64,000 nucleotides of DNA from Nemertoderma westbladi (Eukaryota > Animalia > Xenacoelomorpha), in the NCBI GenBank assembly GCA_032718475.1, contig JAUCBJ010009117.1:1-64000 (forward strand), in the 5' to 3' direction. Positions 1 to 64,000 of this stretch are shown piece by piece. The notes beneath the pieces are model-generated. The model was not told where the DNA came from and did not search any database. It was given only the letters and a program-made list of their open reading frames with translations. Every line of letters starts with the position of its first letter. The stretch's first letter is position 1. Made by a program: the position numbers and the translations under genes.

Positions 1-729
1 TTCCATCAGTTGGTATTTGAGATGACGTGTTAAATTTTGACTGCGTCAATTGCGACCTGAGTGGTGTGTAGAACTAGAAGAGGTAATGTTACTACCAGAT
101 AATACGAAAAACGCAAGGCGTTCGTGGGGCCTCCGCGCTGCACGAGAATCAGTTATTAGACATAAATTAAAATTGGGCGATTGTATCACAAAATCTGTAT
201 CTCAGAAATTTACAACAAAACAGTCAATAAATCAAAGAAGAGGGGGAAGTTCCTAAATATTAATGTCCAATTTGTCAACGCCTCAACAAATAGCTAATTA
301 TTCGATAGTATCACGATTGAATTCACATCCACTCATTTGCGAGATAAACAATAAGCAAGCTGACTTATTAGTCTGGTTACTTAAACTGCGGAGAGTCATA
401 GATGTAATTACCCTTTGCTCTAGTAGTGGTGAGCTGGGACTGGTTCCCAGCTAGGCAATAGTAAGCACGACATGGAATGAGGGAGCGTATAGGGTGGAGA
501 GACTGGGCATTTTAATACCTTAATTACATTTAGATCAATTAAAAACCCATTTCTTAAAGTAAATCACTTGAACTAATTAAAAACTATAATGGGATGGGGT
601 ATGGGGATTACAGCTGTATAATTTTTTAAGTATAATTAGTTATAACTTATACTATAAAATAATTAATTAATTAATAAATTTAATTAATTAACTTATTAAT
701 TAATAAATTAACTAATTAACTGCTTTTAT

Positions 730-863
730 CTTTCTTAGCTTCTCGAAGGCCACACGCAAATTCTATTTCGAAAATTTCTAAACTTTTTCCAAACAACATG
801 TGTACCAAGTTTGGGTAGATTTTATCGAGGATTGGCAGAGTTATTAACGTTTAAAATTTCGAC
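730..863. repeat. Helentron/DINE-1-like (HINE) interspersed repeat, left part; continues at 7513-7603 after the hAT insertion
   Basis: Joined 730-863 + 7521-7603 (gtaccaagtttggg...gagttattaacg...cccgtatgctaagctcgcttactt...cccccacac) resembles the reverse complement of 59985-60130. The family assignment is by resemblance to HINE cores only. Confidence 0.45.
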
Positions 864-1414
864 CAGGGACAGGATACGATACGAAAATACGATATGATAC
901 GAACCAATTTTTCACCATACGATACGATACGAATGCAATTTTGAGTAAATACGTTACGATACGAAAAATCCAAGATACGATACGAAATACAAAAAAGTTT
1001 CGTATTTTTTCGTATCGTATTTTATCTAAGAGTTGATAAATAATATTGTATTGTATTTTGTATTACACTTAGAAAATCATAAATTATTATATAATAGGTA
1101 AATATTTTGTATTTGATTGTTCCAGTATGCTTGCAACAGCAATAGTGTGTCTACTGGCTACAACATCCATACGTTATGCAACGGGGCCCATTAGTAGGCG
1201 TTACCATATTAACATGCCACTCTATGAATACTTTTGATGTACCTAGGCCTACATAATGCCGTTATTCCTGGAATAATTTTGAATTTGATGTACCAAGATA
1301 TGGAATAAAATTCAAAACTTCAATTTCGAAGTCAAACTTAATACTAAAATAAAACAAAATGTTTTATTTCTATTATTATTTCACTATAATGCCTTATCAT
1401 ATAACAATGGTACA

Positions 1415-1873
1415 ATGGTTCCATGGAAACATGGTAAATCCGTCACTTGGGATGCGACTGTGGTAGATCCCCTTTGTCCCAGCCACATACACCTTGCCCT
1501 GACTGCTGGGGGTCGCGTTGCGGAGGTGGCTGAGGAGAAGAAAACAGCCAAATACCGGGAGCTAGTCGACCGGGGCTACATCTTCTCCCCGGTTGCCTTT
1601 GAGACCTACGGCTGTCCGGGCTCTTCCACTCTCAGTTTCCTGAAGGAGATAGGCGACCGTATACGTAGTGTCACCAACGAGCCGCGGTCGCACCGATTCC
1701 TCCTACAGAGGCTCCTCATTGCCATTCAGATCGGCAATGCCGCTTCGATCTTAGGATCGATTAGGTCCACGGACGAGGGTCTGTTGGATCTCGTCTCCTA
1801 GGCTCCTCCACTTGCGTTCCCCGCTCCCTCTATCCCATCTCCCCCCCCCCTTATAACTCTTATTCCCCCGCCC
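1415..1873 (+). mobile_element. 5'-truncated CRE-clade non-LTR retrotransposon fragment (restriction-like endonuclease C-terminus plus start of 3'UTR), copy 1
   Basis: ORF 1415-1801: PWKHGKSVTWDATVVD...AEEKKTAKY...FSPVAFETYG...FLLQRL.IAIQIGNAASILG matches the CRE REL-endonuclease pattern. Confidence 0.85.
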
Positions 1874-2288
1874 TATTTTTATATGTTTTTATACACATGT
1901 CATTCGTATACACTATATCACTGTTGTTTTATTATTTTATCAGCCTTTATTTGTTTTTATAGATATTCTACAGTACTTAATAGCAGGATAGGGTACACCA
2001 TTGGTTTAGTTTTTATTTACTATTAATTTTTTAAAAGTTTTTAACATTTTAATACCTTTATTTTAAATTTTGATTTGAGTTAGTTTTGGTGCATTATGAA
2101 TTTCCGATATAATTTCAAACCATGCTCAACTTCTTCTACCGGTCTGCCACTTTACACAGCTAATATCTTTATTAAAATAGTCATTACTACTATACAGTAC
2201 CATAACGGTATCGGTTTTGTATATATCTTTGTAGGTTTTGAATTGGTTGTTTTAGTTAAATTATATTAATATTGTGTTTAAAATAATA

Positions 2289-2331
2289 TACCACTGAAGA
2301 CGCGCGGGAAGCGTGAAATAGCTATATGGTA
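2289..2331 (+). ncRNA. Minimal type I hammerhead ribozyme in 5' pLTR
   Basis: TACCA-CTGAAGA-cgcgcgggaagcgt-GAAA-tagcta-TA-TGGTA: stem I TACCA/TGGTA, both core boxes, palindromic stem III (ATAGCTAT); predicted cleavage after 2326. Confidence 0.8.
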
Positions 2332-2393
2332 AACTAACAATATTTTATATTAGCCGTGGCTCAAGACCCTTACTCGTCATTAATATTTATAAT

Positions 2394-5300
2394 TTGAGTA
2401 TGCTTACGCCACGAAAGGCATCGTTCCATTACATTAACTCGCTTGATATTAACCGAAGGGCTTCTACTGATGTCAGGAATTGTTTAAATTTAAAAATCAA
2501 ACAAACCCGTACCGTGATACAAATCGACTATTTTAAAGATTGCCGCCGTGCTGGTTTCCCGCCGCAATTTATGGCAGCACGACTGCAACAAATTATTAAA
2601 TTCTATCCAACGTTATATAAGGGACTTTTAACGAAAATATTTCGGCAAGAGCTCAACCTAAAGTATAAATCGCTCAGGAGATTAAAGATTGCGTTTCGCA
2701 AATGCCTTTCCCGTCTCGAACAGGATGCTATCAACAGCGGCAACTATATCGCTACGCAGTATCTAAACGCCTGGCTACCATTGGTTGGTGAGCGTGAGTT
2801 GGAGGTTGCGTGCCAACGTCTGGAATACAAGTTTTCTTTTGAGATGGGACGGGAAGTTATGAGTCGCTATTTAGATACAGCAAATGGACGAGTTGCGTCC
2901 AACCAACGATTCCGTGATTTGGACCCCTCCCACCCTCAATCTACGAATCCATTTCCCATTCTGCAGGCACCAGTAAATAACCTTTCTAAAATACTCCTCA
3001 ACCAGGACCAAAGAGACTTGCTCGGATTGGGGTTCACCTTCATTCCATACCATGGTACAGCGCCCTCTGATGTTCTAGAGGCTAAGATTGACGTAGCCTC
3101 AGCAGCAACGAAAATTAGAACTAGATTTCGAAAATTGGTTAATCCACCTGTGGATGAACAATCAGAAACGCCCCCTCAAACATCTGGCCAACTGCATCGT
3201 GCCACCGAAGTCCCTGTAGCATCAAACACTTCTGCTACTCCCAAGGTTAGTACTGCCACGCAACTATCTCATACTCGTTCGCAACCAACAACGGCCCGCA
3301 AAAAACTATTCCCAGCCGCGAATACAGATGCTTATGAACCAACACCCCTTGTTGAGGTAATACAGGAGCTGAACAGAGCGAATCCACAGCCGGCTCCACG
3401 GACCCGACCCCGGGTAGACTGCAGTTTGCACCCAGATTTTCCTTTGCAACTTGACCGCCGAGCTGGAGTTCTCATTCCTGACACACCTTCTTCGCGCACC
3501 CGTTCGAGAACAGCACAGGATTCAGTTAACTACAATCTGCGAGGTAAGAGTAATTCTAGACTTAACGCCATCCCGCAGTCATCCCCTATTGCTGTTAAAC
3601 CTCCTGATCCCCCTCACTTTAGCCATCCCCGTTGGGTAGCGTCATCTGTAGACAGCGTTTCTGTTGAGAATATTATTTCTGGCTTGCACAGAGCAGTGCG
3701 AAGGGTCAATGTAGATAAACTTAATGAGGATGTACGCCCTAATATCACCCCAGCACAGCAGTTGGCTCTCAAACAGCTCCGAAATAACAAGAATTTAGCA
3801 TTCCTTAAAGGTGACAAAACTGGTAATATTATTTTATTGGATAAATCTGCTAAGGAATATGAGATCCTTCGAATTTTGGGTGATAAGAAAACATATGAGA
3901 AACTACGCAAAGACCCTACTGCACGATTTCGTGTTGAATGCCGATCGTTATTAGATTCCCTTGCTATTGGGAACCAACGGCTTCGCCATCACCTCTTCCC
4001 TAATACCTTCACTACCGGCCATATCTTTATAACTCTTAAAGACCATAAACCACGTGACGAATGGGTAACCCACCCTAATGGTGCCCTAATCCCAAAAGGT
4101 AGACCTATTATATCTAATACGGACGCATTTTTTAAACCCTTATCCAAAATGATGCACTACTACCTGCACCCTTTAGTTACTACTGCCGATAACTATCTAA
4201 AAAGCTCTTTGGATCTCAAACAAACCATGCCTACAACAACTAATAATTCCCATTTTACTTTAGTTACTATTGATGTAATCGACATGTTTACCGCCATCCC
4301 TCATGAATTGGGTATTGAGGCTACCATGCATGCACTTTCTGAGGATCCTACGTTACCTGAACGTTCTATTTTTACACCAACTCAACTCGCAGCAATTTTA
4401 CGGTTTCTTTTATACCACAACTTTTTCTGTTACCAGAATATGCACTACCTGCAAATCGCAGGAGCACCTATGGGCGGTCACCACAGTAGTGATTATTCTA
4501 TAATCAGTTCGTACAAAGTACTCAAGAGGGCGTTAACTATTTCGCTACGGACTCCTTCATTCTTTCGTACTCTGGTGGATGATAGTTTCGCAATTTACGA
4601 TGAGCGACTAACTGATCAGCATTTCGAGTTCATGAAGACCGCATTCAATTCAGCGTGCAGGAATTTATATAATAGTGATGCCATCCAATTTACAATGGAG
4701 TACTCCCATGCTAGTGTCGACTACCTCGATCTAACGATAGCTGCTAATGCATACACCCTTAGAACTCGTTTATTTAGAAAACCAATGGCTAATAAACTAC
4801 CTATTATGTACTCTAGTTTCCACCATAAACCTACGTTACGGGCAGTGGTGAAATCGGAAATTTTGCGTATTCGCCGTTTAACTGACTCAAACCATTTGTT
4901 CACATGTTATAAACACCAGTACCTCGAGTTGTGTGAGAATCGAGGCTATCCGCTGGATTTCCTCCTCTCCCTCCATGCATCAAACCCAACACCTCTTGGT
5001 CCAGTGCCGATCACGCAGCAGCCGTCTTTACCAACAGAGGGGGATGGTCCATCAGCACCCCAAAATTTGAATAAGACTACATCGAATGGGCCAAAATACA
5101 CCTCTATATATCTCCCTACGACCCCACAGTCCCTGCCTGTCCTAGCGCCCGTTATCCGCAAATATAATGCTGACTTGCGTTCGCTAGGTATTAGTGTCCA
5201 AACGGTCCCGCGTAACCTCCCATCGTTAGGTAAACTGTTGATCACCAAGTCCGAGCCAACTCTGCCTCTTGGTAATCACTCTTGCAATGGGCCTCGTTGC

Positions 5301-5699
5301 AAATGCTGCTCGGCCGTTCTAGACCAGCGCCGGACACCATGGGGTGACCCCATCCATGGGAGATTTAACTGCAAATCATTTAATGTGATATATTTCATCA
5401 AATGTAAACTGCATCCACACTTGTGGTATCTCGGCCAGACAGAACAGCGTTTACATGAGCGCCTCCGAGGTCACCGTAGTGCCATAAATGACGCAGCTGG
5501 CAAGGGGCTAGGAGTCGATTTATCGAGTCCTGAAGTCTTGCTACTGCAACACTTTGTTATTTGTGGGATCGGTGCGCTCAATATTACATGTTCTAAAAGG
5601 TTTACTAACCACGAGCGTAGGATTCATTCTGAAGCGGTTCTAATTAACTTGCATCGCCCCCCACTTAACACTGTAGTTCCCCGTATTGGTCTGTACTAA
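2394..5699 (+). CDS. Penelope-like reverse transcriptase / GIY-YIG endonuclease (about 1100 aa; first ATG at 2400)
   Basis: PLE motifs: VNNLS...LLGLGFTFIP, LKGDKTGNIILLD, KGRPIIS, TIDVIDMFTAIP, GAPMG, LVDD, YLDL, KPMA; Cys linker CNGPRCKCC; FNCKSFNVIYFIKC...YLGQT...RLHERLRGH, with E and PLN of GIY-YIG; no stops. Confidence 0.93.
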   Translation: MSMLTPRKASFHYINSLDINRRASTDVRNCLNLKIKQTRTVIQIDYFKDCRRAGFPPQFMAARLQQIIKFYPTLYKGLLTKIFRQELNLKYKSLRRLKIAFRKCLSRLEQDAINSGNYIATQYLNAWLPLVGERELEVACQRLEYKFSFEMGREVMSRYLDTANGRVASNQRFRDLDPSHPQSTNPFPILQAPVNNLSKILLNQDQRDLLGLGFTFIPYHGTAPSDVLEAKIDVASAATKIRTRFRKLVNPPVDEQSETPPQTSGQLHRATEVPVASNTSATPKVSTATQLSHTRSQPTTARKKLFPAANTDAYEPTPLVEVIQELNRANPQPAPRTRPRVDCSLHPDFPLQLDRRAGVLIPDTPSSRTRSRTAQDSVNYNLRGKSNSRLNAIPQSSPIAVKPPDPPHFSHPRWVASSVDSVSVENIISGLHRAVRRVNVDKLNEDVRPNITPAQQLALKQLRNNKNLAFLKGDKTGNIILLDKSAKEYEILRILGDKKTYEKLRKDPTARFRVECRSLLDSLAIGNQRLRHHLFPNTFTTGHIFITLKDHKPRDEWVTHPNGALIPKGRPIISNTDAFFKPLSKMMHYYLHPLVTTADNYLKSSLDLKQTMPTTTNNSHFTLVTIDVIDMFTAIPHELGIEATMHALSEDPTLPERSIFTPTQLAAILRFLLYHNFFCYQNMHYLQIAGAPMGGHHSSDYSIISSYKVLKRALTISLRTPSFFRTLVDDSFAIYDERLTDQHFEFMKTAFNSACRNLYNSDAIQFTMEYSHASVDYLDLTIAANAYTLRTRLFRKPMANKLPIMYSSFHHKPTLRAVVKSEILRIRRLTDSNHLFTCYKHQYLELCENRGYPLDFLLSLHASNPTPLGPVPITQQPSLPTEGDGPSAPQNLNKTTSNGPKYTSIYLPTTPQSLPVLAPVIRKYNADLRSLGISVQTVPRNLPSLGKLLITKSEPTLPLGNHSCNGPRCKCCSAVLDQRRTPWGDPIHGRFNCKSFNVIYFIKCKLHPHLWYLGQTEQRLHERLRGHRSAINDAAGKGLGVDLSSPEVLLLQHFVICGIGALNITCSKRFTNHERRIHSEAVLINLHRPPLNTVVPRIGLY

Positions 5700-6387
5700 A
5701 ACATGTGAACTTTGTTTTGTATATTCTACTTAGGATTTTGTATTAATCAGTTTGGTTTTATTTTATATCTCATTGTTTTGCTAACTATGTGGCTCGCCCC
5801 ACATGCCCGCCTTAATGATAATTTCACCTCCAGTCATACAGCTGCTATTTGCTTTTTGAATAGCTGGTCCCTCTGGATATTTACCCTATGGCGTAGTTAG
5901 TATTACTCAATCATTCTGTTAGTTTTATTTAATTAATTTTAAAGATTTTATTACTGCTTTTATTTCTGAGGTTTTTTTTATATGTTTTTATACACATGTC
6001 ATTCGTATACACTATATCACTGTTGTTTTATTATTTTATCAGCCTTTATTTGTTTTTATAGATATTCTACAGTACTTAATAGCAGGATAGGGTACACCAT
6101 TGGTTTAGTTTTTATTTACTATTAATTTTTTAAAAGTTTTTAACATTTTAATACCTTTATTTTAAATTTTGATTTGAGTTAGTTTTGGTGCATTATGAAT
6201 TTCCGATATAATTTCAAACCATGCTCAACTTCTTCTACCGGTCTGCCACTTTACACAGCTAATATCTTTATTAAAATAGTCATAACTACTATACAGTACC
6301 ATAACGGTATCGGTTTTGTATATATCTTTGTAGGTTTTGAATTGGTTGTTTTAGTTAAATTATATTAATATTGTGTTTAAAATAATA

Positions 6388-6430
6388 TACCACTGAAGAC
6401 GCGCGGGAAGCGTGAAATAGCTATATGGTA
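6388..6430 (+). ncRNA. Minimal type I hammerhead ribozyme in 3' pLTR
   Basis: Identical copy of 2289-2331. Confidence 0.8.
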
Positions 6431-6487
6431 AACTAACAATATTTTATATTAGCCGTGGCTCAAGACCCTTACTCGTCATTAATATTT

Positions 6488-7091
6488 ATGGTTCCATGGA
6501 AACATGGTAAATCCGTCACTTGGGATGCGACTGTGGTAGATCCCCTTTGTCCCAGCCACATACACCTTGCCCTGACTGCTGGGGGTCGCGTTGCGGAGGT
6601 GGCTGAGGAGAAGAAAACAGCCAAATACCGGGAGCTAGTCGACCGGGGCTACATCTTCTCCCCGGTTGCCTTTGAGACCTACGGCTGTCCGGGCTCTTCC
6701 ACTCGCAGTTTCCTGAAGGAGATCGGCGACCGTATACGTAGTGTCACCAACGAGCCGCGGTCGCACCGATTCCTCCTACAGAGGCTCCTCATTGCCATTC
6801 AGATCGGCAATGCCGCTTCGATCTTAGGATCGATTAGGTCCACGGACGAGGGTCTGTTGGATCTCGTCTCCTAGGCTGCTCCACTTGCGTTCCCCGCTCC
6901 CTCTATCCCATCTCCCCTCCCCCTTATAACTCTTATTCCCCCGCCCCCTTTGTAATTTGTCTCTGTTTTATGTATATTTTTGTTTAATTGTGTTATAACT
7001 TTAATTATCAAATTAATTAAGTATAAAGTACATTATTTTATTAATACTTTCATAGTAAATTAATAACCTAATAATTAATACGATTTATTGT
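6488..7091 (+). mobile_element. CRE-clade fragment copy 2 with longer 3'UTR
   Basis: 6488-6946 matches 1415-1873 except about 4 substitutions, then continues into an AT-rich tail; candidate 10-bp TSD TCATATAACA at 1397-1406 and 7092-7101 brackets the whole composite. Confidence 0.8.
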
Positions 7092-7901
7092 TCATATAAC
7101 ATCAATGCATTGTAGGCGCGATTACAGTTCTCCTCACAAGTTTATTTAAAGTTTATTTTATTATATTTCACTGGTCTTTTTATCATTAATCTACAGTTGA
7201 TTACAATGCGATTAACGATCCCCCTGCCTTACACATTCTATTGACATGATAAAACTGTAAGCTCTAACCTAATATATACACCAATTTTGAGAAAAATATT
7301 TAATTTAAAGAAATAAGTGGTGTGATCTCTGTTTTGACTTTTAAAAAAATTAATATTTATAAAATAATAAGATACGAAATACGAAAAATATTTATTCGTA
7401 TTTTACGATACGAAGTCTATTTTTATGATACGATACGAAATTCGATACGAATAAAATATTGCGATACGAAAATCGAAAATCCATTTTCGTATCGGATCGT
7501 GTCCTGTCCCTGATTTCGACACAACATAACAAAAGACACACCGATTGAGTTAGTGGTACCCGTATGCTAAGCTCGCTTACTTTCGTGGCTCGCCCCACAC
7601 AATTATATTGTCTTTATAAATATATAAACTGAAAGGTTTAAGATTAATCCGTTTATTACAATTATTATAGTAATTATATAAATAAATGTAATAGTATATT
7701 AGGATACGAGCATACAAGTTACTACAGTATAATACGCACGTATAGGCCGGACACCCTCACTATAATTATTGAGTAATATTGCAGTTGTTATTTGTACGTC
7801 ATATTGGAATAAGGAACTATAAATTGAATTCACCAGCTTTACCCACTGAGCGAAAAAAGTAATTGTGGTTTATTAAAAGGAATATAAGTATACTGTCTCG
7901 T

Positions 7902-9488
7902 CTACTCTCCCTTCTGCAGGGCGTCTAGCCTGTCTAACAGGGGTGGATGATTGAAGGTAAACGAGGAATACAACCAATCGTTTATCGGGAATGATAGGTT
8001 GTCCTTGTTGAGTTTAATTAAGGCCGCTTTCAGCTCCGTGGCGCGGTGTAACGACTTGGCGAATCCGTCGGCCTGGAACTCGAAACGACGACACAGTAAA
8101 GTCATAAGGAAACCGAGAACGAGGTTGTAAGGGGAGAAAATAAACTGAAAGATGATAATAAGTCCGATGAGGATGGGTTGCTGGGAGAAACCGAAGGCGG
8201 CGTAAAGAGCGGGATTCTTGTAGAGCAAACTAAAGAGAGAAAAGCTGACGAGGAGGTTTACCTGAGCGATAATGATGTTGCAGAGAACGTGGTTGAACTT
8301 CCAATGACCCAGCTCGTGGGACAACACTGCCAGAACCTCGTCATTGGTGCAACCTTTCTGTCCGGTGGGTTTATCCGACTCTTTGGGCAGGTCGTCAACG
8401 TCCTCGTTTATAGATGAGCGTTTCTCGTCGGAATCCCCACTAGGGAGTTTCTCCCAACCGCCGTTGTCCGGAGATCCATCGGAACTATCTCGAACCTCTT
8501 CAATAACATCGTTCTTTTTGGTTTCATCGACGTCCTCAGTAGAATCCTCTTTGTCGATGGGTTTAACTTCATCTTTGACGAAGGGATTTACTGACTCCAG
8601 CAACAAGGTATCGAATAAAACGATCCGCTTGTTCTTGTGGAACCCGTAGAAGTAGGCGTTACTGTGGTTGGACCTCTTGGAACCCTCGACGACGTACAGC
8701 TTAGTGAGCGGGAACTCTAGACTCCTCGCCAACTCCTCGATGCGGGTGCGTAACTCCCCTTCCGGTAGCGGCGTGAACTTATCGAAGAGAGGAGCGATAA
8801 AATCCGCGTAAACGAAGACGAGGAACAGAGACACAGAGCATGAGAATACCCAGGCGTAGAGGACAAAGTAATCGCCGCCAATGTGGATGATGTATATCAA
8901 CGCGGAAGTTATAGGGACGCTCAAACACACACCGACTACTAAACCCTTAATCTTATCCTTAATAAAGAAACCCAATGTCTGTTTGTTGAATCCGTGTTTC
9001 TCCTCGATAACGAAAGTGGAATACAGCGACCATGGCAACCCGGTAACCATGCTGAACGCGATGCCTAGCAACATGAAGATATTCGACTGGGCGATCTCAA
9101 ATCCGATACCTCGGGAGTAACTGAATCCCAGGAAATCTGTAAGGATCGTCTGGGAAGCGCTCCATATGAAAGGGAAACCGCCGAGGAGTAGAATAGCGGT
9201 GGATTCAACCTCGTTGTAGAAGGACGACCAGAATCCGAAGACGCTGCGATCAAGGTTGTACAGACGAGCCTTGGAGAATGTTTCCTCGTTCATTATCCCG
9301 ACCATTTCGGAGGGCGGAGTGACGTTGGTTCGCAGTACGGCGCGTTGACGACGAGATAAATAGGTCTCCCAGCAGTAGACCAGCCACATAAAGATCATTA
9401 CGAACCAGAATAGCGTGTTGGGAGACAACCCGATAGCGGTGGATTCAGTTTCGGGCGGAGGAATAAATGCTGGAGGTGTGTTCGACAT
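7902..9488 (-). CDS. ZMPSTE24: CAAX prenyl protease 1 (zinc metalloprotease, peptidase M48), intronless
   Basis: 528 aa with FVIEEKHGFNKQT, FIAPLFDKFTPLPEGELR, VVEGSKRSNHSNAYFYG, KRIVLFDTLL, the HELGHW zinc motif, RRFEFQAD and HPPL; multiple TM segments. Confidence 0.96.
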   Translation of the reverse strand: MSNTPPAFIPPPETESTAIGLSPNTLFWFVMIFMWLVYCWETYLSRRQRAVLRTNVTPPSEMVGIMNEETFSKARLYNLDRSVFGFWSSFYNEVESTAILLLGGFPFIWSASQTILTDFLGFSYSRGIGFEIAQSNIFMLLGIAFSMVTGLPWSLYSTFVIEEKHGFNKQTLGFFIKDKIKGLVVGVCLSVPITSALIYIIHIGGDYFVLYAWVFSCSVSLFLVFVYADFIAPLFDKFTPLPEGELRTRIEELARSLEFPLTKLYVVEGSKRSNHSNAYFYGFHKNKRIVLFDTLLLESVNPFVKDEVKPIDKEDSTEDVDETKKNDVIEEVRDSSDGSPDNGGWEKLPSGDSDEKRSSINEDVDDLPKESDKPTGQKGCTNDEVLAVLSHELGHWKFNHVLCNIIIAQVNLLVSFSLFSLLYKNPALYAAFGFSQQPILIGLIIIFQFIFSPYNLVLGFLMTLLCRRFEFQADGFAKSLHRATELKAALIKLNKDNLSFPINDWLYSSFTFNHPPLLDRLDALQKGE

Positions 9489-10689
9489 GACGATGTTGCT
9501 GTGATGCGTGATATGCTGAAATCGAACTGAGGACTGGCTGCAGAAGATAATGGTTTACAGGTTTAGTTGCGATTACGTGGAAATAAATTTCTGAATTTGT
9601 TGATACTGGATAGGCCTACCGGTCAGCCGGTTCTAACAGATTTACAGATTGTAACAGGTAGAGCGGAGCCTACAGCAGTACCGGTAGATCAATCACTATG
9701 CACATTTGCGTCGAGTTCCCCTTTGTTGTAGTTCCCCATTGTAGTGCACCACAGATAGTCACAGTTAGTATGCCAGTTACGTCAGGGGTTGTCGTTTTAC
9801 TCGTACTGTATAAAAAATAATTTTGCAACTTCTTTATTGACCTTATCACCCATGGATCTATCTTTTTGACCTCCCTCGCTGTGCTAGCTCGGTAAATAAG
9901 CTATCACGCGGCAAGCGGTAAATAAAGTGATAAATAAATATTTAGGCCAATTATTATTATTATCGCGCATTAGAAATATGAAATATAAAATTGCATAAAA
10001 AGGCGGAATAAGGAATAGTAACGATATACGTCAATATTCATAAAATAGCACTTTAGTGGAGCTATAAAAAATATAAAATTGAAATTGGAGGCATTTATTA
10101 TTAATTTATTTGTGTCAATAACAATTTATTACAACAAATTATCATGGCAGCTAGTTATTTTTATTGTACCTCTTTATTACCAAATTAATAAATAATTATT
10201 TATTACTTTGGAAAAAAGTAACCTTTTCTCTATTCTAGAGCTAATATACTTAAAGAGCGCCATCAGGTTACTGTAATAGAGTGTCGAGTGCATATCGAGT
10301 CTATTAAAAAAAGGTTTTAAGATTTTTTCCTAGTAATTTTATCTTTAGATGCCGAAAAAATAATATATTACTGGTAAATAATAACTATTTATATCACGTT
10401 GATAAAAGTAGCACTTTATAGGAAAATAATACAAGTTGGTTGACTCGCCGAGCGCAGCGAGGCAAGTTAAGTAGACGAGTACTGTTTTGGTTTCCTATAA
10501 AGTACTTTTTATCCACGTGATATATGTAATTTTATTCAAAAATTTAAACATTTCTTTTCGACTTTCCGATGAGGCATTGTCTAATATAATATAAATTAAA
10601 TATAACTATAGACATTTCATTTGGAAAAAATTACACTTTGCATTAAATTAACTAAATAAATAATAAGTTCCACAAGTCCTAGTTTATGT

Positions 10690-11250
10690 TAATGGTGGAG
10701 TTTTCTGCCATATACCGGTAGTGTAGTTGTTTGTAACGGAGCTGGAGGTAGCGCATGGCGATTGGAGTTCCACGTGGTTTTCCCGAATAGACTCCAGCCA
10801 ATCTTTTCGCCCTAACTAAACTCCCCTGTCGGCAGCGATGGTGGCGCTAGTTCGCCTAAATGAGTGGCCTGTATTTGCTGTATATCGCTCTGGGTTCGTC
10901 AGCTTTCAGGTATTTGGCAATATCGACGCCGATACAGTATATGTAATCGTAAAGTATTCCCATCGGTTGGTTAATAAACTTAAACGATGTGGTAACTTTT
11001 TAACAGCATCGTAATACGTGGCCAGTTTTGAAGACGTCCTCCGAACTTCCACTGGTGGACTTCGTTCAGTTTACTAGGTATACCAGATTATGGACACTTT
11101 CAAGCGTCTCACTGCAGTAGTAGTGCTGTGTTGTATTAAGCAATCCTTGCTGTTAGCGGGGACCGATAATTCGAGAATATCATCAATACTGCATTGCGGG
11201 TACTACATATTTCCAATTGGGGTGTCGTATTTATGTTTGATATGCTGATT
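10690..11250 (-). pseudogene. Degenerate Crypton-type tyrosine recombinase
   Basis: Minus-strand pieces FINQPMGI, IAKYL(K)LTNPERYT..GHSFRRTSATIAADRG (HxxR box at about 10840-10869) and YMAENS near 10700; frameshifted; followed by a terminal hairpin at 10391-10524. Confidence 0.7.
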
Positions 11251-12079
11251 GCTACCGGTACAACAGCACAGTATAGGCCCTATAGGAATGTGAAACTAAA
11301 ATTTGACAATAGCTGTTGTACCGGTACCTTGGTTCACTTAAAAAAATGTGAGCTGACATAAAGTTAAACTTTTTTGACGCCGTTGAAACTGACAGAGGAA
11401 AGAAATGTTTCAATTTTTGAATAAAATTAATATATAATACATAGCACAATACACGAACATATACGTTCTACATGTTTAAAGTGTAATGTAATGTCAAGAA
11501 TGTAAAGATAAATGTAATGCTTAAAGGAAAACGTTAGCAAAAGGGTCGATTTAAAATAATAGTAAATTATTACTGTATTATAATCAACATTTAATTTTAA
11601 TTAATTTTATTAATTTTGTGTCGAATTTATTGATATACCAATATATTCGTTCCTAAATATAGAATTCATGTCTTTTAGATGGTGTAATTTTAGGAAAAAA
11701 TTATTATTATTATTTAAAATTTATAATAATAAAGGACTATTATTCGTTAAAAAAGGATAAGCGAAACTCACTGCTTTTTTTCACTGATTTTCAATTTAGC
11801 GAAATTCAACTATTTCTGTCTATAGTGTTTTCCGTTACGTTTTTATATCGAATATATTTATTGTTTTATAAACCCTTCCACTCTGTTTCCCATGTTCCCG
11901 TGGTTCCTATTTATAAACCAGTCACGGATGAAAGCCAAGGTTGGGCTTGGGAGAGGCGAAGAGAGAGAATTATTTAAAGCACTGTTCCCAAACAGTGCAG
12001 TCCCATCTTGGGATCGATCAGGGGATTCCTGATTGGAAGACCAGGTAGTTAAACAAAGCTGCCGATACCGATACCGGTT

Positions 12080-12541
12080 CTATAAATCCCATTCCGTGTG
12101 GAATAGTTGTAATTCCCCCGATTCCAACATCCAGGATCGTTTAGGGTTCCGTTTAACCAGGTCGATACGAACCTTCCCGTCCTCCACCTCGTAATCCGAG
12201 ATCGAATCGTCGCACTCGGGAAGCGACGAGCGATCCTCGGAATCCTCGTGGACGATTTCATCGAGGAATTCGTGGCCGTTGTGTCGCCATCGATGTGAAC
12301 CCAACTCGCCCCACACTCGCAGACTCAAAGACCTATCCGTAAACTCAACGTCGACGGACACACGACCCGCCATGTAGTCGGCTACTCTCAGTCCGCGCAC
12401 CGATATGTACAGTCGGATGCTGCTCGTACCTGTCTCCGGGTTTATTACCAGTTCCGATTCGAACGACTCCGTCAGAACTCGAGCACTTTCAACACTACTA
12501 GCCTCTTCCTCTTCCGGTAACTCGGTATTTCGGTCAGCCAT
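12080..12541 (-). CDS. Small CS (p23/HSP20-like) domain protein, CacyBP/SIP-CS-like, intronless
   Basis: IRLYISVRG...VDVEFTDRSLSLRV...G...FLDEI...VEDGKVRIDLVK..W resembles the CS-domain pattern; GC-rich ORF in AT-rich surroundings. Confidence 0.55.
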   Translation of the reverse strand: MADRNTELPEEEEASSVESARVLTESFESELVINPETGTSSIRLYISVRGLRVADYMAGRVSVDVEFTDRSLSLRVWGELGSHRWRHNGHEFLDEIVHEDSEDRSSLPECDDSISDYEVEDGKVRIDLVKRNPKRSWMLESGELQLFHTEWDL

Positions 12542-13224
12542 GATATACAGATATAGCAGTATAGGCCTATATTAATGTACTAGTACTTTACTGCTGTACT
12601 ACTAATACAATACAATACAGTTTAGCTGCTGGTAGTACAGCTGGTAGTACAGTGATTTATATAGTATATTCAGAATTGTGCAGGCAGACGCGTCGTTAAA
12701 AACAGGTTTGTTCTTTAGTGAATTCAAATTTCCCGCTTTTGTGTGAATGGCATTGTTGAAAAGCAGACCTAATTTAATGATTCCTGGACCACTGTACATA
12801 CCTATATAGTTAAATAAAGGTATTTATTTTATTCTTTAATCCAGGCATACATAGCCCATATAGTACAGTAAAATCACGAAATTAATAGATAATAATATAG
12901 GTAACACAAGGCAATAATTATTTACATAACGGAAAGGAAACAATAAAATATCCGAGCAAGGACAAAAAAAAAGAAAAAAAATAATAAATGTAAATGTTAA
13001 GTATTATTTATACTAAGAGGATGTAAGTACATAATAATATAGAGGGTATAATAGGTATAATTAGGAAGAATAATAGAACAAAGGACAATAACATAACACA
13101 TAACAATATAAGAACTGTAAGTAAATTATTCCCCGCACCGATTTACACCAAATATACGACTCGTTTGAAACGTTTTCAAGGCAACTGACTGTACAAGGCT
13201 GTTCTCTGACGATCTCATACGTCT

Positions 13225-13360
13225 CAACTAAGTACTTGTATTTATTTACAGTTTCTATTGATTTACCATTAATACTGATACCATCTACAATGCTACTTTT
13301 ATATGATTTTGGCGTGTAGGTCATGAAGTTAGATTTCTTAATATTAATAACGATGGAGTG
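13225..13360 (-). pseudogene. Short LINE RT thumb-region fragment
   Basis: INIKKSNFM...ISINGKSIETVNKYKYL resembles the segment after RT domain 7 of CR1/L2-type LINEs. Confidence 0.5.
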
Positions 13361-13587
13361 CCTATAAATCTGCATATAAATTATTAGAAGACCGTTAGGA
13401 TTTCTTACTGTAAAAGTATCACTATCTATGATGTATGTATATATTTTTATGTATATCAGGTGAAATCCTCCAAAGCAATAGCTCGTCCGTCAATGAAAGT
13501 TATATCAATTGACTCAGCTCAACTCCAGGATGTGGAAAAAAGTTTCGAAAAAATTATTAAAGTGTCTTTTGTTTATTTAAAAAAATG

Positions 13588-13840
13588 GAGACAGGGGGGA
13601 AAACTGGACGCAAATCCCATATTGGTGAATTAATATCCGCCTCAATGCTAAATTCTCAATTTAGGGAAGGGAGTAGGTTACAGTGGCACGTTATTTTAAC
13701 CAAAACAATAAACTAAACACAACGGACCAGGATACAGGTTACGGTTTTATTTTTGAGAGTAATCAGCTGTTATTCGCGTCGAATTTCCCCTGGCAAGGGA
13801 TGAATTTTTATTGCGTCAATCCCCCCCCCCCCCCTATCTG
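13588..13840 (+). mobile_element. MITE-like element (about 250 bp); second copy inverted at 33845-34077
   Basis: Imperfect TIRs GAGACAGGGGGG / CCCCCCTATCTG; the internal sequence aligns with the reverse complement of 33845-34077. Confidence 0.65.
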
Positions 13841-13859
13841 ACTTTCTATGAGGTTATTA

Positions 13860-15378
13860 TTATTCTGTTTCGTAGGAAATACAGGAGCTTTATACAAGAC
13901 TGTAATGCATTTACACTTCGACCCTTCTCCAGTGATCACCGCCTTATTGTGGCCAAGGTAAGACGTAGTCTGCGTGCTAGCAGAACAACGAAATATGCTT
14001 TGCCGCGGCATGACTGGTCCTCTCTGTTGCAACAGCCAAGTGTGAGATCCAGCTTCACACTACAGCTGAGCAACAGGTATGAGGTTCTTGCCTCTGAGGC
14101 GGCAGATCACTGCGAGGGCTATACTGCCTTCACAGAAGCAGTTAAGTTAGCAGCTGCAGAAACAGTTCCTGTATTCCCTCGAAACAGGAAACGGGCCCCC
14201 TGGACTGACAACAAAATTCAAAAGTGCCGAAATGACCTCTACAAGGCGCAGAAAGAGTCCCGACTCAAACAGACTACAGCGGCCAAGAATGCAGTTAAGG
14301 CTGCATCTAGGTCCCTGAACAGGCAGTACTCTGTTAATCTACAGGAGCTAATAAACCAACAGGTTGATGCCATCAATGATGCTGACGACAGCAGGCAATC
14401 ATCCCAGGCATGGAAATCGATCAATTTGATTACTGGGCGGAAAAGCCAACCAACCACCAAGGTTAAGGCTGAATCACCAGCCAATCGCCTCAATGGTTGG
14501 AAAGCCCACTTTGAAAAGCTCCTCAATAATGAAATAATGACAGGGTATTGCCTGATAACTTTATAGAAGTAAAAGTGTCTGAGTCTGTACTCCCAGATAT
14601 TCCCATTGGCGATATCTCCTTTGCAGAAGTGAAGGCTGCTGCAAAGAGCATTAAGACCAATCGTGCCAGTGGAGTAGATGATGTTCCCCCCGAGGTCTTT
14701 AAAATACCTGAGTGTTTAAAGCTCATCTATCCCATCATAGTAGACATGTACCGAACAACAAGAGTCCCACAAGAAATGAAAACAAATAAGTTGGTGCCAG
14801 TTCCCAAGAAGGGCAACCTAACACTCTATGGTTCTTTTCGGGGAATCTCATTGATCTCGATTGCTGCAAAGCTATTCAATAGAACTCTATTAAATCGCAA
14901 CAGGGACCCCATTGAGAGACTGCTCCGTGGAAATCAGAATGGGTTCCGTAAAGGTCGTGGGATCATGGAGCCCATTTTGGCACTTAGAAGGATAATTGAA
15001 GAGTTATCAAAAAAGAAAGACAGGCATCTGGCTGTTAATTTTTGATGACTTCTTCAAGGCCTTTGATTCAGTCTCTCGCTCACGTATATTCAGCACACTT
15101 TCATTATATGGGATTCCTGATGAAATTATTGCAGCAATCAGATCAGTATACGATGGTTCGACAACATTTGTGTCTACTGTTGATGGTGACATATTACCAT
15201 TTGAAGTGTTATGGGGCGTCCTCCATGGAGACACACTTGCACCATTATTGTTCATAATGGTGGTTGACTATGTTCTACGCATGTCCTTAGATCATCATAA
15301 TGATGATGGGGTGATGATAACTCCACCTACTGGCTCCAGAAGTCGAGGAAATCCTGCCAAGTACCTAACGGATCTAGA
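13860..15378 (+). pseudogene. RTE-clade LINE, internal fragment (APE end to RT), disrupted and 3'-truncated
   Basis: SDHRLIVAK; VPVPKKGNL..FRGISL; QNGFRKGRG; D..KAFDSVSR; GDTLAPLLF; stops just before FADD; highly similar to 47970-49415. Confidence 0.88.
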
Positions 15379-15699
15379 TCCTAGTAGTAGTATCTGAGAC
15401 ATCAACTGTTGGTTTGTAATGTCATCTGAATATCTCTTCCCAGTGAATCCTATGAGATTATCTATAAGGTTACTCACTGCTGTTTGGTGGTAGACCAGAC
15501 CTGATTGAATTATAAGCACTGGGCCGTTAAAATGTTAGGTTCATAAGGACATTTAGTGGCTGGGATTATTCTCTCCCAGACTGTAAGTAAAGCTGTTCAA
15601 TGTCGAGAGGGACCCAACTATACTACGTTTGTCTATCCTTATGAATATCCTTGTGAATCCTTATATCGGCTTTGTAGTGTTTTTACTTTTTTCCGTTTT

Positions 15700-15895
15700 T
15701 TCTTTCAGATTTTGGGGGTGGGGTGATGGAAAATTAAATATATATATGTGTAGTACATTATGATACTGCTCTCCATAGCGAAAAATATCAACCGACCCTA
15801 TGGGGGCTCGAACCAGGTACCTATGTTTCAAACTTCCAGTGATCATCACCGGGTGTGTGCCCTAATACAACTGAGCCACCAGGACGGATGGAGTG
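15700..15895 (-). repeat. tRNA-like (A/B box) repeat with embedded hammerhead-like core, copy 1
   Basis: Minus strand: TGGCTCAGTTG (A box, 15868-15878) ... TGATGA...GAAACATAGGTA ... GGTTCGAGCCC (B box, 15804-15814). Confidence 0.55.
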
Positions 15896-16124
15896 GAGAG
15901 TTATTCGCATTGGAGTGTGTCACTGTATGAGATTCGCCGTGCGTCACCATTAATTTATAATTAATTAACAGCATAGTCGGCATACGGGGTATCAGTGGTT
16001 TCTACAACACTGATTATATATAGTTATTCCTTGAGGCATGGTTGCCATTATTGGCAGAGCACGGGAATAAAGTTGTTTGTACTTCCCTTTGAGTGACTAT
16101 AAAATGCCACAATGTGATGGCCCA

Positions 16125-16275
16125 CTCCATAGCGAGTAAATCTTCAACCGTCCTGGTAGCGCAGTTATCTTAGGATACCCAGCTGATGATGACCGGAAGT
16201 TTGAAACCTAGGTAACTAGGTATAATGTTATATTATAACATAATATATATTTAATTCGCCGTCACCCCACCCCAC
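16125..16275 (+). repeat. tRNA-like / hammerhead-like repeat, copy 2 (divergent orientation, B box lost)
   Basis: GGTAGCGCAGTT...ATACCCAG-CTGATGA-tgaccggaagttt-GAAA-cctagg-TA-aCTAGGTAT; shares the downstream ATATATATTTAATT...CACCCCACCCC with copy 1. Confidence 0.55.
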
Positions 16276-17060
16276 AACAATTCATTTACATTATATTATT
16301 ATTTGTACTGTCGTAAAACTATAGTAAAATTGTAGCATAAATTTTAAATTGAAAATTCTGTAATCAGCTCAATTCCTGCAATAAGTAACGATATCGTGTC
16401 TGCGTGTATTATTGTTTAGGTTAGAAAATCCCGCCTCTGTAAGCTGCTCCTTTTCCCTGTATCGTCAACAATCGGTTTGTTTTGGTTAGAAAGGGCTGGC
16501 TCTTTAACCTGTTCCTTTCCAGAAATTGGTAGCCAGGTCGTTTATTGTTTTCGTTAAAAAAAACCCGCCTCTGTAAGTTTCCCTCAATCAGGGTTTTTTT
16601 TTCAAAATGTCCGCTGTGAAAAGTTTCTAAACGGCGAGGAAAAATTTAGAAAATCTCTAATTTGTTTAGAAAACCAAAATAATTTGCCCAATGACGAATT
16701 TGAAAGATTAATTTTGAAAAGTAGGCCATGTATTACTTCCTGTATTGCTTTGTTTTCTACTTTATTCAACCATACGGTATTGTAATGGTAAGTCGTAGGT
16801 CGTATATGTCATATAAGTCAAAATAAATTATGGAACACATTGGTTTCAATTCAATGGGAGCGCTTCCAATGGTATGTCATAAGTCGTTTGTTACGACTCA
16901 TGCGTCGAAAGTGATTATGTCCCATGTTCCATCTTTTGACATACGACTCATGAGTTATATCCGGCAAGAGGCCTGTGATTAGTTCTTTGGGTATCAGCAA
17001 GCCAGAAAATATTGTACAGCAATTTATGGTGTTCCATATACGGAAGCCCATATCGGCCAT

Positions 17061-17260
17061 TTCGCGCGCAAACTTCCATGTCAAGCACGCAAACTTTATG
17101 CCATTTCGGTGTAGAAACATTTGCGCGCGCGACATGAAAGTTTGCGCGCACGACATGGAAGTTTGCGCGCGCAACATGAAAGTTTGCGCGCGCAACATGA
17201 AAGTTTGCGCGCGCGACATGGGGAAGGACATACGGCCATGTCGCGCGCAAACTTCATGTC
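17061..17260. repeat. About 21-bp tandem/inverted repeats (ACATGAAAGTTTGCGCGCGC), likely DNA-transposon subterminal repeats
   Basis: About 5 direct copies flanked by inverted copies; explains the spurious ORFs at 16851-17319. Confidence 0.65.
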
Positions 17261-17280
17261 ATTTCCATTTTGAATTTTGT

Positions 17281-17527
17281 CTGGGCGGGAAATTTGAATT
17301 TACATGTCCTACTGTTTGACTGTAATGTGAACCCCTGAACAGGAATAGGTCTGCTATAGCCGTATAGGAGGCCCTCTGCTACTCTCACACTGACTGTAGA
17401 ACTACAACAATTATCTACCTTACACTGCAGCTGTCACAAACTCAATCTGCTGAACTGTATTCCTCCTGCATTACTTACAGCTGAACAGTCAAACAGTAGG
17501 TCACATAAATTCAAATTTCCCGCCCAG
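17281..17527. mobile_element. Small MITE-like inverted-repeat element
   Basis: CTGGGCGGGAAATTTGAATTTA...CCTACTGTTTGACTGT is inverted with ACAGTCAAACAGTAGG...TAAATTCAAATTTCCCGCCCAG. Confidence 0.6.
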
Positions 17528-18009
17528 GAATATTCGCCCATTAATATTCTGCAAGGATGTTACTACGTTACGTTACGGTATCTTTTCAGGAATACCGTAG
17601 CTCAATATTTTTCCGTAACGTAATAACTTTTTAAATACCGTAACGTAATATTACTGTATATTTTTACCGTAAACCGTAACGTAATAGCGTAATATTTGTT
17701 TTATCTACCAAGCAATCATTTTGGACAAAAAAGTAAATCTTTCGATTTAGGTTTTGTTTGTCTGTACACGGTATCCTTATAGCCAGCTTCCTGGCTTCTC
17801 CAGTTATTTATGATAAAGTTTTAATTAATATAATTAATGAATAGATAAATTAAGTTTTAATTAAACATTAAGTTTTAATTAATGTTAAGATAACTAGGGC
17901 TACTCACTGAACTATTTATACTGAGTCTCTGCTCTATCCTAGCTGTAGCCTATAACAATGCAGTATGTTGTAATGGCATAGATCATAGATTTACAGGACA
18001 GGTTAACAG

Positions 18010-19022
18010 CGGTGTGCGGACACTTCCCCCCGGACACTTCCCCCCGGACACTTCCCCCCCGGACAGTTCCCCCCCGTTCAAGTAGGACACTTCCCCCCCG
18101 GACACTTCCCCCCCGGACACTTCCCCCCTCCCCGCTCAAGTAGGACACTTCCCCCCCAGACACTTCCCCCCCCGGACACTTCCCCCCCAGACACTTCCCC
18201 CCCGGACACTTCCCCCCCGACTATTCTTAACTTCGCACATTCTTATTTTTCATTTTGTAAGGTAAACGGACCGCTTGTATCCAGACAAGTTGTATCCAAT
18301 TTTCCCTTCTTAGCTCAGAAAGTGATCTTTTGCATCCCGATTTTACATTTTATATCCAAGTTTTATTTATGGGTTTTATCAATTTAATTACATTGTATTG
18401 TTTGCTAATCTTTAAACAATTAATTAGATGACCTATAAATTCCATCCCCCGAATGATATACTGTTTTTATTAACTATATAGAATTATAATAATTAATTGT
18501 TTTAATTATAGGTATTATTTTGTAATAGTCTTCTTCAAATTGTAGCAGATGGGGATGAATATTATTGATGCAATCAAAATTATATAGGTTTGTATATATA
18601 GGTTTGGGAGCGGCAGCCCCCAACAAAAGAAGCGGGGGTTTGGGAGCGGCAGCCCCCAACAAAAGAAGCGGGGGTTTGGGAGCGGCAGCCCCCAACAAAA
18701 GAAGCGGGGGTTTGGGAGCGGCAGCCCCCAACAAAAGAAGCGGGGGTTTGGGAGCGGCAGCCCCCAACAAAAGAAGCGGGGGTTTGGGAGCGGCAGCCCC
18801 AACAAAAGAAGCGGGGGTTTGGGGGCGGCAGCCCCCAATTAAAAGAAAAACAAACAAAATTTGACTATAAAAATGTTTATTTTATAATTTTGAAAAAACT
18901 TGACTATAGATACAACTTGTCCTGTAACCATCTTTAACTTTTGTTTATTGCTTTGATGTACCCAGATTAATTTTAACACTATAACTGGGGGGGGGGGGGG
19001 GGGGGGGAGTGTCCTAGATCCG
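18010..19022. mobile_element. Non-autonomous TIR element with GGACACTTCCCCCC subterminal arrays
   Basis: CGG...CCG ends; tandem GGACACTTCCCCCC at the left end and GGGGAGTGTCC at the right; flanks TTAACAG / TTAGCAG (imperfect TSD). Confidence 0.6.
18601..18837. repeat. 36-bp minisatellite (about 6.5 copies)
   Basis: Unit GGTTTGGGAGCGGCAGCCCCCAACAAAAGAAGCGGG. Confidence 0.9.
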
Positions 19023-19340
19023 TTAGCAGGTTACATGGTAGGCCTACCTACAGGGCTGCCGCTACCTGTATCTCTTATTATGACAACCTATTACAATACA
19101 AGCCAAGCCGTTCTACCAATTTAAAGTTATTTTTATGTTAAGTTAAATTTGCAATTTCAAAACATTAAAACTATAATTTTCCGATTTTCAGACACAATTA
19201 GGATGAAACTTTAAATATCTCTTTGTGGTCCTATGGGAATCTGAACCTATTGGAATCTGATATCTAACGCAAATCGACGTATAAGAGTTGTCTACCCAGC
19301 CCCCCAATAAACCCCCCAGTTTCAATATAAGGGTTGTCAC

Positions 19341-20103
19341 TAGGGATGGGGCGGAGCTCCGGCTCCAGATTCTCCGGCCTATTTTTTCTACAGTAAAACC
19401 CGGAGATATTTCATTTTCTTCAATGATTCTTAAATATTGTACCGCAAAGTACAACTGGTTTAGTTGACATCCCATAAAGTATATTTTATTGAAAAAATCG
19501 TATTTTTTTTCCTAAAAACTAGAGACTTATTTATTTTTTCTTTCCATTTTTTACCTGTAGAACCTATACTAGTTTTTTTTTACTTGTTTTGATGTAGTAT
19601 TTTGGTTAGGTTTAGTCAGTTAGTTGGTCATAATCTAATAAATTTAGCAGACTTTCTGACATTATTGCATAGCAGCATAGGGCGGAAGGACTGTAAATGG
19701 CCCCAAACCGATTATTACAGCCTGTTACTTAAGTACAGTACTGCAGTACATCAAAACGGTTAGGTCCTTCAGTGGAGTGCACAGCCTGGCTGTTATTGGT
19801 ACTTAATTTCGCAAATCTAACCAAAACATTAAACGAGTTTAGTAAATGAACAGGTTACATGAACGTAGTTGCTGCACGTGCTGTGCACTTGTGTGCAAGT
19901 GCAGTACATGTAGGCCTCCTATGCATACAATAAAAGTTTAAAATTTACGTTTAAACTTGGCCTTTTATACAATATAGGAGGCCTATATTGTATACATACA
20001 TAGTATAATAAAGATTCAAGAAAAAACCCCGGCTCCGGCCGGAGCCACTGCTGCTGATCTCGGCTCCGGGTAACCCTATAATTTTAGCTTCGTCCCATCC
20101 CTA
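19341..20103. mobile_element. Non-autonomous hAT element
   Basis: TIRs TAGGGATGGGGCGGAGCT / AGCTTCGTCCCATCCCTA; 8-bp TSD GTTGTCAC / GTTGCCAC; CCGGCTCC subterminal repeats. Confidence 0.85.
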
Positions 20104-20526
20104 GTTGCCACTCCGTTTCAGTTTAAATTTTCCCTGCCATTTTTCCTGCCATTCGGTATGTATAGTTCATGTTCATATTAGAAACGCCAGGAGGGTATCC
20201 GTAAACGAAACTGGCGTAAACTTTAAATTTGAATTTAAGATTAGACAAAGAGACCTGATCCGGGATCTAACACAGTACTAGGGCATCATAAATCTCGCGC
20301 TTTATCGAGTGAGGTACCAGATACAAATCACCATAACAACAAGAATTGCATTCTCATCTCATTAAGGGTCCTCCTTTCCATAACAACTAACTAACTACCT
20401 CTACAAAGAGGCAGTTTCGCGCTACTAACTATCACAACAACAGACTAAGGACAGGAAAGTTAATTATTACAAACAAATAGAAATACTACAATAATGAAGC
20501 ACAAATTATAAAAAGCATCTCAGAAT

Positions 20527-20590
20527 AGAGACAAATTACAAAGGGGGCGGGGGAATAAGAGTTATAAGGGGGAGGGGAGATGGGAGAGAG
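20527..20590 (-). repeat. CRE-family 3'UTR fragment
   Basis: Reverse complement matches CCCATCTCCCCTCCCCCTTATAACTCTTATTCCCCCGCCCCCTTTGTAATTTGTCTCT at about 6907-6964. Confidence 0.7.
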
Positions 20591-21118
20591 GACAGGAAAG
20601 GTGCGCTTATGTCCTGTATATCCAAATCCCTGACTTTTCACAGATTTGTCAAATTTATACACGAATTCCATCACATTTCCTTGACTATTCCACAGAGTAT
20701 ATATGTTTGTAAACAAACATCTCACTATGTCATCATAATATCAAAAGAATGTTTTAGCTCCAGCTAATAGCTGGTTCACAATGCTGGGGTCATAAACACC
20801 AATATTACACAAACAAAACACCCGCGCTAAAAGTTTTATTAATAAGAGTACTGCACTGAGCACCAGGCGCTGTGGGAGGAACTTGTGAGAGAGAAACTTC
20901 GGTCTGCATATATTATTAATGGTTGTAAAGATGAATTACAGCTTACATGTATGATGAATGAAGTCTTTTGGAATTTACACTCCAAACAAAGATATTATAG
21001 CTTATTGACATTCGTATATAAAATTATGGGAAACTAACAAAGCACGCATACCTGGTGCACGGTGCTGCTATACAGTAACTACACCTATATAGTAAGCATA
21101 ATAAATATAAAATATTAA

Positions 21119-22014
21119 CACCATGTCCCGTAATATAGTGTCATTTTCTGATGACACGGACCCCCCCCCCCCCCCCCCCCCAAATTTTTCTACAAATCTT
21201 TATCATATTGCTTGAAATTTGAAACACAACTAGTTCAACTCACCGTGGTTGTTACCATGAAGCCGGAATTTTCGATTTTCAATTTAATATTTTTTATAGG
21301 CGTTTTAAAAAATGTGTCTTTTGCGAAATCGCACCCTCCGTGTCGTAGCCATTTTTCACATTACTCGTAATTTTTTCATATTATTAAAAAACTTGCGTTG
21401 AAAGGATTCCAAATATGTAACAATATTTGAATTTCGTTGAGAAACAGCTGAGAAATAGGCGTTCAAAGATTGCAAGAATGATCGTTCGCTGCAGGCCATT
21501 TATTCTATTTAATAAATACACCAAATTCTGGAACAATTTGTTTAAGTATGAATAGCTATGCAATATAGATATTGTATAGGCATACCGCTCATAAAATAAA
21601 TAACACGTTCTAGAATTTGGTGTATTTATTAAATAGAATAAATGGCCTGCAGTGAACAATAATTCTTGTAATCTTTGATCGCCTATATCTCAGCTGTTTC
21701 TCAACGAAATTCAGATATTGTTACATATTTTGAATCCTTGCAAGGCAAGCTTTCTATTGATATGAAATTACAACTAATGTGAAGAATGGCAATGATACAG
21801 AGGGTGCGATTTGGCAAAAGACACTTTTTTAAAACGCCTATTAAAAAATTTTAAAGGCGAAATCGAAAATTCCGGCATAATGGGGTCATCGACGGTGAGT
21901 GGTACTAGTTGTGTTTCAAATTTCAAGCAATATGATAAAGATTTGTATAAAAATCTGGGGGGGGGGGGGGGGTCCGTGTCATCAGAAAATGACACTATAT
22001 TACGGGTCATGGTG
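21119..22014. mobile_element. Foldback / long-TIR MITE (about 900 bp, about 400-bp arms)
   Basis: CACCATGTCCCGTAATATAGTGTCATTTTCTGATGACACGGACCCC... is inverted at the right end; the arms pair almost to the centre. Confidence 0.85.
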
Positions 22015-22092
22015 TATAAGTTCAAGGTATCTTATATAATTCCCATTGCAGCTGTGCAGGTTTAAATAAACGTAGGATTTCCAATAACTTAC

Positions 22093-22176
22093 CAAATAAA
22101 ACTAATTTAAGATGTCGGTAGAATTGAATAGCGAATGCTAAATCCTGGGTGTCGTTAATTGTGACCATATCCCCAT
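22093..22176 (-). CDS. TFG: TFG (TRK-fused gene) coding exon 3, PB1 domain C-half
   Basis: tttgtag|AT GGG GAT... encodes (D)GDMVTINDTQDLAFAIQFYRHLKLVLF|gtaagt; compare human TFG [28 protein letters not shown] (from memory); phase matches exon 2. Confidence 0.9.
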
Positions 22177-22301
22177 CTACAAACAACGGTAAAATATAAA
22201 GAGCTGCTAATTATGTAGAAACAGTCCAGCGGCCGTTACCAACCATATATAATGTGTCGGCAGTTACCAACCATATATAATGTATCGGCCTATTTTCTAA
22301 C

Positions 22302-22443
22302 CTTCGTCTGTGTACTTCATACGAACTGCGTCATTCGGTTTTATCTTTCCCCTATAAATTCTCTGCATCATCAACAGAAGCTCGTCGTATGTTATCTCGT
22401 CGTTCTGTATTAGAAGACGTCTAATATCATCACCGAGAGCAAC
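22302..22443 (-). CDS. TFG: TFG coding exon 2, PB1 domain
   Basis: gcacag|[48 protein letters not shown]|gttaga; compare human [47 protein letters not shown]. The first 12 nt lie in the last satellite unit. Confidence 0.92.
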
Positions 22444-25400
22444 CTGTGCGTTACATAAACACTAAATGTAAGTGGTGGGATTGGGGACCGAGAGCAACCT
22501 GTGCGTTACATAAACACTAAATGTAAGTGGTGGGATTGGGGACCGAGAGCAACCTGTGCGTTACATAAACACTAAATGTAAGTGGTGGGATTGGGGACCG
22601 AGAGCAACCTGTGCGTTACATAAACANNNNNNNNNNNNNNNNNNNNNNNNNNNNNNNNNNNNNNNNNNNNNNNNNNNNNNNNNNNNNNNNNNNNNNNNNN
22701 NNNNNNNNNNNNNNNNNNNNNNNNNNATGTAAGTGGTGGGATTGGGGACCGAGAGCAACCTGTGCGTTACATAAACACTAAATGTAAGTGGTGGGATTGG
22801 GGACCGAGAGCAACCTGTGCGTTACATAAACACTAAATGTAAGTGGTGGGATTGGGGACCGAGAGCAACCTGTGCGTTACATAAACACTAAATGTAAGTG
22901 GTGGGATTGGGGACCGAGAGCAACCTGTGCGTTACATAAACACAAAATGTAAGTGGTGGGATTGGGGACCGAGAGCAACCTGTGCGTTACATAAACACAA
23001 AATGGTGGGAAAGGAAGGGAAAAAGTGGTGGGATTGGGGACCGAGAGCAACCTGTGCGTTACATAAACACAAAATGTAAGTGGTGGGATTGGGGACCGAG
23101 AGCAACCTGTGCGTTACATAAACACAAAATGTAAGTGGTGGGATTGGGGACCGAGAGCAACCTGTGCGTTACATAAACACAAAATGTAAGTGGTGGGATT
23201 GGGGACCGAGAGCAACCTGTGCGTTACATAAACACAAAATGTAAGTGGTGGGATTGGGGACCGAGAGCAACCTGTGCGTTACATAAACACAAAATGTAAG
23301 TGGTGGGATTGGGGACCGAGAGCAACCTGTGCGTTACATAAACACAAAATGTAAGTGGTGGGATTGGGGACCGAGAGCAACCTGTGCGTTACATAAACAC
23401 TAAATGTAAGTGGTGGGATTGGGGACCGAGAGCAACCTGTGCGTTACATAAACACAAAATGTAAGTGGTGGGATTGGGGACCGAGAGCAACCTGTGCGTT
23501 ACATAAACACTAAATGTAAGTGGTGGGATTGGGGACCGAGAGCAACCTGTGCGTTACATAAACACAAAATGTAAGTGGTGGGATTGGGGACCGAGAGCAA
23601 CCTGTGCGTTACATAAACACAAAATGTAAGTGGTGGGATTGGGGACCGAGAGCAACCTGTGCGTTACATAAACACAAAATGTAAGTGGTGGGATTGGGGA
23701 CCGAGAGCAACCTGTGCGTTACATAAACACTAAATGTAAGTGGTGGGATTGGGGACCGAGAGCAACCTGTGCGTTACATAAACACAAAATGTAAGTGGTG
23801 GGATTGGGGACCGAGAGCAACCTGTGCGTTACATAAACACAAAATGTAAGTGGTGGGATTGGGGACCGAGAGCAACCTGTGCGTTACATAAACACAAAAT
23901 GTAAGTGGTGGGATTGGGGACCGAGAGCAACCTGTGCGTTACATAAACACAAAATGTAAGTGGTGGGATTGGGGACCGAGAGCAACCTGTGCGTTACATA
24001 AACACTAAATGTAAGTGGTGGGATTGGGGACCGAGAGCAACCTGTGCGTTACATAAACACAAAATGTAAGTGGTGGGATTGGGGACCGAGAGCAACCTGT
24101 GCGTTACATAAACACAAAATGTAAGTGGTGGGATTGGGGACCGAGAGCAACCTGTGCGTTACATAAACACAAAATGTAAGTGGTGGGATTGGGGACCGAG
24201 AGCAACCTGTGCGTTACATAAACACAAAATGTAAGTGGTGGGATTGGGGACCGAGAGCAACCTGTGCGTTACATAAACACAAAATGTAAGTGGTGGGATT
24301 GGGGACCGAGAGCAACCTGTGCGTTACATAAACACTAAATGTAAGTGGTGGGATTGGGGACCGAGAGCAACCTGTGCGTTACATAAACACAAAATGTAAG
24401 TGGTGGGATTGGGGACCGAGAGCAACCTGTGCGTTACATAAACACAAAATGTAAGTGGTGGGATTGGGGACCGAGAGCAACCTGTGCGTTACATAAACAC
24501 AAAATGTAAGTGGTGGGATTGGGGACCGAGAGCAACCTGTGCGTTACATAAACACAAAATGTAAGTGGTGGGATTGGGGACCGAGAGCAACCTGTGCGTT
24601 ACATAAACACAAAATGTAAGTGGTGGGATTGGGGACCGAGAGCAACCTGTGCGTTACATAAACACAAAATGTAAGTGGTGGGATTGGGGACCGAGAGCAA
24701 CCTGTGCGTTACATAAACACAAAATGTAAGTGGTGGGATTGGGGACCGAGAGCAACCTGTGCGTTACATAAACACAAAATGTAAGTGGTGGGATTGGGGA
24801 CCGAGAGCAACCTGTGCGTTACATAAACACAAAATGTAAGTGGTGGGATTGGGGACCGAGAGCAACCTGTGCGTTACATAAACACAAAATGTAAGTGGTG
24901 GGATTGGGGACCGAGAGCAACCTGTGCGTTACATAAACACAAAATGTAAGTGGTGGGATTGGGGACCGAGAGCAACCTGTGCGTTACATAAACACAAAAT
25001 GTAAGTGGTGGGATTGGGGACCGAGAGCAACCTGTGCGTTACATAAACACAAAATGTAAGTGGTGGGATTGGGGACCGAGAGCAACCTGTGCGTTACATA
25101 AACACTAAATGTAAGTGGTGGGATTGGGGACCGAGAGCAACCTGTGCGTTACATAAACACAAAATGTAAGTGGTGGGATTGGGGACCGAGAGCAACCTGT
25201 GCGTTACATAAACACAAAATGTAAGTGGTGGGATTGGGGACCGAGAGCAACCTGTGCGTTACATAAACACAAAATGTAAGTGGTGGGATTGGGGACCGAG
25301 AGCAACCTGTGCGTTACATAAACACAAAATGTAAGTGGTGGGATTGGGGACCGAGAGCAACCTGTGCGTTACATAAACACAAAATGTAAGTGGTGGGATT

Positions 25401-28400
25401 GGGGACCGAGAGCAACCTGTGCGTTACATAAACACAAAATGTAAGTGGTGGGATTGGGGACCGAGAGCAACCTGTGCGTTACATAAACACAAAATGTAAG
25501 TGGTGGGATTGGGGACCGAGAGCAACCTGTGCGTTACATAAACACAAAATGTAAGTGGTGGGATTGGGGACCGAGAGCAACCTGTGCGTTACATAAACAC
25601 AAAATGTAAGTGGTGGGATTGGGGACCGAGAGCAACCTGTGCGTTACATAAACACAAAATGTAAGTGGTGGGATTGGGGACCGAGAGCAACCTGTGCGTT
25701 ACATAAACACTAAATGTAAGTGGTGGGATTGGGGACCGAGAGCAACCTGTGCGTTACATAAACACAAAATGTAAGTGGTGGGATTGGGGACCGAGAGCAA
25801 CCTGTGCGTTACATAAACACAAAATGTAAGTGGTGGGATTGGGGACCGAGAGCAACCTGTGCGTTACATAAACACAAAATGTAAGTGGTGGGATTGGGGA
25901 CCGAGAGCAACCTGTGCGTTACATAAACACAAAATGTAAGTGGTGGGATTGGGGACCGAGAGCAACCTGTGCGTTACATAAACACAAAATGTAAGTGGTG
26001 GGATTGGGGACCGAGAGCAACCTGTGCGTTACATAAACACAAAATGTAAGTGGTGGGATTGGGGACCGAGAGCAACCTGTGCGTTACATAAACACAAAAT
26101 GTAAGTGGTGGGATTGGGGACCGAGAGCAACCTGTGCGTTACATAAACACAAAATGTAAGTGGTGGGATTGGGGACCGAGAGCAACCTGTGCGTTACATA
26201 AACACAAAATGTAAGTGGTGGGATTGGGGACCGAGAGCAACCTGTGCGTTACATAAACACAAAATGTAAGTGGTGGGATTGGGGACCGAGAGCAACCTGT
26301 GCGTTACATAAACACAAAATGTAAGTGGTGGGATTGGGGACCGAGAGCAACCTGTGCGTTACATAAACACAAAATGTAAGTGGTGGGATTGGGGACCGAG
26401 AGCAACCTGTGCGTTACATAAACACAAAATGTAAGTGGTGGGATTGGGGACCGAGAGCAACCTGTGCGTTACATAAACACAAAATGTAAGTGGTGGGATT
26501 GGGGACCGAGAGCAACCTGTGCGTTACATAAACACTAAATGTAAGTGGTGGGATTGGGGACCGAGAGCAACCTGTGCGTTACATAAACACAAAATGTAAG
26601 TGGTGGGATTGGGGACCGAGAGCAACCTGTGCGTTACATAAACACTAAATGTAAGTGGTGGGATTGGGGACCGAGAGCAACCTGTGCGTTACATAAACAC
26701 AAAATGTAAGTGGTGGGATTGGGGACCGAGAGCAACCTGTGCGTTACATAAACACAAAATGTAAGTGGTGGGATTGGGGACCGAGAGCAACCTGTGCGTT
26801 ACATAAACACTAAATGTAAGTGGTGGGATTGGGGACCGAGAGCAACCTGTGCGTTACATAAACACAAAATGTAAGTGGTGGGATTGGGGACCGAGAGCAA
26901 CCTGTGCGTTACATAAACACAAAATGTAAGTGGTGGGATTGGGGACCGAGAGCAACCTGTGCGTTACATAAACACAAAATGTAAGTGGTGGGATTGGGGA
27001 CCGAGAGCAACCTGTGCGTTACATAAACACAAAATGTAAGTGGTGGGATTGGGGACCGAGAGCAACCTGTGCGTTACATAAACACAAAATGTAAGTGGTG
27101 GGATTGGGGACCGAGAGCAACCTGTGCGTTACATAAACACTAAATGTAAGTGGTGGGATTGGGGACCGAGAGCAACCTGTGCGTTACATAAACACAAAAT
27201 GTAAGTGGTGGGATTGGGGACCGAGAGCAACCTGTGCGTTACATAAACACAAAATGTAAGTGGTGGGATTGGGGACCGAGAGCAACCTGTGCGTTACATA
27301 AACACAAAATGTAAGTGGTGGGATTGGGGACCGAGAGCAACCTGTGCGTTACATAAACACTAAATGTAAGTGGTGGGATTGGGGACCGAGAGCAACCTGT
27401 GCGTTACATAAACACAAAATGTAAGTGGTGGGATTGGGGACCGAGAGCAACCTGTGCGTTACATAAACACAAAATGTAAGTGGTGGGATTGGGGACCGAG
27501 AGCAACCTGTGCGTTACATAAACACAAAATGTAAGTGGTGGGATTGGGGACCGAGAGCAACCTGTGCGTTACATAAACACAAAATGTAAGTGGTGGGATT
27601 GGGGACCGAGAGCAACCTGTGCGTTACATAAACACAAAATGTAAGTGGTGGGATTGGGGACCGAGAGCAACCTGTGCGTTACATAAACACAAAATGTAAG
27701 TGGTGGGATTGGGGACCGAGAGCAACCTGTGCGTTACATAAACACTAAATGTAAGTGGTGGGATTGGGGACCGAGAGCAACCTGTGCGTTACATAAACAC
27801 AAAATGTAAGTGGTGGGATTGGGGACCGAGAGCAACCTGTGCGTTACATAAACACAAAATGTAAGTGGTGGGATTGGGGACCGAGAGCAACCTGTGCGTT
27901 ACATAAACACAAAATGTAAGTGGTGGGATTGGGGACCGAGAGCAACCTGTGCGTTACATAAACACAAAATGTAAGTGGTGGGATTGGGGACCGAGAGCAA
28001 CCTGTGCGTTACATAAACACAAAATGTAAGTGGTGGGATTGGGGACCGAGAGCAACCTGTGCGTTACATAAACACAAAATGTAAGTGGTGGGATTGGGGA
28101 CCGAGAGCAACCTGTGCGTTACATAAACACAAAATGTAAGTGGTGGGATTGGGGACCGAGAGCAACCTGTGCGTTACATAAACACAAAATGTAAGTGGTG
28201 GGATTGGGGACCGAGAGCAACCTGTGCGTTACATAAACACTAAATGTAAGTGGTGGGATTGGGGACCGAGAGCAACCTGTGCGTTACATAAACACAAAAT
28301 GTAAGTGGTGGGATTGGGGACCGAGAGCAACCTGTGCGTTACATAAACACAAAATGTAAGTGGTGGGATTGGGGACCGAGAGCAACCTGTGCGTTACATA

Positions 28401-30397
28401 AACACAAAATGTAAGTGGTGGGATTGGGGACCGAGAGCAACCTGTGCGTTACATAAACACAAAATGTAAGTGGTGGGATTGGGGACCGAGAGCAACCTGT
28501 GCGTTACATAAACACAAAATGTAAGTGGTGGGATTGGGGACCGAGAGCAACCTGTGCGTTACATAAACACAAAATGTAAGTGGTGGGATTGGGGACCGAG
28601 AGCAACCTGTGCGTTACATAAACACAAAATGTAAGTGGTGGGATTGGGGACCGAGAGCAACCTGTGCGTTACATAAACACAAAATGTAAGTGGTGGGATT
28701 GGGGACCGAGAGCAACCTGTGCGTTACATAAACACAAAATGTAAGTGGTGGGATTGGGGACCGAGAGCAACCTGTGCGTTACATAAACACAAAATGTAAG
28801 TGGTGGGATTGGGGACCGAGAGCAACCTGTGCGTTACATAAACACAAAATGTAAGTGGTGGGATTGGGGACCGAGAGCAACCTGTGCGTTACATAAACAC
28901 AAAATGTAAGTGGTGGGATTGGGGACCGAGAGCAACCTGTGCGTTACATAAACACAAAATGTAAGTGGTGGGATTGGGGACCGAGAGCAACCTGTGCGTT
29001 ACATAAACACAAAATGTAAGTGGTGGGATTGGGGACCGAGAGCAACCTGTGCGTTACATAAACACAAAATGTAAGTGGTGGGATTGGGGACCGAGAGCAA
29101 CCTGTGCGTTACATAAACACAAAATGTAAGTGGTGGGATTGGGGACCGAGAGCAACCTGTGCGTTACATAAACACAAAATGTAAGTGGTGGGATTGGGGA
29201 CCGAGAGCAACCTGTGCGTTACATAAACACAAAATGTAAGTGGTGGGATTGGGGACCGAGAGCAACCTGTGCGTTACATAAACACAAAATGTAAGTGGTG
29301 GGATTGGGGACCGAGAGCAACCTGTGCGTTACATAAACACAAAATGTAAGTGGTGGGATTGGGGACCGAGAGCAACCTGTGCGTTACATAAACACAAAAT
29401 GTAAGTGGTGGGATTGGGGACCGAGAGCAACCTGTGCGTTACATAAACACAAAATGTAAGTGGTGGGATTGGGGACCGAGAGCAACCTGTGCGTTACATA
29501 AACACAAAATGTAAGTGGTGGGATTGGGGACCGAGAGCAACCTGTGCGTTACATAAACACAAAATGTAAGTGGTGGGATTGGGGACCGAGAGCAACCTGT
29601 GCGTTACATAAACACTAAATGTAAGTGGTGGGATTGGGGACCGAGAGCAACCTGTGCGTTACATAAACACAAAATGTAAGTGGTGGGATTGGGGACCGAG
29701 AGCAACCTGTGCGTTACATAAACACAAAATGTAAGTGGTGGGATTGGGGACCGAGAGCAACCTGTGCGTTACATAAACACAAAATGTAAGTGGTGGGATT
29801 GGGGACCGAGAGCAACCTGTGCGTTACATAAACACAAAATGTAAGTGGTGGGATTGGGGACCGAGAGCAACCTGTGCGTTACATAAACACAAAATGTAAG
29901 TGGTGGGATTGGGGACCGAGAGCAACCTGTGCGTTACATAAACACAAAATGTAAGTGGTGGGATTGGGGACCGAGAGCAACCTGTGCGTTACATAAACAC
30001 TAAATGTAAGTGGTGGGATTGGGGACCGAGAGCAACCTGTGCGTTACATAAACACAAAATGTAAGTGGTGGGATTGGGGACCGAGAGCAACCTGTGCGTT
30101 ACATAAACACAAAATGTAAGTGGTGGGATTGGGGACCGAGAGCAACCTGTGCGTTACATAAACACTAAATGTAAGTGGTGGGATTGGGGACCGAGAGCAA
30201 CCTGTGCGTTACATAAACACAAAATGTAAGTGGTGGGATTGGGGACCGAGAGCAACCTGTGCGTTACATAAACACAAAATGTAAGTGGTGGGATTGGGGA
30301 CCGAGAGCAACCTGTGCGTTACATAAACACAAAATGTAAGTGGTGGGATTGGGGACCGAGAGCAACCTGTGCGTTACATAAACACTAAATGTAAGTG
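22432..30397. repeat. 55-bp tandem satellite, block 1 (about 145 units; contains assembly gap)
   Basis: Unit ACCGAGAGCAACCTGTGCGTTACATAAACACWAAATGTAAGTGGTGGGATTGGGG; near-invariant apart from one A/T site. Confidence 0.98.
22627..22726. other. Assembly gap (100 N)
   Basis: Run of N inside the satellite; true array length unknown. Confidence 0.99.
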
Positions 30398-33300
30398 CAC
30401 ACAAAAAACTGACCTTGTCAAATATGCAAGAAATTTCTTGTCGAAGTATTGACTATAATATTCTTGTCAATATGACGTACATTTCTAGACACATTGACAA
30501 GAAAAATTATCATTATAAAAATGACAAGATTGGTTTGTCAATATAGCAAGAATCATGACAAGATATATTGTCAATATAATGTAGAAGTGTTTGATTTGTC
30601 AATTTAGCAAGAAATCTTGGCCACATACATATAGGCCTAATCATCAATATATTTATTATAATGTACAACAATATTTATACTGTTAGTAGTTAATATATTA
30701 AGCCTCACCCAGATATATTGTTATGTCCTCAGTATCAGCATGTCTGGAAAGATTATAATAGATTTAAGAACCTGCCAACATCATGACCATTGATATTGAT
30801 CATGATCAGTGCATGATCGTCAGATACTTCACAAGAAGTATCCTAAATTGTGTTTCACACATCCAGTATTATGACTGTATGAAGCTATTTGTTCCATTTA
30901 ATAATGATAATGAATTTTTCAACGACCAAGGAAAGGAAATTCAACAGATTAATATTATAGAGATATTTTTTATTTTCCATCCAAAACATTAAAAGGTTTG
31001 TAGTGACACAGTTTAGAACACCATTAGAACATAGTTTGGATGGGTTCCTGGTTTCGGAGGAAGTTCCATAACCATATCAATCATATCTGTGCATTAGGTT
31101 AATTTTCTATGCATGGGTTTATATTACTGCTGTATTGGTTCAGAGCTGTGCTGTACATTATTTGGCAGGGATACTATAGATTCAAATTATTTTAGTATTC
31201 AATTGTTGTTAAATAGTATTATTGTCCAATAAGAAATCTTCACAAAAAAATACCGCCAAAACAACCATATGCTGATCCTATCCAATCCACTGCCACTGCT
31301 ATATATCAGATCCACTGCTATTAGTCAGAGTTCAGACCACCGTAGGTGGTAGGTAGTACTGCAGTAGGACAGGAGGAGGGAGACTCAGCTCAGACTGCAT
31401 TGCTGACATTCAGACATTGGACATTCCGACGTTATACTGTTATAGGCTGGCTGATACAGTGATAGGCCTATTTATAACGGCGCGAGGCAGCACACCATTA
31501 CATCAGTACGTACGTACCCGTACAATAGGCCCTAATCAGCTAATACTGTAGGCCTACTGAATTTTTCATTCAACTTCTGAACTTAGGCCCTATGCCCTAC
31601 AGCCCTATTTCTGTATTTTATAACAAAATGATTCTCTCCTGCTCCTCACTGCCTCAGCTCAAGTCTGCAAGTCAGTCTTCCAGGCTGCCAGGTAGTCTAC
31701 GGTACTCGTCTAACATGAATGAATACCTGACCCTGACATGCCTGAATACCCACTAAGCCGATGACAGTGTTCACTGCTGGTACTGATACTGTGATGTGAT
31801 ATGGTGATGGTCATGGGCCTATAAACTTCAGAACATCAGAACTTATATTTCTGATTTTGGTAAGTTCACAAACACTGAAACAGACAAATTTTACAGTTTT
31901 ACCGGTCTGTCTGTCCGTAGTACAGTACCGGTAGTACCGGTATTTATTTATTAGTTAGTACCGGGAGTATTTATTTATTAGTTTAGTAGGCTACAGTAGT
32001 AACGGTCCTGTAGTATTTATTTATTTATTAGTTTAGTAGGCCTAGTATTTCTTTATTACAGTATTAGTTTAGTACCGGTAGTATTTATTTATTAGATTAG
32101 TATTTGGCCTATTTATTTATTAGTGTAGTAGGCCCTAGTATCTGAGTATTTATTGACTTTTTTAGCAGTTTAGGGGGCTTAGGCCCAGGCATGATGTTGA
32201 CCGTATTACAGTACCGGTATTACTGTCAATATTATTTTGTATTTATATACAACAACTACAAGTAGTGTACAATTTGTTACAGGTCAGTGGAGGACATACC
32301 ACAGGTACATTTCCATTGCTGCACTATCCATGTATCAATGCCGCTGTGTGGTGGAATGTACATCGGGCTAGAATGAGATGATCATATCTACGGTTCCTAC
32401 CTTGCTCGAGATTTACTACCAGGGCTTACGTTTCTATCACATCCTGACATCAGCACATGGCTACCAGTAATGGAGTTACCTAACAGAAACTGCGGCCAAC
32501 TGCAAATATTATCTTCAGGGTTATTCTTCTGACGGCTTGGTCTGTTGGTGGCTGTGGCTGGCAATCTAAAACCTGCAGACCTGACAACTTTAGGAGCAAA
32601 TTGGAGGCTGAAATCAGCGGTACCGGTACTCTAGTTGATTCTGATCCCGCAAATCAAATACATTCAACTATACTACAAGTTCCTTTGGATTGGCAGATTG
32701 GGTTGATTGTGGTCTAACCGGCTAACACTCTGACTGTTCCACAGCGGCTCTGTTTGTTTATAGATCTTGCATGCCGGCCTTCCCATGATTGGCATCGCGT
32801 GTCGCAGTTCTACATAAAGCTTATTGGATTAATGAAACCACATACTCTTTATAATTCTAGAGTAAGTTAGGATATAGGCCTACAATACTACCGGTATTGG
32901 AACTGATGGACTTCTAAATAATGCCACTCAGTGTACCCTCTAACTCACAAGTGATTTCCAGTGTTTAATTAATCAGTAATTTATTTCTAGTATTTAATTT
33001 TAAAGTAAATTATTATTTATAATTCTAACAGTATTATGGCAAGAAATCATGATCATACGAATGGCAGAGACACACTCAAAAATTTAACCTAACATTTCAC
33101 TATTTTATTGTTAATTTGAGTTCCTGACAGCGTATTTTTCAAAATGTTCACTGGGAAAAGTTTCTACTTGTTTATTCGAAAAATTGCTACTGCTGTGTAT
33201 CGCTAATTTAATTTTCTACTTGATTTCTGTATTAATTTATTAAGATTTAAATATCATGGCGGCAGGTGGGCCAGGCCATCATCGGTCACTGTGGTTCGGT

Positions 33301-33844
33301 TGGCAGAAACAGACTAAATCCATTATGGATAGCATGTGCGAATGTTGGTAGTATTAAATTTGTAATATATCAATGTTTGAATTTCAAATTGTACAGAAAA
33401 TTTGCATTTTTCAATATTCGCTATTATTTACTATTTAGAAATATGGCTTAACAATTTTTAGAAATTGTGATTTTATTTATTTATAGATTTAATTCACATT
33501 TTTATTCATTATGGTTAGTTTTGGTTTTTATGAAAAATATTATGGTTATATATATAAAGCAAGAATAGTTATTGGGGTGTATTTAGGCAGTTACCGGTAT
33601 GTGATTAAAATAAAAAAAAATTTTAGGTTAGTAGGTCAAAATATATGTTTCAAATACAATAATATTTTGTTAAGATGTGTATTATAATTTGTACCAATAA
33701 ATTAAGTAAGTTGTTTAAATTTGTTTAGGGTTTGGTAATTCGATGATTTGAACCATGAAATTGACTAGCTTGACCAAACGGACTGACAAATAAGGTATAT
33801 TCGCCTGACGAAGTGAGCAAATTTACTCCCCAACGAAAATATTA

Positions 33845-34077
33845 CAGATAGGGGGGGAACTGGGCGCAATAAAATTCATCCCTCTCCAGGGGAAATTGGA
33901 CGCAAATAACAGATGATTACTCTCAAAAATAAAACCTTAGTTTATTGTTTTGGTTAAAATAACGTTCCACTGTAACCTGCTCCTTTCCCTAAATTGAGAA
34001 TTTAACATTGATGCGGGATATTAATTCGCCAAGGCGGGTGTTGCGTCCAGCCCCCCCCCCCCCCCTCCCCCTGTCTC
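33845..34077 (-). mobile_element. MITE copy (family of 13588-13840) nested in the CACTA element
   Basis: Reverse-complement similarity over its whole length. Confidence 0.65.
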
Positions 34078-34084
34078 ATATATG

Positions 34085-34806
34085 AACTTGCCCAAACGGG
34101 CAAGTTAAATATATTAGCTTGCCAAAATGGGCAAGTTATATTTTAACTTGCCCAAACTGGCAAGTTAAATATATTAGATGCCAAAATGGGCAAGTTATAT
34201 TTTAACTTGCCCAAACTGGCAAGTTAAATATTATGGCTTGCCAAAATGGGCAAGTTATATTTTAGCTTGCCCAAACTGGCAAGTTAAATATAATGGCTTG
34301 CCAAAATGGGCAAGTTATATTTTAAATTGCCCAAACTGGCAAGTTAAATATATTAGCTTGCCAAAATGGGCAAGTTATATTTAAACTTGCCCCGACGGGC
34401 AAGTTAAATATATTAGCTTGCCAAAATGGGCAAGTTATATTTTAAATTGCCCAAACTGGCAAGTTAAATATATTAGCTTGCCAAAATGGGCAAGTTATAT
34501 TTAAACTTGCCCCGACGGGCAAGTTAAATATATTAGCTTGCCAAAATGGGCAAGTTATATTTTAACTTGCCCAAACTGGCAAGTTAAATATATTAGATGC
34601 CAAAATGGGCAAGTTATATTTTAACTTGCCCAAACTGGCAAGTTAAATATTATGGCTTGCCAAAATGGGCAAGTTATATTTTAGCTTGCCCAAACTGGCA
34701 AGTTAAATATTATGGCTTGCCAAAATGGGCAAGTTATATTTTAACTTGCCCAAACTGGCAAGTTAAATATAATGGCTTGCGAAAATGGGCAAGTTATATA
34801 TTAACT
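34085..34806. repeat. 60-bp tandem repeat (about 12 copies) built from two 30-bp hairpin half-units
   Basis: AACTTGCCCAAACTGGCAAGTT alternating with CTTGCCAAAATGGGCAAGTT. Confidence 0.92.
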
Positions 34807-35414
34807 ACCTATATACTTATTTACTATGAGCATTAACTATACAGACAGCAAATTTTTGTATTCCGTTACAACTACAAATGAAGATGAAACAGTTGAAGTT
34901 GTAATAAGTATTGAAATGCAGCAGAGGAATATCCGCCGTTTTTTAATTATTATTAAGTATGCTATTTAGAGTTGCCTTTAATTGGATTGTTATTAATTAA
35001 TAATTATTATTCTCATGCAATAAATATCTGCCTTTGTTTATAAAGATATTATAAAGTAAAATAATTTCATTACGAATAGATTTCTTTCTTTATTATATTA
35101 TTGACGTTTCACCATGTGTGGAGTGTGTTGTGCAAGAAACTATATAATTAATATCCGGTGATTTTGACAAGAATATTTGTCAATAAAATTGGCTATATTT
35201 ATAGCCAAAATGGAAAGAATTTTGCAGATTTAACAAGATATTCTTGTCAAGGATTGCAAGTATTCTTGTCAATACAACCAGAAATTCTTGCCAATTCTAA
35301 TGACAAGAAATTCTTGCTAATTTGACAATCAGATTTGTGGCTAACTATTGACATGGGATTCTTGTCATTTTGAACATTTTTTTTTGTCAAATTGACAAGA
35401 CACTTTTTAGAGTG

Positions 35415-38343
35415 TGGTGGGATTGGGGACCGAGAGCAACCTGTGCGTTACATAAACACAAAATGTAAGTGGTGGGATTGGGGACCGAGAGCAACCTGTG
35501 CGTTACATAAACACTAAATGTAAGTGGTGGGATTGGGGACCGAGAGCAACCTGTGCGTTACATAAACACTAAATGTAAGTGGTGGGATTGGGGACCGAGA
35601 GCAACCTGTGCGTTACATAAACACAAAATGTAAGTGGTGGGATTGGGGACCGAGAGCAACCTGTGCGTTACATAAACACAAAATGTAAGTGGTGGGATTG
35701 GGGACCGAGAGCAACCTGTGCGTTACATAAACACTAAATGTAAGTGGTGGGATTGGGGACCGAGAGCAACCTGTGCGTTACATAAACACAAAATGTAAGT
35801 GGTGGGATTGGGGACCGAGAGCAACCTGTGCGTTACATAAACACTAAATGTAAGTGGTGGGATTGGGGACCGAGAGCAACCTGTGCGTTACATAAACACA
35901 AAATGTAAGTGGTGGGATTGGGGACCGAGAGCAACCTGTGCGTTACATAAACACTAAATGTAAGTGGTGGGATTGGGGACCGAGAGCAACCTGTGCGTTA
36001 CATAAACACAAAATGTAAGTGGTGGGATTGGGGACCGAGAGCAACCTGTGCGTTACATAAACACAAAATGTAAGTGGTGGGATTGGGGACCGAGAGCAAC
36101 CTGTGCGTTACATAAACACAAAATGTAAGTGGTGGGATTGGGGACCGAGAGCAACCTGTGCGTTACATAAACACAAAATGTAAGTGGTGGGATTGGGGAC
36201 CGAGAGCAACCTGTGCGTTACATAAACACTAAATGTAAGTGGTGGGATTGGGGACCGAGAGCAACCTGTGCGTTACATAAACACAAAATGTAAGTGGTGG
36301 GATTGGGGACCGAGAGCAACCTGTGCGTTACATAAACACAAAATGTAAGTGGTGGGATTGGGGACCGAGAGCAACCTGTGCGTTACATAAACACAAAATG
36401 TAAGTGGTGGGATTGGGGACCGAGAGCAACCTGTGCGTTACATAAACACTAAATGTAAGTGGTGGGATTGGGGACCGAGAGCAACCTGTGCGTTACATAA
36501 ACACAAAATGTAAGTGGTGGGATTGGGGACCGAGAGCAACCTGTGCGTTACATAAACACTAAATGTAAGTGGTGGGATTGGGGACCGAGAGCAACCTGTG
36601 CGTTACATAAACACAAAATGTAAGTGGTGGGATTGGGGACCGAGAGCAACCTGTGCGTTACATAAACACAAAATGTAAGTGGTGGGATTGGGGACCGAGA
36701 GCAACCTGTGCGTTACATAAACACAAAATGTAAGTGGTGGGATTGGGGACCGAGAGCAACCTGTGCGTTACATAAACACAAAATGTAAGTGGTGGGATTG
36801 GGGACCGAGAGCAACCTGTGCGTTACATAAACACAAAATGTAAGTGGTGGGATTGGGGACCGAGAGCAACCTGTGCGTTACATAAACACAAAATGTAAGT
36901 GGTGGGATTGGGGACCGAGAGCAACCTGTGCGTTACATAAACACAAAATGTAAGTGGTGGGATTGGGGACCGAGAGCAACCTGTGCGTTACATAAACACA
37001 AAATGTAAGTGGTGGGATTGGGGACCGAGAGCAACCTGTGCGTTACATAAACACAAAATGTAAGTGGTGGGATTGGGGACCGAGAGCAACCTGTGCGTTA
37101 CATAAACACAAAATGTAAGTGGTGGGATTGGGGACCGAGAGCAACCTGTGCGTTACATAAACACAAAATGTAAGTGGTGGGATTGGGGACCGAGAGCAAC
37201 CTGTGCGTTACATAAACACAAAATGTAAGTGGTGGGATTGGGGACCGAGAGCAACCTGTGCGTTACATAAACACAAAATGTAAGTGGTGGGATTGGGGAC
37301 CGAGAGCAACCTGTGCGTTACATAAACACAAAATGTAAGTGGTGGGATTGGGGACCGAGAGCAACCTGTGCGTTACATAAACACTAAATGTAAGTGGTGG
37401 GATTGGGGACCGAGAGCAACCTGTGCGTTACATAAACACAAAATGTAAGTGGTGGGATTGGGGACCGAGAGCAACCTGTGCGTTACATAAACACTAAATG
37501 TAAGTGGTGGGATTGGGGACCGAGAGCAACCTGTGCGTTACATAAACACTAAATGTAAGTGGTGGGATTGGGGACCGAGAGCAACCTGTGCGTTACATAA
37601 ACACAAAATGTAAGTGGTGGGATTGGGGACCGAGAGCAACCTGTGCGTTACATAAACACAAAATGTAAGTGGTGGGATTGGGGACCGAGAGCAACCTGTG
37701 CGTTACATAAACACTAAATGTAAGTGGTGGGATTGGGGACCGAGAGCAACCTGTGCGTTACATAAACACAAAATGTAAGTGGTGGGATTGGGGACCGAGA
37801 GCAACCTGTGCGTTACATAAACACAAAATGTAAGTGGTGGGATTGGGGACCGAGAGCAACCTGTGCGTTACATAAACACAAAATGTAAGTGGTGGGATTG
37901 GGGACCGAGAGCAACCTGTGCGTTACATAAACACAAAATGTAAGTGGTGGGATTGGGGACCGAGAGCAACCTGTGCGTTACATAAACACAAAATGTAAGT
38001 GGTGGGATTGGGGACCGAGAGCAACCTGTGCGTTACATAAACACAAAATGTAAGTGGTGGGATTGGGGACCGAGAGCAACCTGTGCGTTACATAAACACT
38101 AAATGTAAGTGGTGGGATTGGGGACCGAGAGCAACCTGTGCGTTACATAAACACAAAATGTAAGTGGTGGGATTGGGGACCGAGAGCAACCTGTGCGTTA
38201 CATAAACACAAAATGTAAGTGGTGGGATTGGGGACCGAGAGCAACCTGTGCGTTACATAAACACTAAATGTAAGTGGTGGGATTGGGGACCGAGAGCAAC
38301 CTGTGCGTTACATAAACACAAAATGTAAGTGGTGGGATTGGGG
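35415..38343. repeat. 55-bp tandem satellite, block 2 (about 53 units)
   Basis: Same unit, orientation and phase as block 1; ends exactly on a unit boundary (...GATTGGGG). Confidence 0.98.
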
Positions 38344-38712
38344 TCGTAGAAGGCTTTGCGTCACCGGTGTTACAAAACTACAGCACTGTCCAATGTGCAG
38401 TGAACTCTTGGTGACGATTTGGAAACCCTTAGCCAGTTAGCAACACGGTCTGGTAATAAATTTTACTATCTGCTAATGCTGTAATGTTTTTAATTCGTTT
38501 GTAACTCTACATGAACTCGTTTGTTTGTTTGTACCCTTTCTTTGTATTATTTCAATTGGGTATACCTCTAATAATAATGTTTCAATTTTTGTACAATTCT
38601 GTACGTTCCGTAAAACCGTTGCCTATTGCAGATCACACACATCCCACTATCCTCCAAATCTTATGGTATGTATGTACTCAAACTCAGTCGACCCAACTAC
38701 CACTGCACTGAC

Positions 38713-38766
38713 CTTTATTATAACTTTGTTGCTCATATCAATATCACCGAAGACGTTTTTGGCCAT
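38713..38766 (-). CDS. TFG: TFG first coding exon
   Basis: ATG...MAKNVFGDIDMSNKVIIK|gtcagt; compare human MNGQLDLSGKLIIK; phase-0 join to VALGDDIRR. Confidence 0.85.
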
Positions 38767-39428
38767 AATCCAGTAATCAGATGATGCAATATATACAATC
38801 AAGGACTTGATACAATACAGCAATGGTGAAAGTATTCATTAACATTAAATGGCAGTGCGAGAACGTATGTTCGTTTGCACAGTTTGTGCAGTTGTGGTGG
38901 TCAGAAATCTCGGGCTGTCGGGGTCACCGAACTACCGAAGCTGCGAAGGGAAGGTATCGGTACTACTGTGTAGGCCTACTTCTCAGCTCTGCAGACTGCA
39001 GCTTGTGTACTGCTGTACTGTACTATGTTAAGGAAGTATTTGGCGTGGAAAACTATCTGAGTGTCATTATTATTATTATTATTATTATTACACCCATAGT
39101 CAAAAATTGCACATATGAAATTTATTTCAAATAAAATAGATCATTAGATAAAAATATATACAGTAAGTAGTGGGGGAGGAGACTAACCAGGCCCGTGCAC
39201 TTACGGTTAGCCATTCCATTATTTAAGTTAATTAATTTGTATACTAATCGTTATAAGTACATGTAAAAGTAACTAAAAAGTATTAAATAATTAAACGTTT
39301 CCCTGATAAAAATATTTTTCTAAAAAATATTGTTAAAGATATTTTTCTACTGCCCGTACTGAAATTGATATATTAACAATAAATAGTATTATATAATAAC
39401 ATGAGTTATGCCAAAAATAATCAAATTA

Positions 39429-39790
39429 TTATAAAAATCTGTTAAAACTGCAGTATTTTAAAAGGTCTACATCCCGTGCTAAAATATTACTAAAAATATT
39501 AATGTTTGGGGCTGATGCAGCATTAGAAGGTAGGTCGTTCCACATACTAACTATCCTATTACAAAAATATTTCTGACAAATTTGTAGGCGGCAAAAATTG
39601 TGTTGCAATTTAGATTGGTGACCTCTAAGACCCCTTCGTGAAGCAAAGCTAAAAAAATCATCAAAATTCATTTGCACTGCACCGGTGATTATAGAGTAAA
39701 CCTGTTTTAAATCAAACACATGACGTCTAACTTCGAGTGGTTGTAAGTTTAAGTACTCAAGTCTATCTAAATAAGGCACTGTCCTGAGTC
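39429..39790 (-). pseudogene. CR1-clade LINE 3' fragment
   Basis: YLDRLEYLNLQPLEVRR..DL..VY.I; RGLRGHQSKL; FCNRIVSMWNDLP. Confidence 0.85.
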
Positions 39791-41129
39791 TGTGAGTGAC
39801 TGAGTGGGCACCCGTCATTAAGGATAGTTGTAGCGAAGTTCTTGTGTTCGGCGCATAGACCTGTAGACTACTGGACTAATGATAGTGATAGAGTACCGGT
39901 ACCATAGGCAGAGGCCTATGTGCCTATTGCATTATTGATTAAAAACGAAAATATTCATTCTGTCTGACTGATGCACTAAGACTGTAAGAAGTAGGCCTTG
40001 TCCTGTCAGCCTGTTGTCTCTGCTTGTTAGTTCTGTAGTTCAGTAGGTAGTGATAGTGAGTGAGTCTGTAAAGCTGTAAACAGGTAAAGGTACGGTCTGA
40101 CGGTAGTTAGTTAGATACAATTATCTAGAATATAAATATGCTATTAGCTAAGGCCTATTCCTGTATTCTGTCTGTCTGTAGGCCTATTCTAGTCCAGTAC
40201 TCCGACAGTCCGGGAGATGACGTGGTGTTGGTGTAGGGCTGTACTGCTGTAGCCTGTAGGGCTGTAGGGTAGGGTAGGCCGTAGGGCCTACCTTTATAAA
40301 CTTTGTAAACGTTTTTCTAGACAAGTAAGTATTCTTGGGTTTGACTTTTCGGCGTAGGTGTAGTCTACGCGTAGCCTACGCGTAGGCTACGCGTATGTGA
40401 TCGAATGCAGTTTCGCGTAGGTAAATTTTTCGCGCAGGTCAGTAGGTAACCAATGAATGAATCGAACTAGAGCTTTAAGAAAAGAGAGGTAAATTCAAAT
40501 AAGCTCAATCCTATAAACGATATAAAGTTGTTTGGCAGTTTGGTGTATTATGATAGTGCAGGACAGACTAACTGAGATAGGCCTATACTAACAAAAGCAA
40601 CCTTTGTGCGTTGTGTTCCACATACACAGGGACAGACCAGATTAGGCCTCCACGGTATGTATTGTATATATATACTGATATATATATTTATTGATTATGT
40701 CATGTACCGGTACGGTCAGACGGTACTCAGGTACTGTATATAGTACCGGTATAAAGCAAATAATGTTTATTGTGACTCGTTAATACTGCGTGCGTCAGTG
40801 TATCACGTATTAGAGTAGTTTAGGTACGTACTCCATACTCAGCTAAGCATGCTCAGTAATACAGCAGAATACATTGAGTCGTAAGTCTACTACGGTAGAC
40901 TTTGGACGATTCTACCTAAAACATTCACATATGCATTCACGTATGCCGTTCAAGGTAAAATAAGTCGGAATCTTTCAAAGTATATTATAATACCTGTACA
41001 ACGCAGTGTATTCCAATTCCATTGCAATATTGTCGGAATTCTGATTTGCTCTTTTTAGCTCGTCTATGTCATTAGTTTATCGTTATTTATTTAAGATTTT
41101 ATAGGATGGATCCAGTGAAATTAATTGGT

Positions 41130-41789
41130 GGTAACCGAGTTCGGAGGGTAACTTACATTGGTCCTTCTACCTCAAGGGGTCTTCGGTAACCGAGTTTGGA
41201 GGGTAACTTACTTGGTCCTTCTACCTCAAGGGGTCTTCGGTAACCGAGTTCGGAGGGTAACTTACATTGGTCCTTCTACCTCAAGGGGTCTTCGGTAACC
41301 GAGTTCGGAGGGTAACTTACATTGGTCCTTCTACCTCAAGGGGTCTTCGGTAACCGAGTTCGGAGGGTAACTTACATTGGTCCTTCTACCTCAAGGGGTC
41401 TTCGGTAACCGAGTTCGGAGGGTAACTTACATTGGTCCTTCTACCTCAAGGGGTCTTCGGTAACCGAGTTCGGAGGGTAACTTACATTGGTCCTTCTACC
41501 TCAAGGGGTCTTCGGTAACCGAGTTCGGAGGGTAACTTACATTGGTCCTTCTACCTCAAGGGGTCTTCGGTAACCGATTTCGGAGGGTAACTTACATTGG
41601 TCCTTCTACCTCAAGGGGTCTTCGGTAACCGAGTTCGGAGGGTAACTTACATTGGTCCTTCTACCTCAAGGGGTCTTCGGTAACCGAGTTCGGAGGGTAA
41701 CTTACATTGGTCCTTCTACCTCAAGGGGTCTTCGGTAACCGAGTTCGGAGGGTAACTTACATTGGTCCTTCTACCTCAAGGGGTCTTCG
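41130..41789. repeat. 55-bp minisatellite (12 copies) inside the transposase exon
   Basis: Unit GGTAACCGAGTTCGGAGGGTAACTTACATTGGTCCTTCTACCTCAAGGGGTCTTC. Confidence 0.95.
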
Positions 41790-43211
41790 TCAAATAGTTA
41801 TGCATTGTTAAAATCGGAATCCAGTTCATTATCTCTCAGTGTACTTCAATCCATCAACATACAAGCTTGAGGATGATGATTCTACCGATGATTCTACTGA
41901 TATGCAACTGTAATTATATAATATATTATATTAATATCTATTTATTATTATATTATTGAATAATAGTAAATATTTAATTACTTTATAATAATATTATTTT
42001 TGTTATTTTTCAGGGAAAAGATTCGACGACGCCATGTGTTATGTTCTGATGTGTTGGACGTAGTTGAGGAAACTATTTCGCAGAACTTAAGCTTTAACAT
42101 AAAGCCTAAATTGTTGGCATCCGATATCAATAAGACTCATAATACTGATATGTTACAAACATCGCGTTTGGAGGACAATGTTTCGGCGAAACATGTTAGC
42201 AACGCTAAGGCTCGTTTTAAAAAGAACATGGACCCCCATACCAATGTAATGTTACTTAAGGCTTCAGAGTCCGAAGATGAAACCCTGTTTATCCGGGAAT
42301 GCGTGTACAAAGACATTGGGTTCCTATACCAACTTTATACCGATCGTCAAGTTCAAGAGGCCGTAATATTTTGCTCTGGACCGGGGGCCTTTGCTTTGGG
42401 AGTGGACGCAGTATTCAACATCTCTCAGCAGTGTTGCGGTTTCTTCACAACATACCGCGCATTGGTTTTTGAAGGTAATCCTGTGTTATTAGGACCTGGT
42501 GGATTGATACCGAAAAAGGTCGAGGATTGTTATCGCCATGTTTTGATGCCGTTGTGAAATACAAGTCTTTCCAGAGACCTAACTTAATGCTCTTCCGATG
42601 GCGAGACGGCAATAATAAATGCCGTATCACAATTATTTCCCTATTGCGTTCAAATTCGGGGCCTTGAACACCTTGAAAATATTTCACAGAAAGCTCGAAA
42701 ATGTGGTGTTACTAAAACAGGATATTAATAAGTTGGTATTATCAGATGCTATCAGTGATGAATTTAATGTGATGATTGATAGGTACTTGTGTGATGGAAT
42801 AGACGTTAGAGTGTGTCAGTACTTGATGGAACTGTTTCCAATTTTTAGAGAATTGCAATATTGGGATACTAAGAAACCGTGATAGACGGATCCTCTATAA
42901 TCAAGCAGTGAAATCAATGAATAAAGTTATTAAGGATTTCTCCAATAAGCTGCAAGTTGATGACGCTATAGTTCGTATTAAGGATGTCGTTCGTGCGCAA
43001 CATGATGAAGTCGTGAAAGACTTTCTAGGCGTTGGTAAATTCAAGCTTAAAAACCAATTTAAGCACCTGGGAATTTCGCAAGCAGATTACTTCTCGCTGA
43101 GTGTTTCAGAAAGGATGTGGTGGTACAAGAACCATTTAGAAAAGATCCATAAAGAGCTTCTGAGTGACTTGTTTACTCTACAAGGATTTATACAGGATGG
43201 GGATGTAATTG

Positions 43212-43588
43212 TGTGTGATGCAGCTGGAGGCTTAAGTCAGCGTGAGGCAGCTGGTGGTTTAAGTCAGTGTGATGCAGCTGGAGGCTTAAGTCAGCGTGAG
43301 GCAGCTGGTGGTTTAAGTCAGTAGTGTGATGCAGCTGGTGGTTAAGTCAGTGTGATGCAGCTGGAGGCTTAAGTCAGTGTGAGGCAGCTGGAGGTTAAAG
43401 TCAGTGTGATGCAGCTGGAGGCTTAAGTCAGCGTGAGGCAGCTGGAGGCTTAAGTCAGCGTGAGGCAGCTGGTGGTTTAAGTCAGTGTGATGCAGCTGGA
43501 GGCTTAAGTCAGCGTGAGGCAGCTGGTGGTTTAAGTCAGTGTGATGCAGCTGGAAGCTTAAGTCAGCGTGATGCAGCTGGTGGTTTAA
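43212..43588. repeat. 27-bp minisatellite (about 14 copies)
   Basis: GTGATGCAGCTGGAGGCTTAAGTCAGY, read as (C/R)(D/E)AAGGLSQ. Confidence 0.9.
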
Positions 43589-43711
43589 GTGATATAAGTG
43601 GGTGTGAGGCAGAAGTTATAGAATGTTATGTAATTGATGACACCGCTACATTGAGTGGGCCATATAGTGAAGTGGGGCTTGGCCTTGGATTGTATGAGAA
43701 AAGTAAAGATA

Positions 43712-45009
43712 ATAGCGGAACAGCCGTTGGAACGAGTGGGATACATAGCGGAACAGCCGTTGGAACGAGTGGGATACATAGCGGAACAGCCGTTGGAACG
43801 AGTGGGATACATAGCGGAACAGCCGTTGGAACGAGTGGGATACATAGCGGAACAGCCGTTGGAACGAGTGGGATACATAGCGGAACAGCCGTTGGAACGA
43901 GTGGGATACATAGCGGAACAGCCGTTGGAACGAGTGGGATACATAGCGGAACAGCCGTTGGAACGAGTGGGATACATAGCGCAACAGCCGTTGGAACGAG
44001 TGGGATACATAGAGGAACATCCGTTGGAACGAGTGGGATACATAGCGCAACAGCCGTTGGAACGAGTGGGATACATAGCGGAACAACCGTTGGAACGAGT
44101 GGGATACATAGCGGAACAGCCGTTGGAACGAGTGGGATACATAGCGGAACAGCCGTTGGAACGAGTGGGATACATAGCGGAACAGCCGTTGGAACGAGTG
44201 GGATACATAGCGGAACAGCCGTTGGAACAAGTGGGATACATAGCGGAACAGCCGTTGGAACAAGTGGGATACATAGCGGAACAGCCGTTGGAACGAGTGG
44301 GATACATAGCGGAACAGCCGTTGGAACGAGTGGGATACATAGCGGAACAGCCGTTGGAACGAGTGGGATACATAGCGGAACAGCCGTTGGAACGAGTGGG
44401 ATACATAGCGGAACAGCCGTTGGAACGAGTGGGATACATAGCGGAACAGCCGTTGGAACGAGTGGGATACATAGCGGAACAGCCGTTGGAACGAGTGGGA
44501 TACATAGCGGAACAGCCGTTGGAACGAGTGGGATACATAGCGGAACAGCCGTTGGAACGAGTGGGATACATAGCGGAACAGCCGTTGGAACGAGTGGGAT
44601 ACATAGCGGAACAGCCGTTGGAACGAGTGGGATACATAGCGGAACAGCCGTTGGAACGAGTGGGATACATAGCGGAACAGCCGTTGGAACGAGTGGGATA
44701 CATAGCGGAACAGCCGTTGGAACGAGTGGGATACATAGCGGAACAGCCGTGGGAACGAGTGGGATACATAGCGGAACAGCCGTTGGAACGAGTGGGATAC
44801 ATAGCGGAACAGCCGTTGGAACGAGTGGGATACATAGCGGAACAGCCGTTGGAACGAGTGGGATACATAGCGGAACAGCCGTTGGAACGAGTGGGATACA
44901 TAGCGGAACAGCCGTTGGAACGAGTGGGATACATAGCGGAACAGCCGTTGGAACGAGTGGGATACATAGCGGAACAGCCGTTGGAACGAGTGGGATACAT
45001 AGCGGAACA
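43712..45009. repeat. 33-bp in-frame minisatellite (about 39 copies, SGTAVGTSGIH)
   Basis: AGCGGAACAGCCGTTGGAACGAGTGGGATACAT; in frame with the downstream SWIM domain. Confidence 0.95.
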
Positions 45010-45801
45010 TCGCTGGGACCGATTGAACAGGGTGAACTTATAACTTTATTTTTTGAGGAATTAGTAAGCCGATTAGAATTAACGCGGGCTGTTGCCAATG
45101 TTATTATTCGTGAAGGTAAACGTCTTTTGGACGATGGCATGGTGTTGGCAGAGACGGGCAGGGACGTAGCAATCAGGTCTCGCACTATTAACAAGATATA
45201 CCTTGTACAACGTGCTGCATCAAAGTTTGGCGTTAAATTCGTATGCGAATGTACGGGATTTAAGGGAAACCGAGTATGCTCACACGTTCTCGCGGCTGGT
45301 CTATTCACAAACAATATACAGGGGATGGTGAAAGAATTGTCGAAATCAAAGAATATAAAAAAAGGGAGCATTTCAAATGTCGCCATAGCAACATCGGGAC
45401 CAGGTGCTGGTAAGAAACCAGGTGCCACAAGTAGGAGGAGAGGTGGAAGAGCACCATTGGTCGAAATGAATCCCCCAGCCAATGGAGAATGTACATTTAT
45501 AGTTCGACCAGAATCATCACGCGGACATCAACAAACGCAAAGAAGTGTGCGTCTTGTGAAATCCAATTTAAGACGGAGAGGGTACTTGTAAAATTTTGGG
45601 GAGAATCTAGTTTTTATCTCAATGGGCTAGCGAATACGAAACCTGCATTTAAATATGCCCATTTCAACAATCTTTGTATCCAGCGCTGCTACGAAGGAAG
45701 GGATAAGAAATATGTTACAATATCAGAATCAACCAAGGAGCTAATAACTAGTGTGGATGTGATGGCTCTACGAGATATAGGTGTTTTAGTAGAAGAGTGA
45801 A

Positions 45802-46447
45802 ATGTTATTCTAGAACGTATCAGTCAAACTATTAGTGGATGTTTATTCTAGAACGTATCAGTCAAACTATTAGTGGATGTTTATTCTAGAACGTATCGGT
45901 CAAACTATTAGTGGATGTTTATTCTAGAACGTATTAGTCAAACTATTAGTGGATGTTTATTCTAGAACGTATTAGTCAAACTATTAGTGGATGTTTATTC
46001 TAGAGCGTATTAGTCAAACTATTAGTGGATGTTTATTCTAGAACGTATCAGTCAAACTATTAGTGGATGTTTATTCTAGAACGTATCAGTCAAACTATTA
46101 GTGGATGTTTATTCTAGAACGTATCAGTCAAACTATTAGTGGATGTTTATTCTAGAACGTATCGGTCAAACTATTAGTGGATGTTTATTCTAGAACGCAT
46201 TAGTCAAACTATTAGTGGATGTTTATTCTAGAACGTATCAGTCAAACTATTAGTGGATGTTTATTCTAGAACGTATCAGTCAAACTATTAGTGGATGTTT
46301 ATTCTAGAACGTATCGGTCAAACTATTAGTGGATGTTTATTCTAGAACGTATCGGTCAAACTATTAGTGGATGTTTATTCTAGAATGTATCAGTCAAACT
46401 ATTATTGGATGTTTATTCTAGAACGTATTAGTCAAACTATTAGTGGA
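45802..46447. repeat. 38-bp minisatellite (about 17 copies) right after the transposase stop
   Basis: ATGTTTATTCTAGAACGTATCAGTCAAACTATTAGTGG. Confidence 0.95.
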
Positions 46448-46939
46448 CTAGTATTGCATATTAAATAACGTGTAAGATATTTTCACTATGCTCTCGATTC
46501 TTTATTAACCTCACTCTGCGCTCGGTAAATAAAATACCGAGTATAGTACAGTAGCCAAAATAATATTCTACATTATTTTAGCATGCAATAAATAATTATT
46601 ACTTTTACCGCATTGCAAAGGCTAATGATACTAAATATGAAAATACTGTAGCTAGGTAATCGAATCCCCCCACATATTAGTTGGCAAGGGTAATCCAATA
46701 TGCATCACGATCGATGTGAGTACTAAATCACTAAATCAGTGACTTTAATTTTTAGCGTTTTTACCGTATGTTTGACTTGAATTTTACTTATTTTATTTTA
46801 GAACAGCACTCATGTTCAGTTCACGGTGATAATAACTCTACAGTATATCCATTTTATATAACAGTGTGTCAATTTTATAATTTTTACCGTATATATGTAT
46901 AACTTTAATTTTATTTCTTTGTTACCGTTACCATGTGTT

Positions 46940-47042
46940 ACTGTAAGGAGTAGCGCCAAGAACAATGCGTATTGGCGCTATAAAAATACTTTTAATAATA
47001 ATAATAATAATTAATAATAATAATTAATAATAATAATAATAA
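46940..47042 (+). repeat. L2/CR1-type 3' end with (TAA)n tail
   Basis: AGCGCCAA...TTGGCGCTATAAAAAT stem-loop followed by a TAA microsatellite. Confidence 0.55.
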
Positions 47043-47804
47043 GTTTGCTAAATGTTTCCTAAGATTTATTTTCTTAACCGTGGAGAAAAACCTGCGCTGT
47101 GTTTCGATTTTTTTATTCGCTGGTGTATTTGATTTTTTAGCATCGCCAACCTTAAGAAACCTTAACAAATTATACGTTTATTTTATTACATTTAGCATCT
47201 TTTCAGCTTACCGGTACTTTTAAAACCATTTTTAAGTTATTTCAACCATTTGAAGCAAAGATAGCTTGCTTTGAATGCAGCAAAGTCGGCCTTTAAGTTA
47301 AATGGTTACGCATAAACGTCACGTGTGTAATGATCACACAATCAGCTATATCTTAATATTAAATGGATTATATACTGTAGGCTGAAGTTATGTTTTTTTA
47401 GAAAAGCCATAGCAAAGGTTTGCTAAATAATCCCATTAATAAGAGTTACTGTATACGACGTGCCTTTACATCTAACAGCCTGTAAAATCTGTATTTCATG
47501 TGTGTAATTAATGTCATGTGTGTAATCCATTACACACATGTCACGTCACGTGTGTAATGGAAAATTTTTAGAATTACTTTCAGTCTGCAGTGTACTGTAT
47601 TACTGTAGTTTCAGTCTGCATTACAGTACTATTAGGCCACATCAGTACTGAATTTATGAACGCTGTAAGCTGGTAAGTGCGTAATAAATAAGGAGTGATC
47701 TCCTCTGAATAAGGAGGACTAACAGTTTATTTAAATAGCTGGAAATTTGTAAAGCTTATTTTAACCTTTGGTGACAATCTGGGGGGGAGGGGTCCATTTA
47801 CATT

Positions 47805-47967
47805 ACTACTACTACTGTAGGATAAGCACGCTTCATTGCAGGTGCATTTTAAGAATGCTGTGCCGGCTTGTCCACAAAATAACCCCACCACATCTCCCTA
47901 TCACCCACGACATTTGCTAGATCATCCGCATCTTCAGGGCCAGTGTCCTTTGAGATGCGTCTCTGCC
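47805..47967 (-). repeat. RTE 3'-terminal fragment, inverted
   Basis: Reverse complement matches the 3' end at 50100-50230 and 50530-50640; ends in a TAG-repeat tail. Confidence 0.7.
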
Positions 47968-47969
47968 TT

Positions 47970-50230
47970 TGTGATCACCGCCTTATTGTGGCCAAGGTAA
48001 GACTTAGTCTGCGTGCTAACAGAACAACGAAATCTGCCTTGCAGCGGCATGACTGGTCCTCTCTGTTGCAACAGCCAAGTGTGAGATTCAGCTTCACACT
48101 ACAGCTGAGCAACAGGTATGAGGTTCTTGCCTCTGAGGCGACAGATCACTGTGAGGGCTATACTGCCTTCACAGAAGCAGTTAAGTTAGCAGCTGCAGAA
48201 ACAGTTCCTGTATACCCTCGAAACAGGAAAAGGGCCCCCTGGACTGACAACAAAATTCTAAAGTGCCGAAATGACCTCTATAAGGCGCAGAAAGAGTCCC
48301 GACTCAAACAGACTACAGCGGCCAAGAATGCAGTTAAGGCTGCATCTAGGTCACTGAACAGGCACTACTCTGTTAATCTACAGGAGCTAATAAACCAACA
48401 GGTTAATGCCATCAATGATGCTGACGACAGCAGGCAATCATCCCAGGCATGGAAATCGATCAACTTGCTTACTGGGCGGAAAAGCCAACCAACCACCAAG
48501 GTTAAGGCTGAATCACCAGCCGATCACCTCATGGTTGGAAGGCCCACTTTGAAAAGCTCCTCAATAATGACAGGGTATTGCCTGATAACTTTATAGAAGT
48601 AAAAGTGTCTGAGTCTGTACTCCCATATATTCCCATTGGCGATATCTCCTTTGCAGAAGTGAAGGCTGCTGCAAAGAGCATTAAGACCAATCGTGCCAGT
48701 GGAGTAGATGGTGTTCCCCCTGAGGTCTTTAAAATACCTGAGTGTTTAAAGCTCATCTATCCCATCATACATTAGTTAGACATGTACCGAACAACAAGAG
48801 TCCCACAAGAAATGAAAACAAATAAGTTGGTGCCAGTTCCCAAGAAGGGCAACCTAACACTCTATGATTCTTTTCGGTGAATCTCATTGATCTCTGTTGC
48901 TGCAAAGCTATACAATAGAGTCCTATTAAATCGCATCAGGGATCCCATTGGGAGACTGCTCCGTGGAAATCAGAATGGGTTCCGTAAAGGTCGTGGGGCC
49001 TAGGAGCCCATTTTGGCACTTAGAAGGATAATTGAAGAGTTATCAAAAAAAAATGACAGGCATCTGGCTGTTATCTTTGTTGACTTATCCAAGGCCTTTG
49101 ATTCAGTCTCTCGCTCACGTATCTTCAGCATACTTTCATTATATGGGATTCCTGATGAAATTATTGCAGCAATCAGATCAGTATACGATGGTTCGACAAC
49201 ATTTGTGTCTACTGTTGACGGTGACACAGAACCATTTGAAGTGTTATGGGGTGTCCTCCAGGGATTCACACTTGCACCATTCTTGTTCATAATGGTGGTT
49301 GACTATGTTCTACGCATGTCCTTAGATCATCATAATGATGATGGGGTGATGATAACTCCACCTACTGGCTCCAGAAGTCGAGGAAATCCTGCCAAGTACC
49401 TAACTGATCTAGACTTTGCTGATGACTTAGGAGTACTCTCAGAATCACTAGAGGGAACCCGACGGCTCTTCAGTTCATTAGAACATGCTGCTTCTACTGT
49501 AGTGTTGGTCTTTATATTAACTCCAGAAAGACGATAAAATTTTGACAGTTAACTTTGGAAGTCCTCAGCAAGTCTCTGATCGGATGAGCATAAGCTTAAA
49601 GGATGGTATGCTTGAGCATGTGGTCGACTTCTGTTACCTGGGATCATGGATCCGGAAGTCAGGCAAGGACCTTCGAATACGTAAGGGAAAGGCATGGGCA
49701 GCCTTGAAAAGGCTTTCCAGAATTTGGAAGTCACAGAGAATTAATCGGAAACTTAAAGTCCGATTATTTAGAGCAGCAATAGTCCCAGTACTCCTCTATG
49801 GGAGTCCATTTTGCTGGGCTGTAACTGCCGAGGACAGACACCAAATCTCTGGATGGTACTTTTATAAGAATGCTACGTCGGGGTCACTGTGTCAAGTATA
49901 ATGCACACACATCTCCAACCAGACACTATATAACATTGGAGGTGTCTCATAGGTTCCCCAAGCTTGATATTTGAACAAAGCCGCCTCCGCTTTGCAGGAG
50001 ATTGTTTTCGCAGTGAGGACCAGCCTGTGTAGTGCACAATCTTGTGCTTTGGCAGCCCCATGGAGAAAATAAGCATGGTGGACAGCCCATGACTTTTGTG
50101 AGACGCCTCTTAAAGGACACTGGTTTTGTAGATGCGAATAGTCTCGCGAAATTCATGGGGGATAGGGAGTTGTGGCGGTGAATCTTTGTTGATAAGCCGG
50201 CATAGCATTCTTAATGCACCCTGCATTGGG
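47970..50230 (+). pseudogene. RTE-clade LINE, 5'-truncated, frameshifted
   Basis: DHRLIVAK; VDLSKAFDSVSR; GVLQG; LDFADDL; FCYLGS; KLKVRLFRAAIVPVLLYG. Confidence 0.9.
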
Positions 50231-50439
50231 CTTGTCAATTGTGGATTGCATGGTGGTAGCAAAATATTTTTGTTAAGCCAGCATCTCAATGACCAGTTTC
50301 AATGCAGCAGGCCGATTATAGAGTTTAGCTGGAGATGTTCAATCAGTAGTGAGTGTGAAGATGTTCATGGTGAAGCAATGACAAATCGAGATTTATCTGT
50401 TTTAGAAGTCTACAATAACAATATCAGAGATGATGACTT

Positions 50440-50640
50440 CAGCTTTCGCCGTGAGGACCAGCCAGTGCATAATAGTGTGCTTTGGCGAATAAATAAACAT
50501 GGTGGACAGCCCATGCCTTTCTTGGGACGCCTGTTAAAGGCGATCTAAACACTGGCCTTGAAGATGCGAATGATCTAGCAAATGTCATGGGTGGTAGGGA
50601 GATGTGACAGCGCAATTTGGTTGTCAAGCCGGCAAAGCAT
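50440..50640 (+). repeat. Additional RTE 3' fragment
   Basis: Diverged duplicate of 50005-50210. Confidence 0.7.
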
Positions 50641-53600
50641 TATTAATATATATGTAATACATAATAATTAATTAGTAATTATAAAAATAATGGTAATATT
50701 ACAGTGTTTCTAATATAAGAGCTTTGCTTTATTGGACCCTTAGACCCACTAATAAGTCATTTAATGGGCCAGACACAGACTGTATCTGATAAAACCCCAC
50801 ATGCTAAAGATACAGTAACTGTTCGCGCTTTTGAAGACCTTTAGCAGTTTAACCTGCCAAAATTTATATGTCTTTTAGTTAATTAACACACCTTTAGCAT
50901 ACGACAATATTTTATGCTAATAAACAAAACATTAACCGAAGCCAGCCCATGCGCGATCATTCACCCGATGGATACACCCGGGAGGCTGAATTCGGCTGCT
51001 TAAATTTTATTATTGCAGTGTAAGGTTGCAGTGTAAACCTACTGTATTATTCGATTGATCGTTAATAATTAATTTCTGACAGATATTATTGGCTTTCGGG
51101 AAATATTAACAGTTCCTTTAGGACGTGGCGCTCTATCTATTTAAACAGAGCTAGGACTTATACTAAACGCAACGATACTGCTTATGATTAAAGTATAAGG
51201 CGCATTCTTTAGGAAATGCTTTGTTACCAATCACAATCATGCACACTATTCTGCCGACCGTCAGTAAATTTGATCACACATAAAGAGAGCAGCAATTGAC
51301 TCATGTAGGGTCTGCTAAATAACATTAGATTCAATACACACCACATTGATATAAATCGCAATTGTTATATATAGCCTGTCTCTCTAACCTGTAGTGTATC
51401 AAGAAAATTGGGAATTTTGGGTGATTTATCCGTATTCTCCAAAGGGCAATATTTCATCAACAAATAGATACAATTAACAACTGACGGTAAATAACAGTAC
51501 AAACAATATGATTAGTGCAGTTAAATTAAGTGAGTGAGACTAGTTGATTAGCTGATTAGATAACAGTTATACTTTCGATAATTTAAGCAGTTTTACTAGA
51601 GTTCTTCCCAAAAGCCGGTGGTCTGGCGAAAAATGGGAACACAACAACAGAATCATATAAAGAATCATATGACTACCTGACTATACGAGGATACCAACTA
51701 CCCTTATTCCCCGAAGCTCCCGTCCAACACAGAGGATGAGCATACAGATAGGAAATTCAGTTCAGTAGCTCTGGGATAGGTCAAAATCAACGCCCACTCA
51801 AATTCTATTGGCCGATACGGACAGCAGGGCTGAGGCAACCTCCCTAAGCTGGTTGGTCGATTAAACGGAGCCCAGATACCTTCATACATCACATCAGCCA
51901 ATAAGCTGGTAGCTTGCACTATTTTAGCTATAGATCCCTTTTAGAGTATTCTAGCGACCGGGGGGGGAACTGGCCAGCAAGGCAAACGAATCAGTTATCC
52001 CACAAAAGCTTTTACAGTAACCCCCTTTAATTGTATGTTCTAACCTAACTATTTTGTTTCACAATCTTGCAAAACAACAGATATCAAATTAAATGGTCTA
52101 AAACTCTACCTCTAAAAAATATGTGCCCAAACATATACGCTATTTTAGATTATATTTAGTCCAAAATTAGATCGCATTACTCAAGATTTCTTAAAATATT
52201 CAGTTTTTTTCGTTTTTCTCAAAACTACAAAAATCGACTTAGGGGGTTTTGTCGAATTAGTATGTCCATTAACTTTGTTCGAATTATCTGCATTGCCATT
52301 CCCACAACAGAAGTTCGTCGTTAAGGCTGTGGTGACCCTCCTGTGCATCAATACCGTTTTCATTACCACCGCAATCCCACAGCGCCAGTTTAGTTTGTAC
52401 TGTAGCTTTATTAGTTTGGAATTTTGGTGCGTGGTATATGTCAGTATGTAGACATCTGTAGGTATCTGGATCGTTCCTCAATAGTCAGAGTCACTGTCTC
52501 TCCTTTGTAAATTTATTGTTCAAATCATCAATTATTCTAGAACGACCGGCAACCAGTGTCCAGTACCATCCTACAGTCCTATATCAGCACATCTAGGCAT
52601 GCTGTGCTGGCATGCAGTACCGGTAGGTACATCAATTCGGGTTTTACTTAATTAATTAATGAAGCATTATTAAGTCAAATACTGCTGTACTGAAATATTT
52701 TCTTTCCGTTTTTCTATCGTTTTACAATCTTTGTAAATTGTATTTCCAGATCTTTTCACCACACCGTTCATCTGTCAGTCTGTTCATGCCGTTGGGAATA
52801 ACAGAATAAGTCAGTAAGTCCGATATAACTCCGTACTTCCCCGTTCAGCCGTTTGGTTCCGTTTTGGTACACGGTACCGTATATATCAGGCCTACATCGT
52901 ACACGGTCCTACGAATTATACCCCAAAAAAAAAAAAAATTACCCAAAAATACACAAAAAAATACAAAAAAAAACAAAAAATTTACAAAAAAAACACAATA
53001 ACATACAAAAAAACACAATATTACCCAAAAAAACTTATCCAAAAAGACAAAAATAATATATATCCTATAAAATGGTATAAACTGATAAGTTATGCCTATC
53101 AGCCTATACAGCTATAGCAGTAGGCCCTACAGCCCTATAGGCTGATAGGGGAATACTGGAATTTTTTATTACAGTATTATGCAGTTTGGGGTACGCACAC
53201 GGCCATTGGATTTTTCTGTTTTTATACCGGTACTGTCTGACTGTATGAAACTCAATGGTTAGGCTGTTAGGTTACAGTCTCACAGTAGTCAGGCTGTCAC
53301 GTCAGGTAGTGGCGGCCTCAAGCTGTCAAGGGCCCCAACCCTAATTAAAACTGTCATGTAACCCTAACCAGGAACCAGCTAACCCGAAGTCATAGGCCTA
53401 CAGGCCTAATCTAAGAAATTTAGCGGAATTTCTGACATTATTGCCATTAACGGCCCTTGCCTTAGGCCATTACACATTCAGACATTAGGCCTGACTGCGT
53501 GACAGCCTGACCAACTAACTGACTAACCCTAACCAAAATAATAAACCAAACCATCTTTACAAGAATAAATGGTTATGATAGGCCTATGCAGCTATGACCA

Positions 53601-54200
53601 ATGACTGTATGACTGTATGACAGTGTACCGGTAACTGTCTGACTAAAGGTCTGACTAAAGGCAGAAAGGTGGTTTGCAACAGTACTGCAGTACACAGGTC
53701 AGCAGGTCGTACAAGTAAGAAAAAGTGTCGGTTCCGGAAACTGCATTGAGCCGCCTATCTGCCTATAGGCATAGGCCTAGGGCTGCTGTGTACTGGTGTA
53801 GGGTTCCTATGTCTGTATGTGTTTTGGTAGTGTGATTTAGTATTTCAGTAGCCTAGGGTTCCCTATCCCGATCGGGATATATGAATATATCCCGATCGGG
53901 ATATATTCAACCTTTCCAAAAAGCGACCTAAACTATAAAAAAGCGACCCAAATGGCGCCATCCAGCAGATAGATCAGAAAAAATGGGTTATATTCGTTTG
54001 TGCCCCGCAAAGTGGTGTTAGGGCTTTCAAAAGATATTGCAGAGTGAAAATCATATATTTTGTAAATATCCCGATCGGGATATATTGTGGTAGGCTAATC
54101 ATGAGACATGAGATGATTGTATTTTTTTGTATAATGTATAAGTGTACCATTACTGCATTACTGGATTAGGGGGGCAGCTGGGTAGAGGGTGTGTGTCACT

Positions 54201-54921
54201 GGTGACAGACCGAACGTAATCAGGATCGAATGTAACATAGTTTTTACGAATCGAACCTAACCTCAATTATGTTACATTGGATCCTATAACTATGTTACAT
54301 TCGATCTACAAATTACTAAGCTCGAATGTAACATACATTTATTTCAGTTGTGTTTTGATTTCAGGAGTTAGGCCTAACCGATGAAATGCTTCGTTTATTT
54401 ACAGGAAGAAACAGTTTGGTGTTGGTGAGTACAAAACAAAGACCCAAGACACAATTAAGTGACCTGCAATCTTGTAACATGTGTTAACTTTCGTTTATTG
54501 TTTTGGTTCCCCCAACACGCCTCTATAACCTGCTCCTTTCAGTCTTTAAATAAATGTAACCTGCATAATCTTGTAACATCTGTTAACTTTCGTTTATTGT
54601 TTTGGTTAAGTTAACTTAACTTAAGTTAACTTAACTTAACCAAAACAATAAACGAAAGTTAACAGATGTTACAAGATTATGCAGGTTACATTTATTTAAA
54701 GACTGAAAGGAGCAGGTTATAGAGTATATTGTTTTGGTTCCCCCAACACGCCTCTGTAACCTGCTCCTTTAAATTTGTAAATGGCAATGTTACATTCGAG
54801 CTTAGTAATTTGTAGATCGAATGTAACATAGTTATAGGATCCAATGTAACATAATTGCAGTTACGTTCGATACGAAATAACTATGTTACATTCGATCCTG
54901 ATTACGTTCGGTCACGTATCC
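54201..54921. mobile_element. Mutator-type MITE with internal perfect palindrome
   Basis: GG...CC ends, about 130-bp TIRs (GACCGAACGTAATCAGGATCGAATGTAAC...), 10-bp TSD GTGTGTCACT (54191-54200, 54922-54931); near-perfect palindrome at about 54521-54724. Confidence 0.85.
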
Positions 54922-55032
54922 GTGTGTCACTACAACCAGAACCAGACTACAAACAGACATACAGACAATACTGCAGTTTAGTGTGTAGTACTGGTACTGT
55001 ATCTGCCTACTGGCCTACCAGTCTACGTAGCC

Positions 55033-55632
55033 GGGTGCTGGTCACCTCGCCGCACTGCCACTTCGCCGCAAGTCATCTCGCCGCAGATAATGTGCGGCGA
55101 GGTGTCTTGCGGCGAGGTGTCTCACTGTGAATGCCATTTCGCCGCAAATTTTCAGACACCTCGCCACAAGTCAATATTAATTATTTATTTCTATATTTAC
55201 AGGGAAGCCTATACTAAGACTATACAAAATGTTTTATTTGAACTACTGAACTAGTACAATATATTGTACTGCAGTCAACGCAACAATTAAACTATGGGAC
55301 CCTCCCCTCCCCTTCCCTCCACCTCCCCTCTCCTCCCCATAGTAATATGTGAACAGACCCTTAGAGTTGCAATTAAGGACTGTGATCAGTTAACATAAAC
55401 ATACAGTACCGGTATTAACCTTATTCTGTTATTACATTATGTTACTTTACTTCAGTACAGTTTCCGTTCTTAGAAATAAATGATTAATATTGACTTGCGG
55501 CGAGGTGTCCGATAATTTGCGGCGAAATGGCATTCACAGTGAGACACCTCGCTGCAAAGACACCTTGCCGCACATTATCTGCGGCGAGGTGACCTGCGGC
55601 GAAGTGGCAGTGCGGCGAGGTGACCAGCACCC
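55033..55632. mobile_element. Mutator-type MITE (600 bp)
   Basis: About 160-bp TIRs GGGTGCTGGTCACCTCGCCGCA...; 9-bp TSD TACGTAGCC (55024-55032, 55633-55641). Confidence 0.9.
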
Positions 55633-55708
55633 TACGTAGCCCTACTATGAAATTTCAACAGTTTGTTACAGTATCCCATATACTGATATAGGGATAGGCT
55701 ACAGCGCG

Positions 55709-56045
55709 AAGGTCTCTTAAACGTTTCAACAGATTGTTTCAGTATCCAACACACTGCATGAAGGTCTCTTAAACGTTTCAATATATTGTTTTAGTATCCA
55801 ATGTGCTGCACAAAGGTCTCTTAAACGTTTCAACAGATTGTTTCAGTATCCAACGTGCTGCATGAAGGTATCTTAAACGTTTCAATAAATTGTTTCAGTA
55901 TCCAAAGTGCTGGACAATGGTATCTCTTAAACGTTTCAATAGATTGTTTCTTCATCAATAGATTGTTTCAGTATCCAATGTGCTGCACAAAGGTCTCTTA
56001 AACGTTTCAACAGATTGTTTCAGTATCCAACGTGCTGCATGAAGG
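55709..56045. repeat. About 52-bp tandem repeat (about 6 diverged copies)
   Basis: AAGGTCTCTTAAACGTTTCAACAGATTGTTTCAGTATCCAACGTGCTGCATG. Confidence 0.85.
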
Positions 56046-56099
56046 TAGTAGCAGAGTAGATGCATAGTTCTCACTACAAAGGGCGGTACAGCGGGACAT

Positions 56100-56660
56100 T
56101 ACAGCCATCTACATGAACGCGGCGTTTCCGCGTGTATGAGGTTGGCAACCAAATTAAACTTTAGTTTCATTTCCATGGCAACAGCGGCCCGTATGTGGAA
56201 GCTAGTCATCCTCCCCGCAACAACCTATGGCTGCTGCGTCTACGGCGTTGACGCAGTGAGCGCACAGGCACTCACCCACGTTGAAACGGTAAGGGCGTTC
56301 TATTGGAAGCTGTGGTGCGGCGTGAGCAAATACGCGTCCACCACAGCCGTATTAAACGCCGTTGACAACGCACAGACAGCGAGCGACTCATCTCTCTCGC
56401 TCGGATCACTTGTGGGATTGCGGCGCCGCGCGGCAGCCCAGTTCTTATCAAACGGGTCGCACCACAAACTGTGCCGTGTGAGAAACTGCTGGAAGGCGGC
56501 GGCGCCTTCTTGCATTTGTCTGTTCTGCGACTCCGTGGCAATGGAGAAGGACCACGCCCTCAGCTGCACCGGACTCCCAGCAGCAACACCAATTTTAAAG
56601 CGAGCTGTGTTCCTCTACACCACAAGCCGTATAGATTCACAATTTAATAGAACCCCCTAA
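56100..56660 (+). pseudogene. Non-LTR retrotransposon ORF2 3' fragment with CCHC zinc knuckle
   Basis: VILPATTYGC.VYG...VETVRAFYWK...GVSK (post-RT pattern); CLFC-x8-H-x3-C; followed by an AT-rich 3'UTR. Confidence 0.7.
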
Positions 56661-58479
56661 TCCATAATCCATAATATATACCGGTACTCTAGTCATTATA
56701 TAATCATATTTTACTTTAAACGAACTTTACAATTTTAGCAACAAATAATGTGTTTTAATAATTTTATTTTATATTCCAACACCACACCAACTTATTGGTA
56801 TTATCTGATTATACGCATTCTGAGTTCATATTTCCTAATATAGCGATAACCCTCATGAAAACGAGACATAGTCTAATGGGGTTATCCTCGACGTCAAATC
56901 ACTACCTAATTAACTCTCAGTATATATATTATACGCATTGTGTATCTATAATTCCTAACTCTCAGTCGAGGTAAACTTATTACAAATAAATACAGTACAT
57001 AATATTTTATAGTAAGACAATAGAAATATATACATACAGTACATAGGCCTAATATTTTAAAGTAAGACAATAAACAGTAAATAAATACAGTTTTTAAAAA
57101 TGTATTAAAAAGACAACCTAAACCTTTTGATTACTACTTTACTACAGTACTACTAGATATATTTTATTGATGCCGAATGTTTTTATAATTATTGTGTTGT
57201 TGTTGCTTTTATTTATACCGTACATATCTTATCCACTGTTTTCGTTTGTCCTAAATGTCTTATCATAATTACAATAATTTTTAGTAAAATTACAATAATT
57301 TTGTGGTTGTTGCATTTATACATTTTAACTCGTATCCACTATGTTTGTTAGTTCTAAATTTTACCATAATTATGTTGTAAATATTGCAAATAGGGTTTCC
57401 AATCTATTGAAGGTCATTTTATTTATCTATGTTTTTTCTATTTTGTACTGTTTTAGATAAAACACATTTTCTTGGACATGTTGAACACCATGTACTGTAC
57501 ATTTGTTTGTTGTCGTTACCTTTTCCTACTTTATATGTTATATTTTAATGCTATCCTTAGTGCTTGTTTTAACTGATTTAACGTCAAATAAAAAAATTCC
57601 AATTCCATTCCTACCAGTAGGGAACATACCCTTAAATAAGCTCCAAAAGTGGGTTCTTATTTAAGGAAAATGGCTCTTATTTAGGGGTTTTTGGGCCTTT
57701 TTTGGATATTTTTTCGACATATTATGCAAGAACTTGTTTCAGTAAAAAATACCGCATAATTTTATTTCACAATATAAAAGTTAGTTCTTTCTTGAACATA
57801 ATGCAAAAAACCAGAATACATTTCACCGTCCGGTTTTTTTTCTACAAGCGTTTTAAAATTGCATCAAAAATACGACCAGTTCCTAAATAAGAGGGATTTT
57901 TTAAATTTACCTTATTTAAGACATCGAAATTGTACACATAAATACTAAAAGTCCTTAAATAAGAACTTTTTGACATGGGTTTCTTATTTAGGTATACAAT
58001 TTCATTCCAAAATCTGCATACTCCTTAAATAAATTAAATATTTCTCATTTCTCACAGAGAGTAGAAGCTGTTCCGCGACAATAATAATATTGCTCCTCAA
58101 AAGAGGGCCCTTACTGCCTTAGTACAGTAGTAAGGGGCCCTTTGCCAGCCCTGGCCCTTATTGCATCAGGGACGGGTTTTTCGACAGAGCCCATGCCGCT
58201 AGTCGATGGGGTTGACTTGTTGACGGAGAGGCTATTATGAGGCGCAATGGGATACGCATTGCGTATCTCCTTCTGTCAACCAATACTGGCCTCATTTCTC
58301 ATATATTAAATTAAATATCCTTATATAATGTCTCTTATAACCTCGTCTCCCAGCACTGTCCTCCTTCTGCCCTTATCTGCTTATGACAGTTATGACCTCC
58401 TACCTGCCTAACCTTGGCAGGACATTGCAAGATGCAGAGATAAGGGAGCTTATGAGCTTAATTGGATAGGTGCAAAAAT

Positions 58480-59970
58480 GCACCACGAGTAACAATGACC
58501 AACAATAAGCAACAACGAGCAACAAATGAACAATGAGCTGATGAGTAACAAAACAACGAGCAACAACGAGTAACAATGAGCAACAACGAGTAACATTGAG
58601 CAATAATAAAGTACAACAACGAGCAATAATGAGCAACAACGACTGAACGAGCAATATTAAAGTACAACAACGAGCAACATTGAGAAACAACGAGCAACAA
58701 TGAGCAATAATAAAGTACAACAACGAGAAACAACGAGCAATAATTATATTAATTAGGACATGAGGAACAACGAGTAACAATGACAATGAGTAACAACGAG
58801 TAACATTGAGCAATAATAAAGTATAACAACGAGTAACATTGAGCAACAACGAGAAACACTGAGCAACAATGAGCAATAATAAAGAACAACAACGAGCAAC
58901 AATGAGCAACAACGAGAAACAACGAGCAATAATGAGCAACAACGACTGAACGAGCAACAACGAATTATATTGAGCAACAATGAGCAATAATAAAGTACAA
59001 CAACGAGCAACAATGAGCAACAACGACTGACCGAGCAACGACGAGTAATATTGAGCAACAATGAGCAATAATAAAGTACAACAACGAGAAACAATGAGGA
59101 ACAACGACTGGACGAGCAACAATGAGCAACAACGAGTAACAATGAGCAACTACGACTACTACGGGTGAGTAACATTGAGCAACAATGAGAAACAATGAGC
59201 AACAACGAGCAAAAATGAGCAATAATAAACGAAATAAAGTACAACAACGAGCAACAATGAGCAACAGTGAGAAACAACGAACAACAATGAGCAATAATGA
59301 GGAACAACGACTGAACGAGCAACAACGAGTAACATTGAGAAACACCGAGCAACAATGAGCAACAACGAGCAATAATAAAGTACAACTAACGAGCAACAAT
59401 GAGCACCAACAAGCAACAATGACCAACAATAAGCAACAACGAGGAACAAATGAACAATGAGCTGATGAGTAACAAAACAACGAGCAACAACGTGTAACAA
59501 CGAGCAACAATGAGCAACAGCGAGTAACATTGAGCAATAATAAAGTACAACAACGAGCAATAATGAGGAACAACGACTGGACGAGCAACAATGAGCAACA
59601 ATGAGTAACAATGAGCAACTACGACTACTACGAGTAACATTGAGCAACAATGAGAAACAATGAGCAACAACGAGCAATAATAAACGAAATAAAGTACAAC
59701 AACGAGCAACAGTGAGAAACAACGAACAACAATGAGCAATAATGAGGAACAACGACTGAACGAGCAACAACGAGTAACATTGAGAAACACCGAGCAACAA
59801 TGAGCAACAACGAGCAATAATAGAGTACAACAAGCAACAACGAGCAATAATAAAGTACAACTAACGAGCAACAATGAGCACCAACAAGCAACAATGACCA
59901 ACAATGAGCAACAATGAATGACAAACAATGAGAAATAATAAAGCACAACGAGCAGCAATGAGCAACAAAC
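58480..59970. repeat. CAA/GAG-rich low-complexity satellite (about 10-bp GAGCAACAAY units with higher-order duplication)
   Basis: Degenerate ACGAGCAACAATGAGCAACA repeats; source of the Leu/Cys-rich spurious minus-strand ORFs. Confidence 0.9.
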
Positions 59971-59984
59971 TGCGTCGAACCGGA

Positions 59985-60302
59985 TTGAATGTGGGGGAGA
60001 GCCACATTCAAGTGAGCGAAGCCTTAGCATATGGGTGCTATTAACGAGTTGTCTGTCGTCGTTGTAAATTTTTTATCGCTAATAACTCAGTCATTCCTTG
60101 ATGAAATTAAACGAAACTTAGTATGTATGTAGTCTGTCAAAAGATTAGAAATAATCTGAAGTTTGGTAAAAAAACAAACGAACGCAATGAGGCAAATTAA
60201 GGAGACGAGTATTGTGTTGAACGACCTCTGACTAACGAAAGACAACATGTTAATGGGGTGGGGCCCCTATCAGCTAGGGCTAGCTAAGGCTTTGCTCACT
60301 TC
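59985..60302. repeat. Helentron/DINE-1-like (HINE) repeat
   Basis: Inverted AAGTGAGCGAAGCCTTAGC / GCTAAGGCTTTGCTCACTT, short GTCT-like tract, core TAACTCAG...AAACTTAGTATG; related to the split copy at 730-863/7513-7603. Confidence 0.5.
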
Positions 60303-60940
60303 ATGCTGCGCAAAGGTCCCACGAACGTGTCCCGCTCCTGCCTGAGCCAGTTGAGCCAAAACGTCATCCAGTCGTCATCTTTAACCTTCATAACGTCTAT
60401 CAGCTGCCCAACTGAACCATCTTTGTGCCTATTGACATGACATTGACATTGGTTTTTCACTTTTTTCACACCTTTCAAGTACAACATTGTGGACAATCCA
60501 TCTAAGTGGGGCGTAACGCGGAGCAGAAGAGGAAATGCAGGACACAAGTTAGTTTTTCGAAACTGTGCGGCGATGTCCAGTTACTTGAGTCATGTTCCAA
60601 TTTATTAATTGTCAAATACGTGACAATGTATGTGCACTCAGATGGGCGATGGGCTATTCTTTTGAATATCAATGGGCTATTCTCAGATTCTATGCTACCG
60701 TGTGAGGTACCGGTAAGAATGCCAGTGCTAGCAACTTCATTATGATACGATATTCTGTAGAGGATTTATAGAGTGCAGTGCAACCATTGTCCTTATCCTT
60801 AACCCAACAATTAGCAATATACAGACTGACATAAATCAAAGAATTGTGAAAGAAGTGTACCGGTACGCATACTGTAAGGAATAAGGAATATTTATTTTAT
60901 TTAAGGAATGTGCAGATTTTGGAATACAATTGTATTCCTA

Positions 60941-63376
60941 CAGTCCCGCTCACCAACAGAGTGCCATCGGATCCGATCGGATCCAACACACTCCGACAGC
61001 TTCAAACAAGCACAATGCTAACCTACGGAGATTTAGTACTGTTTGATTCTGTTGGAGAAAATATTTCCAACAAGTTTAGTCTGTTGGAGCCCATCTGAAT
61101 CTGTCTGAAATCCGTCTGAAAGTGTTTGAAATTTCTGTTGGATGTTGTTGGAAGCTATCTGAAGTTGTCTGAAGCTGTTTGAAATTGTCTGAAACTGTTG
61201 GAAGTTGTCTGAAGATGTTTGACGCCATCGGAATTTGTTGGAATTTGCCAATGCCTTACAAAAGCGTAGTTCATTAACAAAATGTCAATCACTTTAACTC
61301 TCAATTTGAAGTGATTGTGAGGGTGTGCTATTGTCAATTATAAACCGAAACAAAGATTTGTTTCATTTAACAATTTTTATTTACATAATTATGTCGTTAA
61401 TTATATCAATTAATTAACTAGAATGCATAACCGAATAATAAATTCCTATAATATAAATTCCGATAAATGAATATAATAACACCAACCCGTTTTTAATTCC
61501 TTAATTTAATTAGAAATGTAAATAATGCTATAAATATATTAGTTTCTTTGACGTAGGGCACTAAATACTGCTCATAAAAAGATATAAACACAAACAGATT
61601 AAGCAAACAGTAAATATAATTACAATGAGTGAAAAAAAAAAATTTGGTTAATTTTATTAGTTGCGTTGAAAGAGCATCGAAATGAAAAGGTTTGCACGTA
61701 ATACTTCTAGCCCAACTATTTTTTCGCGCACCTACCCTATTTGAGTAAATTACATTCACACACTCAAAAGTTATTGCAACTTTAGTCTCTGCAAGGCGAA
61801 CTTCGAAACGGAACTCCATATCCAATATTGGTTTATAGTTAAGCGGTTCCCTAGTTACGAAATAAATATTCGAGAACAATAAATTATTTAACATTGAGTA
61901 AGGCAGCATTTAGGCAGAATTTAGGAACAAACAAGTACCTATTTAAGAATAAAATTACGTATACATGGGAAAACTTATTTTGAATAATAATTATCACTAC
62001 CCTTTAGTAATGATAGGTCGAAAGTCCCCCCTAGCCCTTCACAAGGGAGGGTGGACGTAGGGACGGGACGGGGCCCAACGCCAACATATCGTGATAGTTT
62101 GTCACATTGGAAGGGGAGGGGGGGGGGGGGGGGGGGGTTGATGAAACGTGGCTGTTAATGTTAAACGTGAATGAATTAATATCATAAAGTAGTATTGAGC
62201 ATTACGCACAACCATAATAGATTAGATAGAGAATTGGGAATGTGAAGGCCCTTGTTTTTACGTGACTGCCATGCCATATTATGATGTAATGTATATCCGC
62301 CATGGGAGAAACGAAATTGCGACAACTATGGAGAATCGGGAAGCCTGGAAGGATCTCATTTCCACTGTCCGAGTTCGCTCGACTTAGTAGTAGTAGTATA
62401 TCCGCCATTGACGTAATATGTTGTTATGTAAAAGGTAGACCTAATCACACCAGATACTAATTAAAATAATGTCTTAATAACTAATTATATTCATTCATAC
62501 AATAAGCAATGTAGCCAATTAAGGCTGTGATTGACAAATTAACCGCACAATTAATTAATTGACAAAACAAAAATCAAACTAGTAGAGATCATATCCAAAC
62601 CTGTATAAATATAAATAAACGCAAAAGATATAACTAACACATGTACGTACACTATATTAACTGTAGAGGGGGATACTGTCCCTCCTGCGAAAAGCAAAAT
62701 ATATTTATCAGTATTTTAATTAATGTAACTTAAAGAAATTGAGCCTTATTCGAAGAAATTCTACATGGGCATTTTGGACCTATACCGCCACTGCTTGGCT
62801 CTTTGGAAGTGTATTTCCGTAAAGCTCTATTGTATGGCTCTAGACCAACCCAAAGCAACATTAGTATGTGAACACAGAATTCCATTCCCCATTCATTTCA
62901 ATGGTAGCCAACTTGTCTTTCTTGTATTGGGGGTAGACCACTGGTTAGCTTTCTGCTATTGTGTTATTCAAAGATAGCGGCAGGAATAAAGAGAAATACC
63001 GACCTCACTAATGGGCTGTTCCTTCAGGTCAGCTTAAGTTACAGTGTGAATGTTCAAGGGCGCCGCCAGTGGCCAGTCCACTCTGTCGTTATTGTGGCTT
63101 TATGAATGGAGTTCCTTTAGTAGTTTCAAAAGCTTTCATTCTATCTGCGCGCAAGAAGATGGGAGTTGAGTTGGGGTTGCGGTTGAGTGTGGGTGGAGTG
63201 ATTGACAGGTTGTTGGAAGTTGTCTGATTCTGTTTGAAACTGTCTGAATCTGTTTGAAACTGTCTGAATCTGTTTGAAGTTGTTGGACTGTTGGAGTTTG
63301 TCTGAAAGTGTTTGAAGCTGTTGGATCCGATCGGTTCAGATCGGATCCGATGGCACTCTGTTGGTGAGCTGGACTG
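60941..63376. mobile_element. Non-autonomous Tc1/mariner-type element (TA TSD) inserted in the right TIR of 57615-63752
   Basis: TIR CAGTCCMGCTCACCAACAGAGTGCCATCGGATCCGATC; TA at 60939-60940 and 63377-63378; 10-bp TGTCTGAA-type subterminal repeats. Confidence 0.85.
62304..62395 (+). mobile_element. 92-bp 5'-truncated RTE-like insertion
   Basis: 13-bp TSD GTATATCCGCCAT (62291-62303, 62396-62408); encodes EIATTMENREAW; (TAG)n tail. Confidence 0.75.
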
Positions 63377-64000
63377 TAAATAAGAAACCCAGGTCAAAAA
63401 GTTCTTATTTAGGGACTTTTAGTATCTATGTGTACAATTTCGATATCTTAAATAAGGTAAATTTAAAAAATCCCCCTTATTTAGGAACTAGTCGTATTTT
63501 TGATGCAATTTTAAAACGCTTGTAGAAAAAAAACCGGACGGTGAAATGTTTTCTGGTTTTTTGCTTTATGTTCAAGAAAGACCCAACTTTTACATTGTGA
63601 AATAAAATTATGCGGTATTTTTTCCTGAAACAAGTGATTGCATATTATATCGAAAAAATATCCAAAAAAGGCCCAAAAACCCCTAAATAAGAGCCATTTT
63701 CCTTAAATAAGAACCCACTTTTGGAGCTTATTTAAGGGTATGTTCCCTACTGCCTACCGGTATGTATTACCGCAGTACCGGCATATATCAGCTCTTTATC
63801 AAATATTATTCCGCAATATAAAGTCACCTAAATCTTTACCAAATGAAAAGCATGGTATCATGCTACCGATAATTAAGTTCAGAAGTTGTACATAATTTAG
63901 GTATTAAATTATGTAGGTTATGCTTAGGCCTACCGTAGGTAATTCAGATTGCATTCTTCAGCTACTATTTGATTGTATATAACAGTACGGTAATCAATTA

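Follow-up and report, generated by a model that had tools for sequence, protein, structure and literature searches.

The TRK-fused gene, TFG, of Nemertoderma westbladi carries, inside one of its introns, a satellite built from that intron's own splice acceptor. The repeated unit (minus strand) is 55 bp long and consists of the last 43 nucleotides of the intron and the first 12 nucleotides of the next exon; at least 196 copies of it lie in tandem. TFG is correctly and abundantly spliced here despite the array. We consider it probable that the mature mRNA uses the last acceptor by exon definition and that the products of leaky splicing are removed by decay.

The features of the locus are collected in Table 1. 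The window, by which we mean the whole 64-kb stretch of DNA that was analysed, contains 196 unit starts and 196 acceptor motifs on the minus strand, and TRF reports a period of 55 with 99-100% matches in three blocks (22432-22626, 22727-30397 and 35414-38343). The array, which comes to 10,795 counted bases (10.8 kb), is homogenised: 193 of the 196 units are identical except at a single site, where 156 have T and 37 have A. The remaining three are a unit split by an insert, a unit of 72 bp and a unit spanning a run of Ns. The order of T and A shows no higher-order pattern beyond what chance gives: the same level is reached in 96 of 500 shuffles. Both limits of the array, 38343 at its start and 22432 at its end, are exact unit boundaries; neither flank continues the unit, and microhomology to the flanks is absent. 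An initial annotation of this DNA, made from the letters alone, had given the unit, its phase and its exact boundaries correctly. Its estimate of about 200 copies agrees with the 196 counted but can only be a floor, because a 100-N scaffold gap (22627-22726) lies within the array and makes the count a lower bound for the assembly. It also held that collapsing the array would restore an ordinary intron of about 410 nucleotides; the intron measures 16,269 nucleotides as assembled and 412 with the array reduced to one unit.

Table 1. Features of the TFG locus, in window coordinates.
Feature	Position	Strand	Evidence
Non-coding upstream TFG exon, upper end approximate	40207..40267	-	5' loose ends of X4/X5 spliced contigs
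TFG exon with start codon at 38766 (18 codons)	38713..38940	-	X4/X5 contigs cover 38711-38940
Unique 5' part of the array-bearing intron, 369 nt	38344..38712	-	Sequence; X1/X2 DNA contigs run into first unit
Array block 1: 53 complete units of 55 bp, plus 14 nt of the split unit	35415..38343	-	
Non-autonomous CACTA/EnSpm-like insertion, 5,017 bp, inside one unit	30398..35414	.	
Array block 2: about 139 units, including the 72-bp variant at 23039	22727..30397	-	
100-N assembly gap within the array	22627..22726	.	
Array block 3: last 3.5 units	22432..22626	-	Spliced contigs enter here
Last unit: used acceptor 22444/22443, branch-like CTTAC with A at -26	22486-22432	-	
142-nt TFG exon, PB1 region; opens with the 12 exonic nt of the unit	22302..22443	-	PDB, Hydra TFG, RNA cover
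84-nt TFG exon beyond a 125-nt intron	22093..22176	-	PDB 9e7c; X4 joint 22176-22302

Five further arrays occur in the window, with units of 33-60 bp and 92-99% matches (TRF), so local amplification of arbitrary sequence seems common in the N. westbladi genome; function need not be invoked for the TFG array. An origin of the unit from a dispersed repeat was considered and rejected: the rest of the window contains none of the unit's 12-mers. An exact 31-nt match to the unit is absent from metagenome contigs, a blank that says little for an animal.

The insert at 30398..35414 begins with CAC and ends with GTG, and 11 of its 14 terminal bases are inverted. It is flanked by a 2-bp target duplication (CA), has all 13 copies of a subterminal 7-mer within 250 nucleotides of its ends, and contains twelve copies of a 60-bp repeat. 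These features agree with the CACTA element named in the initial annotation; the assignment to CACTA/EnSpm (CMC) is one that we presume from general knowledge of the family. The insert has no transposase gene (no stop-free frame exceeds 79 codons) and is therefore classed as non-autonomous.

The three coding exons align in order to TFG, as had been claimed. The exon with the start codon aligns to the N-terminus of TFG without gaps, and its alignment meets that of the next exon directly; this first coding piece of 21 residues has no PDB match when taken alone. For the exon at 22443-22302 the sole PDB match is 9e7c, 'Protein TFG' (E 4.9e-14), and of its 3 database homologues, all of which match, two are Hydra TFG isoforms (Hydra TFG 64%); the exon at 22176-22093 matches the next stretch of the same PDB protein (E 1.9e-4), again the only PDB match. 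Pfam scans of the single exons did not reach PB1. Beyond 22093 the mRNA continues in a loose end resembling the beginning of the coiled-coil exon of Hydra. This next exon has no match in the window at up to 3 mismatches, so either the following intron is longer than 22 kb or the scaffold is imperfect. An intron of that length would contain two intronless reading frames.

The array had been placed in intron 1. RNA contigs extend beyond 38940 by loose 5' ends of 46 letters (run X4) and 13 letters (run X5), of which 20 and 13 letters match exactly at 40207-40267, once each in the window, with alternative donors at 40222 (X4) and 40207 (X5). Given this additional non-coding exon upstream, the array sits in intron 2 of the transcript. 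On sequence comparison the position of the intron is judged to be old. Of 35 TFG loci in metagenome contigs, 8, with 4 distinct sequences between them, place an AG acceptor ahead of this same codon, and an array is absent there from all 8; the other 27 read through it, some of them probably transcripts. A model of intron gain, in which the duplication itself created the intron, was rejected, the position being common to four distinct TFG sequences.

The array is real and was amplified in place, as the initial annotation proposed. Six sequencing runs under one organism label, from three studies, were available as Logan contigs, and four of these (X1, X2, X4 and X5; X3 and X6 were left out) were compared at both array flanks, including 1.6 and 2 units. 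The run records give no library type, and X4 and X5 carry the guessed label 'DNA?'; we take these two as RNA because they are spliced, and X1 and X2 behave as DNA. Both X1 and X2, which belong to two studies, have a unique contig that runs from the intron into the first unit and exon contigs that reach 30 nucleotides into the last unit and end at the graph's branch towards the array. Contigs across the junction from unit to unit (31-mers) reach a depth of 4,723 in X1 and 646 in X2; they have fewer than 31 letters on each side of the bridge, and such words exist only in tandem copies. Each graph has one entry to the unit, from the intron, and one exit, to the exon, with no further loose end in the array, an observation of some weight in X2, where a variant of depth 5 survived, and of little weight in X1, whose contigs lack the A variant and the insert junction, minor branches having been dropped.

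The flanks have depths of 8.6-11.5 and 24.8 in X1 and of 23.8-29.3 in X2, so that units exceed flanks 159-548-fold in X1 and 22-31-fold in X2, ratios of contig depth that are no copy numbers. As a rough sign from these depths, array length seems to differ about tenfold between individuals, and the array is probably length-polymorphic. T makes up 83% of the variable site in X1, 67% in X2 and 81% in the window. X2 is of another genotype: within 20556-21146 it differs at full depth by three substitutions and by the deletion of 3 nt. X1 is not independent: the assembly may derive from it, its T share being close to that of the window and its unique contigs showing no differences. The two X1 flanks differ 2-fold in depth (24.8 vs 8.6-11.5).

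Which of the 196 acceptors does the mRNA use? In both spliced runs, which come from two studies, the mRNA passes from position 38713 directly to 22443 and contains the 12 shared bases only once; this is exactly the junction predicted from the sequence. The mRNA contig of X4, 1,220 nt long and with a depth of 1,838.8, covers 22302-22445 with its record positions 805-948 and 38711-38940 with positions 945-1174, and it skips the 125-nt intron by joining 22302 to 22176. At either flank its loose end is the exon from the opposite side. Its pieces leave no letters between the exons at 38713 and 22443, so no unit is kept in the mRNA. The X5 mRNA contig (398 nt, depth 8.32) has the same junction (record positions 14-243 and 240-383). 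The only array contig of X4 is 85 nt long, with 83 nt aligned on 1.5 units, and its depth of 6.7 is 0.36% of that of the mRNA contig. Because a mis-spliced molecule keeps at least one unit, this figure bounds such molecules at steady state in X4, within the limits of contig depth and for a sample, S3, whose array may be short. X4 has no contig joining the upstream exon to a retained unit and, at a depth of 1,839, none that skips the exon. Contigs drop minor branches and rare mis-spliced forms could escape them. Neither these absences nor the missing RNA cover of the unique intron are counted as proof; moreover, steady-state RNA does not tell accurate choice from decay.

The shallow run X5 presents a different picture. 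Its array contig has a depth of 77.6, which is 9.3 times that of its mRNA contig, and the unique part of the intron has no cover. The favoured model does not explain this excess without extra assumptions (many units multiplied by less than twofold pre-mRNA). Carry-over of DNA like that of X2, estimated from an X5/X2 depth ratio of 0.001-0.019 on a high-copy element at 21118-22015, would give a depth of about 1-14. The excess could come from low-level pre-mRNA or excised intron multiplied by many units, from another genotype under one sample record, from retention or from circles. The X5 array contig also has T>C at 38304 (A to G in the sense strand, 4 nucleotides before the junction), a change not listed for X1, X2 or X4. 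A-to-I editing is a candidate for it; the change is at a single site, and no notable duplex is found there.

The units themselves are weak acceptors. All of them contain the branch-like CTTAC, with its A at -26. The initial annotation had also named GTAAC, whose A is just 8 nucleotides away from the acceptor, a shorter distance than branch points usually have. The pyrimidine tract of the units scores 8-9 of 17, vs 12-13 of 17 for two other TFG acceptors. On the exon side, the unique exon body is 62% purine vs 36% for the unit, and it contains GAYGA five times vs none in the unit. We scored donors by a simple count of matches over nine positions, with a consensus taken from general knowledge. 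The donor of the exon at 22302..22443 matches at 7 of 9 positions and lies 142 nucleotides from the used acceptor; that of the exon at 38713..38940 matches at 8 of 9. The GT motifs within the unit reach 3-6 of 9, vs 7-8 of 9 for the three coding-exon donors. That a weak acceptor relies on help from the exon side is what exon definition would lead one to expect. Duplicated 3' splice sites were reportedly placed in globin by Reed and Maniatis in 1986, and an internal copy with little exon behind it is said to have been passed over. Exons beginning at internal acceptors would measure 197, 252, 307 nucleotides and more. The first of these, from the second-last acceptor, is of ordinary size, and exon length alone cannot exclude that acceptor. 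RNA structure was considered as a means of masking the internal acceptors and rejected: three units fold no better than shuffled sequences (z -0.25).

The cost of a wrong choice can be read from the sequence. All 195 internal acceptors lead to an early stop and the last alone gives an open frame, as had been foreseen. In 192 of them the stop comes 15 codons past the junction, within the first retained unit; the other 3 also stop, one of them uncertainly since it spans the N run. Leaks would be classic targets of decay.

The following course of events would account for these observations. A 55-bp piece across the old intron/exon border of TFG would have been duplicated where it stood and multiplied to 196 copies or more. 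Unequal crossing-over or slippage may have driven growth and homogenisation, in a genome where such arrays abound, and the CACTA-like element presumably landed later. The last acceptor would be chosen by exon definition together with the purine-rich exon sequence. The last copy is likely favoured, and the array likely tolerated, because the real exon body, with its donor 142 nucleotides away, comes only after that copy. Nonsense-mediated decay may clear the leak products and hide the errors, which would let the array drift almost neutrally.

Two alternatives question the locus rather than the choice of acceptor. The 100-N gap in the array might suggest that the assembler expanded a single unit. 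We find this barely credible, for junction 31-mers reach depths of 4,723 (X1) and 646 (X2) where the flanks have 9-25 and 24-29, X2 has the array in another genotype, and the T share of X1 fits that of the window. It is very improbable, too, that the mRNA comes from another, array-free copy or allele of TFG and that the locus is a partial or silent duplicate. A second copy would suit the absence of the next TFG exon from the 22 kb downstream in the window and the 2-fold difference between the X1 flanks. However, the X2 flanks look single-copy (25.4 and 29.3, where neighbouring sequence has 23.8-26.5), and in both X1 and X2 the exon contigs end at the graph branch to the array. The mRNA pieces agree with the window letter for letter, and by record X5 and X2 are one sample.

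The other alternatives accept the locus and differ on what happens at the internal acceptors. These may often be used (the first, or those near the last) and their products decayed, so that array length would lower TFG output. The internal acceptors are identical except at one site and all give an early stop, the X5 array RNA exceeds the mRNA, and neighbouring pseudo-donors are used in human ABCA7, IFI6 and CBS according to the accessible text of two papers (PMC5954066, PMC1557585). Against this stand the X4 array RNA, at 0.36% of the mRNA, and the lack of a contig from the upstream exon to a unit in X4. To our knowledge decay rarely hides a major isoform as completely as X4 would require, and we regard frequent internal use as unlikely. 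More doubtful still is a stepwise scheme. In every unit GT comes immediately after the AG. As the exon begins with GT, each ligation rebuilds a donor; the intron could then be removed step by step along the array down to the last acceptor, with errors repaired on the way. The donor rebuilt on a unit matches at 6 of 9 positions, within the 4-8 of 9 of used TFG donors and better than the two donors used from the non-coding exon, which reach 4 and 5 of 9. Yet it lacks both the A at +4 and the G at +5; none of the five used donors lacks both. The identical rebuilt donor is also present in the mature mRNA, yet X4 has no skipping contig at its depth. In the part of PMC6224609 available to us, such re-splicing is held back in mammals by the exon junction complex, and the case is less clear for Drosophila. 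A variant in which dual sites shed seamless circles of 55 x n nucleotides would account for the 9-fold excess in X5, and we rate it just as doubtful. If the stepwise scheme were true, it would give the reason why an AG-GT junction can reach hundreds of copies in a housekeeping gene.

The value of the locus is that it tests, in nature, how a 3' splice site is chosen: TFG, conserved and highly expressed, passes about 195 perfect acceptors with branch-like motifs. Long and short TFG alleles could be compared to gauge the extent to which decoy sites are buffered by exon definition, decay or re-splicing. Such arrays also break gene models and hide in assembly gaps.

The initial annotation knew of no described case at this scale. 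The kind is known and seems to be tolerated. A mirage minisatellite in amphioxus Adh3 was reportedly described by Canestro et al. in 2002, and somatic instability is said to have been seen there. The accessible parts of two papers describe mirages in the amphioxus globins BflGb6 and BflGb9 and in Adh3 (PMC3087553), and in troponin C and PGBD5 with 2-7 units (PMC3902484), and state that they do not disturb splicing. The mirage of BflGb6 has 6 and 3 units of 150-160 bp with 81-100% identity (PMC3087553, in part). As far as these texts go, the TFG array resembles it in its tandem intron 3' end and start of the next exon, its AG/GT signals and its normal mRNA; amphioxus mirages also show haplotype length differences and concerted evolution, and the TFG units are likewise homogenised. 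The TFG array is a mirage minisatellite: its unit spans a border of the host gene and carries a splice signal, and the terminal copy is used. Unlike BflGb6 and PGBD5, as described there, it has at least 196 near-identical 55-bp units over 10.8 kb, with a transposon inside.

Human genes offer a mirror image. In the part of PMC1557585 that is accessible, junction VNTRs are described in F7 intron 7, IFI6 (6-16), CBS intron 13, LMNB2 and PDGF. Their first monomer spans the exon/intron border and identical pseudo-sites follow, as in TFG, and the site beside the real exon is used mostly or only, again as in TFG. They repeat the donor, with 5-25 pseudo-sites or units, whereas TFG repeats the acceptor, so the used site is the first transcribed in the human arrays and the last in TFG. 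The VNTR of ABCA7 intron 18, with 12 to about 427 units, up to 10.7 kb and strong length polymorphism, is of a scale like that of the TFG array; from the accessible text, however, it lies on the donor side, with a 25-bp unit that starts from GT and has no exonic part (PMC5954066). In the same text, retention of one unit gives a decay-sensitive transcript, products rise under cycloheximide, and expansion raises exon skipping and disease risk; no such effect is seen in the TFG contigs. Recursive sites and RS-exons also have AG directly followed by GT, and ligation rebuilds their donor; those described in the accessible part of PMC6224609 are single and conserved with strong rebuilt donors, unlike the 6 of 9 in TFG, and the TFG contigs give no evidence of recursive use.

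An acceptor-side array of the size of that in TFG was not found in the literature searched, in which subscription papers were mostly beyond reach, nor do the accessible parts of PMC10078293 and PMC13196383 contain an acceptor-side array. The amphioxus mirages (PMC3087553) and the ABCA7 donor VNTR (PMC5954066), as far as their texts were available, nevertheless set aside the view that nothing comparable had been described. TFG has the largest acceptor-side copy number among the cases compared (Adh3 counts left out). The kind of array is already described in lancelets; what is new in N. westbladi is its size and its apparent length polymorphism.

Of the whole units in the TFG array, the six readable ones closest to the splice acceptor in use (22444/22443), in 22432-22926, are all of the A variant, which makes up 19% of units overall; three of the six lie past the 100-N gap. 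This variant creates an additional AG between the branch-like motif (CTTAC) and the acceptor.

In X5, an RNA-like sequencing run, the depth of the array contig is 9.3 times that of the mRNA contig. The whole of this array contig carries a sense-strand A to G change at 38304 (unit position 40), 4 nt ahead of the junction. The change is not listed for the DNA runs X1 and X2, nor for the RNA-like run X4. The flanks of the array are balanced in depth in X2; in X1 the upstream flank stands at 24.8 (38314-39060) versus 8.6-11.5 downstream (19470-22461). It is possible that the upstream side is duplicated in X1, or that one haplotype has been lost downstream.

What lies beyond the TFG exon at 22093..22176? 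The next exon in the mRNA has no match in 1-22092. Provided that the scaffold is correct, the Peptidase M48 frame and the 153-aa frame (see the table) would be nested within the intron that follows. The same intron holds an inverted-repeat element of about 900 bp (21118-22015, 85% self-inverted), whose depth in the DNA runs is thousands-fold above that of its own flanks.

Frames, repeats and transposon-like elements in the window
Feature	Position	Strand	Details
CAAX prenyl protease (Peptidase M48), intronless frame	7902-9488	same as TFG	family match E 8e-56
153-aa intronless frame	12080-12541	same as TFG	no family above cut-off
Retroelement-like frame, 1,125 codons	2322-5699		within 1415-6954
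LINE-like reverse transcriptase element, two broken copies	13763-15400 and 47883-49901		95% alike across 1.45 kb
Unrelated second 55-bp array	41130-41789		12 copies, 99%; GTAAGT on - strand
Transposon-like frames	41970-46447	+	in-frame arrays 27-bp x 14 and 33-bp x 39.5

The retroelement-like frame, without a Pfam match at E 1, is flanked by near-identical direct repeats (1415-2390 and 5975-6954, 98-99.8%). Behind the transposon-like frames lies a 38-bp x 17 array; their SWIM-like CxC...CxH motif has no Pfam match. The second 55-bp array lies next to a transposon-like region, a short way upstream of the TFG non-coding exon (40207..40267), and the GTAAGT in its unit is a perfect donor-like motif. 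It may represent a donor-side mirage or a coincidence.
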